A DNA stretch of 64,000 nt from a virus. The DNA is taken from the IMG/VR virus record IMGVR_UViG_3300046170_000450, positions 1 to 64,000 of that record; one strand, given 5' to 3'. Below are positions 1 to 64,000 of the stretch, one piece after another; the first letter of the stretch is position 1; each line of letters starts with the position of its first letter. The notes beneath the pieces are model-generated. The model saw only the letters and a program-made list of their open reading frames with translations, was not told where the DNA came from and ran no database searches. The position numbers and the translations under genes are program-made.

Positions 1-663
1 AATAATTTTAACACCTGTATATATATCTGTCATTGAGGCGGAATGGAATCTTAAATCATTTGCATTTGATCTAGAAATAACAACATCTGATGAACCTGTG
101 ATTTTAGAAAATTCTTCAAATCCGCCGAACATACTGCCGCTGACCGCATCAGATTCTTGACCAAAAGTTAAATAATCTATTGGCAGCGCTTTATAGAATA
201 TGTTCTGCTCGATTTTATTATCGATATCGCCAGAATTAATTGTTATGAATATAGATTCATCTCCAGACTGCAATGAGACGGCTTCAGAATCAATTCTATT
301 TGTAAAAGCAATAGTATCTGGCTTAAATGTTGAATCGGATCCAGTATAAACATCAACACCCTTTATGTTTTGAATTGATAAGCCAGTATTGCCATTCAAA
401 TCACCAGAAAAAAAAGTTTTTAAAGTTATAAAACCTTCTAAAACTCTTATATCTTCCATAAGCAATAAACCTTCACCAGTTGGCTCAAAAAGAAGATTTT
501 CGCCATTAAATTCTACTCCTGTAATCGCGAACTTTGGGAATTCGACATTTAAAGTTCCAGACCCGCTAGAGAAGCCAGCTCCGCCATCTGAACTTACAAA
601 GCATTCAAGTTGATATCCAGATGTTGCTGGATGCTGCCCCACTACTACTTGATTAAATCTCAT
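1..663 (-). CDS. Putative tail-associated protein, partial (runs off left edge)
   Basis: ATG at 663 overlaps the TGA of the tail-tip gene (ATGA). The frame MRFNQVVVGQHPATSGYQLECF... stays open to position 1. Not in the ORF track. Confidence 0.7.
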   Translation of the reverse strand, partial: MRFNQVVVGQHPATSGYQLECFVSSDGGAGFSSGSGTLNVEFPKFAITGVEFNGENLLFEPTGEGLLLMEDIRVLEGFITLKTFFSGDLNGNTGLSIQNIKGVDVYTGSDSTFKPDTIAFTNRIDSEAVSLQSGDESIFITINSGDIDNKIEQNIFYKALPIDYLTFGQESDAVSGSMFGGFEEFSKITGSSDVVISRSNANDLRFHSASMTDIYTGVKII

Positions 664-3600
664 AATGTACCTGTAACTCCTATTTGCATAAAATTAAAAT
701 TAGAACTAGATAATCTATTTATTATTTCTTCGGATCTTTCTATATTACCTACTAAGTTTATTGTTGTATTTTCAGAAGCATCTATTAATGATGGGAAACC
801 TGTTATATTGAATATAAATTCAGTATTTGCATCACCCGTAAAACCAGTGAAAAAACTGTTTGGATCGCTAAAATAATTCCCTACGGTTGCCCCACTTATC
901 AATGAGAAATATTTATTAAGATGTCCACTAGTCAAGGCTTCTCCATTTAATTCTGAATTTCCTAAAACCTTAAAACCTGTTTGAGAATTTAAATTTACAC
1001 CAACAAAAGGAGTAAGTCCAGAAAAAGATGGAGGAGAGCTTGTCCCCAAAGCGTCCACCCCAGTCCAAGAGATAACATTCCAAGGGTAATCAACATTACT
1101 ACCTCCTTCCCAAGCTATTTTGCCAAAACTTACACTTCCAGCATCTTCATCGGTCAATATCCATTTAGTTCCATCTAGTTTAAATCTTAACCCACTTGTA
1201 GTTATATTTTGGAACAAGGGAGAAGATCCAGTATAATCCCCATCGAATGTATTTATATTTCCAGAAACGCCCGTTCCAACGCCAGTAATATTAAATTCGG
1301 TTATAAAAGATTCATCTCTAAGTCCAGTTATGGATGTATTTACATTGAAATTTGTGGCATCATCTAAATATCCTGTTAATCCATTTTCTCTATCAACTAC
1401 TATTTGTAAAAAATGTAAATTGCCATCGTTTAATGTTGTTGCGCCAGTAGCCGCCAAATAGTCCGTTCCATTTAAATTTAAATAATTTTTTCCATCACCA
1501 GATTGGAACCAAGCTAGGCCAGTTCCATTTTTTTGAGATTCTAACAAATATTGTTTGCCATTTAAATTGCTATTAAATTTGAACCAAGCCGCCAATGTGA
1601 AATTGCCAGTATCTATTTGAAGGTTTTCTCCAGTAATGAGTATATGGTTTGTTGCACCTCCAGTTAATTGAGATCTAAGCCCTGGCTCCAAACCTGTTTC
1701 TAACATATGCTGGAAAGCTCTATTTTGATTTCCTGTTCTGTGAACAACAAAGAACTTATCATCAAAGTCTGAATTGTCTCCAGATCTTTGGCACATAACG
1801 GCATATTGATCATGGGCGAATCTTAGTCCTACATTATTTGTTCCATTAGCTGGTTCTAAAATAGCGTCAGATGAAAATTGAAAAGATTGTTCTCCAGTAG
1901 CGCAATAATTCAATGACAATATCGGTAGATCACTAACAGAAGAAACATTAAATATATTTTGATCTAAAGCTATATAAGCGTATAAACCAGTTCCATCAGC
2001 GACAGTCAAATCTGACTGAAAAGATTTGAAGAAAAACCCACTTGTTGAAACCCCCGTTATGCAAGTATCTGAAAAATAAGTTTCTGTCGTTGTGTTGGGT
2101 TCTTGAAGTTGCACAAACACTCTAGGGGCAACATTGAAATCTTCATGGAAACTCACAAACTGATAATCGGAAGTATTATTATTATTGACCTTGCCTATTT
2201 GTATTGTTTTTGAAGCTCCATTAAATTTAAAAAGCCCTGTTTTTGATGCTACATAAGCGTATTTACTGTTTCTTTCCGAAATACCAGTAACAGAAAATCC
2301 CGAAGATGTGGAGTTTATCCTTCCAATGGGTTTGGAAAAATCGCTATAATCCCCATCAACTATTTGATACATAAAAATCGCAGGTGTCTCATCGAAATTT
2401 TCTCCAAAAGCAAAAGTCTGCGTCGCTGATTCAGAGCCAGTCAATTCAAAACTTGAAACTTCAAAGTCTAGACTTGGAGGCATTATATATTTTCCGTCTC
2501 CAGTGTAATTAAATGCAGTATTTAATTCTGAGTTTGATATTGTTACAGAATTTTCATTCGAGAGTATTTTAAAATTATTTTTTATAATATTGCCTGCATT
2601 ATCTTTTAAATTAATCACTTGATCATTTACTGTATCTATTACAGAAGCTCCGCTATTTCCGAATATATCTTCAAATTCGAAACTAACAACAGTATTTATA
2701 TTCGGGTCACGTTCAAAAAAAGAATTTTGAGCAGTTCCAGTTTCATTTATATTGTCATATGATGACTGGTATGCAGTATTTATAAAAATATTTTGATATT
2801 CAACAAAATTATCTTGAGCGGTGAATCCGAAATCAGATACTTGCGTAGTAAAGGATACCGATGTAGCGTCACTACTTCTTGATTTAATCGGGGTTATGTT
2901 TTCCGAAAATACATTTATTTCATAATCTCCAATTTGATCTATTTTTGCCTCCCCACTTAAAGTAAATACTGTTGTTGAACTGGCACTTTTAAAAACTTCA
3001 GAAATTATAACATTTGTATTTGGCTCTTCTAGAAATACAATATATTTTTCAGGAATCCCCGAAGCTGGATCTGTTATTGTTATAGGTAAACTCAGGGACT
3101 GGTCGGCGTTTTGAATTTTTGCCCCAGTTACTACTGAAGCTGGCTTGACTGGCCTAATCACGTCAGTTATTCTTAAATCTGGCTGAAATGTATCATCTTC
3201 AGTATCAAATGCGATATTTTCTTCAACAAATTTAAATTTGCCAGTATGATGAATTGTTGCGGATATATTAAATCCTTTTTCTTTATCTTCTTGTATATTT
3301 AATACCCTATAATAATTTGGAGATCTACCGCTCGCATCGATATTGTAAATAGACCCATGCCTTATATTGACATCTTTTTCTGAGAACCATTGGCTTTGAG
3401 CATTCCCATCTGTAAAATTGTTCAAGCCATTTATATATATAGCTACTCCACTATCTACTACATCATAACTCGATCCAGAACCGCCTGGTTTAATTTGTAA
3501 AGATATTACTTGCGGGTTATGTATCTCCCTATAAAGTTCATTATTACTAGATGGATTTCTGTAAAAATCATCGATTCCAGATTTTCCTACTGGATTATAT

Positions 3601-5819
3601 ATATGTATATTCCCTCCAGTTATATAATCTAATTGATCGCTGCCAATAGCTGGTTCGACAATTATAGCTTTTGGGCCCTGCCCATTAGTTAATGTTGCGA
3701 TGTTGCTAGTTCCATCTGGATCATAGTAAGTCGTCTGTCCACTTGCTCCTAATATTGTACCGAAATTTTTAGTGAAATTTCTCATTTCATCTTCGACCAT
3801 AATTACATCTCCTGGCTCTATTAGAAGACCTTCAAATCCAGCATTAAAAGAAACTGTTTCAGTCGTGTATTGGGATTCAAATAAAATGTATTTAGCTAAT
3901 CTATGAGCTTGAGATCTGGAAGTTACACCAATGCCATCTATTTGCTTAAAATTTAATCCTACATATTTAATAGCTTCAGTATCTTCGACGTATTCTGTTG
4001 CACTTCTGTAATTATTTTTTTTGTCTAAAAAAGAAACTTCTACAGCAGATAATTTAGTTGATTTATCTACATCTGCATAAGAAAACATTCCATCTTTAAC
4101 ATTTAAATTATTAAAAATTAAATGAGGGGGAAACTTATTTTCTTTTGGCGCTGTAGTAGAGGTATTATTAAAGTCTTCGAAAAAATAAGGTCTATCCACT
4201 TTAACAGTCACGCAAGAATTATTAAAATAAGTCATCGCTCTGAAAGACCGAGCTAAATCTTGAAGCGCTTCAAAAGCCCCTAATTGATCTTTTATAATAA
4301 TATTGCAGCTAAATCTTGGTTCTAAACCCCCTAACCCATCATCTAGACCAATGAAATAGCCAGCACCGCCATAATCATTTGTTGTTTTGCTTCCATCATT
4401 CATTGTGACGGCATCACAATACATGCTTATTTCATACAGAGTCCACTTATCAACAATTTCTACATCCCTTAAGTGGGACCCTATTCCATATCTAGTATTG
4501 ATCAAAAGATCATAATAAATCCAAGCAGGATTGTCAGACCATCCAAATTTAAATGTCCCATCCCAGTTTCCATTGTAAATTTGGTTACCTCTTGTCGACC
4601 CGTCACTAGAAAATCTTCTATCAGATCCATCCACATTAATTGGGTTATAATTAGAAGGTATCAAGATTTTTTTACCTTTAAGTCTGAAAGTCCTAGTCGG
4701 AACTTGCGGAAAGTATTTAGAATCTATAGAATTGGCAACGTAGCAAGAATTTGGGTAGACATAAGTCTGATCATTTATTTCCGTTATAGTGGCGACCCCA
4801 ATCTCTCTTTTAATTAAATTGGAATAAGTTTCGTATTCTGATTTTCTCACTCTTACAAAATTATATATATCAGTATCAGACAAAGCTGGTAAAGTTATAT
4901 TTTCCAAACTAATCGAATATGGGGCAGTTATGATTCCACTTATTGATATTACCCCGTTACCACTACCGAGAGTCACCCCCTTGCCGCTTCTGGTTGTGAA
5001 TGATGCTGTTTGGGTTGTTTCTACACCATTTTTATTAACCTTTCCTACGACCACCTGGACACTTACGGTTAATGGCAAAGGTGTTCCCATCTTACTTTTT
5101 CCTGCATCATTTTCAGATGCAGCAGCATAACTTTTTGTATCGCTAAGACCGTCTATTTGTAAACCAATTGTTAATTTATTTACATTTTTGTCATAATTGA
5201 TGTGGTTGAACGGCTTTTCTAAAACTTCTCTTACTCCCAAGTTTTGCCAGTTCACAAAGTCTCTAGCTTCCGTACCTTCGAATCTAACATCTCTACTACC
5301 ATTGCCCGTTCTTGCTCCATTGTCTTTATCTTCATATATTGGATTCTCGAATTCGTCGTACCCTATAATATCTCCAAATCTAGTCATATCATACGGTCCT
5401 TTTATCGGAGTTGATATCTTATGCAACTTACTTGGCGTTTTTACTATAGAACTAGCTTTTTGAAATTCGGAGCCATCTCTAAATTCTACATCATATTTTG
5501 AATGCGTTGGCTGATTTGTTTCTTCCCTTAATGAAATATCGTTAAAGTAAATACCTTTATCGATTCCATTTGTTGAACTACCAATTGTGTTATTGTCTTG
5601 TTTAAACTCTTTTTTGGCGTAATCCCCCTGCAAAAGTAATCCTTTTTTATCTGTGAGGCCAGCTACTGGGCCTTCACAGATCAAATCTAATGCTTCATAA
5701 ATCTGAAAACCAATTTTTGAAAAAGTTCCATCTGGAGGCATAAGATAAGAGGGCTTAGCTCCCTTACTTCTACCAGCGATTGATATTTTTTTTCTAAGTC
5801 TGTTTTTATAAAAACTCAT
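660..5819 (-). CDS. Tail tip / host-specificity protein (lambda gpJ-like) with C-terminal LamG/ConA-like region
   Basis: TipJ-type motifs DLICEGPVAGL, WDGTFKFGWSDNPAWIYYDLL, EPRFSCN, GVTSRSQAHR. C-terminal 'FTLAAWFK...LNDGNLHF' resembles LamG. Follows L-K-I genes. Confidence 0.9.
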   Translation of the reverse strand: MSFYKNRLRKKISIAGRSKGAKPSYLMPPDGTFSKIGFQIYEALDLICEGPVAGLTDKKGLLLQGDYAKKEFKQDNNTIGSSTNGIDKGIYFNDISLREETNQPTHSKYDVEFRDGSEFQKASSIVKTPSKLHKISTPIKGPYDMTRFGDIIGYDEFENPIYEDKDNGARTGNGSRDVRFEGTEARDFVNWQNLGVREVLEKPFNHINYDKNVNKLTIGLQIDGLSDTKSYAAASENDAGKSKMGTPLPLTVSVQVVVGKVNKNGVETTQTASFTTRSGKGVTLGSGNGVISISGIITAPYSISLENITLPALSDTDIYNFVRVRKSEYETYSNLIKREIGVATITEINDQTYVYPNSCYVANSIDSKYFPQVPTRTFRLKGKKILIPSNYNPINVDGSDRRFSSDGSTRGNQIYNGNWDGTFKFGWSDNPAWIYYDLLINTRYGIGSHLRDVEIVDKWTLYEISMYCDAVTMNDGSKTTNDYGGAGYFIGLDDGLGGLEPRFSCNIIIKDQLGAFEALQDLARSFRAMTYFNNSCVTVKVDRPYFFEDFNNTSTTAPKENKFPPHLIFNNLNVKDGMFSYADVDKSTKLSAVEVSFLDKKNNYRSATEYVEDTEAIKYVGLNFKQIDGIGVTSRSQAHRLAKYILFESQYTTETVSFNAGFEGLLIEPGDVIMVEDEMRNFTKNFGTILGASGQTTYYDPDGTSNIATLTNGQGPKAIIVEPAIGSDQLDYITGGNIHIYNPVGKSGIDDFYRNPSSNNELYREIHNPQVISLQIKPGGSGSSYDVVDSGVAIYINGLNNFTDGNAQSQWFSEKDVNIRHGSIYNIDASGRSPNYYRVLNIQEDKEKGFNISATIHHTGKFKFVEENIAFDTEDDTFQPDLRITDVIRPVKPASVVTGAKIQNADQSLSLPITITDPASGIPEKYIVFLEEPNTNVIISEVFKSASSTTVFTLSGEAKIDQIGDYEINVFSENITPIKSRSSDATSVSFTTQVSDFGFTAQDNFVEYQNIFINTAYQSSYDNINETGTAQNSFFERDPNINTVVSFEFEDIFGNSGASVIDTVNDQVINLKDNAGNIIKNNFKILSNENSVTISNSELNTAFNYTGDGKYIMPPSLDFEVSSFELTGSESATQTFAFGENFDETPAIFMYQIVDGDYSDFSKPIGRINSTSSGFSVTGISERNSKYAYVASKTGLFKFNGASKTIQIGKVNNNNTSDYQFVSFHEDFNVAPRVFVQLQEPNTTTETYFSDTCITGVSTSGFFFKSFQSDLTVADGTGLYAYIALDQNIFNVSSVSDLPILSLNYCATGEQSFQFSSDAILEPANGTNNVGLRFAHDQYAVMCQRSGDNSDFDDKFFVVHRTGNQNRAFQHMLETGLEPGLRSQLTGGATNHILITGENLQIDTGNFTLAAWFKFNSNLNGKQYLLESQKNGTGLAWFQSGDGKNYLNLNGTDYLAATGATTLNDGNLHFLQIVVDRENGLTGYLDDATNFNVNTSITGLRDESFITEFNITGVGTGVSGNINTFDGDYTGSSPLFQNITTSGLRFKLDGTKWILTDEDAGSVSFGKIAWEGGSNVDYPWNVISWTGVDALGTSSPPSFSGLTPFVGVNLNSQTGFKVLGNSELNGEALTSGHLNKYFSLISGATVGNYFSDPNSFFTGFTGDANTEFIFNITGFPSLIDASENTTINLVGNIERSEEIINRLSSSNFNFMQIGVTGTL

Positions 5820-6421
5820 TATGCTAAATCTTGGGCAACAACGTTTGTTGAGATAATATTTGATCCAATTCTCAACTCTCCATAAACCAAAGGAATGGGA
5901 AATCCTTGCACTACATTGTTTTCCAAATTGCTAAAAATGTAACTAGATTGATCGATTTTGGTTTCGACCTTCTGATCGGCCATTTTTGGCATTTCGACAG
6001 GAAACAATAAAGACATAACGCCTTGTATTAACATACCTATGGCCAAATTTGCTAAAAATCCACCACCAGCTAATGCGGTTCCCAACGCAGCAAAAGCTGC
6101 GCCTACAAAACCAGCTACTGCGGTTACCGCCGCCACAACAGCCGATACCACAAAAGCCCCATTTACAACGGGCACTATATGCACTTCTTCGGGTGCTTTG
6201 GCGGAAGAAAGCTGCTGTATAGTTTCCCATTTTTTATTTGGATTTTTTGGGTCTATAAACGCATAACTTAGACCTTCTTTAAATCTTGAAATTAAAAAAT
6301 TTCTAACCCTGGAGTTATTTGCATTTAAAGCTCTTGTTATATCCAAAAGCTTGTTTACTTTAAATCTGTGCTGTTTGCCGCAGATTGTAGCTAATTCTCC
6401 ATGTATTATAACATTAGTCAT
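5819..6421 (-). CDS. Tail assembly protein I-like
   Basis: N-terminal 'IHGELA', 'HIVPVVNGA', hydrophobic Ala/Gly stretch, C-terminal 'QGFPIPLVYGELRIGS' typical of gpI. Synteny. Confidence 0.85.
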   Translation of the reverse strand: MTNVIIHGELATICGKQHRFKVNKLLDITRALNANNSRVRNFLISRFKEGLSYAFIDPKNPNKKWETIQQLSSAKAPEEVHIVPVVNGAFVVSAVVAAVTAVAGFVGAAFAALGTALAGGGFLANLAIGMLIQGVMSLLFPVEMPKMADQKVETKIDQSSYIFSNLENNVVQGFPIPLVYGELRIGSNIISTNVVAQDLA

Positions 6422-6806
6422 CCAAAAACTCCTTTAATCTTATTACACCTTTTTCTAGTCTTTCGAAATGAGGCATGTCAAATAAGCAAAATCTTTCAGT
6501 AGTTAAAGAATATATCAAAAATGGGTAAAGACAATTTTTTGAATTTTCGATATCGTACTCAGAGGGATCTTCTTTAGCACTAACGTGGGTATGGAATATC
6601 GCCAAAAGCTCGCCGCTTAATTTCCTTTCTAAAAAATCTGCGGGGTTTATTATAAAAATATCATTATCCTTTGAATGATTCTTTGCTGGCTTTAAAAAAA
6701 GCTCTCCATCTCCATAACACACAAAACCGCAAACTTCCTTACTCGTGTCTGTATTCGCGTATTCTACAAGATCGTTTATAAATTTATCCTTTTGGTGGGT
6801 ATGCAT
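6414..6806 (-). CDS. Tail assembly protein K-like (JAB/MPN domain only)
   Basis: EVCGFV...FHTHV...PSEYD JAB motif between L and I. No NlpC/P60 part. Start chosen at the second Met. Confidence 0.85.
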   Translation of the reverse strand: MHTHQKDKFINDLVEYANTDTSKEVCGFVCYGDGELFLKPAKNHSKDNDIFIINPADFLERKLSGELLAIFHTHVSAKEDPSEYDIENSKNCLYPFLIYSLTTERFCLFDMPHFERLEKGVIRLKEFLDD

Positions 6807-7755
6807 GAGTTCCTGGGTATCCTCCAAACCTTAATTGGCCTGGAAATCTTAATTTACAATCAGAGACTTTTTTTGAGCATTCATCTTTTTGCCAATTTTT
6901 TGATATCGGTGGAAAATTTTCATTCCCCGATACGCCATTAGCGACACAAACATAATATGTTTTTAACCTTTCTGCTGGAGCAGACAAATCGGTTTCATCT
7001 TCTTTTCTTATGACAAAATTTTCAATTTGGACGAAAACGCAATCACCCTTGTTATAAGTATTGCTATTTTTCCATAATCCCTTAATTGTTGATGGAGATA
7101 CAGCAGCTCCGCTAGCATCCGTGAATGGTTGAGAATTTGAGGTGGTTTTTGGCTTCCCCGCGTACCTGCATCCATGTCCTCTGTATATCCACGTACAGTA
7201 TCTAGAATAAACATTTCTATTGGGAATATATACATTATCTAATTCAAAAACGGTAGATAATTCAAATTCAACCAATTCTTTTGTTTCCGTAGTTCTTCTG
7301 TTTATGTAAAAAGTCTGATCAGGTAGGAACATTTCGCCAGAAGCTTCGCTCGCTTGTGTAGAAATGTCAAAATATGGGTTTTTACTTCCTTCAAAATTTA
7401 TATCATCTAAAAACCTTGCAAAAGTTCGTTTTCTAACCACTTTCGCACCGATTAAGTTATTATGGACTTTTAAATATTTAGATATAACATATTGTATATT
7501 GGATACCTTGAGCCTTGGTCTAGGCAAGCTATTATCTCCTTTAACTTCGAAACCTTCAGTTTCCATTGGATATGATATAAATTCCTGCCCTTGCCAAACA
7601 ATCCTATCTGAAATTGATTTTTGATATGGGGTTAGAGCTAAGACGCTATTTTGATCTTCTGGCCAGTCATAATATATTAAATAAAATTCTAAAATTTGAC
7701 TGGGTTCTAGAGACATAGCCTCTGAAGCCACTTTTTGGTTTATTCCTTCTGCCAT
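6784..7755 (-). CDS. Minor tail protein L-like
   Basis: LPRPRLKVSN, GAKVVRKRTFARFLD, CTWIYRGHGC and C-terminal DECSKKVSDCKLRF...FGGYPG (Fe-S cysteines of gpL). Confidence 0.9.
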   Translation of the reverse strand: MAEGINQKVASEAMSLEPSQILEFYLIYYDWPEDQNSVLALTPYQKSISDRIVWQGQEFISYPMETEGFEVKGDNSLPRPRLKVSNIQYVISKYLKVHNNLIGAKVVRKRTFARFLDDINFEGSKNPYFDISTQASEASGEMFLPDQTFYINRRTTETKELVEFELSTVFELDNVYIPNRNVYSRYCTWIYRGHGCRYAGKPKTTSNSQPFTDASGAAVSPSTIKGLWKNSNTYNKGDCVFVQIENFVIRKEDETDLSAPAERLKTYYVCVANGVSGNENFPPISKNWQKDECSKKVSDCKLRFPGQLRFGGYPGTHAYPPKG

Positions 7756-7795
7756 ATTTAAGTTTACACTTTAATTATTAAATTTATAATATATT

Positions 7796-8392
7796 ATGAT
7801 CCCCAGAATTAAAGATTTATTTTATAAATACCAAAAAAATATTTATTCGATTTTATCAAATGTGAATAGTCTAGAATACCGCTTCATAACAGAATCTTTG
7901 AATAATATAACCGAAGGGGATATTTGTGAGAATGAGCATCTATCCTGCTATTCTTTTATTATCAGTGTTAAAAATAAGGTAATCAACACTTCTCGATTTA
8001 TTGTAGGTACAAAAACGAATCCAGATTTATTTCGAAAAAATGCATTAAAGATGTTAAATTCTTTAAATATACGCCCTAAAGCGCCCAATGGATTTAAATG
8101 GTACGGCGTTGGTTGGGATATAGAAAACGATCAAATAAAGATATATTTCTTAAAAAAAGATTTTTCTCAAATTTTTTGTAAAGAATTTCGCAGGAGTTCG
8201 GGCGCAAAAATAAGGGAAAAAATTTATCAAGTTGGCAAATATGTCACAACAATGAGAAAGGATGAGAAAATCATAGAACAGATAAACATAAATTCTTTAG
8301 AGCATGAAATTGTAGCCAAAATGAACAGTTTGGGGTTTGATTTAGACACATATAGTGAATACGACAATAAAAAAACATTTTATTTTGATTAA
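7796..8392 (+). CDS. Hypothetical protein, very AT-rich
   Basis: 198-aa ORF divergent from the tail operon. No recognised motif. Confidence 0.6.
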   Translation: MIPRIKDLFYKYQKNIYSILSNVNSLEYRFITESLNNITEGDICENEHLSCYSFIISVKNKVINTSRFIVGTKTNPDLFRKNALKMLNSLNIRPKAPNGFKWYGVGWDIENDQIKIYFLKKDFSQIFCKEFRRSSGAKIREKIYQVGKYVTTMRKDEKIIEQININSLEHEIVAKMNSLGFDLDTYSEYDNKKTFYFD

Positions 8393-8508
8393 TATGAGCC
8401 AGTATCATTTCACAGAAGAAATAAATCATAAGGAATGTTAATTTTGTACATATTTCTGAAAATGCAAGTAAATCAACAACTGGCAAAATGTTTAGTGTAA
8501 TAAATACT

Positions 8509-9444
8509 ATGGCAGACAAAAAAATATCTCAACTCGTTGAACTCACTTCAGCTAACGCAGCAACTGACTTCTTGCCAGTTGTTGATACTAGCGTTGGCGA
8601 AACTAAGAAAATAGCCTTGGCTAATTTGCCGATGAGCGATGCTGCTCTTGCGCAATCTTACCCTTTCACAACGGACATTCAATCTGGCACAGAGCAGACA
8701 CGGAATCTTACGACTATTGATGACACATCTGGGTATGACAACAACAACATCACTTCTATTTACATTGGAAGTAATGTGACTTCGATTGGAAATTATTCGT
8801 TTTACTACGCCCAAAACCTGACTAGCGTCAGTATTCCAGACAGCGTCACATCGATTGGAAATAGTACGTTTTATAGCTGTTCAAACCTGACTAGCGTCAG
8901 TATTCCAGACAGCGTCACATCGATTGGAAGTTATGCGTTTTACTTCTGTCCCTCAACTAGCCTTAATATTCCAGACAGTGTCACATCGATTGGTAATGCT
9001 GCCTTCAGCTCCTCTGGCATAACTAGCGCCAGTATTCCAGACAGCGTCACATCGATTGAAAATTATGTGTTTTACTATGCTTCAAACCTTACCAGTATAA
9101 CTATTCCTGATAGCGTGACTTCGATTGGGGATAGTGCGTTTAACTCCTGCTCAAGTCTTACCAGTATAACTATTCCTAATAGCGTGACTTCGATTGGGAA
9201 TTATGCTTTCACGTACTGCACAAGTCTTACCAGCGCAACTATTGGTAATGGTGTGACTACGATTGGGAGTTATGCGTTCGACTCAGCTTCTAGCCTAGCT
9301 ACAGTTAACTGCCTAGCTACAACTGCTCCAACTTTAGGTTCTGATGTATTTAACAGTATTTCAGCCACAGACATTCACGTTCCAGTAGGAGCAACAGGAT
9401 ACGGAGCTACATATGGAGGTTTGACAGTCCGCGCAGACTTGTAA
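8509..9444 (+). CDS. BspA-type leucine-rich repeat protein 1 (probable virion adhesin)
   Basis: 23-aa repeats TSIGxxAFxxCxxLTSITIPDSV. Start MADKKISQL matches the paralogue. Confidence 0.9.
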   Translation: MADKKISQLVELTSANAATDFLPVVDTSVGETKKIALANLPMSDAALAQSYPFTTDIQSGTEQTRNLTTIDDTSGYDNNNITSIYIGSNVTSIGNYSFYYAQNLTSVSIPDSVTSIGNSTFYSCSNLTSVSIPDSVTSIGSYAFYFCPSTSLNIPDSVTSIGNAAFSSSGITSASIPDSVTSIENYVFYYASNLTSITIPDSVTSIGDSAFNSCSSLTSITIPNSVTSIGNYAFTYCTSLTSATIGNGVTTIGSYAFDSASSLATVNCLATTAPTLGSDVFNSISATDIHVPVGATGYGATYGGLTVRADL

Positions 9445-9452
9445 TAAATACT

Positions 9453-10391
9453 ATGGCAGACAAAAAAATATCACAACTTACAGAACTTACTTCAGCTAAC
9501 GCAACAACTGACATTTTGCCAGTTGTTGATACTAGTGCTGGAGAAACTAAGAAAATCTCATTAGATAATTTGCCAATGAGTGATGCTGCTATAGAGCAGT
9601 CTTACCCATACACAACGGACTTTATATCTGGCACAAAGCGGACACGTGACCTTACGACTATTGATAACACATCTGGGTATCAATATAACAGAAGTCTAAC
9701 CTCCGTATATGTTGGAAGCAATGTGACTTCAATTGATGATGCAGCATTTGAAAACACCAGCATGACCAGCATCACAATACCCGACACTGTTACCAGCATT
9801 GGGGATGATGGACTTATTGACTGCGATAACCTAACGGAGATTACCATTCCCAACAGCGTCACAAGCATCGGGAGTAGCGCATTCCGCTATTGCTCAAGTC
9901 TTACCAGTGTTTCTCTTCCCTATGGAATTACTTCACTTAGTGATAGTATTTTCAAGAGTTGCTCAAGTCTTACCAGCATAACTATTCCAGATAGTGTGAC
10001 CTCGATTGGGAATGGTGCATTTCAGCTCACAGGCCTAAACAGCATTACGATTCCAGATAGCGTTACTTCGATTAACACTCGTGTTTTCAGTGATTGCCCA
10101 AGTCTTACCAGTGTAACTATTGGTGATGGTGTAACATCGATTGGGAATTATTCTTTTGCATCCTGTTCCAGTCTTACCAGTATAACTGTTCCAGATGGTG
10201 TTACTTCGATTGGTAGTGGTAGTTTTTATTACTGCACAAGTCTAGCTACAGTCAACTGTCTGGCTACCACCGCTCCAACTTTAGGTTTTGGTGTATTTAG
10301 CGGTATTTTAGCTACTGAAATTCACGTTCCAGTGGGGGCAACAGGCTACGAAGCTACATATGGAGGTTTGACAGTCGTCTTCGATTTATAG
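9453..10391 (+). CDS. BspA-type leucine-rich repeat protein 2
   Basis: Tandem paralogue with the same N-terminal and C-terminal caps and LRR_5-type repeats. Confidence 0.9.
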   Translation: MADKKISQLTELTSANATTDILPVVDTSAGETKKISLDNLPMSDAAIEQSYPYTTDFISGTKRTRDLTTIDNTSGYQYNRSLTSVYVGSNVTSIDDAAFENTSMTSITIPDTVTSIGDDGLIDCDNLTEITIPNSVTSIGSSAFRYCSSLTSVSLPYGITSLSDSIFKSCSSLTSITIPDSVTSIGNGAFQLTGLNSITIPDSVTSINTRVFSDCPSLTSVTIGDGVTSIGNYSFASCSSLTSITVPDGVTSIGSGSFYYCTSLATVNCLATTAPTLGFGVFSGILATEIHVPVGATGYEATYGGLTVVFDL

Positions 10392-10425
10392 TTGACTTTT
10401 AAAGACCTAGATATATCATATAAAT

Positions 10426-11227
10426 ATGAGTAAACAACTACACTTCGTATCTGGTCTTCCAAGAGCTTGCTCAACGCTGCTCTGTAATCTACTTGCACAG
10501 AACCCAAAGGTTCACGCTACGCCCTACTAGTGCCTTGCACGAAATAGGCTATATCGCTCGACAGGTCTTTCAGACCGAAGAGGCTAAAGCAGTGGATAAA
10601 AAAAATGTCCTTGAGCCTATGTATCTGGACTACGTCAGGGCTGGCTGTGAGAATGCTTTCAACAGCATCACCGACAGACCCGTAGTGGTAGACAAGTGTC
10701 GCTCTTGGATTGGTCACTTAGACCAGCTCTTCAAGGTGTGGGAAGATGCTAAGGTTCTTGTTCCTGTTCGTGACATTAGAGGTGTTTTGTCTAGTATGGA
10801 GAAGAAGCGTAGACAGCATCCAGAAGTGTTCAACGGTATTGAGCAACAGAATCCGCAGAACTGGACGACTATTGATAAACGTGTAAATGGCTGGCTACAA
10901 AGCCCTCCTATTGGAATCGCTATCGAACGCTTGCACGAAGCCAAGGAACGCTTTGGTGATAGGCTTATGTTTGTTCACGCCGATGACTTAACAGAGAACC
11001 CTCAAGACACAATGAACAAAGTCTGGGAGTATCTGGGCGAAGAACCATTCATCCACAATACTTCTAACGTCGAGCAATACACTCAGGAGTATGATGTTGG
11101 CTTCCCCTACGGAGACCACGTCATCCGTCAAGAAATTAAACCTTTAGTAAAAGACTGGCACGAGACATTAGGTCGCCAGCTATCAGAACAACTCAATCAA
11201 AAATTTAACTGGATTAACGAACTATGA
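10426..11227 (+). CDS. Sulfotransferase-family protein (one-base frameshift near 10522)
   Basis: ATG 10426 gives MSKQLHFVSGLPRACSTLLCNLLAQNPKVHAT (PAPS-binding loop). Removing one C in 'gccctact' joins it to the 10493 ORF (DKCRSW, VPVRDIRGVLSS, DDLTENPQ). Confidence 0.85.
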
Positions 11228-11793
11228 AAAACGCCCTAATTAATATTGAATCAAAACGAATCATCAGAGTAAAAGACGATGATTTTTTAAATGTACCCGA
11301 ATTTGCAGAAGTAGTATCTATTTCTAATGCTAAAGCCAGCATCTTTGAATCTTCGACCGAACCAATGTTCTTAATTAGCAACGAGGTTGTTAGCTTAGAT
11401 GAAAAGATGGCTACAGAAAGACAAGAGAGAAAAGAAGAGCGGTTTGCAGAAAATTCAGACCTGTTTAGATCTCGCAAAATTCAAGAAATCAAAAAAGGTA
11501 GAGATGCAGAATATAATGCAATTCTTGTGACCAGCGATGGTCTACAATTCAAATCAGATTTAGAAACTATTATTGACGTAAAGACTTTGATCGAAATCCT
11601 ACCAGATGGTGGCTCCTTTGTTGGTTATAAGTCGGCAGACGGCTCTTACAATGTGATTACTAAAGAACAATTTCAGACAGCAATCACAGAAGGTATAGAA
11701 AGAAAGTCTGCCGCATTCGCTAAAGAGGCGCAACTTGTCGAGGCTGTAACTGCCGCCACAACACTGGCAGAATTAGAAGCAATTGTTTGGTAA
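11224..11793 (+). CDS. Tail-fibre assembly-like protein (DUF4376-like C-terminus)
   Basis: C-terminus 'AVTAATTLAELEAIVW' typical of this family. Located next to adhesin genes. Confidence 0.55.
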   Translation: MKNALINIESKRIIRVKDDDFLNVPEFAEVVSISNAKASIFESSTEPMFLISNEVVSLDEKMATERQERKEERFAENSDLFRSRKIQEIKKGRDAEYNAILVTSDGLQFKSDLETIIDVKTLIEILPDGGSFVGYKSADGSYNVITKEQFQTAITEGIERKSAAFAKEAQLVEAVTAATTLAELEAIVW

Positions 11794-12070
11794 TGAGAAT
11801 AACCATAAAGGCTGACCCCTCAAAATCTAGGGGAAAATCTTATTATTGGAATCTAGCCGAGGCTATGTCACAAGGACTAGCCTCGGTTTTTGGGTTAAAC
11901 GCCAACCTAACCTTCTCTGCTTATTGCGGATACTGGAAACAAGAAAATCTCCCGATAAGGGGAAAATTTTATAAATTTATTAATTTTTTGTTTCAAGATA
12001 AATATCATTGCCAGAACGCTTGGAAGAATTTAACTTGACAAAAGTACTTTTTTGTGATATCATTTGTAAA

Positions 12071-12247
12071 ATGAGCAAATGGACGGAACAACAAAGAGGC
12101 GCCTTCTGGAAAAAAGAAGGCAAAAATGGCAAATATTTGGCTGGATATGTAGTCATAGACGGGAAGAAACACCCCGTAACGGTTTTTCCAAACAAGTTCA
12201 AAGAAAAAGAAGCTCAGCCAGAGTTTATTATTTACGAAACTTTTTAA
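12071..12247 (+). CDS. Small DUF736-like protein
   Basis: GAFWKKEGKNGKYLAG...VFPNKFKEKEAQPEF pattern. Upstream TTGACA promoter. Confidence 0.55.
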   Translation: MSKWTEQQRGAFWKKEGKNGKYLAGYVVIDGKKHPVTVFPNKFKEKEAQPEFIIYETF

Positions 12248-12478
12248 CTTTTTGCTTGACTTTGTTATTTTTTATGGCATTATACGTCATATGGCTAAAA
12301 AAACAAAACCAGGCGCTGATTTAAGAGCGCCGAATCCCGCAAAAAGAAAACTAATGGGTCGCTCAAGCGGTCATCTAGTTCATAACGATCATGTCGGTCA
12401 TCTGGTTACTCCAAAGATTGACAAGGCTATCAAAAATAATCTAGAGAAGCGTTCGACGAAATCAAATGCTTCAGCACT

Positions 12479-13006
12479 ATGAAAAAACAAATAGAACTAA
12501 TTCAACTTTGGGGTATTAGAGGTTGGTTAATATACTACGCTCCAAAGCCCATAAGCTATATCGGAAATTTATGGAATTGGATGTTTCCAATGTATCGTGA
12601 AACCTTTTTAGACAAAATGAGCATTTTCTTAAAGCCTCGCCAGCGATGGATTAAGAAGCATATCGAATATAATAGTTGGTGCGATAAGGTTGAACTTATT
12701 CCGAAGTTTCTCTTTGGTTGTGTTATTCATTATGTCGATGAAGAAAAGTGTTTCAAGCGCATTGATTTTGATGCTACTCCAGAACATAAAAAGTTTGCAG
12801 ACGAACTGAGGAAGTGTTATGAGTATGCAAAGAATGGTCGCGACGATCTCGGAAAACAGATTGAAGATGCTTATGATAACCTTCCAGAAGGTGGAACTTA
12901 TGAAGAAAAATATGGTGAAGTGAATCGCTTAGAAACGGAGATTAGAAAGTTAGATAAACGTTATATGGCTTGGATTGTATCGAATAAAGACTATATGTGG
13001 GTATAA
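12479..13006 (+). CDS. Hypothetical phage protein
   Basis: 175-aa ORF coupled to the preceding small ORF. Confidence 0.7.
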   Translation: MKKQIELIQLWGIRGWLIYYAPKPISYIGNLWNWMFPMYRETFLDKMSIFLKPRQRWIKKHIEYNSWCDKVELIPKFLFGCVIHYVDEEKCFKRIDFDATPEHKKFADELRKCYEYAKNGRDDLGKQIEDAYDNLPEGGTYEEKYGEVNRLETEIRKLDKRYMAWIVSNKDYMWV

Positions 13007-13644
13007 TCATGAATGCGATAGACACAATTGATATGTATATAGCTAAGTGCAAAGAAAGCTTATCCTACCATAAACACTTAAACAATGCAATGGCATGCCA
13101 GAAATGGGGTAATCGTTTAAAAATCCTAGAATCAGCAAAACTCGTTATTAAAAATATTGACAAAGGAATATGAGAACAATAGCAGCATTAACACTCTTTT
13201 GGATAGGCGATTTAATCGCTAAGATCTTTTTACGACATGAATTGACAGCACAGATTATGTATAAGCCATATCGTAGAATCATGATCCTATCTAGCGAAAT
13301 TGATAATAAACAGAAGGTTTGGAAAAAGGTTGACAACAACGAGGAACTTTAATATAATAATATTATGAATAAAGAAGTAGTAACAAAAGTAAGTATTAAG
13401 TCGTCTAATCTCAACTGGAATCCAATCTTCAATAGCATCCAAGTTGGCCCCGATGACGAGGCCGCTGGTTCTTTCCTGACCATACGCGGAAATGATGAGC
13501 AAAACGACAGTGCTAAAATCTCCCTCGACTGGGAGGAGTGGGACGAACTCGTAAAAGTTGTTTCTAAGTATCGTAAAGATTGGGAATGGGATGCTGATGG
13601 GAATCCTGTAGTAAAGGTGTATACCACATCACAGTAAGAGGAAT

Positions 13645-14169
13645 ATGAAAATAACAATAGAGCAGTACAAAGAAAAATTCAGCTACGAAACTGAATGCGA
13701 TTCAATAGATATGAGTGAACTGGCTGATAAGCTATATACTCTATGCATCACCGCTGGATATTACCCCGATTCTGTAGGAGAATGCTTCTACACAAAAGGT
13801 CAAGAAATGACAGCACATCTTTATCCAGATGATAACGCCGATCATGATGATGATAATTCTATGATTGATTGGATGAAATACGATCCAGAAGTAGATGAAT
13901 CGATTGTAGTTAAAAGTCGATATGGGACTGAACGAAAATTTACTATCTTAGGTATGAATTGTGTTGAATATTCTTTTGAAGATGATGGTCATGTTGGATA
14001 TTCTCGAAATGATGATGGTAGTCTATATTCAGTTGACCCAAGTGGTGGACCGTATATCGGTATCGGCACAAATCTCGGTGATGTGCATAAGGAATTAGAA
14101 TGCTTAACTGTTACAAAAATTAAAGCGGATGAGAATAAAGCAGGGACTTACTATCTCACAGTAAAATAA
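13645..14169 (+). CDS. Hypothetical protein; N-terminal domain paralogous to 14746..14970
   Basis: MKITIEQYKEKFSYE...LYTLCITAGYYPDSVG versus MKITIEHYEEKFTYE...LYGLCIAVGYHPESVG. Confidence 0.75.
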   Translation: MKITIEQYKEKFSYETECDSIDMSELADKLYTLCITAGYYPDSVGECFYTKGQEMTAHLYPDDNADHDDDNSMIDWMKYDPEVDESIVVKSRYGTERKFTILGMNCVEYSFEDDGHVGYSRNDDGSLYSVDPSGGPYIGIGTNLGDVHKELECLTVTKIKADENKAGTYYLTVK

Positions 14170-14171
14170 AT

Positions 14172-14471
14172 ATGGAAAACAAACCAGATAATTGGGTAGT
14201 AGTAAAAGTCGGAAAGACTCTCTATAAAGTCCTTGCGGGCTGGAGTGGTGGATATCTCGATGGCGATAGTTGGAAACTCAATAGTGGTATCTCTGAAGTG
14301 AAAGAAGATGGAGACTATTGGCTATTCATTGGTCAAAGCGGTAGCGTCTATAAATGCCATAAAGAAGGTTATGGTACAAAAATGAATAATCACGGAATCC
14401 TTAAACAGTTACTTGAAATAGATGGTACTAAATTAATGGATGAAGAAACAGATTGGATGAAATTAGTATAA
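14172..14471 (+). CDS. Conserved hypothetical phage protein
   Basis: PDNWVVVK...YKVLAGWSGGYLDGDSWKLNSGI motif, which I recognise from other large phages. Confidence 0.75.
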   Translation: MENKPDNWVVVKVGKTLYKVLAGWSGGYLDGDSWKLNSGISEVKEDGDYWLFIGQSGSVYKCHKEGYGTKMNNHGILKQLLEIDGTKLMDEETDWMKLV

Positions 14472-15178
14472 AATTATGAGAAAAACAAATGGTATTAAAG
14501 TAAATGCAGAATTAGATGATAAAGCCTTCGCTGTTGGAGATTTTATTCAGCAGTTAGGTGAAGTACAAGACCAGAAGTTCGAAGCTCTTTGGAAGGAATG
14601 TAAAGAAAAAGAATGGATTAAAGGCATGGACGAAGCGAATGCAAAAGATTGGCTCTTTGATTATATCTTTAATGGCTGGGAAAAGGATAGTCTTGGTTTT
14701 TACAAAAGCTTTAGCGAATACTGCGGAGCAGATTGGGAATAAATTATGAAAATTACAATAGAACATTACGAAGAAAAATTTACATATGAAGGACGCGATG
14801 ATCTCTGTATTTCAGAATTGATTGAACGTTTATACGGTCTATGTATCGCTGTTGGCTATCACCCCGAAAGTGTTGGTGGTGCAATGTATGATAAGGGTCA
14901 AGACGTATGCCAAGTAGAACCCGAAAATAATATTTATGAATATGAAGAAGTCTCTAAACGAACAAAATAAGAACAAATCTCTTATGCTTTATGAAAAAAT
15001 TATTATCGGAGTGTTTTCTCTATGCTCGGTTGTGTGGTTATTTCTTTGGTTAAGTTTTTTGTAAAAAACCCTTGACAATTTTAAAAATTTCAAATAAGAT
15101 TGTCTCCATAATAAATTAATAATTATGTGCAAAGGAACTTTCTCATACTCTAACAGGAACAGAATGAATAAAAATATG

Positions 15179-15493
15179 AAATACGAAGAACTACAAAAAA
15201 AAGTAATTGAGTGGGCAAAGGATCGAAATATCCTTGAAAACTCAAACGCAATCAAGCAAATAAGCAAAACCCAAGAAGAGTTGGATGAAACGCTTGATGC
15301 CCTAAAGCGACTTGAGCAGGGTGAAGAATCTATACTTGAAGTTGCAGACGGAATCGGAGATATGTTGGTAACAATTATTTTGCTTGCAAAGATTGTTGGG
15401 TTAGATTCGGTCGATTGTTTGGCTGATGCTTATGATGAAATCAAAGATCGTAAGGGCAAAATGGTCAATGGTCTATTTGTAAAGGAGAAATAA
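15179..15493 (+). CDS. MazG-like nucleotide pyrophosphohydrolase
   Basis: KTQEELDE...VADGIGDMLVT...AYDEIKDRKGKMVNGLFVKE. Confidence 0.85.
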   Translation, partial: KYEELQKKVIEWAKDRNILENSNAIKQISKTQEELDETLDALKRLEQGEESILEVADGIGDMLVTIILLAKIVGLDSVDCLADAYDEIKDRKGKMVNGLFVKEK

Positions 15494-15781
15494 TATGATT
15501 ACAGTATTAGAAGACGCAAAAATTACTTATCAACGCATTTGTTGGTGTGTTCCAGTAGAATACAATGGCGACAAATACATGATTGTTGCTGATGAAGACG
15601 ACAATCAAGGCGATCACGCCATCCATGAATATGATGAAGATAGCAGGTACAATATCGGCGACCAATATAATGGCGATGACTATGATGATCTTTTTGAAAA
15701 CATCATTGAAGTTATGATGGATTGTGGAGAATTGTCTAGCGGTCTTGAAAAAGGAACTATGGTAGAATTGGAGGATTAAAT

Positions 15782-16318
15782 ATGAAATATGAACTTACAG
15801 CACAAGGTTATGGCGGAGAATTTGCAATGGGCAAAGTATGTCCAGAACTTGTAGAACAATTACAGGACGAAGATGTATTCCCCGATGATATTGTTGAAGC
15901 TTGGCATGAAACAGACGACTTGGAGCATATTACATCTTGTTTTGAAAATACTGATTTTGTCGTAACGGACGAAGAAGATGAAACTGTATATGAAGGGGAG
16001 TTGGAATGCTCACATTCTCGTGAAGCTTACACCCTTGAATGTGGGTTTAAAGAATACACGCCAGTTATGCAATGTATATCCTCAGAAAAGGGCTTGTTTT
16101 TTACTGCTACGTTCGAGACAGACGATTTCGATGTCCAAAAACTACAAACAAAATATGTTGAAACTGATTTCGGATGCTTTGTGGAGAAAGTGACTTATGA
16201 CGGAAAAGAATTAGAACTTGATTTTGATGATTATTCTGTCCAGAATAAAGGTTTTGACGCTAAAGTTGGATGGGTTAATCCAAAGTGGCATGAAAAAAAA
16301 TATTGTGAAGACGAGTAA
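15782..16318 (+). CDS. Acidic hypothetical protein
   Basis: 178-aa ORF in a tightly packed operon. Confidence 0.7.
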   Translation: MKYELTAQGYGGEFAMGKVCPELVEQLQDEDVFPDDIVEAWHETDDLEHITSCFENTDFVVTDEEDETVYEGELECSHSREAYTLECGFKEYTPVMQCISSEKGLFFTATFETDDFDVQKLQTKYVETDFGCFVEKVTYDGKELELDFDDYSVQNKGFDAKVGWVNPKWHEKKYCEDE

Positions 16319-16675
16319 ATGAATCTAGCTAAACACATTATTCTTGATCTGTATGATTGTGATTTTGATTTGATAAATTCTGTTGAGTATGTCGAATCAG
16401 CACTGACAAAAGCTGTGGAAATATCTGAATGTAAAATATTAAATAAATATTTTCATAAATTTTCTCCGCAAGGAGTCACGGGAATTATTTGTGTTTGTGA
16501 ATCTCATTTCTCTATTCACACATGGCCTGAACATAATTACGTAGCGATTGATATTTTTTGTTGCAAAGAAAATACGAAAAAATCAATAGAATATCTATGC
16601 GAAAAGTTTAAATCCAAAAACAAATCAATAAAAACTGTCAATAGAGGCGAAATTCATGAAGATAACATCGGCTAA
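16319..16675 (+). CDS. speD: S-adenosylmethionine decarboxylase proenzyme
   Basis: HIILDLYDC, HKFSPQGVTG, ESHFSIHTWPE (E-S cleavage site), DIFCC. Confidence 0.95.
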   Translation: MNLAKHIILDLYDCDFDLINSVEYVESALTKAVEISECKILNKYFHKFSPQGVTGIICVCESHFSIHTWPEHNYVAIDIFCCKENTKKSIEYLCEKFKSKNKSIKTVNRGEIHEDNIG

Positions 16676-17435
16676 ACTAAAAGAAAGATTATTTTTTAAA
16701 AATTCTGATTTTCAAAAAATAGAAGTCTATGAAACAAATTTCGGCAAATCTTTATTTCTTGATGATATAGAGCAATTTTCCGAATTTGATGAAATCGAAT
16801 ATCACGATACAATGACTAAAATTCCGCTTTCTATTCACGGCAAACCAAATAATGTATTAATTATTGGAGGAGGAGACGGGGGAATAGCAAGAGAATGTTT
16901 AAAATATGATACTATTAAATCTATCGACCAATGCGAAATAGACAAAGAAGTGGTGTCTGTGTGCAGAGAATATTTCCCGCAAATGGCTTCATCTTTTGAT
17001 AACCCTAGAGTAAATTTGACGTTTGATGATGCTAAAGAATTTGTTAAATCAATAGATAAAAAATATGACATAATTTTAGTTGATTCGACAGATCCAATAA
17101 ATCAATCCAAGCCTCTTTTTAAAAAAGACTTCTATGAAGATTTAAAAAATATTTTAAAAAATAATGGGTTATTATCTTGCCAAGTTCAAACGCCTGCCGT
17201 AAGCCATAGAATATCTAATGAAGTTTATAACTCACTTTATGAAGTTTTTGATTATTTAAATTTTTTCTTTTGTACCTATATTAGGGACGGTCATAAAGAT
17301 AATACGCTTTTTTCATTATCTGCAAATAAAGAAGTTGAGATACCTGAAAAATTTATTGAATATTTTGACTTAAGTTCAAAAGAATACCAAAAAACTAGAG
17401 CTTTTTTAAATAAAATAAACTGGATAAAAAAATGA
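16656..17435 (+). CDS. speE: Spermidine synthase / polyamine aminopropyltransferase
   Basis: VLIIGGGDGGIARE, CEIDKEVV, YDIILVDSTDP. Overlaps speD. Confidence 0.93.
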   Translation: MKITSAKLKERLFFKNSDFQKIEVYETNFGKSLFLDDIEQFSEFDEIEYHDTMTKIPLSIHGKPNNVLIIGGGDGGIARECLKYDTIKSIDQCEIDKEVVSVCREYFPQMASSFDNPRVNLTFDDAKEFVKSIDKKYDIILVDSTDPINQSKPLFKKDFYEDLKNILKNNGLLSCQVQTPAVSHRISNEVYNSLYEVFDYLNFFFCTYIRDGHKDNTLFSLSANKEVEIPEKFIEYFDLSSKEYQKTRAFLNKINWIKK

Positions 17436-17920
17436 GTAAATGGAAAAACAGCAGTAGTTGGAATCGTGGGCAACGAATTGAAAAAGAGTTCGCTCCGCTT
17501 CTGCGTCAACGCGATCCGAATTATCGGAAGGCAAATAGAGAAGAACAATTTCGCCACATCGACTACTTTAGTAGTTTTGGCACTATTGATGTAAAAGCTA
17601 AAAAGAAGATCAGTCGCTCAGACTCACAGGAACAAGATGAACTTCTTTGGGTTGAGTTCTTAAATGTACAAGGTCGAGAAGGTTGGCTTCGCGGTCAAAC
17701 GGATGTTATCGCTTTTGAGCGTAATGATGACTTTGTTTTAATCAAACGCAATTATCTTTTAGGTATGTGTCAAGTCAAATGCGACTTGAGCAAGAAAGTA
17801 ACAAATAGTAAAGATGCGTTATATAAGGGCTATCAGAGAGAAGGTCGTAAAGATTTAATATCTATTATTAAGATGAGCGATGTCTTAGAGTTGCCCCATC
17901 AACGATGGAAAAAAATATAA
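17432..17920 (+). CDS. PD-(D/E)XK-like nuclease
   Basis: HIDY...TIDVKAKK...WVEFLNVQGREGWL. Confidence 0.6.
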   Translation: MSKWKNSSSWNRGQRIEKEFAPLLRQRDPNYRKANREEQFRHIDYFSSFGTIDVKAKKKISRSDSQEQDELLWVEFLNVQGREGWLRGQTDVIAFERNDDFVLIKRNYLLGMCQVKCDLSKKVTNSKDALYKGYQREGRKDLISIIKMSDVLELPHQRWKKI

Positions 17921-18235
17921 GTGTAAATTGAACTATGGAAGGGCAAATAGAAGTATTAGGAGCGAACCAAGCTTTAAGCAAATTTCAAGAATTTAAGGGA
18001 GAAGGCTCTCTTATCTCTGTGGATAAGGAACATCATTGCTTAATGTTGGGAGAAGAAAAGTTATTTTATCAAATATATAGAACAATTCATGCCGAAGACC
18101 ACATCGAATATGAGGGTTGGTGCAGTGATAAAGAGTCTAATGTAGGGCGAATAGGTATAAAATATACCCCAAAAAACGCTTGATAATATAATTTTTTGCA
18201 AATAAGTATATTATAGTGTAAATATCTATGAGATT

Positions 18236-18721
18236 ATGTTTGGACTTATCACGATGTTATTATCGACACTTGGGGCGACTGGCATGGGCAGTATGCTTAA
18301 AATTGTTGGTGGAATCTTTCAAAGTATTTCAGAAGCTAAAGCTGCAAAAGAACGCAGAGAGCTTATTAGAGATATGCAGACCCGTCAAATGGATGACGAT
18401 TTCCAAAAGATGTTGGTCGGTGAAGCAGATAAGGATACTGGTATGTTCACTAGGGCTACTCGTCGTCTTATTGCTTTTATGGGGATGCTCAACTTCGCAA
18501 TCATCTCGATCCTTTGCACCCTCTTCCCAAACACCACACTTATCACATTCACCCCACCAGAAAGTAAGGAAAACTTCAGTCTCCTCTGGGGTCTTGTCAA
18601 ATTCCCAAGCGGAAGTGAAGTCACCTCAACGATCACTACTGGACACATCTCTCTTGTCGCAATCACCACTTTGGGGGCAATCATCGGGTTCTACTTCACT
18701 CCTGGGGGTAGAAAAGGATAA
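18236..18721 (+). CDS. Membrane protein (holin-like)
   Basis: Hydrophobic segments plus an amphipathic N-terminus and terminal 'IIGFYF'. Confidence 0.55.
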   Translation: MFGLITMLLSTLGATGMGSMLKIVGGIFQSISEAKAAKERRELIRDMQTRQMDDDFQKMLVGEADKDTGMFTRATRRLIAFMGMLNFAIISILCTLFPNTTLITFTPPESKENFSLLWGLVKFPSGSEVTSTITTGHISLVAITTLGAIIGFYFTPGGRKG

Positions 18722-18782
18722 ATAACGTGTAAATATATTAGCAAAATCGCTCGCTAATTTTAAAAAACGCAAATAAGACATC

Positions 18783-19067
18783 ATGGTAGGAGATATATTA
18801 AATTTTATAGAGCAGGTAGGTATTCCAATTACAGCCGCTTTAACTGTTGGTTGGTTTCTTTTTATCATATTAAAATTTCTTTTAGCTCAAGTCACTGACA
18901 GAATTAGCGGTATAGCAAAATCTTTACTTTCCATAGAAAACCAAATAGATATAATGAACAATGACATCGTTAAGATTGATGCTCAGTTTTCTTGTGCTTT
19001 TGGTTGTCAGCCAAATATAAATAGAATCGCCGCGAGTGAAGGAAAAGAAGATTGCAGAGACGATTAG
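18783..19067 (+). CDS. Small membrane protein with coiled coil
   Basis: N-terminal TM helix followed by heptads. Confidence 0.7.
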   Translation: MVGDILNFIEQVGIPITAALTVGWFLFIILKFLLAQVTDRISGIAKSLLSIENQIDIMNNDIVKIDAQFSCAFGCQPNINRIAASEGKEDCRDD

Positions 19068-19111
19068 TTGAAAAACGGCTTTTCGATTTATAATAATGCA
19101 AATAAGACATT

Positions 19112-19387
19112 ATGAGTGGACATGAATTTCAACATTGGGCTGATGTAGTCGGTAAATTTGGATTTTCGTTAATTGCGATTATCGGACTAGGATTTTTTGT
19201 ATGGCATATTTGGAAATGGGTCACAACAAAAGTAAACCCTGCATTGGGTCAAGTAGGGGCTTCATTAGGCAAACTCAAGAAGCAAGTTCAAACACTCGAT
19301 AAAGATATGATTAGACTTAACACGAAGTTAAAAATTCTAATCGAAGAACGCCATATCTCCGACAAGCATAAGACGGAAGAAAAATAA
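19112..19387 (+). CDS. Small membrane protein with coiled coil
   Basis: Same architecture as the preceding gene. Confidence 0.7.
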   Translation: MSGHEFQHWADVVGKFGFSLIAIIGLGFFVWHIWKWVTTKVNPALGQVGASLGKLKKQVQTLDKDMIRLNTKLKILIEERHISDKHKTEEK

Positions 19388-19424
19388 ATCGCTCACAAAT
19401 TTTAAAAAACGCAAATAAATATAT

Positions 19425-19757
19425 ATGAAAGAAGCAATCATTAACGAACCAAGTCTGTCACAAGTCTTGCTAACAAGCCCAACGACATATATTGTCTTGT
19501 TGGTTATCGTTCTGACTATCGTCGGTCTAAAAACGCAAAAGTCGTCAACGAACTGTTGCAAGGCAAATAAGACATCATCACCTAGTAAGCCAAAGCGAGC
19601 TAGAGGTAAGAAGGGTAAGTATCTAGCGGATGACCCAACTACTCCCAACAAAAACGAAGCGTGGGAGGGTGGCAAAGCCCCTAAGAAAAAAGCCAAGAAA
19701 AAGACAGCGACGAAAAAAGCAGTCAAGAAACGCACTCCTAAAAAGGGTGGAAAGTAA
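19425..19757 (+). CDS. Membrane-anchored protein with Lys-rich tail
   Basis: TM segment, then RARGKKGKYLADDPTTPNKNEAW and a KKKAKKKTATKKAVKK tail. Confidence 0.7.
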   Translation: MKEAIINEPSLSQVLLTSPTTYIVLLVIVLTIVGLKTQKSSTNCCKANKTSSPSKPKRARGKKGKYLADDPTTPNKNEAWEGGKAPKKKAKKKTATKKAVKKRTPKKGGK

Positions 19758-20018
19758 AATTTTTAAAATTTAAAAAAACATGGAAACAATTATCGTTTTT
19801 CTCGTCGGCTTTGTAGTTGGCATCCTTGTCGGAAGAAAGCATACGGAAGCAGTTGAGACTGTTGTTAGTCTTGGCAAGAGACTTATCGGAAAAAAGTAAA
19901 TTTTTTTTCTTACATAAGTGGTTCTTTTTCAAGGACTTATAGAGTGGTCACGATTTGTGACCACTTTTTTTTGCGCTATGTGCTTGACATATTGGGAATC
20001 TGTGCCATACTGTGTGGC

Positions 20019-22139
20019 ATGATTATCGAAACCAAAAACAAAAACATACAGTCCCAAGGCATTGCCAAGCAAGAGTCTTGTTCCATCGACCAAGAAGATA
20101 TGCGTTACATCGCATCACTCTTACGCAACAATTATAGTAACCCGTTGCTCGCAACCATCCGTGAAATCGTTGCAAACGCATTGGACGTAACTAAAAGTAA
20201 GAAGGTAGAGATTCAACTACCTACTAAGATTGAGCCAAACTTTATCGTGCGAGATTATGGGTGCGGTTTGAGCGAGGAAGATATGCTTGGGCTTTACACC
20301 AAGTATGGCAAGTCAACCAAGCGTGACTCCAACAATTCGATTGGTGGTTTCGGTATTGGGCGATTCGCACCTCTATCATACACCGATTCATTTATCGTTC
20401 GCTCTGTTCATAAAGGACACAAGCACTCGTATATTATTCGTGTAGACGAACACGATGATACAATCGTATCTCAGATTGAAAGCACAAGTTCAAGCGAGTC
20501 TGATGGTATCTATGTGCAAGTCGGCATCAAAACAGAGGACATATCAGAATTTTTTAAAATTTTTAAAAAGACTCTTTGGTATCGCAAAAATGCAATCAAG
20601 CTACTCAATGAAAGTTGGGGCGATCAATCAATGGGCAAGCCCCAAGAGTCTAACGAGATTTTTGATTTGTATTCAGAGAATCGTTATTGGGAAGATAAAT
20701 CCCACTATGGAAATCAACCTTATGTTCTTATGGGCGGCATTCCATACAAGGTAAACCCAAGCGATGAATGGTATATGTTCAAGCAAGGCGTTGTTTACAA
20801 GGCAGAGATCGGTGAGTTCAAACTGCACCACAGTCGTGAGTCTTTGGAATACAATCCACAAGTGAAGGAAGCACTCAAGAAAGCATCAGAAAAGATGTTT
20901 GATAAGCTCAACTCAACATTGAGCAGTCAAATGGATGTCGCTAAAAACTTCTATGAAGCGAGTGACATTATGCACAAAGCTCTTGAGACATACAAACAGA
21001 GGTTTGGAAAAAAGCTATCTGTATCTTCTAGCAAGTTTCAAGGTGTTAGTGGAGAGTTGTTCCTTAACAATCAAGTCGATAAGCGAGTAGACATCACAAC
21101 TAGAGAGAATGGCAACTTGGGCTTCTCTAGCTTTTCAAGATACCACTATCACGGCTATGAGCCAAATTCAGATCGCATCTACATCATAGATGATGCACCA
21201 AGCCCTCGCTCACCTAAAGCACGATGCTTATTTCTGCATGATTTTGAAGCAGAGAAAGGGCTAAAAGCGAAAGGGACTGCCAAGATTGTTTTAATCACTC
21301 CAAAAGATTCTGAGCTTAAAAATTGCATACAACGAGTAAGGGACTGCGACCATCCACAAGTGAAGTTGCTATCTGAGTGTGAGCGAGTAATATCTGCTCG
21401 TCAGAAAACCAAGAGTTCCGTCAAGTCTCTATCGGCTATGGATATTCTAAAGTTTGGATTGGCGGGCAAAAGATACGGACAGTCTGAGTGGGCAAACAAT
21501 GACGAGTGGTGGGGCATTGATACCGAAGCCGATTTGGATGACGATAACAAAACATATTATTATGTTCGTTACTACGCCAACAAGGTTCAGTTCAAACCCA
21601 ACGATGATCACCAAGAGCAAGAGCTACGACCATTTGCGTTCAAAGATACTTGGCTAAAACAGATTGCTGATTTCGTAGAGAAAGAAACTATTTGGGGCGT
21701 TCGTTCAAACCAACTCAGTAAAATCAAAGCCAAGAAGAATTGGATTTGCTTAGATGATGTCTACGAAGATTTGGTTTTCGAGGATGAAAAGGTAGTAAAG
21801 TATGTTCAGTATTATAACGAAACTTCTTTGTTTAGTGATTACTGCCCCTACACTATGACTGCACTGGATAAGCTCCCAAAAAACACAATGAATGAAAATT
21901 TAAAAAATTTATTAAATTCTTATACAAATTGGGTTGGGAACAGAAGCATTGTGAACACCGCCAAGTTCAATCATCAATATGTTGTTGATCGACTCAAGCC
22001 TCGCGACCTAAGTGCCAAGTCATCAGCTAGGAAGCAAGCATTTGATAAAGCGTTTCCTATGGCGAAGTATGCTCTCCAAAAAAGTCATAATCGCGACAGT
22101 TCAGAAAGCATTTCCGATGTGTTATCGTATATCGGTTAG
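20019..22139 (+). CDS. rIIA: rIIA-like protein (GHKL/HSP90-type ATPase)
   Basis: IREIVANALD, VRDYGCGLS, STKRDSNNSIGGFGIG, SRESLEY. ATG 20019 lies 7 nt after a TTGACA..CATACT promoter. Confidence 0.85.
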   Translation: MIIETKNKNIQSQGIAKQESCSIDQEDMRYIASLLRNNYSNPLLATIREIVANALDVTKSKKVEIQLPTKIEPNFIVRDYGCGLSEEDMLGLYTKYGKSTKRDSNNSIGGFGIGRFAPLSYTDSFIVRSVHKGHKHSYIIRVDEHDDTIVSQIESTSSSESDGIYVQVGIKTEDISEFFKIFKKTLWYRKNAIKLLNESWGDQSMGKPQESNEIFDLYSENRYWEDKSHYGNQPYVLMGGIPYKVNPSDEWYMFKQGVVYKAEIGEFKLHHSRESLEYNPQVKEALKKASEKMFDKLNSTLSSQMDVAKNFYEASDIMHKALETYKQRFGKKLSVSSSKFQGVSGELFLNNQVDKRVDITTRENGNLGFSSFSRYHYHGYEPNSDRIYIIDDAPSPRSPKARCLFLHDFEAEKGLKAKGTAKIVLITPKDSELKNCIQRVRDCDHPQVKLLSECERVISARQKTKSSVKSLSAMDILKFGLAGKRYGQSEWANNDEWWGIDTEADLDDDNKTYYYVRYYANKVQFKPNDDHQEQELRPFAFKDTWLKQIADFVEKETIWGVRSNQLSKIKAKKNWICLDDVYEDLVFEDEKVVKYVQYYNETSLFSDYCPYTMTALDKLPKNTMNENLKNLLNSYTNWVGNRSIVNTAKFNHQYVVDRLKPRDLSAKSSARKQAFDKAFPMAKYALQKSHNRDSSESISDVLSYIG

Positions 22140-22243
22140 TAGTAAGGTAATCAAAAAGTGTTGGCTAGGGGAGTGGTTGCCCCTAGTCAACCAAACCTTA
22201 AAAAAAGATTTGACATTCAACCAAACTCAACTATACTGAAAGC

Positions 22244-22990
22244 ATGATTACCGAAACCCAACTAGACTTCCTACCTCACGTTGCAAAGCAAGAGGCACAA
22301 CAATTATCCTTCTTAGACGAGAGCAATCGTGTTCACGTTCGGAAGTTCGACAAGCGAGACGTAGAGCGTTTCTTTGAGTCAATTACTGAAGATGAAATCA
22401 TCGACACCTCACTTGTGTGGGAGAAACTAAAATGCACTAACGACATGGAGGTTTTTCAAAGATGGCTTTTTGCTTTCTGCTCAGTCCACACTTCTTACGA
22501 ATCGAATATGCGAGGCTACCTTGCTATCAAAGACTTTACCGAATGGTTTAATCGTGACGATGTGCTGAAGCAAAAGCTAATCGAAAGTGGAGTTGGTATG
22601 TATAACAACCGCACCAAATTTATCAGCCAGTTCGCCACAAAATTTTGGCAGAACCCAAATTTATTTAAATTTAAAAAAGATCAAAAGTGGTCAGAGTTCC
22701 GTAATGGTCTTGTAAAAGAAATTTTAGGATTAGGTATGGCAAAGGTATCGTTCGCTCTAGAGATGATATACACCTTTGAAGCGCAAGTGATGTGTGCAGA
22801 CACACATTTGTTCCAAGCCTATGGCTACAAACAAGAGCTACACTCAAACAAGTATGACGAGATTGAGAAGCATTGGATAGAATTTTCTGCGATGTATAAC
22901 GTATCACCTGCAATCAGCAGAGCAATTTACTGGAATAGGAAAAAGAATGAGTCTAACTGTTGGTATTGGGCTAAGGTATTGGAGAATTAG
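22244..22990 (+). CDS. HhH-GPD superfamily DNA glycosylase-like protein
   Basis: GVGMYNNR, HhH 'ILGLGMAKVSFAL', conserved Asp in 'MCADTHLF'. Confidence 0.7.
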   Translation: MITETQLDFLPHVAKQEAQQLSFLDESNRVHVRKFDKRDVERFFESITEDEIIDTSLVWEKLKCTNDMEVFQRWLFAFCSVHTSYESNMRGYLAIKDFTEWFNRDDVLKQKLIESGVGMYNNRTKFISQFATKFWQNPNLFKFKKDQKWSEFRNGLVKEILGLGMAKVSFALEMIYTFEAQVMCADTHLFQAYGYKQELHSNKYDEIEKHWIEFSAMYNVSPAISRAIYWNRKKNESNCWYWAKVLEN

Positions 22991-23069
22991 GCTTGACAAC
23001 TATCGTGTAAATTATATTATATATATCATAAATTTTAACTAAAACAAAAACCCAAACAAAAGGAAAAAT

Positions 23070-23936
23070 ATGGAAAAATATCCATTCATCGTTTCAGAAG
23101 ATACAGCTACCCTTCTCCATGAAGGCAAGCCTTATACTCTGAATAATTCTCACTCTAATTTTAAGCCCTTCAAGAAGGCTTTGATTGCAGGTGATTTTGA
23201 AACGGCAATCAATTATCTAGACATCAAAAAGCAGATCAAAGAGTTTGCCGATGGAGAGTTAAAGGTTGAAAACGGCTCAGTATATTACTACGGCACTCAG
23301 CTTCACGGCAAGGTCGTAGACAAGCTAATTGAGCTACTCGAAAGCGGTATGAAGATAGGCAGTCCATTCATTAAGTTCGTAAAGAATTTGTTGGACAATC
23401 CTAGCAACAGTTCGGTCGAGGAGTTGTATGACTTCCTATCTTACAAATCACTTCCTATTGATGATGATGGCTATGTGCTAGGCTACAAGGGAGTTGCCCA
23501 TGATGGTTGGTCAATTAGTGGCAATACTCAAACTATCGTCTTGCAAGGCGAAGTGAATGAGCGTGGTCAAATTATGAATCGCGTTGGTGATACAATCGAA
23601 GTTCAGCGTAGAAGCGTTGATGATAACCGCCAAAACAATTGCTCTCATGGCTTGCATATCGGCTCGTTCGATTACGCTAAGTCTTGGGCGGGTGGTGGTC
23701 AACTTCTGTTGGTTCGTTTCAACCCTGCTGATGCAGTCAGCGTTCCACAAGATTGTTCCTGTCAGAAACTACGAGTCTGTAAGTATGAAATCATTGAGGA
23801 AATCGAAGTCGAAAATGATTCCGAGATTACCGAACCATATTATGGCGTTTATACTGACGGCAATGTAGATGACATTGATAACGATTATGATGAAGATTAT
23901 GATGATGAGGAGGAATACGAAAATGAACAGTATTAG
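23070..23936 (+). CDS. rIIB: rIIB-like protein
   Basis: NLLDNPS...ELYDFL...DGYVLGYKGV...CSHGLHIGSFDYA...NPADAVSVPQD...KLRVCKYE. Confidence 0.88.
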   Translation: MEKYPFIVSEDTATLLHEGKPYTLNNSHSNFKPFKKALIAGDFETAINYLDIKKQIKEFADGELKVENGSVYYYGTQLHGKVVDKLIELLESGMKIGSPFIKFVKNLLDNPSNSSVEELYDFLSYKSLPIDDDGYVLGYKGVAHDGWSISGNTQTIVLQGEVNERGQIMNRVGDTIEVQRRSVDDNRQNNCSHGLHIGSFDYAKSWAGGGQLLLVRFNPADAVSVPQDCSCQKLRVCKYEIIEEIEVENDSEITEPYYGVYTDGNVDDIDNDYDEDYDDEEEYENEQY

Positions 23937-25186
23937 TGGTATTTATATATTTCTTAATCTTTTTAATTTGGCTATTAGGCTTTCCAAATGAGTAAACCAA
24001 ACCAAATCATCATAGAAGTAGATGGTCAAAAAGCCACCTACACCCTACAAGGAGACGAAGCTGAAAAGCTAGAAACGACCTTGGGAGCGTTTGAGGATGT
24101 GTTAGCAACACATTTTAAAATTGACCCAATGGTAAACTCCTTAGACATCGTAGATGCAGTAGCACTCGATTAAGAGTTAAAAGCGTGGGGGCAGGTAGCG
24201 AAAACATCTACCTGTCCCCAAAAAAACAACTGATATAAAATTATAAAAAATTTAAAAAAACTTATGCAAAACGCAAACTATGTAGTCGTAGAAAAGGGTG
24301 ATAAAAGCATCGTAAACTTTTATTCCACAAAACTGCCCCAATCTTTGGCTTGGGCTAAAGAATGTTCCAGACAAATGAAATCAATGAGTGGCAAAGAATA
24401 TGAAGTCCTAGTCAAGATAGAAGGTCAACAAGAGCTAATGCAATTAAAAGATTATGAACATACCTTGGGTGGAAAAAGAGATAGCTGAGATTAAAAATTG
24501 GCTAGAATTAAACGAAGGTCAATCCTTCCTGCCTACAATGGATATGGATGACCTTTTGCACAAAAAAGAAGTGGCACACAAAAAAGAGGTGCTTGAAATC
24601 TTAACAAGAATTAAACATCATTAAAAAATGTATATCGTAGTTCACACAATGAAGCCAGATGGCAAAGATGAATGTTCGTCATTTGAGTCCGACTGGTCAA
24701 CCCATGAAACCCTTGAGGAAGCTCAAAAAGAATATCAATTCTTGTTAGATTGTCCTCAAATTTACACCGCCTCAATTTGTGGCGTTATCGAATCAACTGA
24801 TTATTCACCTGCCGAAAACAACAAGATATAAAACAATTATGAAAATACAAACCACAGAAGATATGCAAGATATGCTCGCGGAAGATGCAATGCAATTAGA
24901 CGGATTAGATGATGCTATTATTGGTGTCAGCACTCAAGGCTATATTGTTTATAGCTATTGGAAGATCGTTCAGAAGTTTATATCCGATGATGGCATGACT
25001 GATGAAGAAGCTTTGGAATATACCGATTATAATGTTGTTGGGCTAGACGGAAACGGTAATTGGGTAATTATGTATGATAGGGAGGAATGTATCGTTTTTT
25101 AGTATTGCTTTCATTTGTATTGACAGATCGAATCAATGCGTATATCATAATCTTTTCTTATTAAACATATAACCAGTCCTAATCTA

Positions 25187-25732
25187 ATGAATATATTTGC
25201 TTTATCAACAGATCACGAAGTATCGGCTAAATGGCATAACGACAAACATTGTGTTAAGATGGTCACAGAGGTGATGCAATGTCTATCCTGTGCTGTGATT
25301 CGGCACAAGACTCCAACTCATCTTTTACCCCTGTCTAAGAAAGGCACACCAGTAAAGGGTGGGTATCATCATCATCCTAGCTCAATTTGGGCAGGTAACA
25401 CCAAAGGAAATTTTGAATGGTTATGTCATCATGGAGTAGCTCTCGCCAAAGAATACACAAGTCGCTATGGCAAGACCCACTTCTGCGAAGCCACTATTAC
25501 CAAACTATTTTCTTTGATTGATTATATACCAGACGGAAAGCAAGAAGATTTCGCCATCGCTATCTCAGAAGATTCAGAGTGTCGCAAGGTCGAAGGTTTT
25601 AGTGATCTTCATCCTTGCCTTCAGTATCGGCTCTATTACAAGCTAGACAAAGCCCACTTAGCAAACTGGAAACAGAACAAGCCTAATTGGTATGACAGGT
25701 CAGTAGAAAAAATCATCGCCTCTGCAATTTAA
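25187..25732 (+). CDS. Pyrimidine-dimer DNA glycosylase (DenV)-related protein
   Basis: MNIFAL...HNDKHCVKM..E..Q, HHPSSIWA, EYTSRYGKTH, YRLYY pattern. Confidence 0.7.
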   Translation: MNIFALSTDHEVSAKWHNDKHCVKMVTEVMQCLSCAVIRHKTPTHLLPLSKKGTPVKGGYHHHPSSIWAGNTKGNFEWLCHHGVALAKEYTSRYGKTHFCEATITKLFSLIDYIPDGKQEDFAIAISEDSECRKVEGFSDLHPCLQYRLYYKLDKAHLANWKQNKPNWYDRSVEKIIASAI

Positions 25733-26340
25733 AAAAATTTAAAAAAATATGAAACTACAAAAATTAACACTATCAGAGCAAGTCCTAGTAAGGATTTTGG
25801 GGCAATTATATTCGATTGATTCGACTTCAGCCGAAAAGTTTAAAGATGAAGTAGGCGAAGAAGTTTGGTCTTTCGTGGAGAAGCAAGAAGGAGAGTAATA
25901 TATTGGAGACGTATAGAAAACACGCTATTATACTAATGCAGAAAGCTATCAAAAAAGGAATTTTGGATACAAAAAATGCCGAAGATTTGCTGGAGTTGTT
26001 CGACGAAGAATCAGCAGAACACAGTCCTTGTTATGCTTATGACATACTTGAGCAAGATTTATCAAACAAAAGTCATGAGTAACTACGTTGAATTGCCAAG
26101 CATAAATTGTATTTATTTCAAAGAAAGTGAAACTATATATATGCTAGAAGGTCGCAAGCCAATTTTCACAAGCGGAACCAAACTAGAAAATATCGACGAT
26201 CTTTGGGTAAAGCAATTAAGCAAAGAAGATAAAAAACTAATTGAGAAAGATTTAAAAAAATTTAAAAAAATTTAACTATGAATGGAGGACATTTTGATTT
26301 ATACTTGACTTGAGGTATAAATGGGTATAAACTTATATAA

Positions 26341-26832
26341 ATGAAAGCAATAGAAGCCAACTTATTAGATTTCCCAAATGGGATCAATATGATTTTTCAC
26401 CAAGCTAATACGGAAAATGTTATGGGCGCAGGTATCGCAAAACAAATTCGTGAGCGTTATCCAGAAGCATATAAGGTAGATAGAGATTATTTCGTGCCAA
26501 AAGGCAAGGACAGATTGGGGCATTATACCCAAGCACTTGTAAATGGCGACGATACAGACTATAAAATGGTGGCGAATCTTTATGGTCAAATGTTAAATGA
26601 GGATAGTATTTTTGGCATTAGGACTAATTATTTTGCTCTAAGGGATGCTTTGAGAGATTGTTTGGGCAATTATAATGCTTTTTTTTCACATTATGATAAG
26701 CCAATTTGCGGTTTTCCTTATGGCATGGGATGTGGATTAGGAGGTGGAGATTGGAAAATCGTAGAGAGTATTATTAAAGAAGCCTTAAAAGAATTTCACC
26801 TAAAAGGATTTATTATAAAGTATCAGCCATGA
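26341..26832 (+). CDS. Macrodomain (ADP-ribose processing) protein
   Basis: HQAN...MGAGIAKQI...PYGMGCGLGGGDW. Confidence 0.9.
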   Translation: MKAIEANLLDFPNGINMIFHQANTENVMGAGIAKQIRERYPEAYKVDRDYFVPKGKDRLGHYTQALVNGDDTDYKMVANLYGQMLNEDSIFGIRTNYFALRDALRDCLGNYNAFFSHYDKPICGFPYGMGCGLGGGDWKIVESIIKEALKEFHLKGFIIKYQP

Positions 26833-29434
26833 GTAAATTTTTAGATGAATCCTGTATTGACCCAGAAGCGACTCTATCCATTCCAGAGAGTGATGAGTCT
26901 AATCCATTCCTACAAGCCCTTATGAGTGGTATATTGAGCCAAGTAGGACGTTGTGACTACTCTGATATAGACAATCACCCAGAATTAGATAGATTAAACA
27001 AAGATTTATAATCGCCATTTGAAATTATAAAAGAAGTATTATGAAATTATTTTTAAAAGTTTTTAAAAGTTTATTTAAAATTGTGCTTTCCCTCACCATC
27101 GCTATCGTGAGTTTCATAGTAGATATACTCCTTTCACTAGAGTGGAAACTAGAGAGACTAAACTCCAAATTATACCCTCCTCCCTCTGTAAGTAACGAAG
27201 AATACATGAAGAAGTTAGTAAAAGAATACAATGAAAGAATAAGTAGAAAAGAAGTAGTTGTAGATTAAAATTATATGGATAGGGAATTGTCCCTCTTAGC
27301 TCTCTAAAATAAAACAAAATCTTATTTGATTAACATGAAAACAAAAACGCATTATTATCTAGGTATTACATTATCATATATAGTAGGTCTATTACTTACT
27401 GTGCCATTCTTGGTTATATTTGGGTTTATACGGCTCGTAGCCTGCGTTGCGGGCTTGGCGTATGATACGTTTATGTTCACACCAAGAGTTGTAAACAATT
27501 TTATATACAGGTATTATCAGCAACAACTGGAATCTGAAAACCATTCAACAAATCTAAACTAATCTGGTGGGAATAGATAAAATCTCAAATAAGCTCTGCC
27601 GACGAGTAAACACAAAAAATTTCTACGTTGATTAGTATCAGTAGAATCTGTTGCCGAATTATAACTCGACCAAATATAGTTTGCTGACTAAGCTGTGTGA
27701 AAAACAGAATCGAATTTAAATATTTTTAAATATTCACTTTATACCTTCCCCGATATTTCTTATACAAGAATTACTGCTGGACTCCCGTGAGGGATAAGAC
27801 TGACTACGGCGGTGTAGGTGATGAATTAAAATTTATTTAAATTTCCTTATGCTTTACTGTCGAAAAAAGAACAAAAAAATTGGGAAGATTATTGTGCGCC
27901 CCTTTTGCACCTATATATCATATTACACTAAAGACATAAAAATTCCACTGGGAATCGAAAAAATCGCAAATATTGCTTGACAATTATACCAACTTGAAAT
28001 ATACTACCGCTATGAAAATTAAGAAAAAAGAACTAATTCAATACATTAAAGGCTGTGCAGAACAATCAGAGAAACAAGCCTATAATTGGAGTGACGATGG
28101 TTATTTTGACGAAGCTTACAAAGCTCAAGTGATTGCTAACTTCTTGAGGGAAGAGCTTGTGCAAGGTATCGAAAATGATTTCGTCAAGGAGAAGTAATGA
28201 AACTCAGAATCTTTAGAAACATAAACGGAAGCCATAAGGATAAATTCCCCGATGGCAAAGAGTATCTACTAGATGTAGAGAATGACAACAAGCCCGCCGA
28301 ATTTGAAAGCATGGAAGATATTTTTAAATTATTTAAAGATGAAGGGTATGACATTTCAACTGAACAAGACCTAATCAATAATGGTATCAATGTAGAAGAA
28401 GTTAAATAATGCTCGCCAAAAAATTATCTAACCAAATATGCTTCACTCTTGTTTTTGCTTCTTTTGTATGCTTTTGCTTCCAATTAGTATCACACGGAAT
28501 TTATCTTGCGATACTGGCGAACACGCTAAAACACCATTGGTTTAAATTTTAAAAAAAAATGGAAATATTTTTAATTATAATAATCCTTACCAGCCTTTTA
28601 ATAAACTGTTTTACTGAGGTTTAGTCGCCAAATATATATGAAGCCAAATATCGAACTCCACAAACCAAACAAAAAATCTTATACGATTGTCATCTGGGGT
28701 GTATTCCTCATAATCCTAATCGCACAAATCTTTTGGTTAGGCAAAGAGGTGGGGGAACTCAAGACTACCATAGAAAAGCAAGAAAAATTTAACGAGGTTC
28801 AGTCTGATGTTATAAGCACAATCCTAGACCATCTATTAAACGAAATCAAAAAAGACGAAGGTTCTAAATTTATTTAAATTATTTTAAATTTTGTTTGACA
28901 TTGTGAAGTATTAGTGCATACTGGTTTACATGATTAAGAAAACATTAAACAAAGATGGCACACCTCGTAAGACAGGTAGTGGTCGCAAGAAGGGTGCAAA
29001 GTCCTTTGTCAACATCACCTTAGCCGAACTAGAAAAGTTTTGTGGTTCAGCGACAGGTATTCCAGTTAGTCGTGTATGGCTAGAACAAATGGGTGCGTGT
29101 ATCCAAGGCACTGCTCCTACTCCTGTATCAACTATTGCACCAGAGCCAGAAGCCGAACAAAAAATCTCATTCACTCTACATCAGTAACATGACAAAAGAA
29201 AAAGCATATATTATAGCCTCATCACATTTTTTGTGCAATGAGTTTCCCAAAGGATTACTAGATAAAGATGAATCTGAAGTAATGGATTTTATCCGAGACA
29301 ACAAGTGGGAGCCATTTGAATCGTGGGAACCGCATGGAATTTGGGGTTTGATTGAAGACCTAGCTGAAGATTTTTTAAAAAACTCTGCACAAAAGGATTG
29401 ACACAACCACAAAAATCCACATACTGAAAGTCCT

Positions 29435-30367
29435 ATGATTACTAAAACTATGTTCAAAAACCTAATCGGTCAAGACGAGGTAAAGCGTCAGCTTTCCTTT
29501 TACGCTAAAGCACAAAATTCTACTGGAGTCGCACCATTTCTTATGTTGAGTGGGGCAAAGGGCTTGGGTAAGACAGAATTCGCCAAGGAGTATGCTTCCA
29601 ACCTCAAGAACAAGGATGGCAGTCAACGCCCATTCCTTGAGATCAACTGCTCCACTATTAAGAATGCTAATGCTTTCTTTGAGCAAATCTTCTTGCCTAT
29701 CGTGATGCATAACGAGATTACCATCCTATTGGACGAGGCACACATGCTTCCCAAGGATTTGGTTAATGCCTTCCTTACTGTATTCAACACAGAGAAGAGC
29801 AACTTCAAAGAGTATCATCATGGTGAACAGATTTTTGCTTTTGATTTTGCCCAACAGAATTTTATCTTCGCTACTACTGAGATGGATAAGTTGTTTGCTC
29901 CCTTCAAGGATCGCCTCACTATTGTGGACTTCAAGCCCTACACAGTTGACGAGCTATCTGAAATTATTGATTTGGTTTGTGGAGAGATCGAGTTTGAAGA
30001 TGGGCTTCTGCAAGACATCGCTGAGACTACAAGGGGCAACGCTCGTTCAGCAGTCAAGCGTTCCAAAGAGATCATGCTCTACTGCGAGTCTGTGAATGAC
30101 AAGGATTATTCCAAGAAGGATTGGGAGAAGATGTCTCACACCTTGGGCATCAAGCCTCTTGGGTTGTCCAACATTGAGATTGAGATTCTCAGCATCCTCA
30201 AGGATCGTGGCAACTGCTCGCTTCAGATGCTATCAGCCGTCACAGGCATGTCTCGCACAGCCATCCAGAAAGAAGCAGAACTCTATCTGCTCAAGCGAGG
30301 TCTGATGAAGATCGATGGTCAACGTGAGATAAGTGGAAAGGGTATGAATATACTACAAAAAATTTAG
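29435..30367 (+). CDS. ruvB: RuvB-like AAA+ Holliday-junction branch-migration helicase
   Basis: LIGQDEVK, Walker A GAKGLGKT, Walker B LLDEAH, ATTE...PFKDR, RGNARSA, C-terminal winged helix. Confidence 0.8.
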   Translation: MITKTMFKNLIGQDEVKRQLSFYAKAQNSTGVAPFLMLSGAKGLGKTEFAKEYASNLKNKDGSQRPFLEINCSTIKNANAFFEQIFLPIVMHNEITILLDEAHMLPKDLVNAFLTVFNTEKSNFKEYHHGEQIFAFDFAQQNFIFATTEMDKLFAPFKDRLTIVDFKPYTVDELSEIIDLVCGEIEFEDGLLQDIAETTRGNARSAVKRSKEIMLYCESVNDKDYSKKDWEKMSHTLGIKPLGLSNIEIEILSILKDRGNCSLQMLSAVTGMSRTAIQKEAELYLLKRGLMKIDGQREISGKGMNILQKI

Positions 30368-30390
30368 TATTAGTTATCATAAATGAGAAT

Positions 30391-30424
30391 TCGGTAGGGT
30401 GTGAAAGCCCTGCCGATTTTTTTT
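30391..30424 (+). terminator. Rho-independent terminator ending the plus-strand block
   Basis: TCGGTAGGG-loop-CCCTGCCGA followed by a T tract. Confidence 0.8.
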
Positions 30425-30541
30425 GCGCCCAAATAAGCTCGACAATCTATACCACATCAAATATAGCTGACAATTCGTATCAAGTCAAATAAAGAGTAAT
30501 ATATATACTATACAAAAAAAAGAATAAGCTGCCAAAATTAC

Positions 30542-30618
30542 ATAAGTTGTTGAATATCAAGGGTTTGCGGGATCGCGGGGGCCCCAGCCCCGCAAGTCAT
30601 TGACTTACAGGGACTTAT
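30542..30618. repeat. 77-bp double-palindrome element, copy 1
   Basis: ATAAGTTGTTGA-ATA-TCAAGGGTTTGC, 23-nt GC spacer, GCAAGTCATTGA-CTT-ACAGGGACTTAT. Confidence 0.95.
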
Positions 30619-30622
30619 GGGA

Positions 30623-30841
30623 TCAGTAGTCTGGTTCGTCAGGCAGGTGATCAAAGTAGTTGCAGGGGTCACGAAACCCAACATCTGCATCAGGGTAGGC
30701 AGCTTGAGCCTCCTCAATGGTGTCGAAGTTATCGACGAAGCGTTTGCAGGTTTGACCCGCAAGCACTGAAGACTCAGGGTATTCCCCGAACTCATAGACG
30801 GAGAAGCCCCCGCCTTTCCCATTTTCTATTGTTTTATCCAT
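30623..30841 (-). CDS. Small acidic hypothetical protein
   Basis: Own TTGACA-16-CATACT promoter, leaderless. Stop lies 5 nt from repeat copy 1. Confidence 0.8.
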   Translation of the reverse strand: MDKTIENGKGGGFSVYEFGEYPESSVLAGQTCKRFVDNFDTIEEAQAAYPDADVGFRDPCNYFDHLPDEPDY

Positions 30842-30903
30842 AACTAACAGTATGGTTATTTTTTTGTGGTTGTCAATAGATTTTTTAAAATTTATTTAAA
30901 TTT

Positions 30904-30980
30904 GTAAGTCGTTCTATATCAAGGAGTTGCGCGTCGGGGTGGGCCCCAGCCCCGCAAGTGCCTGATAGTCAAGCACTTAC
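30904..30980. repeat. 77-bp element, copy 2
   Basis: GTAAGTCGTTCT-ATA-TCAAGGAGTTGC N23 GCAAGTGCCTGA-TAG-TCAAGCACTTAC. Confidence 0.95.
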
Positions 30981-30984
30981 GAAT

Positions 30985-31161
30985 TTAATCGTCGTGGATT
31001 AAATGCGGGCGCGATTTATACCAAGCCCTGATCATTGCAGAAGTCCAATTCTTGGGCTCGCTTTCAAGCCAAGAGCGCGGCTTCTTTTCGTAAAGCTCAA
31101 TCTCTTTAGCCACACGAATTTTTTTCTCTTGTTCCGTTTCTTTTTTAAAGGGTAGTTTCAT
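30985..31161 (-). CDS. Small hypothetical protein (58 aa, not in ORF track)
   Basis: MKLPFKKETEQEKKIRVAKEIELYEKK...PHLIHDD*. Stop lies 5 nt from repeat copy 2. Confidence 0.65.
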   Translation of the reverse strand: MKLPFKKETEQEKKIRVAKEIELYEKKPRSWLESEPKNWTSAMIRAWYKSRPHLIHDD

Positions 31162-31523
31162 TTTAGTCTAATGGTTTTTTGTGTTTGGTTTTTCGGTTGT
31201 ATTTCGATCTGTCAAAAAAAGGGCGGGAGGGCAAAAGCCCTTGCCCCTTGCGAACACTTTTCAAGATGTTCCGAAGATTAAGTTTTGGAGGAATTGATTT
31301 TGCCATTTGCGGGAGTCCTGTTCGGGTGTCCTATTTTCAAGGGTCGTATTAAAGCGCGAGAACTCGTCTTGCAAGTCGGCTTCGGTTGTGGGCAATTGCC
31401 CAATTTGGTCGGTTGGATTTTTTTGTTCACAGATTTTTTTGATTAGGTTATATCGTTCAGTATGATTCATGATTGAGGGTTATTATTAGTAGAATTAAGA
31501 GGGTTAGAACTATTATCATTTTG

Positions 31524-32231
31524 TTAGCCTATAACAAAACCTGTTTCGTCCTTCTTGGCAAGTCCTTTTTGCACAAGTCCTACAATTTTATTTTTACCAT
31601 CCAAGAAACGCAAGTCAGTTTCATCGCCGTTAACAACTTTAACAGACTTCCAAGACTTTGGAAACTCATTGCGAAAGACTGCCGCGACATTTCCGCCAAG
31701 CTTGAGAACCAAGTCAACCAAGTTGTCATTGCATTCACTGCGCGAAAAAGTAAGATGGTAGTTGCTTGGCATTTTACCTTTGAGATATTTTTGCATACGA
31801 GGAAAAGACTTGGTATAATCGTAGAATTGAACATCTGGATACATTTCCATAAGCGAAAGCTTTTTTCCGTCCGATTCAACCTTTATGCTTTCCCAAGGCA
31901 AGTCACTTGTAAGATTAAGACGGAAGCAAGGCTTCATATCTTTTTTTGCGGAAAGCTTAACAGCGTTGCCAATCTCTTTAGCAAGTTGCCAAGTAAAAGC
32001 ATTTTTATCGGCAAAGAATTTTTGTGTTTTTGCAATGCGAGATTTTTGAACATTCGACATCGCGCCACGTCCAGCGGTGTTAAGACAAGCGGCGGCGCAT
32101 CCAGCAGAAGCGTGAGCGCAAACATTTTTGCCAGCTAAGTTAAAAGGCGCAAGGTGCAGACCAAAAGTAGTCCAGCCAAGTTTTTCGCCTTTGATTGTTT
32201 TCGAGTTTCCTGAGTTTAGTAGTTTAGTCAT
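31524..32231 (-). CDS. GP88-like Cys-cluster protein
   Basis: CAHASAGCAAACLNTAGRG, RLNLTSD, QFYDYTK, NYHLTFS, GDETDLRFLD. Confidence 0.7.
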   Translation of the reverse strand: MTKLLNSGNSKTIKGEKLGWTTFGLHLAPFNLAGKNVCAHASAGCAAACLNTAGRGAMSNVQKSRIAKTQKFFADKNAFTWQLAKEIGNAVKLSAKKDMKPCFRLNLTSDLPWESIKVESDGKKLSLMEMYPDVQFYDYTKSFPRMQKYLKGKMPSNYHLTFSRSECNDNLVDLVLKLGGNVAAVFRNEFPKSWKSVKVVNGDETDLRFLDGKNKIVGLVQKGLAKKDETGFVIG

Positions 32232-32348
32232 AAAAGGTATTATCTTATTTTTTATTAGTTAAGTCAAGGGATTTTCTAACAAAATTTAAAAAAACTTTTT
32301 TAAAAAAAGACTTGACAGCCGAGCGAAGAGCTAGGTAAAAAAAGTTTC

Positions 32349-32425
32349 GTAAGTCGTTGAATACCAAGGACTTACGCGTCGCGGGGGGCCGCGGCCCCGC
32401 AAGTCGTTGATTATCAAGCACTTAT
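32349..32425. repeat. 77-bp element, copy 3
   Basis: GTAAGTCGTTGA-ATA-CCAAGGACTTAC N23 GCAAGTCGTTGA-TTA-TCAAGCACTTAT. Confidence 0.95.
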
Positions 32426-32438
32426 GAATGTCAAGTAA

Positions 32439-32471
32439 AAAAGAAAAAGCCCCGCCCTTTCGGGCGAGGCG
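32439..32471 (-). terminator. Terminator after the DUF932-like gene
   Basis: GCCTCGCCC-GAAA-GGGCGGGGC plus a T tract on the minus strand. Confidence 0.75.
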
Positions 32472-32482
32472 GTGAGGCTAGG

Positions 32483-33268
32483 CTAGGAAGCGTTTAAAAC
32501 CAGCTCGCTTTGCGGAGCTTTCGCCCCTGCGTAGGTGTCGAGGACACTATACAGCGAGTTGGAGCGATTCGCCACGTTGAGCGAGTTGCCGCGCCACACG
32601 TTCGTGAAGGCGTTTTGAAGCGACCAAAGGTCACGCCCCTCGAAATTCTCATGCTCTGGCTTGTGCCATTGTCCGAAGATGTCGGCAATTTGAGTTTTGC
32701 CACACGCACCAGCTTGGAAGCCGCGCAAGATAAGATCATGCGCCGTGCGGTCATCAATCTCGCAAGACTTGTAAGAGTCAATGCGATTGTCGGAAGTAGT
32801 CCAAGAATCCATCAACTGCCCAATCGCACGAGAAATGATTTGCGGTAAGTCGCGCATGATGTGAGTAGTATGACGGCGACCAAGCACAATCTCATTAGAG
32901 AAGATCAGATTAGAGCAAACGAAAGGTGCGTCACCTGCCGAGATGCCTGCACGGAACGCTTTGTCGTGCGAGTTGCGGAGGCACATGACTGTGCCAACGT
33001 CATCCCCATGCTTGCGACCTACGCCGCTAACTTGGAAAAGACCAAAGTAGCGTTGCCCGTAGCGGTGCAAAGCATGATGCTCTTGCACAATGTCAAGCGA
33101 AGGGTTGTTGTCGATAGCCGAGCGAAACTCAGAAACCAAAGCATCGTGAGCAACTGGAGTCCAGCGATCAGAAGCCTCTGGAGTTTTCACAGCTTTGACT
33201 TCATCAAAGTCGCATTGCTTTGATTCGCAAACATTAAGGTTGAGGAAGTTTTCGTTGATAGTAACCAT
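32483..33268 (-). CDS. DUF932-like protein
   Basis: LRNSHDKAF, FVCSNLIF, RRHT, LWSLQNAFT. Confidence 0.8.
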   Translation of the reverse strand: MVTINENFLNLNVCESKQCDFDEVKAVKTPEASDRWTPVAHDALVSEFRSAIDNNPSLDIVQEHHALHRYGQRYFGLFQVSGVGRKHGDDVGTVMCLRNSHDKAFRAGISAGDAPFVCSNLIFSNEIVLGRRHTTHIMRDLPQIISRAIGQLMDSWTTSDNRIDSYKSCEIDDRTAHDLILRGFQAGACGKTQIADIFGQWHKPEHENFEGRDLWSLQNAFTNVWRGNSLNVANRSNSLYSVLDTYAGAKAPQSELVLNAS

Positions 33269-33416
33269 AGTATTAGTATTTAGTATTATTATTTAATTGT
33301 GAGATTACATCTTATAAGAAAAGTGGTGTGGTGTCAAGCGTTTATCGAAATAAAAATGAAATATTTTTTGTTTTTAAACTGGCATGGATCTTGAGCCTAG
33401 GAGCAGTCAAGGTTCC

Positions 33417-33494
33417 GTAAGTCGTTGTTTATCAAGGACTTGCGGGCGCGGGGGGGCCGCAGTCCACGCAAGCCGTTGAATATCAACAACTTAT
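33417..33494. repeat. 77-bp element, copy 4 (78 bp; extra base, possibly in the G run)
   Basis: GTAAGTCGTTGT-TTA-TCAAGGACTTGC N24 GCAAGCCGTTGA-ATA-TCAACAACTTAT. Confidence 0.95.
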
Positions 33495-33854
33495 GAGACT
33501 AGCCTTTATCATTGTAGGTGTCACTTCCACAGAGCCGACTTTGACGGGATAGCGATTAGGGTTAGCCACATAGAAAAATCTGTGCGATTGGTAAGGGTTA
33601 TATTTTACCAACTCAACGGGAGTTTTCTTTGGCTGCTCAACTCTTTCGCCAATGATGAAAGCATGAACGTTTTTTCTTTTCTGTTCCAAGACTCTTCTAC
33701 GTCCTGCTTGCGAGACTTCAAAAGAAGCATTGTTCAAAAAGATTTGCTGAACGTGATCTGTAACACGCCAACCTTTTCCCTCGACCCATGATTGAACCGA
33801 AAGGCATTTTTTGTTGAGGTTGCGATAGACTCTGACTTTGTTTTTGTTTACCAT
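33483..33854 (-). CDS. Conserved hypothetical phage protein
   Basis: VRVYRNLNKKCLSVQ...VSQAGRRRVLEQKRKNVHAFIIG. Stop lies inside repeat copy 4. Confidence 0.8.
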   Translation of the reverse strand: MVNKNKVRVYRNLNKKCLSVQSWVEGKGWRVTDHVQQIFLNNASFEVSQAGRRRVLEQKRKNVHAFIIGERVEQPKKTPVELVKYNPYQSHRFFYVANPNRYPVKVGSVEVTPTMIKASLISC

Positions 33855-34028
33855 GCTGTGCTTTGTATTTCTTTTCTGTGTTCTTCGTAGGTTTCGATGT
33901 ACTCCTGCAAGTCGCCAAGTGTTTCAAACCTAGCTAGTTTTTCTTCGTCTTCCATGCACTCTACCACAATGTCTCCACCTTCTTCGTAGTGTTCGTAACA
34001 GTATTCATTTATTTGTTCGATTGTCATA

Positions 34029-34370
34029 TTATAGTTCCTCCCATCCGACTGATTTACACATTAAGGTTGTTGGGTGTCCGTTAGAATCACGGATCTTAAC
34101 GACATCGCCAACGCTTGTCGAGTGAAAAGTTTCCTTGTCCGAGCAGTTTTCCCACAGAGCCAAAAGAATTTTTTCGTGCGCTTTGGTTATAAGCTCAATC
34201 GGTGCGTTGGTTACGTGAAACAAAAGCTCAGCAAGCTTTGACGGAATGTGTGGATAATCGATGTGTTCTGCATTCAGTCGAACAGAGAAAACGCATTTTC
34301 GAGCGACTTCCCATTTCTGAACAAAAGGTTCATCTTCAGAGCGGTGTAGTGATAAGGTTATTGTTTTCAT
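34029..34370 (-). CDS. Hypothetical protein
   Basis: Own promoter. C-terminal STSVGDVV...CKSVGW motif. Confidence 0.75.
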   Translation of the reverse strand: MKTITLSLHRSEDEPFVQKWEVARKCVFSVRLNAEHIDYPHIPSKLAELLFHVTNAPIELITKAHEKILLALWENCSDKETFHSTSVGDVVKIRDSNGHPTTLMCKSVGWEEL

Positions 34371-34408
34371 ATTAGTATAATGTATTATTTTTTGTGATTA
34401 GTCAAGCA

Positions 34409-34699
34409 TTACTTTGCATAAGACGCATCGTAACCATTTTCTTCTAAGATTTGAATAATTGACGGAGATAGAGCAAAAACTCCATCATAGTCAACCAACT
34501 CTTTGCCCTCAAACCAAAGACCTCCTTCGGCATACCATTCTCCTCCTCCTGTTTTTTCATCGTACATTTCAAACGAGCCATAGTTTTTGTTTGGCTGTAC
34601 ATGCACGGATATATTCATCTGCACTCCATTTTCTTCACGGATTGTTCCGAATGAGTTTTCGAGGGCGAGGTCTTCAGTAGTTGTTTTTGTGATGTTCAT
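34409..34699 (-). CDS. Hypothetical protein
   Basis: Own promoter. The -10/start region is identical to that of the 34370 gene. Confidence 0.75.
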   Translation of the reverse strand: MNITKTTTEDLALENSFGTIREENGVQMNISVHVQPNKNYGSFEMYDEKTGGGEWYAEGGLWFEGKELVDYDGVFALSPSIIQILEENGYDASYAK

Positions 34700-34771
34700 A
34701 TTAGTATAATGTATTATTTGATTCGGCGAGTCAACCCCTTTTTTAAAATTTATTTAAATTTATTTAAATTC

Positions 34772-34848
34772 GTAAGTTGTTGATTATCAAGCACTTGCGG
34801 GTCTGCACTGGCCCCCGCCGCGCAAGTCGTTGACCACCAAGGACTTAC
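34772..34848. repeat. 77-bp element, copy 5
   Basis: GTAAGTTGTTGA-TTA-TCAAGCACTTGC N23 GCAAGTCGTTGA-CCA-CCAAGGACTTAC. Confidence 0.95.
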
Positions 34849-34960
34849 AGAACTCTTAATCCATATAGCGAAAAGCCGCCTTACCCCAAACACACAAAGG
34901 GTAAGACGGCACACACACGTTGCACACACTACAACAAAAGAATTCAAGCTGGCTTTAAAA

Positions 34961-35051
34961 TGGCAGAGAAGATGGGATTCGAACCCATGGAACCTTTTTG
35001 AGGTTCACCTCTTTAGCAAAGAAGCGCTTTCGACCGCTCAGCCACTTCTCT
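34961..35051 (-). tRNA. tRNA-Ser (GCT)
   Basis: AGAGAAG/CTTCTCT acceptor stem, anticodon GCT, long variable arm, TTCGAAT, encoded CCA. Confidence 0.95.
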
Positions 35052-35131
35052 AGAAATTTAAGCCGCCTCGCCCTAACCGCAAGATAGTCACAAGACGAGA
35101 CGGCACACACACATGTTACAACAACAAAAGG

Positions 35132-35383
35132 TTAGACAAGTTTAATTTTTTCGATTCTGTGCTTATAGAAAGAACGGATGCCGCTATGCTTCGCGCCAGT
35201 GGCGTAAGAGTAGGTATTGAACATATCGCCCAAGTCTTCAATGAAGTTCATGTCAATGACATAAGAGCCGACAGTTTCATCAGACTTTTTCTTGTAGGTG
35301 ATTTGAGCCATATTATTCTTAGCGAAAGCGCGACGAACAGCAAGGCGGGTTTTTTGGATTGGATTTAGTTTTAGGTTTTTCAT
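35132..35383 (-). CDS. Small WYL/SH3-like protein
   Basis: ITYKKKSDE...GIRSFYKHRIEKI resembles the WYL pattern. Confidence 0.55.
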   Translation of the reverse strand: MKNLKLNPIQKTRLAVRRAFAKNNMAQITYKKKSDETVGSYVIDMNFIEDLGDMFNTYSYATGAKHSGIRSFYKHRIEKIKLV

Positions 35384-36042
35384 GTTTTCTTTTCTCCGTT
35401 TTGGATTTTCGATTGTTAAGATTATATCTTAGCAGATTTTTATGTTATGTCAATACTTTTTTAGGAAGTTTTGCGATTTTTTCTAACAAGTCATTAGCAG
35501 AGTCTACATTAAGGAAGCCTGCGACATCGTCTGTAATTTCTGGGTGTTTGGCAATGCATCCATTCTCATCCAGCAATGCAAGCTCTAAGCCGTAAGAAGA
35601 ATCGTGTAGGACTACAGAAGCTCCATAGCCATTAGGAAACTCAAAAATCTTTTGCCAACCAAAAAGTTCTTTACGTTCGGTTAATGTCATAGTGTGATGA
35701 GAGGTGGATGAGACTTTGAATATTTGTTGTATGGTGTCTTTGTTCATAAGGCGTATAATATTATTATTTGTTTTGGTTGTCAAGGTTTTGTTTGAAGTTT
35801 CTTCTCCACCTCGCAAGACCAAGCATTCCTATGCGCTTGAAGGTCTCCCAATTTGGCTTGGGGTCTGACAGTTCTAGCCATATTTTCATTCTTCGTTTGG
35901 GATCTATATTCACACCTAATAGTATACCAAACCGAATCGAAATAGCAAGCAAATAAATAGCAAATCGAACACTTTTTTACGGCAAATAGTGTAAAGTATT
36001 GATAGTCAAGGACTTCGGGAACAAAAAAAACTTACAGGTTCT

Positions 36043-36119
36043 GTAAGTTGCTGACTATCAAAGACTTGCGGGTCGGGGCGGGCCCTGGCCTCGCAAGTCG
36101 TTGAGAAACAAGGACTTAC
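36043..36119. repeat. 77-bp element, copy 6 (extra isolated palindrome at 35991-36017)
   Basis: GTAAGTTGCTGA-CTA-TCAAAGACTTGC N23 GCAAGTCGTTGA-GAA-ACAAGGACTTAC. Confidence 0.95.
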
Positions 36120-36310
36120 ACAGTCCCAACGTGCTCCCCGTCGCGCTCGATCGCCCAGCCCTCGTAGAGGTCGATATGCCTCACGTCACCACGCCCAACA
36201 GTAGGGCAGTAGATCATGGCGAGTTGCCCGCAAGAATAGGTGAACATCACCTGCACAGTGCGAGCGTGGTTGCGAGTCGGGCGGAGGAGATCGTCTTTTT
36301 TGATTATCAT
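36116..36310 (-). CDS. Small hypothetical protein
   Basis: Leaderless promoter. TAA stop supplied by repeat copy 6. Confidence 0.75.
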   Translation of the reverse strand: MIIKKDDLLRPTRNHARTVQVMFTYSCGQLAMIYCPTVGRGDVRHIDLYEGWAIERDGEHVGTV

Positions 36311-36382
36311 GACTACAGTCTAACAAAAAAAATCGTTCTGTCAACTGTTTTTTTAAAAAAAATTAAAAAAAATTTAGATTAC

Positions 36383-36459
36383 ATAAGTTATTGATCACCA
36401 AGTACTTGCGCCGCTCACGCCGCCCCCGCCCCGCAAGTCGTTGACTATCAAGGACTTAT
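36383..36459. repeat. 77-bp element, copy 7
   Basis: ATAAGTTATTGA-TCA-CCAAGTACTTGC N23 GCAAGTCGTTGA-CTA-TCAAGGACTTAT. Confidence 0.95.
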
Positions 36460-36654
36460 GAGTTCCTCTTCTCTCTCTTCGCGGACTAGGTCAAAGACCT
36501 CGGCTAGGGTCTTCACCTCACCCGTTTCGCCGTTGGTGAGGGTTTCCTTGTTGCCACAAGGCTCGCAGAATTCGAGCCAGTCGCTACCGAGAACGAGGGT
36601 GTTGGTACCGCCCATAGGGCGGCGAGTGTCGCAGAAACAGCAATGATCAGCCAT
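36448..36654 (-). CDS. Small CxxC...CxxC zinc-binding protein
   Basis: CCFCD...FCEPCG. Stop lies inside repeat copy 7. Confidence 0.7.
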   Translation of the reverse strand: MADHCCFCDTRRPMGGTNTLVLGSDWLEFCEPCGNKETLTNGETGEVKTLAEVFDLVREEREEELISP

Positions 36655-36923
36655 AATTTTTTGTGTGGTTAGGGTTAGCGGAAGTCAGCGTTGTGCATGA
36701 GTTCCTGTTGGAAAAGTCGCTCTTGGCGTTGAGCCTCGCCACGCTCGCGCTCGGATTGCTCGCGAAGCATTGCAGTTTCAAACTCGGCGAACTCAGCCTC
36801 GGACAAGTCAGCCCAAGGGTCGAAGGAAGCAGGAGTGGCGGAAGGAGTGGATGTATTTTTGATTGTCATAATTAAAAGAATAAGAAAAAAGGTTAGGCTG
36901 TCAAGGCTTTTGCGAAAAAAAGA

Positions 36924-37163
36924 TTAGAAATCTGACATTCTTTCTTCGCGTTCCATCGCGTCCCAAGCCTCGTCGTCGAGTTGCTTTTGAGAAGGGACAG
37001 GAAGCGGAGCGACCTCGTCGAGGCGAGAGACGGGAACCCACTGTTCGCCGCCATCTTCATCCAAGACCCAAGCGAGACCCATCTTGACGTCACCGACAAA
37101 GACAGGGATGGAAAGATCGAGGAGGGCTTCTGTGCCAGATTTGATTTGTGTTGTAGTTATCAT
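36924..37163 (-). CDS. Small acidic protein, probable paralogue of 40814..41044
   Basis: Shared pattern ALL..VFV.D..V.D.DG.E..V..L. Own promoter. Confidence 0.7.
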   Translation of the reverse strand: MITTTQIKSGTEALLDLSIPVFVGDVKMGLAWVLDEDGGEQWVPVSRLDEVAPLPVPSQKQLDDEAWDAMEREERMSDF

Positions 37164-37289
37164 ACGAGTATTGTATCAGAGAAAATCGGAAAAGTCAACC
37201 CCTAAACGCATCTTTTTTTGCTTTTTTTTAACTTTTTTTTCGTGCGGCAGATTGGCACGGCAATTGACACGAGCGCAGTTCGGGGTTTC

Positions 37290-37366
37290 GTAAGTCGTTG
37301 TATATCAAGCACTTGCGCGGCGGGGCGGGCCCCCGACCCGTAAGTCGTTGACTATCAGTAACTTAC
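37290..37366. repeat. 77-bp element, copy 8
   Basis: GTAAGTCGTTGT-ATA-TCAAGCACTTGC N23 GTAAGTCGTTGA-CTA-TCAGTAACTTAC. Confidence 0.95.
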
Positions 37367-37791
37367 AGATGCTTTGAGACCTTTGTCCAATAAATTTCTA
37401 GATTTTTTTGCTTTTGGTCGCTCTTTGGATTTGCAACACGCTTCCAAGCTGATCCGCCCCCGTTCCATATAAAAGCAAGATGTTTTGCGTTTAACTTTTC
37501 ACCATTGCGTTTGATATACTTTTCATAGTGACGAAAGATTCCGATTGCGATATTGTGAGAAGTCAAGCGGTTTGACATTTGCTGATGTTTTACATTCGTG
37601 CCGTAGATACGATTATAGTCGTCCAACATGATTGGTCTGATCTGAAGAGAGCCTAACGCTTTTTCGCTTTCGTTATAAGCAGAAGGATTGCAATTGCTTT
37701 CCACTTTTTCTAAAGCAATAATTAAATCAGTTAATGTTGCACCTTGCGCGATTGATGCGCAGATGGCGAATATTAGTATTAGTTTTTTCAT
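37363..37791 (-). CDS. Secreted lysozyme-like / lytic transglycosylase protein
   Basis: Signal peptide, catalytic 'VES', 'GSLQI', 'WNGG'. TAA lies inside repeat copy 8. Confidence 0.8.
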   Translation of the reverse strand: MKKLILIFAICASIAQGATLTDLIIALEKVESNCNPSAYNESEKALGSLQIRPIMLDDYNRIYGTNVKHQQMSNRLTSHNIAIGIFRHYEKYIKRNGEKLNAKHLAFIWNGGGSAWKRVANPKSDQKQKNLEIYWTKVSKHL

Positions 37792-38368
37792 AGTGTTTTT
37801 TTAAAAAACTTTCGATTTCGTTTTGAGGATGTAGGCTCATACAAGAAAAGTAACGTTTATCGGTTTTCCTTCTGGGTGCATTTCAGATATCCCCCTATAG
37901 TGTAAGGGAATGTCTTCTACATAGGTCGATGCCCCGTGGTATTTTGTGCGCACGTAGCACTTAGCGTTTTGCGGCATTTCTTTTAGCTTCGCGATCACCT
38001 CCGCAACTGTAGGTGCGTCCCCGTATTTCCTGTATTTAGTTTCCATTATTTAAAACATCGCCTTTGATACTGCCTTTGACACTTCCCCAGATATTGCCCC
38101 TAACATCTCTGTAGATATTGCCGCCGACATAGCCTCCAATAGAGCCTTTTACATTGCCTCTGATACTGCCTTCAATAGTACCCCTAACATCGCTCCATAT
38201 ATTACCTTCTACAAAGCCATAAACATAGCCGTGGATATCGCCTTCGACATTCAAAACCCTAAGGTTTCCCTCGGAGTCGCGTTTGAACGAAACGAGTTTT
38301 TTGATTTCTTCTAGTGTTGGTTCTTTTTTCATAGTGTTTTTTTAAAAAACTTTCGATTTCGTTTTGAG
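37783..38368. repeat. Exact 45-bp direct repeat (37783-37827 and 38324-38368) bracketing two genes
   Basis: ttttttcatagtgtttttttaaaaaactttcgatttcgttttgag occurs twice. Confidence 0.9.
38036..38332 (-). CDS. Small protein with G-x-I/V-x tetrapeptide repeats
   Basis: VEGDIHGYVYGFVEGNIWSDVRGTIEGSIRGNVKGSI... Confidence 0.75.
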   Translation of the reverse strand: MKKEPTLEEIKKLVSFKRDSEGNLRVLNVEGDIHGYVYGFVEGNIWSDVRGTIEGSIRGNVKGSIGGYVGGNIYRDVRGNIWGSVKGSIKGDVLNNGN

Positions 38369-38589
38369 ACACAGAGAACCCCGTCAGAGTATCCAATGTC
38401 CGTGGCGTATCCAGATTTTATAAATTTGCGCTCTAATTCTTGGAGCCGTAAGTGATAGTGGCACTCTTCGTAGTCTGTTGGCACATATATGCGAACGACC
38501 ATTTCTAGTGGTTCGTCTGGCGTCATTCCCCACCCGATATGTTTTCTTTGAAATGTTAGCTTCATAGTTTATATTGGTTTGTAGTATGG

Positions 38590-38769
38590 TTATTTTTGTT
38601 CGATTGTCAAGCGATTTTGGAAAGTTTTTTCCATTAATTTTTGCTCGGTGCGACCATAGATTGCGCCCCAATTCTTGGCAGGGATCGCAGGGTAGAGTTT
38701 GCGTTGAGTGTTGTAGCTCGCTTGCGTGAGGTGGTCGATTACCGAATCAATTTCTTTATTTGTTATCAT
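38590..38769 (-). CDS. 59-aa protein, copy A (not in ORF track)
   Basis: MITNKEIDSVIDHLTQASYNTQRKLYPAIPAKNWGAIYG... Leaderless promoter. Paralogue at 40571. Confidence 0.8.
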   Translation of the reverse strand: MITNKEIDSVIDHLTQASYNTQRKLYPAIPAKNWGAIYGRTEQKLMEKTFQNRLTIEQK

Positions 38770-38839
38770 GCTTACAGTATGGGGATAAAAACGAGAAAGT
38801 CAACCCTTTTTTTAATTTTTTTAACTTTTTTTCAGTTGC

Positions 38840-38916
38840 GTAAGTCATTCACTATCAAGCACTTGCGTGGCGCGGGCGGCCCTGGCCCCGCAAGTCGTTG
38901 ATATTCAAGGACTTAC
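38840..38916. repeat. 77-bp element, copy 9
   Basis: GTAAGTCATTCA-CTA-TCAAGCACTTGC N23 GCAAGTCGTTGA-TAT-TCAAGGACTTAC. Confidence 0.95.
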
Positions 38917-39050
38917 ATGATTGCGTTTATCGCAACCCCTGAGACGGTGTCAAACATTTTTTGAAACCAGCCAATTTTGTTTGCGATGAAGTAAGTGCAA
39001 GCCGCGATTGTCAAGCAAATTGCAGTTGTTTTGTCAATTATTATTTTCAT
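38913..39050 (-). CDS. 45-aa hydrophobic peptide (not in ORF track)
   Basis: MKIIIDKTTAICLTIAACTYFIANKIGWFQKMFDTVSGVAINAIM*. TAA lies inside repeat copy 9. Confidence 0.65.
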   Translation of the reverse strand: MKIIIDKTTAICLTIAACTYFIANKIGWFQKMFDTVSGVAINAIM

Positions 39051-39364
39051 TTTATTTTATTGCGTTGTCGATTTCCTCAAAGCGATGCCAAGAGCTTTCT
39101 TTGATTTGTTGAGCTTTGTCGTCGAGCTTAAGCCCGACGAACATTGCTAACCCAAGAATTAATCCAAAAAGAACAAGAGCTAAAATTTCCCAAATTTTCA
39201 TTTTTTTTATTCTCCGATTGGGTAGCCTTGCTCTATCCAAGCTTGGCGTTGTAAGTCTTCTCTTTCAGTCTCTCGGTCGAGCGACATGATTAGAAAAGCA
39301 GTAAGGACTCCACACATTACAAGTAGGCAGAGGGCGAGGGTTTTTGTTTCGTTGTCCATTAGTA

Positions 39365-39622
39365 TTATTTTGATTGGTGGTATTCAGCCATATATTGAAC
39401 GCTTCTTTCAAGCTTGTCAAGTATATCTTGAGGGTTAATTCCTTCAGCGATCTTGAGGTTGTTAAGAATCTCTACGTCGCTAGCACGACCGCCGAGTTCA
39501 CGACCGAAGCCATAGCGACCATCTGTAAAAGAACAGCGACCATAAGTGATATCAGTCAAAACCATAGGCTTGTTGTCAACGATGTAAGCCTTACCGAGTG
39601 TGAGTGTGTTTAGTGTTTCCAT
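39365..39622 (-). CDS. Hypothetical protein
   Basis: Own leaderless TTGACA..CATACT promoter. Confidence 0.75.
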   Translation of the reverse strand: METLNTLTLGKAYIVDNKPMVLTDITYGRCSFTDGRYGFGRELGGRASDVEILNNLKIAEGINPQDILDKLERSVQYMAEYHQSK

Positions 39623-39685
39623 GATTAACAGTATGTTTATTTTTGTGTGATTGTCAAGCGATTTTGGAAAGTTTTTTGAGAATTA

Positions 39686-39829
39686 TTAAAGATCCAAAAG
39701 AAGCGTTTCCCAAGTATCAAGCTCGGCGGCGTGGAACTCTGCCTTGTCAAGATCATTCTTTTCAAGTGCTTTTTCGTAACGAGCCTTGTGCAGGGCAATT
39801 TTCTTTTGTATGGATTCTTTTTTAAGCAT
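39686..39829 (-). CDS. 47-aa helical protein (not in ORF track)
   Basis: MLKKESIQKKIALHKARYEKALEKNDLDKAEFHAAELDTWETLLLDL*. Leaderless promoter. Confidence 0.7.
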   Translation of the reverse strand: MLKKESIQKKIALHKARYEKALEKNDLDKAEFHAAELDTWETLLLDL

Positions 39830-39929
39830 GATTACAGTATGGTTAAAAGTAGTGGAAAGTCAAGCGGTTTTTTTAAAAAAAGTAAAAAAAAGTTTTTTTA
39901 AATTGGCACGGAGTTTGAACAGCGGTTTC

Positions 39930-40006
39930 GTAAGTGCTTGATTACCAAGGACTTGCGCGGCGCGGGGGGCCGCAGGCTCGCAAGTCGCTGATATTCAACG
40001 ACTTAC
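39930..40006. repeat. 77-bp element, copy 10
   Basis: GTAAGTGCTTGA-TTA-CCAAGGACTTGC N23 GCAAGTCGCTGA-TAT-TCAACGACTTAC. Confidence 0.95.
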
Positions 40007-40014
40007 GAAGTTGG

Positions 40015-40197
40015 CTAAGGGTTCTGGTCGACGACTTCGTCGCCGCACCAGATCATCCAATCTTGACAAGGGCGGGCGAACTCGTAAGCCGCATCAAGAC
40101 CTCGGCGAGACTTCGGAAAGTCGCGAACTTGTTCAAGCATTTCGCCTGAGTTAGAAAAATCTGCGGTAGTGACTGTGTATTTTTTATTGTTTATCAT
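40015..40197 (-). CDS. Small hypothetical protein
   Basis: Own promoter. Stop lies 9 nt from repeat copy 10. Confidence 0.75.
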   Translation of the reverse strand: MINNKKYTVTTADFSNSGEMLEQVRDFPKSRRGLDAAYEFARPCQDWMIWCGDEVVDQNP

Positions 40198-40570
40198 GTA
40201 TACTACAATAGGGATTCAAGCGGTGATGTCAAGCTTATCGTAAACTTTTTTTAATTTTTTTTAACGATTCTTTAGGCGAACCATCACATCTTTATTTTCT
40301 TCAAGGGTCTGAGCGAAAAGAGCGTCGCAAAACACTCGCCATTCTTCTTCAGTGATGATGCCATCGTTGAGAGCGAACCACATCTTTTGATATTCTGCGC
40401 GTGTAATTTTATCTTTCATAATTATTTGCATTCGGATTTTTCGAGACGGACTAAGCCGCGAACTTCTAAGCAAGAAGCGATGAAGTCAGCCCAGTCATAA
40501 TCCATTTCATCGAGGGCTGCCCAGTATTGGCGAGAGAAGTGCAGTTGTTCATTCATGTTTTATAGTATGG

Positions 40571-40750
40571 TTATTTTTGTGCGATTGTCAACTGTTTTTG
40601 AAAATTATTTTCAAGTTTTTTAGCCACGCCCTCGCCGTAGACTTTGCCCCAGCGACCAGCTTTGATCTCTGGGTAGAGTTTGCGTTGCGTGTTGTAGCTC
40701 ACTTGCGTGAGGTGGTCAATGACGTTGTCGATTTCTTTATTGCTTATCAT
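40571..40750 (-). CDS. 59-aa protein, copy B (not in ORF track)
   Basis: MISNKEIDNVIDHLTQVSYNTQRKLYPEIKAGRWGKVYG... Confidence 0.8.
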   Translation of the reverse strand: MISNKEIDNVIDHLTQVSYNTQRKLYPEIKAGRWGKVYGEGVAKKLENNFQKQLTIAQK

Positions 40751-40813
40751 GTCTTACAGTATGGCTAAAAGTTGGGGCTTGTCAAGCTTATCGCAAAGTT
40801 TTTTTAATTTTTT

Positions 40814-41044
40814 TTAGTAGCGACCTATGCGAGCTAGAGATTTTTCTTCGCGAAGAAAGCTCTCTTCTTTTTCTTCTTCGCTCTCGATCAACTCGTCTTG
40901 TTCCAAGTCGCCGTATTTGACGAAGAACTCGCGACCGTCATCATCGGAAACAAGCACTTGTGGATAAAAGCCGTATGCGTCAATGACGAAGACAGTTGAG
41001 TTGTCAGTTGTGAGGAGAGCGGATTTGTTTTCTATTATGTTCAT
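40814..41044 (-). CDS. Small acidic protein, first gene of the cassette region
   Basis: Own TTGACA promoter, leaderless. Confidence 0.75.
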   Translation of the reverse strand: MNIIENKSALLTTDNSTVFVIDAYGFYPQVLVSDDDGREFFVKYGDLEQDELIESEEEKEESFLREEKSLARIGRY

Positions 41045-41248
41045 GCTTTATAGAATGTAAAATTTCGCACACGATGTCAAGCCCTCAGATAAAAAAAACA
41101 ATTTTTTTTTTGCGATTACCCTACCCTATTGTTAAACAAATGCGTCCAGAGAAACACAGAACAAGCGGGGGGGAGGGTTTTCTAAAAGTCTCAACACATT
41201 TTCACCATAGCAAATTACTTAAGTGCGAAAAAAACCCAGACCCTATTT

Positions 41249-42376
41249 CTAAAAAGGCATTTTATTTGATTTATAAACGTTATCTCTAAACCAAAGAGGT
41301 TGCAAGTTAGTATAGTAGTTAGTGCCACCCTTCGAAACAGGAATAATGTGGTCTATTGTCCAATACTGCCATTTATCATCACACGTAGATTTTCCATAGT
41401 TATCCCAAGTCATACCTTCTTGAAATTGAGATTCAAGATGGCGTTTGAGTTCTTTATTTGTTAAACCTATTTCTTTTTTATAATTATCTTCTGGAGTCTT
41501 TATGAAACTTCTAAGTCTCTTTCTAACGTTTTGGTGTATTTTGTATTCTGGTTTTTGGTTTAGTTGTCGTCTTTTTTCTTTGCCTTGTGGCGAATCCCTC
41601 CATTTCTTTGATGATTTTAGTCTACGCTTTCTATCAGCGGGGGCTTCATTTTTAAGCTTATTTTTGTTATAAGTGCTTGTACATTCTTGGCATCTATAAG
41701 AATAGTAAGTAATGCCACTCTTAGTGTATGTTTCAAATTCCGAAAGGGGGAAAATACCACCACAGGTTTTACATATTCCTTTTTGATTTTTTTCATCAGT
41801 ATATATTAATACATGATTTTTTCCATCTGGTATGGCCCAACCCTCTTTTTCTAATTCTTTTAGTTTTGATTCTGGGATTTTTATTTTTGAAGAACTATGT
41901 CGAGTATACTTACCTTTAGATAGTTTTTCGGCTAAAAAGTTTAACTCTTTTTTGGCGGTAAAGCAAAAATAACCATTACCTTCATAACTTAAAGGGACTT
42001 TTATTTTTTTTAATCCCAACTTAGTGAAAAACAATAATTGCCAAACTTTTTTATCTTCGATACCCTCTTGCCCAAAAAGTCCCAAGCCTCTTAAGTATGA
42101 AGCTAATTCTTTAGTGTTGTAAAAATCATTTCTATCTGCGTTTAAAACAGTTTTAAAATAATTTTTTTGAAAGATTGATGAGTATTTTTCTTTATTCAGA
42201 ATCTCATAATCTAAAAATTGTCCCACCTTATTTCTCTTGATGAGTATATCATCAACATCTAAGATATCAGCGCAAATTTCTTCGACGACAATTTTCTCAA
42301 TTAATTTGGAACCTATTTTGATTTCAACAGAGTGAAAATCATCGCATTCAACTAAACTACATTTACAATAACCCAT
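41249..42376 (-). CDS. HNH endonuclease (homing-type) with Zn-ribbon
   Basis: CKTC...CQEC, LESQFQEGMTWDNYG, WTIDHIIPVSKGGTNYYTNLQPLW..DN..KSNK. Confidence 0.85.
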   Translation of the reverse strand: MGYCKCSLVECDDFHSVEIKIGSKLIEKIVVEEICADILDVDDILIKRNKVGQFLDYEILNKEKYSSIFQKNYFKTVLNADRNDFYNTKELASYLRGLGLFGQEGIEDKKVWQLLFFTKLGLKKIKVPLSYEGNGYFCFTAKKELNFLAEKLSKGKYTRHSSSKIKIPESKLKELEKEGWAIPDGKNHVLIYTDEKNQKGICKTCGGIFPLSEFETYTKSGITYYSYRCQECTSTYNKNKLKNEAPADRKRRLKSSKKWRDSPQGKEKRRQLNQKPEYKIHQNVRKRLRSFIKTPEDNYKKEIGLTNKELKRHLESQFQEGMTWDNYGKSTCDDKWQYWTIDHIIPVSKGGTNYYTNLQPLWFRDNVYKSNKMPF

Positions 42377-42412
42377 AATATATTTTTATTCATTTCAGTT
42401 TATTTTTAAAAT

Positions 42413-42487
42413 TGGTACTCCGACCAGGATTCGAACCTGGAACGCAAGATTAGAAGTCATGTGTTATATCCCTTTAACTATCGGAGC
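42413..42487 (-). tRNA. tRNA-Arg (TCT)
   Basis: GCTCCGA/TCGGAGT, loop CT-TCT-AA, CCA. Confidence 0.92.
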
Positions 42488-43002
42488 GTTTGTTTTTTGT
42501 GCCAGTTCAAAAAAGTGTCAATATCCGCTAATTGATTATATTCGATTTCATATCTACTTTGATCATAAGTGAAATTATTGGTTTTGGTCCCAGCTTTCTT
42601 TAAGTCAGCTATTTTGAAAAACTTTTTTTTGGATATAATGCCGCATATCCAAACAACGCTAAAATCATTCTTGACTCTACTGAAAATATAGTAATCGGTG
42701 TCTCTATTTTTTTGCTCTTCATATAGGGTGGCACTATAATTAGACATTGGTTTGCTATTGCATCCTTGAGCTTTGGAATCTATTGTGTCTGAGTTTTTTA
42801 AAACAAAATCAACAGAATAACCTTCGGCATAAACTATATCTGCATAAGTATTGCTAATTGCTGCTTCAGCTAGATAACCAGTTATTCTTTGTCTTTGTTT
42901 GTTTGATCTGTGAGTGCCTGTATGTCCGAACATTTCATAGAATTTTTTATTTCTTTGATTTGCTTCATCAAGCATGAATTTTGTGACTTCAACTTCTACC
43001 AT
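42478..43002 (-). CDS. PD-(D/E)XK-like nuclease within the tRNA cluster
   Basis: GYLAE, VDF, TIDSK, DYYIFSRV, VWICG. Own promoter. Stop codon lies inside tRNA-Arg. Confidence 0.6.
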   Translation of the reverse strand: MVEVEVTKFMLDEANQRNKKFYEMFGHTGTHRSNKQRQRITGYLAEAAISNTYADIVYAEGYSVDFVLKNSDTIDSKAQGCNSKPMSNYSATLYEEQKNRDTDYYIFSRVKNDFSVVWICGIISKKKFFKIADLKKAGTKTNNFTYDQSRYEIEYNQLADIDTFLNWHKKQTLR

Positions 43003-43046
43003 GAGTGTGTATACTATTAGCCCCAAAATAAAAGTCAAGCTAAAAA

Positions 43047-43121
43047 TGGTGGGCCCTGAGAATTACGATATCTCGACCTAACGATTATGAGTCGTTTGCT
43101 CTTCCTCTGAGCTAAAGGCCC
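43047..43121 (-). tRNA. tRNA (CAT), Ile2-like, atypical T arm
   Basis: GGGCCTTTAGCTCA...CGACTCATAATCG resembles Ile2 tRNAs. T loop ATCGTAA. Confidence 0.8.
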
Positions 43122-43124
43122 TAA

Positions 43125-43640
43125 AAGTGTGAGGGAGTCGACCGCTACGCAATCCTTATCCTCATTATCAACCCCCGCCGTCGCAGAGGAATTACAAACT
43201 CAATCTAAAACACCAATATAAGATTTGATCAGATTCTTATACTTTTTCGCCAAAGTGTGCATCAATGATATAGGAGTCTTTCGACTCTCACGGCACATAT
43301 GTCCGAATTTCGTCATTAAGAGGCATGGCAGGTCTACTTTAATAATAGTTAACCCAATAGATGACGTAGAGAAGTTACCTTGTATGACAAATGATCGATC
43401 TAACAGCATGCCGCTCAATCAACGCTTATTCCACAAGCCTCATATCTTAGCACGTTTTACACTACATTTTCGATTGCCCCCGATTGGAACGGTGGATCAT
43501 TACCCAATACTTCTTCAAAAGCATTGGAACTATTAAAAAAAACGCCCCAATGGTGATCAACCCATTGCTCCCTGTTGTATTCCGCAGAATTGTTTCAGGT
43601 GAGTAACCATCACTGCTCGTATGCAGGATAGGATATAGGA
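43125..43640 (-). ncRNA. Candidate structured non-coding RNA(s)
   Basis: ~520 nt between tRNAs with no convincing ORF. Several hairpins, including GAGTC-GAAA-GACTC. Confidence 0.4.
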
Positions 43641-43645
43641 CAAGA

Positions 43646-43722
43646 TGGCAGGTTCGGCAGGATTTGAACCTGCGAATGACTGGATCAAAACCAGTTGTGT
43701 TAGGCCGCTTCACCACGAACCA
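43646..43722 (-). tRNA. tRNA-Gln (TTG)
   Basis: ACTGG-TT-TTG-AT-CCAGT, CCA. Confidence 0.92.
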
Positions 43723-43728
43723 ATAAAA

Positions 43729-43803
43729 TGGTACACCCTCTGGGACTTGAACCCAGAACCAATTGATTAAAAGTCAACTGCTCTACCATTGAGCTAAAGG
43801 TGT
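43729..43803 (-). tRNA. tRNA-Lys (TTT)
   Basis: GTTGA-CT-TTT-AA-TCAAT, CCA. Confidence 0.95.
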
Positions 43804-43810
43804 TTAAAGG

Positions 43811-43893
43811 TGGTGCATCTGGAGCGAATCGAACGCTCATCTTCTGGGCCAGCGAATGGAAGCCAGACATAATAGCCGTTATACGACAAATGC
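43811..43893 (-). tRNA. tRNA-Gly (TCC) with 8-nt insertion after position 37
   Basis: TCTGG-CT-TCC-A-[TTCGCTGG]-C-CCAGA. Rest of the cloverleaf is intact, with CCA. Confidence 0.85.
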
Positions 43894-43901
43894 AAAAAAA
43901 G

Positions 43902-43979
43902 CTGTTCAGGCTGGATTCGAACCAGCATTGCCGAAGCACGGATTAACAGTCCGCTGTATTACCTATCTACCACTGAACA
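43902..43979 (-). tRNA. tRNA-Asn (GTT) with long variable arm, no encoded CCA
   Basis: GCGGA-CT-GTT-AA-TCCGT, variable region GCTTCGGCAAT, U1-A72, G73. Confidence 0.85.
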
Positions 43980-43987
43980 ATAAAAAA

Positions 43988-44073
43988 TGGTACAAGCGAC
44001 AGGATTCGAACCTGTAAAACCAATGGTGCCAGATTTACAGTCTGGTGCAGCTAACCGTATCTGCCTCACTTGC
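43988..44073 (-). tRNA. tRNA-Tyr (GTA)
   Basis: CCAGA-CT-GTA-AA-TCTGG, long variable arm, CCA. Confidence 0.95.
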
Positions 44074-44080
44074 TTAAAAA

Positions 44081-44168
44081 TGGCAGAGAGAGTGGGATTT
44101 GAACCCACGGATGCTTTCACATCAACAGTTTTCAAGACTGCCGCCTTAAGCCGCTCAGCCATCTCTCT
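44081..44168 (-). tRNA. tRNA-Ser (TGA)
   Basis: GCAGT-CT-TGA-AA-ACTGT, long variable arm, CCA. Confidence 0.95.
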
Positions 44169-44173
44169 AAAAA

Positions 44174-44249
44174 TGGAGGTCACACTCGGATTTGAACCGA
44201 GAAAGGCTGATTACAAATCAGCTGTTTTGCCAATTAAAACTATGCGACC
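44174..44249 (-). tRNA. tRNA-Thr (TGT)
   Basis: GCTGA-TT-TGT-AA-TCAGC, CCA. Confidence 0.93.
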
Positions 44250-44253
44250 TAAG

Positions 44254-44327
44254 TACCCCTACACGGATTCGAACCGTGGTTGACGCGATGAAAACGCGGT
44301 GTCCTAACCAGACTAGACGATAGGGGC
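44254..44327 (-). tRNA. tRNA-Glu (TTC), no encoded CCA
   Basis: GCCCCTA/TAGGGGT, loop TT-TTC-AT. Confidence 0.92.
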
Positions 44328-44332
44328 TTAAA

Positions 44333-44404
44333 TGGTTGCAGGGGCAGGAATTGAACCTGCTCACGAAGCTTATGAGACTCCGTTGGCTACCTAACCTCCC
44401 TACA
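44333..44404 (-). tRNA. tRNA-Met (CAT), shortened D arm
   Basis: TGTAGGG/CCCTGCA, GGAGT-CT-CAT-AA-GCTTC, CCA. 72 nt. Confidence 0.8.
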
Positions 44405-44485
44405 TAAAAATTTCAAAAAAATAAACTATCAAAGATCAATAACAAACACTATGTATATAAAAAATAAAATGTCAACCCCAAAAAC

Positions 44486-44516
44486 AAAAAACCCCAACTT
44501 TTTTACAAGTCGGGGC
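44486..44516 (-). terminator. Terminator upstream of the tRNA-cluster promoter
   Basis: CCCCGACTT-loop-AAGTTGGGG followed by a T tract. Confidence 0.75.
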
Positions 44517-44661
44517 TAAGTTGATTCGGAGAGTTATAAAAAACTACACAACGAAAGCCCCAATACTTGATTGTGGTCCATTATTCGTTTCTGTTGTCTT
44601 TATAAGCATCTGCGTGTTATATTACACTTAAAAGCAAAAAATTAAATTAAAATTGGTTTTA

Positions 44662-45909
44662 TTAATAAACTGTGTAAGACGAAAGGTCGCCTTCTGTTAC
44701 AGTGTAGCCCGTGGAAATTCCAGCGAGTGCGTCTACCTCCGCAATTGTTGAGTTAAGGGCGGAAGTTAAGTCTCCGTAGAAGGGTCCAGCTTTTGGCGTC
44801 GTGAATGTTGATACTAGTAGCAACTTGGTGTCATTCACGGCAAAAAGAGGAGACCCAGAATCTCCAGCAATTATGGTTTTGTTGAAAGCTAGTCTGTCTG
44901 TTTTTACTGGAACTGAAAAAAGAGCTCGATTATATGATCCAGACGAGTCATAAACATAATTAAAATCAAGTAGCACCACTTTGTTTTCTTGGTTTAGGGC
45001 AATGATTGGTAAGGAGTTTGCTGCAGCGGAATTATTTCCTGAGGGTAAATAGGTTGCGTAATTGCTGGGAAAGATTTCACAGGGGGTGATGTCGTTGGGG
45101 AGATCTTCGTTTAACAGAGCAATGTATACATCGGTTGGGTTTGCACCGTTGTCAACGCGCTTTCCTTGGATAACAGTTCTATTGAAAACAGTTCCGTCAG
45201 TTCCAACAAATCTTACGGTTGTCCCATTTCCGTACCTATAATGATTAGCCAAGACGACGTGTCTTGGAGTGACAAGGGTTCCAGCCTTCTTCGTTCCGCC
45301 AGATGAGTTCCAAGGCGACTCGCAGGTTAAGGCGTCAAGGTGAGACGCATTTAAGATTAACGAACTGTTTCTGGTGTAGTTTTGTGAGGCATGGTTCTCA
45401 GTTGAAAATAGACTCTGCTGAAGGCTTGTTGATGCGCCCGATAGAGAGGTGTCTATGGTAGTTGTCAAAGCTTCTCTAGCTGTGCCTGAAACGCCGCCCT
45501 CAATAACTTCAGTGGTAATGCCACCCGATACATCTAAGTTAACTATCAACGCCCTAGTTACAGTGTCTGTTCCCTTAGCTGCTACAATAGTTATCGTTGT
45601 TGAGGCTGACTCTTCAACCAAAGAGGATATGACTCCAAATGAATCAACTTCAATTTCAGCAGCGTTACTGCTTGAGTATGAAAAAGAAACATCTGCGGCG
45701 CCAAGGGAAGTGCTGTAATTGAGTAGGGGATACAAGTATGCAATCTCTACCGAGGATGAAGACGTGGAGCTGGTGATAGTTTTGTCATCTTCTGTAATTG
45801 AAGACTGGGACTGAGAGCCTAAAGCGGAGGCCTCTTTAACCACGTTAATGTCAAACCAGAACTTTAATGGCTTTCCTTCGTTTTCTATAGCCGTGCCTAA
45901 GTTTGTCAT
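44662..45909 (-). CDS. Trypsin-like serine protease with N-terminal Ig-like domain
   Basis: GTLVTPRHVVLANH, DVYIALL, GDSGSP catalytic triad motifs. Confidence 0.85.
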   Translation of the reverse strand: MTNLGTAIENEGKPLKFWFDINVVKEASALGSQSQSSITEDDKTITSSTSSSSVEIAYLYPLLNYSTSLGAADVSFSYSSSNAAEIEVDSFGVISSLVEESASTTITIVAAKGTDTVTRALIVNLDVSGGITTEVIEGGVSGTAREALTTTIDTSLSGASTSLQQSLFSTENHASQNYTRNSSLILNASHLDALTCESPWNSSGGTKKAGTLVTPRHVVLANHYRYGNGTTVRFVGTDGTVFNRTVIQGKRVDNGANPTDVYIALLNEDLPNDITPCEIFPSNYATYLPSGNNSAAANSLPIIALNQENKVVLLDFNYVYDSSGSYNRALFSVPVKTDRLAFNKTIIAGDSGSPLFAVNDTKLLLVSTFTTPKAGPFYGDLTSALNSTIAEVDALAGISTGYTVTEGDLSSYTVY

Positions 45910-46988
45910 CCTTGATTATTTTCAGTTAGAGCCCCGTCTAAACATAATCTAGTTTTTCCTGCGCCTGAAACCGTTTCAAAGGTTGTTGAGGTTCTACAAG
46001 AGATCAGAGTTCCTGTTAGAGTGCCGCTTTTTCCGAAAGAGTCGTCACCGCCTACGCAGTTTGTATACGTGCCACTAGCAGGAGAGTAACCACCAAACGA
46101 CCAATCGCCCCCTATGCATCGAGTAAATGTTCCGCTGGATAAGCCCTGTGCTGTATACCAACCGCCAAAGGAGGATGCCCCGCCCTCGCAATTAATAAAA
46201 GTTCCGCTGGCTGTTCCAGACCCACCAAACGAATTTTCAAAGGGAGCCTCGCAGTTTATAAAAGTTCCGCTGGCTGTTCCAGACCCACCAAAGGAATTAG
46301 TAGTTGCGCGGCAATCAATGAAAGTTCCGCTGGCTATTCCACCATTACCGCCAAAAGAATTTGCTCCACCAAAGCACGAACGGAATACCTGTAAAGGCTT
46401 GTCACCCACAATAGTATTGGATGCCATTTGTAAACCATAGACAAGAATATTATTTGCCGAGAAGGATATGCCAGCTCCATCAATGTAAGTATTTAGCTTA
46501 GAAGCATCCCCAGAAAAATTAGTAGACATTAAATCAACAAATTCGGTATCAATGTCAAGTGTGGACGCTAACGTGTATCTTCCTGAGCCAATTATCAACG
46601 TTGCTCTATTGTTGTTCGCTAAAGCGCTTCCGTTGGGAGTTAGGGCACACGCTTTATTATAGGCTGCAGCCAAAGCTAATCCATTTTCAGCCGCCGTTCC
46701 AGTAGCTTTAACATACACGGCAGAATTGCTATCGAGGTCTGACCCCAGCGCTTCGTAAGCGGACGCGCTAGTAAAGCGAACTTGTAATTTTCGATCCGTA
46801 TCTACCATGACCTGTCCGACGACGGCGCTAGTAACGGCATCAATCTCCGCTGTCGTTCCCGCTGGTGGAACGATGGCGCCAAACTCTACGGTGTCTGCGC
46901 TTCCAAGTCCAATTGAAGATCTTAGCTGTGTTTTCTGTTCGTCGGTAGGCGGTGTTCCTACTGGGCTGTTCCCTAAATCAATGCTCAT
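45906..46988 (-). CDS. Fibre/spike-like protein with SFGG..ASGTFxxC repeats (beta-helix)
   Basis: N-terminus shared with 48389..49387. C-terminal ~20-aa repeats. Confidence 0.65.
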   Translation of the reverse strand: MSIDLGNSPVGTPPTDEQKTQLRSSIGLGSADTVEFGAIVPPAGTTAEIDAVTSAVVGQVMVDTDRKLQVRFTSASAYEALGSDLDSNSAVYVKATGTAAENGLALAAAYNKACALTPNGSALANNNRATLIIGSGRYTLASTLDIDTEFVDLMSTNFSGDASKLNTYIDGAGISFSANNILVYGLQMASNTIVGDKPLQVFRSCFGGANSFGGNGGIASGTFIDCRATTNSFGGSGTASGTFINCEAPFENSFGGSGTASGTFINCEGGASSFGGWYTAQGLSSGTFTRCIGGDWSFGGYSPASGTYTNCVGGDDSFGKSGTLTGTLISCRTSTTFETVSGAGKTRLCLDGALTENNQG

Positions 46989-47053
46989 AATTTTGTTCCT
47001 TGTCTGTTGAAGATTTACAATAAAAGTTACACTTAATAATTAAAATTTGTTTA

Positions 47054-48385
47054 TCAATAAGTGGGGTAAGCCGAAAGATCACACTCAGTGACGGTGTAAC
47101 CTGTAGAGATTCCAGCGAGTGTATCTACATCAGTTATTAGCTGGTTTATGTCTGATATTAAATTAGAAAGATAAGCGCCCGCGCTTGGTGTAGTATTCAA
47201 GCCTATGAGCACCAATTTAGAACCTAAAACAAAACAGTTTGGAGCACCACTGTCTCCCACAACAATATTTTCGTTTAATGTGTATAGTTTGTCAGTGTTT
47301 GAAACTAATCTTGTAGAAACCCTGTCTGATGTGGTTGAGAATCCTAAAGAGGAGGGAATATAGCTTAAACCGTTCACCATACTTGAAGGGGGCGTAGAAC
47401 TAAACCAGTGTTTTTCTAAATTGCTACCAAAGTAAATGCCTTTTGATAAAATGCTTTGCAATCTAGTTAAACCCTTTTGTTCTTGATCGAAAACAGCAAT
47501 AGCTGTGCTCATCCAGTCATATTGACCTGTATAATCTCCAGCATTGCTGGGAATTACTTCCATGCTTTCAATGTTAGAGGGCAAGTCTGAATCGAGTAGA
47601 CATATTTGAACATCGTAGCAGTAGTTACCAGACTGACCAGCGTATAGGGGGTGGGTTTTAACCTTTTGTATTGTTCTGGTAACGGCTGTTGTTGAGCCGC
47701 TAACATTAGCTACGAAGTCAATAGTATCCCCTACATACAAAGGATAATGAGCTGTGCATATTATATGACGCTTTGTTATTGCTGTTCCCGCTCTCCTGTT
47801 TCCGCCTCTACTGTTGTTAGGACTAACAGCCGAAAGACCACTTAATCCAATCCCCCAGAAATCTTCATTTCGAGTAAAAGTATTTGTCGAAGTGTTGACG
47901 CTGGAAAATCTAGGCTTTGCTGTGGATGGGTCACTATTAGAAACCAAAGTTTCTAAACGATTGTTCATGGCTTCTCCTGCTGTTCCTGCTTTATTTGATA
48001 TATAATCGATGGATGCTCCAGCAGAAATACTTACCGAAACCTTTGTGCTATTGGAAATAGAATAACTATCAGAAGTCCTTGAAACAGTAACGGTAATTGT
48101 TACTTCCCCGTCAGATACAACCGTTAAAACCCCAGATGCATCTACCGTCGCAATGCCTTCATCGCTCGAAGAAAACGTAGCGGTATAATCATCTTCTTCA
48201 ATTGGATGCACAACTTCCCAGTTTATTGTGTGCGAATCGGCAAGTGTTGCCCCTGTAACTCGTTCAATAGCATGCGAATCTTCTGTAATGTTAACGGTAG
48301 AGCCAGTTACCTGCTCGTTTGAAAATGAAACCCCATTTATAGACGCCCAAAAACTAAAAGGTTGTTTTATAGTCAGCCTACTCAT
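47054..48385 (-). CDS. Trypsin-like serine protease with Ig-like (Big_2) domain, paralogue
   Basis: FSSSDEGIATVDASG (Big_2-like), GTAITKRHIICTAH, YDVQICLL, GDSGAP. Confidence 0.85.
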   Translation of the reverse strand: MSRLTIKQPFSFWASINGVSFSNEQVTGSTVNITEDSHAIERVTGATLADSHTINWEVVHPIEEDDYTATFSSSDEGIATVDASGVLTVVSDGEVTITVTVSRTSDSYSISNSTKVSVSISAGASIDYISNKAGTAGEAMNNRLETLVSNSDPSTAKPRFSSVNTSTNTFTRNEDFWGIGLSGLSAVSPNNSRGGNRRAGTAITKRHIICTAHYPLYVGDTIDFVANVSGSTTAVTRTIQKVKTHPLYAGQSGNYCYDVQICLLDSDLPSNIESMEVIPSNAGDYTGQYDWMSTAIAVFDQEQKGLTRLQSILSKGIYFGSNLEKHWFSSTPPSSMVNGLSYIPSSLGFSTTSDRVSTRLVSNTDKLYTLNENIVVGDSGAPNCFVLGSKLVLIGLNTTPSAGAYLSNLISDINQLITDVDTLAGISTGYTVTECDLSAYPTY

Positions 48386-48388
48386 ACA

Positions 48389-49387
48389 TTAGACGAGTTT
48401 TGTAACTGTAGTTTCGGCGATACTTATCAATAGAGGGTCTGCAGAAGAAACTATCTGGCTAGCCGACATATTGAACGTGCCGCTTGAAGAAGGTTTAACA
48501 ATCAATGTGATTGAGTATGAGCCAAGAAGCGGACTAGTGACAGCTACCTGACCACTACTCACGAGCGAAATACTGTCATTCTCGCTTAACTTACCCTTTA
48601 GGAATAAAACTTGATTTTTATTTTTTAGGTCGTCGCATTTAAATTGAATAGTGGATGCATTGTATAGACCAGTGTAACCTACGTTAAACTTTAAGTTTCC
48701 TTCAGCAAGGTCACCAACAAACACATCTAGTTCAATTTTATATTCAGAGCCTCCCAATAGGGGAATACTAACTAACTCATTAGGAGATGTGCTAGACGTT
48801 ACTATATGTTTAAACTGAAACGAGTAAGATGCTGAACCCTGTTTTATCAAATGAGTTCTGTTCGGGACAACTACAGAGCTAGTAACCAAACCCGCGTTTA
48901 CATCATTAGCATCATACCAACCCGCAGGACCCTGTTCGCCACTGTGATATAAATAAGTAGTGGATGATGAATCGTTAAACTCTTCATTTTGAAAAATAGT
49001 CAACGTAGCTGTGGGAGAAAAGACATCCGCAGATGCAGCGACTAGTCCAGATTCAAATAATTTACTGTCAGGTAGACTAACCCCTGAACTAGTGGTTAAA
49101 GAATCCTCGCTCACGCTGCTAATTGAACTAATAACGTCGTATGATGAAGACCCTGTAAATCTCACAAACTGACCTCGATCAGAATCGAAATACGTATCTC
49201 CCTCGGTGGCGTCTGTTACGGCGTCAAGCTCGGACGTTGTTAAGTTTGGAAAATTAAATTGTGAAGTAGTTACCTCACCAAACTCTACGATGTCAGCGCT
49301 TCCTAAGCCCATAGAAGACCTTAGTTGTGTTTTCTGTTCATCGGTAGGTGGAGTTCCTACTGGGTTGTTTCCTAAATCAATACTCAT
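48389..49387 (-). CDS. Fibre/spike-like protein
   Basis: MSIDLGNNPVGTPPTDEQKTQLRSSMGLGSAD N-terminus shared with the paralogue. Unrelated C-terminus. Confidence 0.65.
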   Translation of the reverse strand: MSIDLGNNPVGTPPTDEQKTQLRSSMGLGSADIVEFGEVTTSQFNFPNLTTSELDAVTDATEGDTYFDSDRGQFVRFTGSSSYDVISSISSVSEDSLTTSSGVSLPDSKLFESGLVAASADVFSPTATLTIFQNEEFNDSSSTTYLYHSGEQGPAGWYDANDVNAGLVTSSVVVPNRTHLIKQGSASYSFQFKHIVTSSTSPNELVSIPLLGGSEYKIELDVFVGDLAEGNLKFNVGYTGLYNASTIQFKCDDLKNKNQVLFLKGKLSENDSISLVSSGQVAVTSPLLGSYSITLIVKPSSSGTFNMSASQIVSSADPLLISIAETTVTKLV

Positions 49388-49394
49388 AATGTTA

Positions 49395-49790
49395 TTAGTT
49401 ATAAATCAAAGATTGGTTGTTAAATGTAAGGATCTCCCCGTTGAATATAAGTTCATCGCCTGATTCTAGGATCAATTTAAATCCATCTTCGTCCAAAATG
49501 AAGTTGCCATTTTCAAGCTGTAGACAATCTGTAAAAAAATCAGCAACGTCTTGAGGTCTAAATCCCGCATCTATAGGATGAGCTATTTTATCAGCGAGGC
49601 CAAATTTATTTAATTTTCTGTTTAACTCTTGTATAACATGAGTAAACATATGAAAGTTTTGAGATTCACTTATTGGATACGAAACCAAAAGAGAATCTAT
49701 CCGACTTGTAAAAGAGTTTACAGTATCGTCGTCCCAATTAAATGTTTGGTGTATTTCTTTTTCTAGAAGATGGATATTTTCTGCGCTCAT
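49395..49790 (-). CDS. Hypothetical (possibly virion) protein
   Basis: C-terminal LQLENG..ILDEDG..LILESG repeats. Confidence 0.65.
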   Translation of the reverse strand: MSAENIHLLEKEIHQTFNWDDDTVNSFTSRIDSLLVSYPISESQNFHMFTHVIQELNRKLNKFGLADKIAHPIDAGFRPQDVADFFTDCLQLENGNFILDEDGFKLILESGDELIFNGEILTFNNQSLIYN

Positions 49791-49960
49791 ATACTATAGT
49801 GTATTACACACAAAAAACCCCATAATCTTGATAACCAAGAAAATGGGGTTTAAAATTCTATGCGACCGAATAGCAAAACACACCACGCGATTAAGCAGAT
49901 GGAGGTGAATAGTGTTACACTTAAAAACAAAGAAAAAAGAAAAAAAAAATAAAAATAAAA

Positions 49961-49967
49961 AGTGTAA
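49961..49967 (+). promoter_or_regulatory. AGTGTAA late-promoter candidate (example copy)
   Basis: Same motif 15 nt before the ATG at 7770(-), 8494, 17920, 49961, 52071. Confidence 0.65.
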
Positions 49968-49975
49968 ATGAGTTT

Positions 49976-50764
49976 ATGTTTGTAGGTTCGGAAGATACAA
50001 AGGTGATTATACAAGGTTACGCCATAACTGGCGTAACGGATATATCATTCACTTCCAATATTGAAGAAGATGCGGTCGTGTTACTTGCTGAAAGGGGTAT
50101 AACTAGAAAGATTAATAAAGGGCATACAATACAATGCAAAATTTCAAAACCTTATTTAGGCAGAGATAGATTTCAAGAATTTACAGGAATTACCGATCTT
50201 TCTGGCCAATTTGTATATGGCGCGAATGCCGTGGAATTTAATGAGGCGACTATTTCTTCATATTCTATATCTGTAGATACCAACAGTTCTCCGAAAATAT
50301 CAATAGATATGAAAATATTTGGAGATTTCAAACCAACAACAAACATCGCCTCCACGCAGAGCGATTATTCTTTCGAAGAATTGGGCCCAGATTCCGTTTC
50401 AATAAATGTTGAGGGGAGAAATTCAGTTTTAACAGATTTTTCGTATAGTGTGAATTTTGATGTTAAACCCACATATGAAATAGATTCTATAAAATCTTCC
50501 AGCGCCAAAATTTTATCTCCAATAAAATATAGCACATCCGCCAAAATGTTAATGGACGAACAAGAATTTCAAGATGTTACTGGATTAATTCAATCAGAGA
50601 CATTTAACAGAAATATAACATTTGATATACGGGATACAGGGAACTCTGTTTTAAATACTTATAATATCCCAAACGCAAGTATAAGATCCCAGGAAGTTGG
50701 TGTTGCGGCTGGAGATTTGGTTCAGTTTTCAATACAATATCAGGGGCTACAACTAAATGCTTAA
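49976..50764 (+). CDS. Tail-tube-like structural protein
   Basis: Beta-rich with two internal repeats. Paralogue of the next gene. Late motif upstream. Confidence 0.5.
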   Translation: MFVGSEDTKVIIQGYAITGVTDISFTSNIEEDAVVLLAERGITRKINKGHTIQCKISKPYLGRDRFQEFTGITDLSGQFVYGANAVEFNEATISSYSISVDTNSSPKISIDMKIFGDFKPTTNIASTQSDYSFEELGPDSVSINVEGRNSVLTDFSYSVNFDVKPTYEIDSIKSSSAKILSPIKYSTSAKMLMDEQEFQDVTGLIQSETFNRNITFDIRDTGNSVLNTYNIPNASIRSQEVGVAAGDLVQFSIQYQGLQLNA

Positions 50765-52067
50765 TGGATCAGAAGAGAGCCATATAATACTGCAAGATGT
50801 ATTGCTAACTGGCATAGGCAACATATCTTTCCAATCAACCAATCAGGAAGGATTTACAAAGCTACTCGCAAACAGGGGAATAAACAGAAAAATTTACAAG
50901 CCGCCGACAACGACTTGTAGTTTTTCTAAACCTTATAATGGTAAGGATTATTTGCAATCATTAACTGGAGCTACTAATTTATCTGGGCAATTTATATACG
51001 GAAACAATGCAATAGATTTTACTGATGCAGTTATTTCTAGTTATGGTTTAGATTTAGATTCCAATGGTTTTGGCGAAATAAGCGTGACACTTCAAATTTT
51101 TGGAGACATGAAACCAACTACCAATTTAAAACTTTTAACAGCCTCCAATGATTTCGAAGCGTTAGATATGACCCCTGCGATTTTTTCTCTTAATCTAGAT
51201 GATAAAAATTCTGCTATAAAATCCTTGAATTACGAAGCTGTATTTGATGTAAAACCTACAAGCAATATCGGCAGCATAAATTATTCAAATGTCAATATAT
51301 TTTCTCCAGTAGTTCATAAAATAAATGCTAATATCGAAATGCTGGAGCAAGAAATAGAAGATGTCACGGGGTTAATTCAAGAAGACAAATTTAATAAAAA
51401 AATAGATATAATCTTTTCGCCAAAAGAAAACGAATCAAGCATCAACAGGATTTTTGAAATACAATCCATAATAAAGGATATAGAGTCTAGCGGCATCGCT
51501 TTAGATGACTTAGATTTTTCTATCGGTACTTGCGCACTAAATTCTTTTCAATTTGAAAAAAGCGCACTAACAAATCAAACATTGGACTCTAGAGCTGGAG
51601 AAGTTGTTCAACTATCTAATGAGTACAGCGCCTATTCAACAATTGAAAAAGTAACTGGCTCTCTACCAACTCCATCGGAATTCAATACCTGTGCGGAACA
51701 TTTATCCCAATTAGAAGAAAATCTTAATACTGCTTTATTTAGATTAAATGGTACTCTTTATGCAAATGAAGTTGATTATGAAGATAGAGAAGCAGGCCAA
51801 ACTGATTTCAATTTATGGCTCCGTGAAATATCAACAAGAGAACCAAAAACTGGAGAAGATTTTGAGCTTAAGGTTTTGGGCGCATATCCCACAAACATAA
51901 AAGCTCATATTGACATATACTATGAAAGCCAAATTGATTTCGAAAATCAAAATACTGGACAAACGGATCAACAACTATTAGGTTTTATTGATATTTATTA
52001 TGGAAACCAGGTAGATTTCGAAAACATAAGCACTGGAGAAACAGATCAAGATTTAAATCAATTTTAA
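50757..52067 (+). CDS. Tail-tube-like paralogue with C-terminal DFE repeats
   Basis: Shares RGI.RKI, SKPY.G.D, LSGQF.YG.NA, IFGD.KPTTN with the previous gene. Confidence 0.5.
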   Translation: MLNGSEESHIILQDVLLTGIGNISFQSTNQEGFTKLLANRGINRKIYKPPTTTCSFSKPYNGKDYLQSLTGATNLSGQFIYGNNAIDFTDAVISSYGLDLDSNGFGEISVTLQIFGDMKPTTNLKLLTASNDFEALDMTPAIFSLNLDDKNSAIKSLNYEAVFDVKPTSNIGSINYSNVNIFSPVVHKINANIEMLEQEIEDVTGLIQEDKFNKKIDIIFSPKENESSINRIFEIQSIIKDIESSGIALDDLDFSIGTCALNSFQFEKSALTNQTLDSRAGEVVQLSNEYSAYSTIEKVTGSLPTPSEFNTCAEHLSQLEENLNTALFRLNGTLYANEVDYEDREAGQTDFNLWLREISTREPKTGEDFELKVLGAYPTNIKAHIDIYYESQIDFENQNTGQTDQQLLGFIDIYYGNQVDFENISTGETDQDLNQF

Positions 52068-52085
52068 AAAAGTGTAATAAACATT

Positions 52086-52967
52086 ATGGCTGGTGGATTT
52101 ATATACGAAAAAACAATAGATAGTTCCTTTCAAGATGGAACGGACAAAAGCTTACTTATTGAACCTAATTACGCTTACCAAGTTCCATTGACATTTGGTA
52201 GCGATTGGGAAGAAATAAAAATAGGTATGTTTGTTAGTTTCGTGCAAACAGGAGCGGGAAACGAAAATAAAGGTATTATAGGTTCTACCACGATTGACGC
52301 TGGCGGGACAACAAATGATACTTTTACTTATTTAGGATTGATTAAAGAGCAAGATCAAAACTCTTTGCCATTATCTACAAATAATAGCGGCTTTATTGGC
52401 ACTCAATCTAGATATATGTATGTTATCAATAACAGCTCCTATGCCTACAATAAAATGACGCACCCTGATTATGGCGCCCCTACCCAAGGTGATAATAAAT
52501 TCTTTTCAAGTTACCAAGGCCAAGAGTTAGAGGCGCGAGAAATAACCGAGAGTCAAGGAAATTTTAATATAGTAGGAACAACAGGAACTTCTTCCCTCAA
52601 CGCATATCCACATAAAGAAGATTATTTTTGCTCCTATTGGGGTCTTAGCTATAAGGTTTTAAATAAAGGACAGAGCGACCAGCTAATCGGTTTTACAGCT
52701 TCACAGTATGATATATCTACCACACCTTCAGCAAGAAATGGCATGAATTTTAACAAAATAGAAGATCCAAGTATAGAAAATTTAAAAAATATAATAAACG
52801 GTATAGGAGAATACGAATATCCCAATTTACATGGTAATACGTCGACAGGGTTTGTTTGGAACAAAGATGCAAGCGCTTTAGCTTTACCAGATTCTTTATT
52901 TTTTTACAACGCATTCCAATCTACAAGACCAAGAATCCATGCTTGGGCGGTGAAAAAGATATCTTAA
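52086..52967 (+). CDS. Hypothetical late protein
   Basis: 293-aa ORF with AGTGTAA motif 15 nt upstream. Confidence 0.7.
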   Translation: MAGGFIYEKTIDSSFQDGTDKSLLIEPNYAYQVPLTFGSDWEEIKIGMFVSFVQTGAGNENKGIIGSTTIDAGGTTNDTFTYLGLIKEQDQNSLPLSTNNSGFIGTQSRYMYVINNSSYAYNKMTHPDYGAPTQGDNKFFSSYQGQELEAREITESQGNFNIVGTTGTSSLNAYPHKEDYFCSYWGLSYKVLNKGQSDQLIGFTASQYDISTTPSARNGMNFNKIEDPSIENLKNIINGIGEYEYPNLHGNTSTGFVWNKDASALALPDSLFFYNAFQSTRPRIHAWAVKKIS

Positions 52968-52984
52968 AGTGTAATAAGATTTGA

Positions 52985-53677
52985 ATGTCTAACAAACTTG
53001 AATTCAAACAATTGAATCATAAAATAAGATTCAAAGAGCGTAAATTTAAATTTACTGAAAATCAAATTGATTTTTTAAAAACAGCGCTTCATGCAGATTC
53101 GCAATTATTGTTTTTATCTGGCCCTGCTGGCACCGCAAAGACCTATATGGCTGTATATTCGGCTTTGCAGGCCATGATAGACTCTAACCTTGAAAAAGGT
53201 ATTCTATACATCAGGAGCATAGCTGAGAGCGCACAGAGAAGCATGGGTGCGCTGCCAGGGTCTTTAGAAGAAAAGTTTGCAGTTTTTGCAGGCCCATTTT
53301 ACGATAAGCTGGATGAAATGCTTAATACTTCTGACATTAAGATTTTAAGAGAAAAAAATATGTTTGATTGCATACCTGTTAATTATGTGAGGGGCGCGAA
53401 CTGGGACGATACAATTGTAATCATTGATGAGGCTCAGAACTTTTCTTATAGTGAATTAGTGACTGTTTTAACGAGAATAGGAGAAGGTTCAAAAATAATT
53501 ATATGCGGAGACATTATGCAAAGCGATATTAGTAATAGCGGATTTGCTGAAATTTTCAACACGTTTGATAATGAAGACTCTGTAGAAAATGGAGTTATAT
53601 GCAAACGATTTAGCACAGAAGACATTAAGAGAAGTAGGATCGTAAAATTTATCGTATCAAAACTTGAGAATAATTAA
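52985..53677 (+). CDS. phoH: PhoH-like ATPase
   Basis: GPAGTAKTY, GALPGSLEEK, RGANW, IIDEAQN, LTRIGEGSK, GDIMQSD. Confidence 0.93.
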   Translation: MSNKLEFKQLNHKIRFKERKFKFTENQIDFLKTALHADSQLLFLSGPAGTAKTYMAVYSALQAMIDSNLEKGILYIRSIAESAQRSMGALPGSLEEKFAVFAGPFYDKLDEMLNTSDIKILREKNMFDCIPVNYVRGANWDDTIVIIDEAQNFSYSELVTVLTRIGEGSKIIICGDIMQSDISNSGFAEIFNTFDNEDSVENGVICKRFSTEDIKRSRIVKFIVSKLENN

Positions 53678-53696
53678 AATAAATTTATAATAGTTT

Positions 53697-54011
53697 ATGG
53701 CTATTAAATTTTGTACAGATTGCGGCAAGAAGATTGAATATAAATTCAGTCCGCCCAAGTTTTGTTCTGATTGTGGAAGCTCGCTTGATTCGTCTTGCGC
53801 AAGCGAAGATTCACCAATCAGTAGAAAAGCGAAAAAAATTGAATCTCTAGGTGAAGATGAGACAGATGCAGAATATGTACCTCGTATCACAAGGCTTGAA
53901 TACGAAATCGACAATTTTGGGGCGGACGTTCAGCAAACAATGGGTTCTCTAGCTGGTAAACGCCCTTTGGTTAGAAACAAAAGAACCGTTAGAAACATTA
54001 ATGATTTATAA
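53697..54011 (+). CDS. Double zinc-ribbon protein
   Basis: FCTDCG...FCSDCG. Confidence 0.8.
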   Translation: MAIKFCTDCGKKIEYKFSPPKFCSDCGSSLDSSCASEDSPISRKAKKIESLGEDETDAEYVPRITRLEYEIDNFGADVQQTMGSLAGKRPLVRNKRTVRNINDL

Positions 54012-54682
54012 TGTACAGTTTCGAAGACAAGCTGAAAGAAATAGAAGTAGCTTTAGAACGCAAGAGATCAAAATGGGATTTAGACGCTTTAGCTTATATT
54101 GATTACGACGACATTAAACAAACTATTATGTGCCACATACATAAAAAGTGGCATTTATGGAATCAATCAAAACCAATCGAACCTTGGTTAAGTAGAGTTG
54201 TATCTAATCAATTTAAAAACTTACTACGCAATCATTACGGCAATTATGCCAGACCGTGTTTAAGGTGCAAGTATAATCTTGGAGGCGATGGTTGTAGCAA
54301 AACAAAAAGCGGAATACAAGATAATCGTTGTACGGAATATAAAGATTGGGAGCGGAAGAAAAAAGCCGCCTATGATATCAAGCTCGCCGTTACAATAGAG
54401 CACCACACCCATGAAGTACATGAAAGGAAAGATGAGTTTCTTGATTTAGAGTTGGCGACGTTCAAGCTTTCGAGCGAAATCAAAGAAGAACTTACGCCAA
54501 GGCAATTTACAGCTTTTCAAATGCTCTTCATTCAAAACAAACCCGAAGAAGAGGTCGCAAAATTTTTGGGATTCAAAACAACAGAAAAAAGGAGATCAGC
54601 GGGGTACAAGCAAATCAAGAATTTGAAAAAAATTTTTCAAGACAAAGCCAAACAAATTATCAAAAATAAGGATATTATATGA
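54011..54682 (+). CDS. RNA polymerase sigma-factor-like protein with Cys insert
   Basis: Region-2-like 'DYDDIKQ...PWLSRVVSNQFKNLLR' and region-4-like 'LTPRQFTAFQMLFIQNKPEEEVAKFLG'. Confidence 0.7.
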   Translation: MYSFEDKLKEIEVALERKRSKWDLDALAYIDYDDIKQTIMCHIHKKWHLWNQSKPIEPWLSRVVSNQFKNLLRNHYGNYARPCLRCKYNLGGDGCSKTKSGIQDNRCTEYKDWERKKKAAYDIKLAVTIEHHTHEVHERKDEFLDLELATFKLSSEIKEELTPRQFTAFQMLFIQNKPEEEVAKFLGFKTTEKRRSAGYKQIKNLKKIFQDKAKQIIKNKDII

Positions 54683-55725
54683 TTGAATTAACAGACCATC
54701 AAAAAGAATTTATCCTAAATATGTTCGAAGACGATCCGAATATCATCAACATTACGAAAAAGGTATTTGATAATGACGAGCTTGATGGGAGATCAAAAGA
54801 AGGGCGCAGTGTCAGTAAATTTTTGGCTAAAAATGGTCTAAAGGCTAAAACGACAAAACGAGAAAAGATAAAAGAAATACCGCTTTCTCAAGAGCAGTTA
54901 GAAAAAATCGAAGAACTAAAGCAAGACAAATTAAATACTTCAGAAATAGCTGATATTATATTTCAGACTAAAGTAACCAGATTGTCTAAAGAATGGCGCT
55001 CTGTAAATGAAATAATAAATCAAAGCAAGGAAGAAGAAAAAGATAAGGGGGAGGATTCTGCTGGAAATTATATTGCTCCTCAAGCAGTTTCTAGAATAAT
55101 TAAAAAAATTAACGACTCAACTGGATACGGTTTAGAGGAGGGTAAAATGTCTAGAAACCAGCATACTTGCTGCGATAAGTTAAGGGTAAATTTATCGAAT
55201 TCGCGATTTGTGGCTATTGTAAATAACTATATAAACGCAAGAGATAAAGAATTATTTGAGCAAGAATTTATTCGACTGACTTGGGACAAGCCAGACCTTA
55301 CCCCAGACGAACTAAACCTTTACATGAACGTATGCAAAGAAATTATTAATTTAGAACTTATTACCTCTCACCTGCAAAAACTAAACGATATGTTTGAGTC
55401 TGCGGACGATCAAGATGAGATGAGTATTAGATTAGCAGAGATTATCAAAGCCAAAAGTTCAGAGTATCACCAGTGTGAAACTCGTATTGAAAATCTTACA
55501 AAAAAACTTCAGGGGGATCGTGGGGCTCGTTTAGCTAGCAAGCAAAAAGATACAGCTTCATTTCTTTCTATAGTTCAGCTTTTTCAGGAAGAAGAAGAGC
55601 GACAAAATATGGTTAGAATAGCTGAAATGCAAAAGGAAGTAATTAAAGAAGAGGCTCAACGTCTCGAAGGTATGGCCGCATGGAAGGCTCGTGTTCTAGG
55701 GATCGGTATTGAAGATGTCTTATAA
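54679..55725 (+). CDS. Hypothetical protein (HTH + coiled coil; terminase small subunit candidate)
   Basis: Position upstream of TerL. LNTSEIADIIF HTH-like segment. Confidence 0.45.
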   Translation: MIELTDHQKEFILNMFEDDPNIINITKKVFDNDELDGRSKEGRSVSKFLAKNGLKAKTTKREKIKEIPLSQEQLEKIEELKQDKLNTSEIADIIFQTKVTRLSKEWRSVNEIINQSKEEEKDKGEDSAGNYIAPQAVSRIIKKINDSTGYGLEEGKMSRNQHTCCDKLRVNLSNSRFVAIVNNYINARDKELFEQEFIRLTWDKPDLTPDELNLYMNVCKEIINLELITSHLQKLNDMFESADDQDEMSIRLAEIIKAKSSEYHQCETRIENLTKKLQGDRGARLASKQKDTASFLSIVQLFQEEEERQNMVRIAEMQKEVIKEEAQRLEGMAAWKARVLGIGIEDVL

Positions 55726-56632
55726 ATGTAAAGAATGTGAAGCTGAGTTTAACTCAGAAAAAAGCCTTCATGCGCATCTTAAGGCACACAAGATGTATGT
55801 AGCTGACTATTATATTAAACATTACCCAAGGTTTAATAAGTTAAATGGCAACCCGCTACCCTTTAAGAAAAAAGACGAATACTTTGAAAATGATTTTATC
55901 AATAGATCACAACTTGTAAAGTGGTGCGAGTCTGCGCCAGATGAAGAAGTCAAGAGCTATATTATTGAGTTAGGTAAAAAAAGAATTGAAAGAAAAAAGT
56001 ATGAGAATGCACCCTTTCATTTAGAGCTTCTCAAACGACAGTTGCCAGATATAGATCTTTATAAAAAACACTTCGGTACATATACCAATGCTTGTGAGGC
56101 TATGGGATCGAAGCCCATATTCTACAAGGGAATGCCAAAGGAATTTATGAATAATGTGGAAGTTGAAGTTCTGATCGACACTAGGGAGCAGCAACCGTTA
56201 GAGTTCAATAAATCTACAATTTTAAAGTTAGACTTTGGAGATTACACTTTGGGTGGAGATGATTTTACTAATACATTTGTAGATAGAAAAAGCGCTGGCG
56301 ATTTTTTATCAACCTTTGGAGGGCAAGTAGATAGGTTTAGAAGAGAGATGAAAAGATGTGTTGAGCTAGATAGCTATATGTATATTGTTGTGGAGAAGCC
56401 CTTAGCAGCAATAGAGAAGGAGGCTATGTTCACAAAAGGGAGAAGAGTTTCTAAACTAGGATGGGTTTTCTCTAACTTAATTTCTGTCCAACACGAGTTC
56501 GCGGGTCATTGCCAATTTGTATTTACAGACAGTAGGAGCCATAGTGAAGAAATTATACCTAAACTTTTAAGTCTGGGCAAAAAGCTTTGGGACGTAGACG
56601 TGCAATATTTTTTAGACAAGGAGGAAAGATGA
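55716..56632 (+). CDS. ERCC4-type nuclease with C2H2 zinc finger
   Basis: CKEC...HLKAH, LIDTREQQP, LDFGDY, VDRKSAGDF. Confidence 0.8.
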
Positions 56633-58479
56633 GTTGGGATATAGGAAATCAAAAGCCTTTAAAGAGGGAGCCAGTTAATAATCAAGTTATGGGTCTTGAG
56701 GGTTATCTTGAGGACACTAAAGCGAAAATTTGGTTGTATAAATTTTTAAAGGAAAATGTAACCTTTACTACTGAATTGCTTACTGGCATCGAGCTATTCC
56801 CATTTCAGCACATGGCGGTTAAAGCAATGATGGAGAACGATTACTTTTTGGGTATCTGGTCTCGTGGTATGTCTAAGTCTTTCTCTACTGGTATTTTCGC
56901 ATTGCTAGACGCAATGATGAACCAAGGTGTACATATTGGAATCATTTCAAAATCGTTTCGTCAATCTAAGATGATCTTTCGTAAAATAGAAGATATATCA
57001 CAAGACCCTAAAGCTGAACTGTTTAGACAGTGTATAGGCAAGGTAAGCAAGTCTAATGATGAATGGTCAATGCAAATTGGTAAGAGCCGCATTACTGCCT
57101 TGCCGCTTGGTGACGGAGAAAAGCTTCGTGGTTTTCGTTTCCAGCGTATTATTATTGATGAGCTTCTACTTATGCCAGAAAAAGTTTTGAACGAAGTTAT
57201 TATGCCGTTCCTAGCTGTTGTGGAAAACCCCACAGAACGTCAAAAAATTAAAGATGCAGAAGACGCAATGATTGAGGCTGGCAAGATGACAGAAGAGGAA
57301 AGAACCGAATGGCCATCTAATAAAATGATTGGTTTGTCGTCAGCATCATACAAGTTTGAATATCTCTACAAAATGTATCAAGCCTATGAGAACATGATCT
57401 TTAATCCTGGAGCAAAAAATCAAGGCAGAAGATGCATTATGCAGTTTAGTTATGATTGCGCCCCAAAAGCCCTATATGATGAAAACTTAATATCTCAAGC
57501 AAGAGGAACAATGAGTCAGTCGCAAATCGACCGAGAGTTTAATGCTCAATTTACCGATGACAGTGCTGGCTATTTTAAGATTAGTAAGATGGCTGAATGC
57601 ACTATTGAGGATGGGGAATCCCCTGCCGTAGAAGTGGCTGGCGATCCAGACGCAGGGTATATAATGGCGTTTGACCCCTCTTGGTCTGAGTCAGAAACTT
57701 CTGATGATTTTGCTATACAAGTTATAAAGCTCATGCCAGAAAAAAAGAAAGGTGTCGTTGTCCACAGTTATGCACTTCCTGGGACAAACCTAAAAAAACA
57801 TATGACTTATTTTAAATATCTTTTAGATAGTTTTAATATTATTATGATTGTAGGAGACTACAATGGAGGCGTGCAGTTTATAAACTCTTGCAACGAAAGC
57901 GATATGTTTAAAAAAGAAAAGTTAGAAATAGGGGTTTTTGATCCAAAACTAGATAATCCACACGATTATGAAAAAGACTTGAGGGACGCTAGAAGGAATT
58001 ACAATAAAAGTAGCAATACCATATGCATATTAAGAAAGCCAGTGTCCAACTGGATTAGAAGCGCAAATGAAATGTTGCAAACAGCTTTTGATAGAAAGAG
58101 GTTATATTTTGCTGCGACCGCTATGGATGATAATTATTCTTTGCAAAAAGCAAAAAAGATTCCGATCAAGGAATTAAAGTTTTCAAAGTATGAAGACGAA
58201 AAGAATGTTGGGGCAAAGATGATTGACTTCATTGAACATCAAAAGGATATGATAGACTTAACGAAAGCTGAATGCGCACTTATACAAGTAACTTCGTCTG
58301 CTGGAGGCACTCAAAGTTTTGATCTTCCCAGCAATTTAAAAAGACAGAAGGGCGTAGATAGACCTAGAAAAGACTCCTATTCCGCTATTGTGCTAGGCAA
58401 TTGGGGTATGAATATTTATTACGATATGATGAATATTCCCGAAGAAGCTAACCATGGATTTACTCCGATGTTTATTTAA
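56629..58479 (+). CDS. terL: Terminase large subunit
   Basis: FPFQ, Walker A variant SRGMSKS, LRGFR, IIIDE, REFNAQF, nuclease 'AFDPS', 'KDSYSA'. Confidence 0.9.
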   Translation: MSWDIGNQKPLKREPVNNQVMGLEGYLEDTKAKIWLYKFLKENVTFTTELLTGIELFPFQHMAVKAMMENDYFLGIWSRGMSKSFSTGIFALLDAMMNQGVHIGIISKSFRQSKMIFRKIEDISQDPKAELFRQCIGKVSKSNDEWSMQIGKSRITALPLGDGEKLRGFRFQRIIIDELLLMPEKVLNEVIMPFLAVVENPTERQKIKDAEDAMIEAGKMTEEERTEWPSNKMIGLSSASYKFEYLYKMYQAYENMIFNPGAKNQGRRCIMQFSYDCAPKALYDENLISQARGTMSQSQIDREFNAQFTDDSAGYFKISKMAECTIEDGESPAVEVAGDPDAGYIMAFDPSWSESETSDDFAIQVIKLMPEKKKGVVVHSYALPGTNLKKHMTYFKYLLDSFNIIMIVGDYNGGVQFINSCNESDMFKKEKLEIGVFDPKLDNPHDYEKDLRDARRNYNKSSNTICILRKPVSNWIRSANEMLQTAFDRKRLYFAATAMDDNYSLQKAKKIPIKELKFSKYEDEKNVGAKMIDFIEHQKDMIDLTKAECALIQVTSSAGGTQSFDLPSNLKRQKGVDRPRKDSYSAIVLGNWGMNIYYDMMNIPEEANHGFTPMFI

Positions 58480-58528
58480 AAAGTTCGAAAAGTGACTTTT
58501 AAAAAGTGTAACTAACTTTATAATAGCT

Positions 58529-58684
58529 ATGCCGATACCGAAACCAGGAAAAAAGGAAGAACAAAAACAATTCATGTCTCGTTGCTTGGGCGACAAGGTG
58601 ATGAAAGAAGAATTTAAAGACATCAATCAGAGAATTGCGGTATGCATAACATCATTTAAAGAAAAGGACAAAAAAGATGGCTAA
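58529..58684 (+). CDS. Small head-module protein (51 aa, not in ORF track)
   Basis: MPIPKPGKKEEQKQFMSRC...QRIAVC, a motif I recognise from phage head modules. Confidence 0.75.
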   Translation: MPIPKPGKKEEQKQFMSRCLGDKVMKEEFKDINQRIAVCITSFKEKDKKDG

Positions 58685-60623
58685 AAGAAAATATACGAAA
58701 AAATCTAATTATTGGAACAAATTTCAAAAGGTCTCTAACGAAGCGTCTGCGACCCAACAGGATGTAGAGCCCGCAACAATGGGCGAGGCCTATCACGTTT
58801 CTCACGGGTCGTATAATCGATCTGGTTCTATTAGCAACTTGTCGTCCTCTAGCACATCTACGCGAATTAATAGATCCTCCGTTACGAGTCCACTTAATAA
58901 ATTTAGTCAAATTAGGGGCGGGCTTTTACCTTATGAAATTTCTTCTGACGGAATCAATGTAAGAGAGGCGATTGAGCTTTGCCAAAAAGCTTATGCAAAT
59001 GTTCCGATCTTTAGAAATACTATCGACATGATGTCTGAGTTCGCAAACTCGGAATTGTATCTAGAGGGAGGCAACGCAACATCTAGAAACTTTTTTGAAA
59101 AACTATTAGACAGAATCAAAATTTGGGATTTAAAAGATCAATACTTTAGGGAATACTATAGAAGTGGAAATATTTTCTTGTATCGCATTGATGGTAAATT
59201 TAGCTTAGATGACTACAAAAAGTTTTCGCAAAATGTGTCCGAAGGGCCTTCTCTAAATAAATTTCCTCTTAAATATGTCGTATTGAACCCCTTTGAAATT
59301 GTAGCTAAGCGCAGCACCGTATTTAACACGAAGGATGGAGCTTATGCAAAAATTCTTTCCGAGTTCGACATGGAAAGATTAGCTAACCCCAAAAATGATT
59401 ACGATCAAGCAGTCTTTGATGCGCTAGAACCAGAAGTTCAACAGCAAATCAGGGATGGAGCATACTTTAAAGATGGTTTAAAAATTAACCTAAAGAACGA
59501 TAAAATTTCTTACAGCTTTTATAAAAAGCAAGATTACGAACCATTCGCTATTCCATTTGGCTATCCTGTTCTTGAAGACATTAACGCCAAGATGGAAATG
59601 AAGAAAATGGACCAAGCGATCATGAGAACCGTTGAAAATGTTATTCTAATGATCACGATGGGTGCCGAACCAGACAAGGGGGGCATTAACCCAAACAATG
59701 TAAAAGCGATGCAAAAACTTTTCCAAAATGAATCTGTCGGTAGGGTTTTAGTTTCTGACTATACCACAAAGGCAGACTTTGTTATCCCAGATATCAACAA
59801 GGTTGTTGGGCCAGGAAAATATGAAGTTATTAATAAAGACATTAAGGAAGGGTTGCAAAATATCATTCTTAATGACGACAAATATAATGGCGCTCAAATT
59901 AAAGCTCGTGTATTTTTGGACAGGCTCAAAGAAGCTCGTGAAGCTTTTATTCAAGATTTTCTACAACCAGAAATTAGACGCATAGCTAAAGATTTAGGAT
60001 TCAGATCATACCCGACTGTTAAGTTTAAAGATATAGATTTGCGTGATGAAGTTCAACTTATGAGAGTCGCTACAAGGCTTATGGAGTTGGGCGTTATGAC
60101 TGCAGAACAAGGTATGGATTTATTTCACACTGGAAGGTTTCCCCTTGCTGAAGAGCTGGAAGGAGCGCAAGAAAAGTTCGTGGAGCAAAGAGAAAAAGGT
60201 TACTTTAATCCAGTAGTTGGAGGAGTTCCGATGATTGAACCCGATGAAGAATCCAACGAGCAAAAAAAGAAGCCAGATGGTGGAATGGCTGGAAGGCCAG
60301 AGGGTTCTAAGGATCAATTCTCAAGAGAAAATATTCAAGGCACGATTTATGAAGTGGAAGCGCTAAGCTCTATCGCAAAAGAAAAAATGTTAGAAAAGCT
60401 TGATTCAGAATCATTAAGCGAAGATCAAGAAAAAATGCTGAGCAAGCTATGCGAATCTGTTGTTTGTGCTTCAGAAAAAGAAAATTGGCAGGAAACAATT
60501 ATTTCTTGTGTAAATGATTTTGCGCAGATTGAAAGACTGGGAACCCTGAACGGTGTTTTTGAAATTTCAGACGCTCATAAATTAGAAGTTTATCCATCAG
60601 CAATATTATATCACTCAAAATGA
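58677..60623 (+). CDS. Portal protein
   Basis: Follows TerL. AYANVPIFRNTIDMMSEF, REYYRSGN, YKKQDYEPFAIP. Confidence 0.8.
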   Translation: MAKRKYTKKSNYWNKFQKVSNEASATQQDVEPATMGEAYHVSHGSYNRSGSISNLSSSSTSTRINRSSVTSPLNKFSQIRGGLLPYEISSDGINVREAIELCQKAYANVPIFRNTIDMMSEFANSELYLEGGNATSRNFFEKLLDRIKIWDLKDQYFREYYRSGNIFLYRIDGKFSLDDYKKFSQNVSEGPSLNKFPLKYVVLNPFEIVAKRSTVFNTKDGAYAKILSEFDMERLANPKNDYDQAVFDALEPEVQQQIRDGAYFKDGLKINLKNDKISYSFYKKQDYEPFAIPFGYPVLEDINAKMEMKKMDQAIMRTVENVILMITMGAEPDKGGINPNNVKAMQKLFQNESVGRVLVSDYTTKADFVIPDINKVVGPGKYEVINKDIKEGLQNIILNDDKYNGAQIKARVFLDRLKEAREAFIQDFLQPEIRRIAKDLGFRSYPTVKFKDIDLRDEVQLMRVATRLMELGVMTAEQGMDLFHTGRFPLAEELEGAQEKFVEQREKGYFNPVVGGVPMIEPDEESNEQKKKPDGGMAGRPEGSKDQFSRENIQGTIYEVEALSSIAKEKMLEKLDSESLSEDQEKMLSKLCESVVCASEKENWQETIISCVNDFAQIERLGTLNGVFEISDAHKLEVYPSAILYHSK

Positions 60624-61089
60624 AAGAAATCAAAAATCCCCTAGAAATGAGCGTAGACCGCTCCAACGGCAATATAGAGATATCTATTGCGAAAAAATAC
60701 AGCAAAACTGAAGAAGCTATGTACAAGTCATACATGAATATTTGCTCTATGGATGACAAAGCCTTAGTTGATACTTCTGGTATGGACGAAGAGTCTACGG
60801 CCAAAAGTTGTGGAATGCAATACGATAAAATGAGGGCAATGATGAATGAAGTCGGAGAAGGGGGATTGACTGAAAACCAAAAAAAGCTTCCCTAAACCTT
60901 TGCAAAAAGCCATTTTAGAAAAAATGAAAAAAGAAGGAAAGGCTTTCCGAATCCGATGAAAAGAATTTCAAGCCTCATATGATGTATGATCCAAAAACTG
61001 GCAAAAGCTACGAAGCAAAAACCTACAAAGATCATATGGATATGAAAAAAATGGGCTATACCCACGAGGATCCCAAGAAGAATGCATAA
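60620..61089 (+). CDS. Head-module hypothetical protein (two apparent +1 insertions near 60890 and 60942)
   Basis: Removing one base at each site gives ...QKKLPKPLQKAILEKMKKEGKLSESDEKNFKPHMMYDPKTGK...GYTHEDPKKNA*. Confidence 0.65.
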
Positions 61090-62624
61090 GTACACAGCAA
61101 AGTTCGATTTTGAAATTAAAGCCTGCGAAGAAATTTCAGGCATTAATGTAAGTAAGGCTAATATTGAAAATTTAAGAGAGTTGATACCAACCTCTGTAGA
61201 TTTAGAAAAGAATATTGACTTGATGGGCGTGGCATTTAACGCTGCGGTTGTTAACGAGTTTAATAAGAATGGCGATGGGATTGATACAAAAACAGCAATC
61301 GATTCAGTTCAGCAGTTTATTCATAAACCAACAAATATCGAGCATAACAAGAAAAAAGTTGTTGGTCATATTGTAAATGCTGGCTTTAGCGATTACTCTG
61401 ATAGCTCTATCTTGATTAATGTTGATGAAAACGAAAAAGATGCATTTAATATCGCTTTGGGTGCTGTGGTATATAAGACCGTAGACAAAGAATTTTTTGA
61501 AATACTAGAGAAAAGTACCGACCCAAAAAACAAAATGCACAATACGGTTTCTGCGAGTTGGGAAATTGGGTTTAGCGAATATAAAATCGCAGTAGGCAGT
61601 AAGAATCTCAAGGACGCAGAAATTATTTCTGATCCCGATCAAGTAAGGGAAATGAAAGGGATGCTGAGAGCCTTTGGAGGCAAAGGGAAGACCGAAGATG
61701 GTCGTCCAGTCTACCGACTCATCACTGGTCAAGTTTATCCCCTGGGCATAGGATTTACTATGAAGCCAGCTGCAAATGTTAAGGGTGTAATCAGTCAAGA
61801 GCACAAGCTCGATGAACCCAAAAACAAAAACTCTAATCAAGGGACAAGCCTCACAATTAGAAAAAACGTCAAAGAAAATTTCACAAAAATTAAAAAATAC
61901 TGTAAACAATACTAAAATTATGGAACTAGAAACTCTACTATCAGAATTAAAAGACTCTCTTGCGGAAAAGAAATTTTCTGAAGAAGCTGTCGCTGGCATG
62001 ACTTCGACATTTGCCGAAGCCATTAAACAAAAAGATGATGAGTACAAAGCTTCTCTTGAAGCTGCGGAACAAGAGAAGGCTGAAATCGCTTCTGCGAGAG
62101 AAGAGCTTCAAGCTTCCGTAGAGGCTATCAAGGAGGAACTTAAAGCTGCTCAAGAGCGCATCGAATCTTTCGAGGCGGAAAAGAAGGCTGAAGAAGCAGT
62201 TGCTCGCTTCAATGCTCGTATGGAAGAAATTGATTCCATTTACGATCTTGCAGAAAGTGATAGCTCATTTATTGCAGAAAAGATTAAGGGTCTTGATGAC
62301 ACTGAAGAGTCTTTTGCATCATTTAAGGATGAGCTTACTATTTTCTGGGCATCAAAAAACAAGGAAGCTAAAGCAAAACAAGAAGAAGCTATCGCCGCTC
62401 GCGTCGAAGCTGAAATCGAAAAGCGCCTCAACACAGCAGAAGCATCAGAAGCTACTGAAGCTAAAGAAGAAGCAGTTGCTGAAGAAGTAGACGTTGAAGA
62501 AGCTCTTGAAAATGCAGAAGCTACCGAAGAAGCTCTTCCTAACAATAATGAAGCCCAAGCTTCAAATAAAACTTTTAAGGATAAGTTCGCTGCTGCGTTT
62601 AGCCGTGAAAATATTCTTGGATAA
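61082..62624 (+). CDS. Prohead protease + scaffold (probably one gene broken by an indel near 61820; nested scaffold start 61920)
   Basis: NKNGDG, NIEH, VVGHI, SASWEI protease motifs, then an overlapping Glu/Ala coiled-coil ORF. Confidence 0.7.
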
Positions 62625-62654
62625 ATAAAAAACTAAATTTAACTAAAAAAAATT

Positions 62655-63276
62655 ATGGCACTAAGATTACTTCCATTCAGACAGTATGACGAGCAAGACG
62701 TTGTTAACGTTTTTCGCTCTCCAAAACGCCGATGTTCTTGAGTCCACCACTGGTGACGGCAAGGGTTCTAACGGTGTTTTCGTCAAGGTCACTGACGGTA
62801 ACTTCGACCAAGATGTTATTACTTACGGTTCTAACAGCTATCTTGGCAAGACAGATTACCCTCACGTCGGTGGCGACATGTATCCTACCAACCCTCTTGA
62901 AGTTGCTGCTGCTGCTTCTGGCGAAATCCCTCTTGGATTGACCCTGAATCAAACAGCGAAGACTGATGAGAATGGTGAGAAACTTCTTTATAACGCAACC
63001 AAGAAAGAAGAGCTTCAGGCTGTTCTTCCTGGCCAAAGCGTACCTGTTGCAACTAAAGGTATCTTTACCTTGAGCGCAAACGCAATCGAAGGTGGCGCAG
63101 CTTCTGTGTTCACTGTCGGTGACGGCTTTGAAGTTGCTGGTGATGGCACTTTAGGTCCTGCTACTGCGGGTTCTGCTGAGTCTCTCGGTATGGTTCTTGG
63201 AACTGGCTCACGCTCTTCCCAGGGTGGCCTTACTGACCAGTTCGCTGGTGATTATGTTATCGTCAAACTTGGTTAA
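62655..63276 (+). CDS. Head decoration / capsid-associated protein (frameshift near 62710)
   Basis: MALRLLPFRQYDEQDVVN joins the 62686 ORF if one base is removed. Directly precedes the capsid gene, with high-expression codon usage. Confidence 0.7.
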
Positions 63277-63296
63277 TACGAAAGGAACTTTATAAT

Positions 63297-64000
63297 ATGA
63301 AAATTACTTTGAAAAATACTCCAGAACAAGTCGAGCTTATCAAGGCTATGGCTTCTCGCAACCGTGACGTTGCTTACGAAGCTCAAACTGCCCTTGCTGA
63401 GTTTATCGGACCTGTTCTCGCAGAAGTTATCAACAATGCACCTGCGTTGTCTAACCTCTTTACTACTCTTCAGTACAACGCTGATGACAATCCTTCGATT
63501 CCGTTGGATCTGTATTTCGACGTTTCTGATGAAGACTATGTTCAAGTTTATAGCCAAAGCCGTGCTGGTGGTCTTCCTACTTCGGAAGTTCTTCCAACAT
63601 CTTCGGAGCTCAAGATCGCTACTTATAGCCTTGATTCCGCTGTGAGCTTTGATCGTCGTTATGCTGCTAAGAGCCGCATGGACGTTGTTGCTAAAACAAT
63701 GACTCGTGTTGCACAAGAAATTCTTCTTAAGCAAAACAAGATCTCTGCTAATGTTGTAATGAAAGCTCTTGCTAACGCTGAAACTAACGGCTTCAAGCAC
63801 GTTCAGTCTTCTGCTGCTGCTGACCGTTTCGTTCTTGCTGACCTTAACAGCATGATCACTCGCTCGAAGAGAATTGTTACCTCTTTCGTTGGTGGCACTC
63901 CTGACGCTCGTCAGGGTCGTGGTGTAACCGATATCGTTTGCTCTCCTGAAATCGTGGAAGAGCTTCGTGCTATCGCTTACAATCCAATCAACACCAAAGT
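63297..64000 (+). CDS. Major capsid protein, partial
   Basis: Open to the edge: MKITLKNTPEQVELIKAMASRNRDVAYEAQ...VTDIVCSPEIVEELR. Position after scaffold/decoration genes and biased codon usage. Confidence 0.85.
   Translation, partial: MKITLKNTPEQVELIKAMASRNRDVAYEAQTALAEFIGPVLAEVINNAPALSNLFTTLQYNADDNPSIPLDLYFDVSDEDYVQVYSQSRAGGLPTSEVLPTSSELKIATYSLDSAVSFDRRYAAKSRMDVVAKTMTRVAQEILLKQNKISANVVMKALANAETNGFKHVQSSAAADRFVLADLNSMITRSKRIVTSFVGGTPDARQGRGVTDIVCSPEIVEELRAIAYNPINTK

What the first reader, a model, noticed from the sequence alone, without database searches (positions are those of the whole stretch)
30542..40006. Array of ten fixed-geometry 77-bp double-palindrome elements delimiting promoter+gene cassettes
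Seen: ten copies (30542, 30904, 32349, 33417, 34772, 36043, 36383, 37290, 38840, 39930) of RTAAGTCGTTGA-N3-TCAAGGACTTGC, 23-nt GC-rich spacer, GCAAGTCGTTGA-N3-TCAAGGACTTAY. Spacer sequence varies but its length is 23 in nine of ten copies, with a central GGCC in most. Outer ends (GTAAG/CTTAC) and inner ends (CTTGC/GCAAG) mostly match each other, so the whole unit is also one long inverted repeat. Units between copies are 0.26-1.5 kb and hold one to several tiny genes with their own promoters. Stop codons fall inside copies 4, 6, 7, 8, 9 and within 5-9 nt of copies 1, 2, 10. Known: this layout recalls integron attC cassettes (four boxes, variable centre, stop codon in the first box) and T4-type PeSL cassette shuffling, but the sequence matches neither as I know them. 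Inference: an undescribed phage cassette-shuffling system, or a protein-binding scaffold on the early region. No recombinase is visible in the window.
Basis: partly seen in the sequence, partly recalled or inferred. Interest (0 to 1): 0.92.

Follow-up and report, generated by a model that had tools for sequence, protein, structure and literature searches.

The report
Twin IHF-like palindromes bounding phage cassettes
Ten rigid 77-bp DNA modules, each two mirror-symmetric docking-type sites around a GC-rich core, sit between the early gene units of an uncultured marine phage; they look like protein-bound upstream-promoter or boundary elements rather than an integron-like recombination system.

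Summary
All ten copies lie at the stated coordinates (29 motif hits against 0.01 expected; printout).

The element belongs to a large family that I did not find in print. There are 910 palindromes and 401 paired elements in 118 IMG/VR loci plus this contig.

Each palindrome reads YAA-N4-TTGA-TWA-TCAA-N4-TTR. That is two inverted IHF consensus halves, with the TT and AA steps 9 bp apart.

- Mirrored positions do not covary.
- A canonical terminator lies between a gene and one element.
- The promoter-proximal palindrome is in 10.5-bp register with the -35 box of the next promoter (115 non-redundant cases, 0 of 5000 permutations).

I therefore read the elements as DNA-level docking modules for a bending protein of the IHF/HU kind, placed upstream of leaderless early promoters.

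Relatives have reordered cassettes with junctions inside elements. However, promoters without an element are junctions just as often (76% against 77%; mid-gene 12%). No tyrosine or serine recombinase was found. The integron-like reading is not supported. The closest known kind is the PeSL of T4-type phages.

This scan has already reported the same family at least eight times on other genomes, with the same reading.

The parts
30542..30618 (.). Element copy 1 (two palindromes + 23-nt GC-rich centre); last of the array, next to the convergent RuvB-like gene
   Evidence: gene 30623-30841(-) stops 5 nt away
30904..30980 (.). Element copy 2
   Evidence: promoter 30876-30849(-) follows; palindrome centre to -35 = 41 bp
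32349..32425 (.). Element copy 3
   Evidence: preceded by the canonical terminator at 32470-32449(-)
33417..33494 (.). Element copy 4 (24-nt centre, palindromes 51 bp apart)
   Evidence: TGA stop of gene 33483-33854(-) lies in the TTGA of the palindrome
34772..34848 (.). Element copy 5, downstream of tRNA-Ser(gct)
36043..36119 (.). Element copy 6
   Evidence: stop of gene 36116-36310(-) inside
35993..36015 (.). Degenerate single palindrome next to copy 6; its TTGACT reads as a -35-like hexamer
36383..36459 (.). Element copy 7 (the only centre without GGCC)
37290..37366 (.). Element copy 8
   Evidence: stop of the SLT-domain gene 37363-37791(-) inside
38840..38916 (.). Element copy 9
39930..40006 (.). 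Element copy 10 (first in the direction of transcription)
32440..32470 (-). Canonical intrinsic terminator (9-bp GC stem + T run) between the DUF932 gene and copy 3
30849..39863 (-). Sigma-70-type promoters that follow the elements on the minus strand. First-hexamer starts: 39863, 38803, 37198, 36344, 35948, 34734, 33337, 32267, 30876, 30535. In most, the ATG comes 6-7 nt after the -10 box (leaderless).
33380..33394 (+). Sigma-54-like box TGGCAT-N5-TTGA pointing into copy 4 (box start to palindrome centre 50 bp)
37253..37267 (+). Sigma-54-like box TGGCAC-N5-TTGA pointing into copy 8 (50 bp)
39904..39918 (+). Sigma-54-like box TGGCAC-N5-TTGA pointing into copy 10 (39 bp; the expected start site falls on the first base of the element)
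29435..30367 (+). RuvB homologue (AAA+ domain plus RuvB C-terminal winged helix), convergent with the array; same position in relatives L186 and L189

Best explanation
Each 77-bp element is a DNA-level architectural module at the junction of two early transcription units.

**Palindromes.** The two 27-29-bp palindromes are symmetric binding sites for a dimeric DNA-bending protein. A host IHF/HU-type protein is the most likely binder. Both halves carry the WATCAR-N4-TTR consensus, and the two kinkable TT/AA steps are 9 bp apart, as in the IHF-DNA complex.

**Centre.** The 84% G+C centre is a stiff spacer of fixed length. It is partly dyad-symmetric and may add a hairpin barrier to read-through.

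**Action on the promoter.** The promoter-proximal palindrome sits a whole number of helical turns upstream of the -35 box of the next sigma-70-type, mostly leaderless promoter, with an A/T-rich tract between them. The bound, bent module therefore most likely activates or insulates that promoter. The upstream gene simply ends in or next to the module.

**Recombination.** The module and the promoters are repeated many times in one orientation. They therefore also serve as short homology patches at which ordinary recombination gains, loses and reorders cassettes.

**Shown:** the sequence anatomy, the family-wide conservation pattern, the lack of covariation, the helical register, and the mosaic junctions.

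**Inferred:** the identity of the binder, the bending, and the effect on transcription.
For: 1. **Conservation across 910 sites.** The near-invariant positions are those specified by the IHF consensus:
- A1/T23 99.9%; T8 100%; A16 99.8%; C15 93%.
- Position 17 is A or G in 908 of 910 sites.
- Position 24 is a purine in 876 of 908 sites.
- 711 of 1816 half-sites match WATCARNNNNTTR exactly.

In the window, WATCAANNNNTTR occurs 21 times against 7.4 expected (0 of 100 shuffles reach 21). Fifteen of these lie in the ten elements and one in the degenerate site.

2. **Kink geometry.** IHF kinks DNA at two steps 9 bp apart, with WATCAR between the kinks and TTR in the flank (passages of bioRxiv 10.1101/382655). 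In the palindrome the T7-T8 and A16-A17 steps are 9 bp apart (read from the sequence).

3. **No covariation.** Mirrored positions show no compensatory covariation, whether paired locally or across the element. Mutual information is at most 0.16 bits, and positions 7/19 form Watson-Crick pairs in only 23-33% of 401 elements.

4. **Helical register.** The distance from the centre of the proximal palindrome to the -35 box clusters at about 19, 30, 41, 52, 61, 70, 81, 92 and 104 bp.
- Vector length is 0.49 at a 10.5-bp period for 126 cases.
- It is 0.436 for 115 non-redundant cases, and 0 of 5000 random sets reach this.
- The phase is the same in all three spacing classes.
- In this window, by my own arithmetic on the distances printed, six of the eight promoters found by the pattern fit the phase (41, 50, 51, 52, 93, 105 bp).

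5. **Separate terminators exist.** Canonical terminators with T runs are present, one of them between the DUF932 gene and copy 3.

6. **Bacterial genomes.** The same 23-mer is rare (1-2 per genome in 5 genomes) and sits where IHF sites are expected.
- 7 element-motif pairings, involving 6 of the 11 stringent sigma-54 promoter matches in 420.6 kb of flanks, lie within 150 bp of it. In three Planctomycetota loci the centre is 41 bp upstream of TGGCA.
- Three sites lie beside tRNA genes.

7. **No RNA family.** No Rfam family matches the array at E up to 0.1.
Against: - No binding was measured, and the host is unknown.
- No IHF/HU gene (PF00216) is present in this contig (64% complete) or in G001 (83% complete), so the binder would have to be a host protein.
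- The 'N' positions of the IHF consensus are also fairly conserved here (G3 79%, T4 88%, A20 89%, C21 77%). This may mean a more sequence-specific protein than IHF.
- The two palindromes are 40-53 bp apart depending on the phage. Their mutual phasing is therefore not conserved, and 50 bp is not a whole number of turns.
- Both strands are predicted to fold into one long imperfect hairpin (-27 to -41 kcal/mol, z -1.8 to -5.0).
- The centres differ in sequence between phages yet stay GC-rich and partly dyad-symmetric (0.52 against 0.39 in shuffles), which an RNA or hairpin role would also explain.
- Two of the eight phased distances in this window are off phase (67 and 80 bp).
- Sites were collected by likeness to the consensus, which limits the power of the covariation test.
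Confidence: 0.5

Rival explanations
1. The palindromes are operators for a specific dimeric regulator other than IHF/HU, encoded by the phage or the host. For example, a shut-off repressor or roadblock could bind all early-unit junctions at once. Alternatively, a sigma-54 activator could use the pair as an enhancer.
For: - About 20 of the 29 palindrome positions are conserved, including positions that the IHF consensus leaves free.
- Sites come in pairs of fixed spacing within a phage, as enhancer or operator pairs do.
- Sigma-54-type boxes are strongly linked to the elements: 111 in the viral loci against 3 for the reversed pattern, and 51 at 39-50 bp from a palindrome centre.
- Related phages drive cassettes from canonical sigma-54 promoters, with palindromes 55-56 bp (and one further pair spacing) upstream of the TGGCA box start, that is centred near -80 and -125 by my count.
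- The helical register fits any DNA-bound factor.
Against: - No protein family is shared by most element-bearing loci. The commonest families (DUF932 35, L5 gp82-like 31, GP88 22 of 118 loci) have no known DNA-binding role.
- The conservation pattern and its degeneracies (W, R) follow the IHF consensus closely.
- The neighbouring AAA+ protein is a RuvB homologue over its whole length, not an enhancer-binding protein.
Confidence: 0.2
2. The element acts as RNA. A long imperfect hairpin at the 3' end of each early transcript would terminate transcription, be cut by RNase III, or protect the mRNA from 3' exonucleases.
For: - Position at the ends of transcription units, with stop codons inside or within 9 nt of eight copies.
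- Predicted hairpins of -27 to -41 kcal/mol on either strand.
- A GC-rich, partly dyad-symmetric centre whose sequence differs between phages.
- A small terminator-like hairpin plus T run built from the end of copy 6.
Against: - No compensatory changes in 401 elements.
- A constant C.C or G.G mismatch in this clade.
- No T run follows nine of the ten copies. The scan called terminator-like sites only at copy 6, and the total was no higher than in shuffles (16 against 13.4).
- A canonical terminator precedes copy 3.
- Invariant primary sequence with a variable apex is the reverse of what terminators show.
- Register with the next promoter is a property of double-stranded DNA.
- The element's orientation relative to the genes is not constant across phages.
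Confidence: 0.15
3. The elements are miniature inverted-repeat mobile elements (MITE/Correia- or REP/BIME-like) that spread within the phage genome and carry an IHF site.
For: - The whole unit is a long inverted repeat with TA-containing ends.
- Centres are more alike within a genome than between genomes in several phages.
- Correia elements and BIMEs carry IHF sites, and many such repeats lie at the 3' ends of genes (passages of PMC3184786).
Against: - Copies are confined to one 8.6-9.5-kb region, in one orientation, and always in front of a promoter.
- Orthologous copies are stable between relatives. For example, a centre differs at 1 of 23 nt between this phage and L186.
- No empty site or target duplication was seen.
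- Bacterial genomes carry only 1-2 copies.
- No tyrosine or serine recombinase was found. A Y1/RAYT transposase was not searched for.
Confidence: 0.05
4. An integron-like site-specific recombination system: the elements are attC-like sites at which a dedicated recombinase excises and inserts cassettes.
For: - Cassette order differs between relatives, and two cassettes are swapped in L189 with homology ending inside elements.
- 71 of 93 element pairs that share a flank share only one.
- One DNA contig joins the edge of copy 4 to the first base of copy 10 (31 letters on the short side).
Against: - Element-less promoters are junctions equally often: 67 of 87 and 114 of 166, against 9 of 76 at mid-gene points.
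- No tyrosine or serine recombinase in G000 or G001.
- Fixed length and conserved sequence, whereas attC sites conserve structure.
- Every cassette has its own promoter.
- Population variants mostly lack single genes from promoter to promoter.
Confidence: 0.03

Closest known systems
PeSLs (promoter-early stem-loops) of T4-type phages (Comeau et al. 2014, PMC4122927, parts 1-2 of 3 read; Arbiol et al. 2010, PMC2839356, search listing only)
   Same: - A composite intergenic motif in a hyperplastic early region: a stem-loop-like GC element, then an A/T-rich tract, then a sigma-70-type promoter and the start codon.
- Repeated between small ORFs.
- Found at insertions, deletions and replacements between close relatives, explained by homologous recombination.
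   Different: - PeSL stem-loops are short, simple hairpins (GN-loop-CN and the like). Here the GC core is flanked by two 27-29-bp palindromes conserved across hundreds of contigs, at rigid spacing and in helical register with the promoter.
- There is no Shine-Dalgarno sequence (leaderless).
- The phage has siphovirus-type tail genes and is not T4-like.
- Mini-circles are not shown here.
IHF binding sites and IHF-assisted promoters (lambda H' site; sigma-54 promoters with an IHF site between enhancer and promoter)
   Same: - The consensus WATCAR-N4-TTR, including its degenerate positions.
- A 9-bp distance between the kinkable steps.
- Position upstream of promoters on one face of the helix.
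- In bacterial genomes the same 23-mer lies upstream of sigma-54 promoters.
- The general architecture of sigma-54 promoters is recalled from textbook knowledge, not from a call.
   Different: - Known IHF sites are asymmetric, with the consensus in one half and an A-tract in the other. These sites carry the consensus in both halves, come in rigid pairs around a GC core, and also conserve the 'N' positions.
- Binding is untested.
BIMEs (REP clusters with an IHF site) of E. coli and Correia elements of Neisseria (review PMC3184786, passages read)
   Same: Repeated, palindromic, partly GC-rich intergenic units at the 3' ends of genes that carry IHF sites, and sometimes promoters, and are associated with recombination.
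   Different: - Those are dispersed chromosomal repeats in hundreds of copies, with the IHF site in the middle. Here the IHF-like sites are on the outside.
- The copies form one local array in a phage.
- Bacterial genomes hold only 1-2 copies of the motif.
Integron attC sites
   Same: An array of co-oriented small gene cassettes separated by imperfect inverted repeats with a variable centre. Stop codons lie in or near the first box.
   Different: - No integrase was found.
- Fixed rather than variable length.
- Sequence rather than structure is conserved.
- The cassettes have their own promoters.
- Junctions are not specific to the elements.

Membership tests
PeSL (T4-type promoter-early stem-loop) | Stem-loop directly upstream of an A/T-rich tract, a sigma-70-like early promoter and the start of the next gene | tested here: met
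   Every element is followed within about 30-105 bp by a sigma-70-like promoter. The GC core is G-run then C-run. No Shine-Dalgarno sequence: the ATG comes 6-7 nt after the -10 box.
PeSL (T4-type promoter-early stem-loop) | Located in hyperplastic regions and at indels or replacements between close relatives | tested here: met
   Junctions occur at elements (76%) and equally at bare promoters (77%), against 12% at mid-gene points.
PeSL (T4-type promoter-early stem-loop) | Occurs in T4-like myoviruses; simple short stem-loop | tested here: not met
   Lambda-J-type central tail fibre and minor tail proteins. The best cultured-phage TerL matches are under 30% identical. The element has twin 27-29-bp palindromes that PeSLs lack.
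PeSL (T4-type promoter-early stem-loop) | Excision of mini-circles between tandem copies | not testable with these tools
   Only assembled contigs could be laid.
IHF binding site | Consensus WATCAR-N4-TTR | tested here: met
   711 of 1816 half-sites match exactly. Degenerate positions follow W, R and R. Window: 21 matches against 7.4 expected, 16 of them in the array.
IHF binding site | Two kinks 9 bp apart, WATCAR between them, TTR in the flank | tested here: inconclusive
   The TT and AA steps of the palindrome are 9 bp apart, which fits the geometry quoted. This is sequence inference only.
IHF binding site | Bound and bent by IHF of the host | not testable with these tools
   The host is unknown. 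No IHF/HU gene in the phage contigs.
Integron (attC + IntI) | Tyrosine recombinase IntI beside the array | tested here: not met
   PF00589 gave 0 matches in G000 (64% complete) and G001 (83% complete). PF00239 also gave 0. The genomes are incomplete.
Integron (attC + IntI) | attC: variable length, conserved folded structure with unpaired bases, little sequence conservation | tested here: not met
   Length is fixed within a phage. The sequence is invariant at many positions. No covariation.
Integron (attC + IntI) | Promoterless cassettes read from one common promoter | tested here: not met
   About 20 minus-strand promoters in 10 kb.
Intrinsic terminator | GC-rich hairpin followed directly by a T run | tested here: not met
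   Terminator-like calls touch only copy 6. Canonical terminators lie elsewhere (30391-30416, 32470-32449). Total 16 against 13.4 in shuffles.
MITE / REP-BIME | Dispersed copies, presence/absence polymorphism with target duplication, cognate transposase (RAYT or IS) | tested here: inconclusive
   Copies are confined to one array. No empty site was seen. Y1/RAYT was not searched.
Rfam RNA families | Match to a curated covariance model | tested here: not met
   Only tRNAs, and weak antisense-of-tRNA hits, at E up to 0.1 in 29000-45000.

The most novel reading that the evidence does not exclude
The elements are docking platforms of fixed geometry at which a host IHF-type bender and sigma-54 RNA polymerase are brought together. 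The sigma-54-type box points into the palindrome at 39-50 bp whatever the gene direction, so its start site falls on or just before the element. On this reading a whole group of aquatic phages uses host sigma-54, either as a parked closed complex that insulates units or as an activator-dependent antisense switch that shuts early cassettes off. In relatives it is also the main cassette promoter. I did not find such a sigma-54-based layer of phage gene control in print.
Probability: 0.12. Interest if true: 0.85.

Novelty: new variant of a known kind. Interest (0 to 1): 0.6.

Why it matters
If the reading holds, a large group of uncultured marine and freshwater phages shares one conserved, rigid DNA module. 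The module recruits a host bending protein to organise dozens of tiny leaderless early genes. The elements and the bare promoters together supply the seams at which those genes are exchanged.

That would give:
- a testable handle on how early 'accessory' regions of phages are both regulated and diversified;
- a sequence tag for finding such regions in metagenomes;
- a natural set of symmetric, apparently optimal IHF-type sites, of use for studying DNA bending and for synthetic promoter design.

The link with sigma-54-type boxes hints at phage use of host sigma-54, which my paper searches did not find in print.

Tried and rejected
**Cultured relatives.**
- Megablast of the array found nothing in 50,697 phage records.
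- blastn of one element also found nothing.
- TerL matches cultured phages only at 22-28% identity.

**Literature.**
- Four 10-mers of the motif returned only primer and unrelated hits in the 20 of 432 papers listed.
- 'phage + IHF + palindromic repeat + intergenic' gave nothing relevant among the 15 of 20 papers listed. I checked passages of PMC6293099; they were irrelevant.
- The sigma-54 and phage terms gave 4 papers, of which 3 were listed and none was relevant by title or abstract.
- I have therefore not found the family in print in these searches. Subscription journals and supplementary files were not searched.

**Phage-encoded binder or recombinase.**
- PF00216, PF00589 and PF00239 gave no match in G000 or G001.
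- In one search four of the five records were not held and so were not searched.
- PHROG and Pfam scans of 50 proteins gave no integrase.

**Sequencing runs.** Only contigs could be laid.
- The phage is in at least 14 seawater DNA runs.
- The 16 listed RNA pieces do not bridge any element, while listed DNA contigs bridge nine of the ten. However, 251 pieces were not shown and contigs break at repeats, so this says nothing firm about transcript ends.
- The joint 33498 to 39930 (edge of copy 4 to the first base of copy 10) rests on one contig with 31 letters on the short side, which is too weak to count as a circle or a deletion.
- Other joints skip single genes (40260 to 40428, about 39053 to 39213, 40193 to 40553, 40558 to 40753).

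**Crossover mapping.** The per-position identity profile of one-flank-only pairs suggests exchange inside the element. The samples (29 and 42 non-independent pairs) are too small to fix a position.

**Host.** 16 of 59 bacterial stretches with the motif are labelled Planctomycetota, but each of five genomes holds only 1-2 copies. I name no host.

**Neighbouring enzymes.** I considered that the RuvB homologue and the endonuclease-VII/HNH-like protein process extruded cruciforms. I rejected this as a main reading. The HNH gene is found in only 3 of 118 loci, and GC-rich centres and mismatched arms disfavour extrusion (the second point is recalled knowledge).

Full report
**1. The observation.** A motif search for AAGTCGTTGA-N3-TCAAGGACTT (up to 3 mismatches) gave 29 hits against 0.01 expected, and all but one lie in the ten reported copies. 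The printout shows ten units of 77 nt (78 in copy 4). Each unit is a 27-nt palindrome RTAAGT..TTGA-N3-TCAA..ACTTRC, a 23-nt centre (24 in copy 4), and the palindrome again. GGCC is present in 9 of 10 centres. The gaps between copies are 264-1474 bp.

All genes of the region lie on the minus strand. Stop codons fall inside copies 4, 6, 7, 8 and 9, and 5-9 nt from copies 1, 2 and 10. Copy 3 follows its gene at 58 nt, and copy 5 follows tRNA-Ser.

The window is part of an 86,911-bp IMG/VR record that CheckV puts at 64% complete, and the motif occurs only at 30.5-40 kb.

**2. The phage.**
- It has a lambda-J-type central tail fibre, minor tail proteins, a large terminase, rIIA/rIIB and 12 tRNA genes.
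- No close cultured relative exists.
- It is held by at least 14 seawater metagenome runs.
- A full-length RuvB homologue (29435-30367) abuts the array, convergent with it.
- An HNH endonuclease lies at 41249-42376.

- With mismatches allowed, these loci plus this contig hold 910 palindromes and 401 paired elements.
- Pairs come in discrete spacing classes (40-42, 46, 48-50 and 52-53 bp) that are fixed within a phage.
- The centre averages 84% G+C and is modestly dyad-symmetric (0.52 against 0.39 in shuffles; 325 of 401 above their own shuffle mean).
- In the relative G001 (112,801 bp, 83% complete) all 19 sites lie within 8.6 kb.
- In 596 Gb of bacterial genomes the pattern occurs in only 59 stretches, mostly once each. 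The multi-copy ones are small contigs that look like phage.

**4. What the palindrome reads like.** The position counts give YAA-N4-TTGA-TWA-TCAA-N4-TTR. The near-invariant positions are those specified by the IHF consensus WATCAR-N4-TTR, in both halves.
- A1/T23 99.9%; T8 100%; A16 99.8%; C15 93%.
- Position 17 is A or G in 908 of 910 sites.
- Position 24 is a purine in 876 of 908 sites.
- 711 of 1816 half-sites match the consensus exactly.
- In the window the stricter WATCAANNNNTTR occurs 21 times against 7.4 expected, and 16 of these lie in the array.

Another first-stage note on this same stretch had pointed to the IHF likeness. I tested it on the family.

Passages of bioRxiv 10.1101/382655 state that IHF kinks DNA at two steps 9 bp apart, with WATCAR between the kinks, one kink inside the consensus, and TTR in the flank. 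In the palindrome the TT (7-8) and AA (16-17) steps are 9 bp apart. One dimer could therefore use both halves symmetrically. This is inference from the sequence.

The free positions of the consensus are also fairly conserved here (G3 79%, T4 88%, A20 89%, C21 77%). This leaves room for a more specific binder.

**5. DNA or RNA?** Both strands fold into one long imperfect hairpin. Against a role as RNA:
- Across 401 elements, mirrored positions carry no compensatory signal, whether paired within a palindrome or across the element. Mutual information is at most 0.16 bits, and positions 7/19 pair in only 23-33% of elements.
- In this clade the arms always keep a C.C mismatch on the sense strand.
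- A canonical terminator (GC stem plus T run) lies between the DUF932 gene and copy 3, and another ends the RuvB-like gene. Of the ten elements only copy 6 touches terminator-like calls, and these are no more frequent than in shuffles (16 against 13.4).
- No Rfam family matches.
- The orientation of the slight asymmetry relative to the genes is not constant across phages.

**6. Register with the promoter.** Each element is followed by a sigma-70-type promoter. The distance from the centre of the proximal palindrome to the first T of the -35 box clusters near 19, 30, 41, 52, 61, 70, 81, 92 and 104 bp.
- Vector length is 0.49 at a 10.5-bp period for 126 cases.
- After removing look-alike intervals, 115 cases give 0.436, and 0 of 5000 random sets reach this. 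The phase is the same for all spacing classes.
- In this window the distances printed are 41, 50, 51, 52, 93 and 105 bp (in phase by my own arithmetic) and 67 and 80 bp (off phase).

Face-of-the-helix dependence is a property of proteins bound to double-stranded DNA. This is the strongest single argument for the DNA-level reading.

**7. Shuffling.** Gene-order strings for this phage and four relatives (82-88% amino-acid identity in DUF932) show different cassette content. In L189 the DUF932 cassette and the GP88 cassette are swapped, and the homology ends inside elements.

| Class of point | Pairs sharing at least one flank | Share both flanks | Share only one flank |
|---|---|---|---|
| Elements (137 with 50-bp spacing) | 93 | 22 | 71 (76%) |
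| Promoters with no element within 200 bp, strict pattern | 87 | 20 | 67 (77%) |
| Promoters with no element, loose pattern | 166 | 52 | 114 (69%) |
| Mid-gene points | 76 | 67 | 9 (12%) |

(The first version of this comparison is; the counts above are, where the strict promoter set was slightly re-filtered. Pairs with an ambiguous second flank are left out.)

The control changes the reading. The region is a gene-by-gene mosaic whose seams are the intergenic regulatory sequences in general, and the elements are not special among them.

Population data agree: contigs in the seawater runs lack single genes from promoter to promoter. No tyrosine or serine recombinase is present in G000 or G001.

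**8. Sigma-54-type boxes.** A separate first-stage note listed TGGCAYG-N4-TTGA boxes in front of copies 4, 8 and 10.
- In the viral loci, TGGCA[CT]-N5-TTG[ACT] occurs 111 times against 3 for the reversed pattern. Of these, 51 point into a palindrome whose centre is 39-50 bp from the box start.
- Their direction follows the palindrome, not the genes: 17 are antisense to both neighbours, 12 sense, 9 between convergent genes and 5 between divergent genes.
- Relatives such as L115, L125, L100 and L102 have near-consensus sigma-54 promoters in front of cassettes, with palindromes upstream.
- In the bacterial flanks, 7 element-motif pairings, involving 6 of the 11 stringent sigma-54 promoter matches, lie within 150 bp of the palindrome. 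In three related Planctomycetota loci the palindrome centre is 41 bp upstream of TGGCA. One Ectopseudomonas site lies just before a gene that I read by eye as fliD.

This fits a bender site of the kind that sigma-54 promoters use (textbook knowledge, recalled). It also keeps a sigma-54-linked role open.

**9. Comparison with known systems.**
- In layout and in evolutionary behaviour the element with its promoter is closest to the PeSLs of T4-type phages: a stem-loop, an A/T-rich tract, a sigma-70-like promoter and a start codon, at indels in hyperplastic regions, explained by homologous recombination (PMC4122927).
- It differs in four ways: the twin conserved palindromes, the rigid spacing, the helical register, and the leaderless starts. 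The phage is also not T4-like.
- BIMEs and Correia elements share the combination of palindromic repeat, IHF site and 3'-end position (PMC3184786), but they are dispersed chromosomal repeats.
- The features of attC and integrons were tested and not met.

**10. Earlier work of this scan.** At least eight follow-up reports on other genomes describe the same family and reach the same reading: IHF-like twin palindromes, PeSL-like, cassette seams. They are not independent evidence.

- the promoter and mid-gene controls for the seams;
- the covariation test on 401 elements;
- the terminator in front of copy 3;
- the bacterial sigma-54 contexts.

**Verdict.**
- Most likely (0.5) it is a protein-bound, IHF-type architectural module acting on the next early promoter.
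- It is one of two kinds of recombination seam in a mosaic early region.
- It is not an integron-like system.
- Novelty: a new variant of a known kind.
- Interest: 0.6.

Noticed in passing
window 30849-40785, minus strand: Most early promoters are fused to leaderless genes. In 14 of the 17 minus-strand promoters that I paired by hand with an ORF start, the ATG begins 6-7 nt after the -10 hexamer, with no Shine-Dalgarno sequence (coordinates; the pairing and count are my own reading).
   Followed up: partly
window 33380-33394, 37253-37267, 39904-39918 (+); viral loci L100, L102, L115, L125 and others: Sigma-54-type boxes point into the palindromes at a fixed 39-50 bp, whatever the gene direction (111 against 3 for the reversed control; 51 at that distance). 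Several relatives appear to drive cassettes from near-consensus sigma-54 promoters.
   Followed up: partly
window 29435-30367 (+): A phage-encoded RuvB homologue aligned over residues 8-292 to solved RuvB structures (E 2e-13). It lies next to the array here and in L186 and L189, and is found in 11 of 118 element-bearing loci.
   Followed up: partly
window 41249-42376 (-): A 375-aa HNH endonuclease (PHROG 'endonuclease VII', Pfam HNH) between the array and the tRNA cluster. It is present in only 3 of 118 loci, so it is probably a free-standing homing-type endonuclease.
   Followed up: partly
window 40571-40750 and 38590-38769 (-): Two paralogues of a 59-aa protein family (F1). The last codons (..LTI.QK) contain the TTGACA -35 box of the next gene's promoter, so gene and promoter travel together.
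   Followed up: no
window 43811-43893 (-): ARAGORN calls one member of the 12-tRNA set with a four-base anticodon (ccat). Rfam still scores it as a tRNA at 48.5 bits. Another first-stage note covers it.
   Followed up: no
window 40260-40428, 39053-39213, 40193-40553, 40558-40753: Seawater DNA and RNA-library contigs carry variants lacking single small genes, with junctions at gene or promoter boundaries.
   Followed up: partly
L186:12275-12391 and L188:12272-12388: A composite with three palindromes. The first two are separated by a 17-nt centre that is not GC-rich, and the second and third by the usual 23-nt GC-rich centre. L186:6514 holds a solo palindrome that looks like a deletion between the two halves of an element.
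   Followed up: no
L201 (Aureliella genome), L204 (Ectopseudomonas khazarica), L146, L178, L182: In bacterial genomes the same 23-bp palindrome is single-copy and lies just upstream of sigma-54-type promoters. In Ectopseudomonas it lies in front of a gene whose product I read by eye as the flagellar cap protein FliD.
   Followed up: partly
L100:4814-5494 and 13 other element-bearing loci: A family of about 226 aa whose N-terminal part looks by eye like region 2 of sigma-70-family factors. It was not tested against any library.
   Followed up: no
window 30444-30535 (-): After the last element (copy 1), two or three sigma-70-like promoter matches face the 3' end of the convergent RuvB-like gene, with no ORF in between. 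This may be an antisense or orphan promoter.
   Followed up: no
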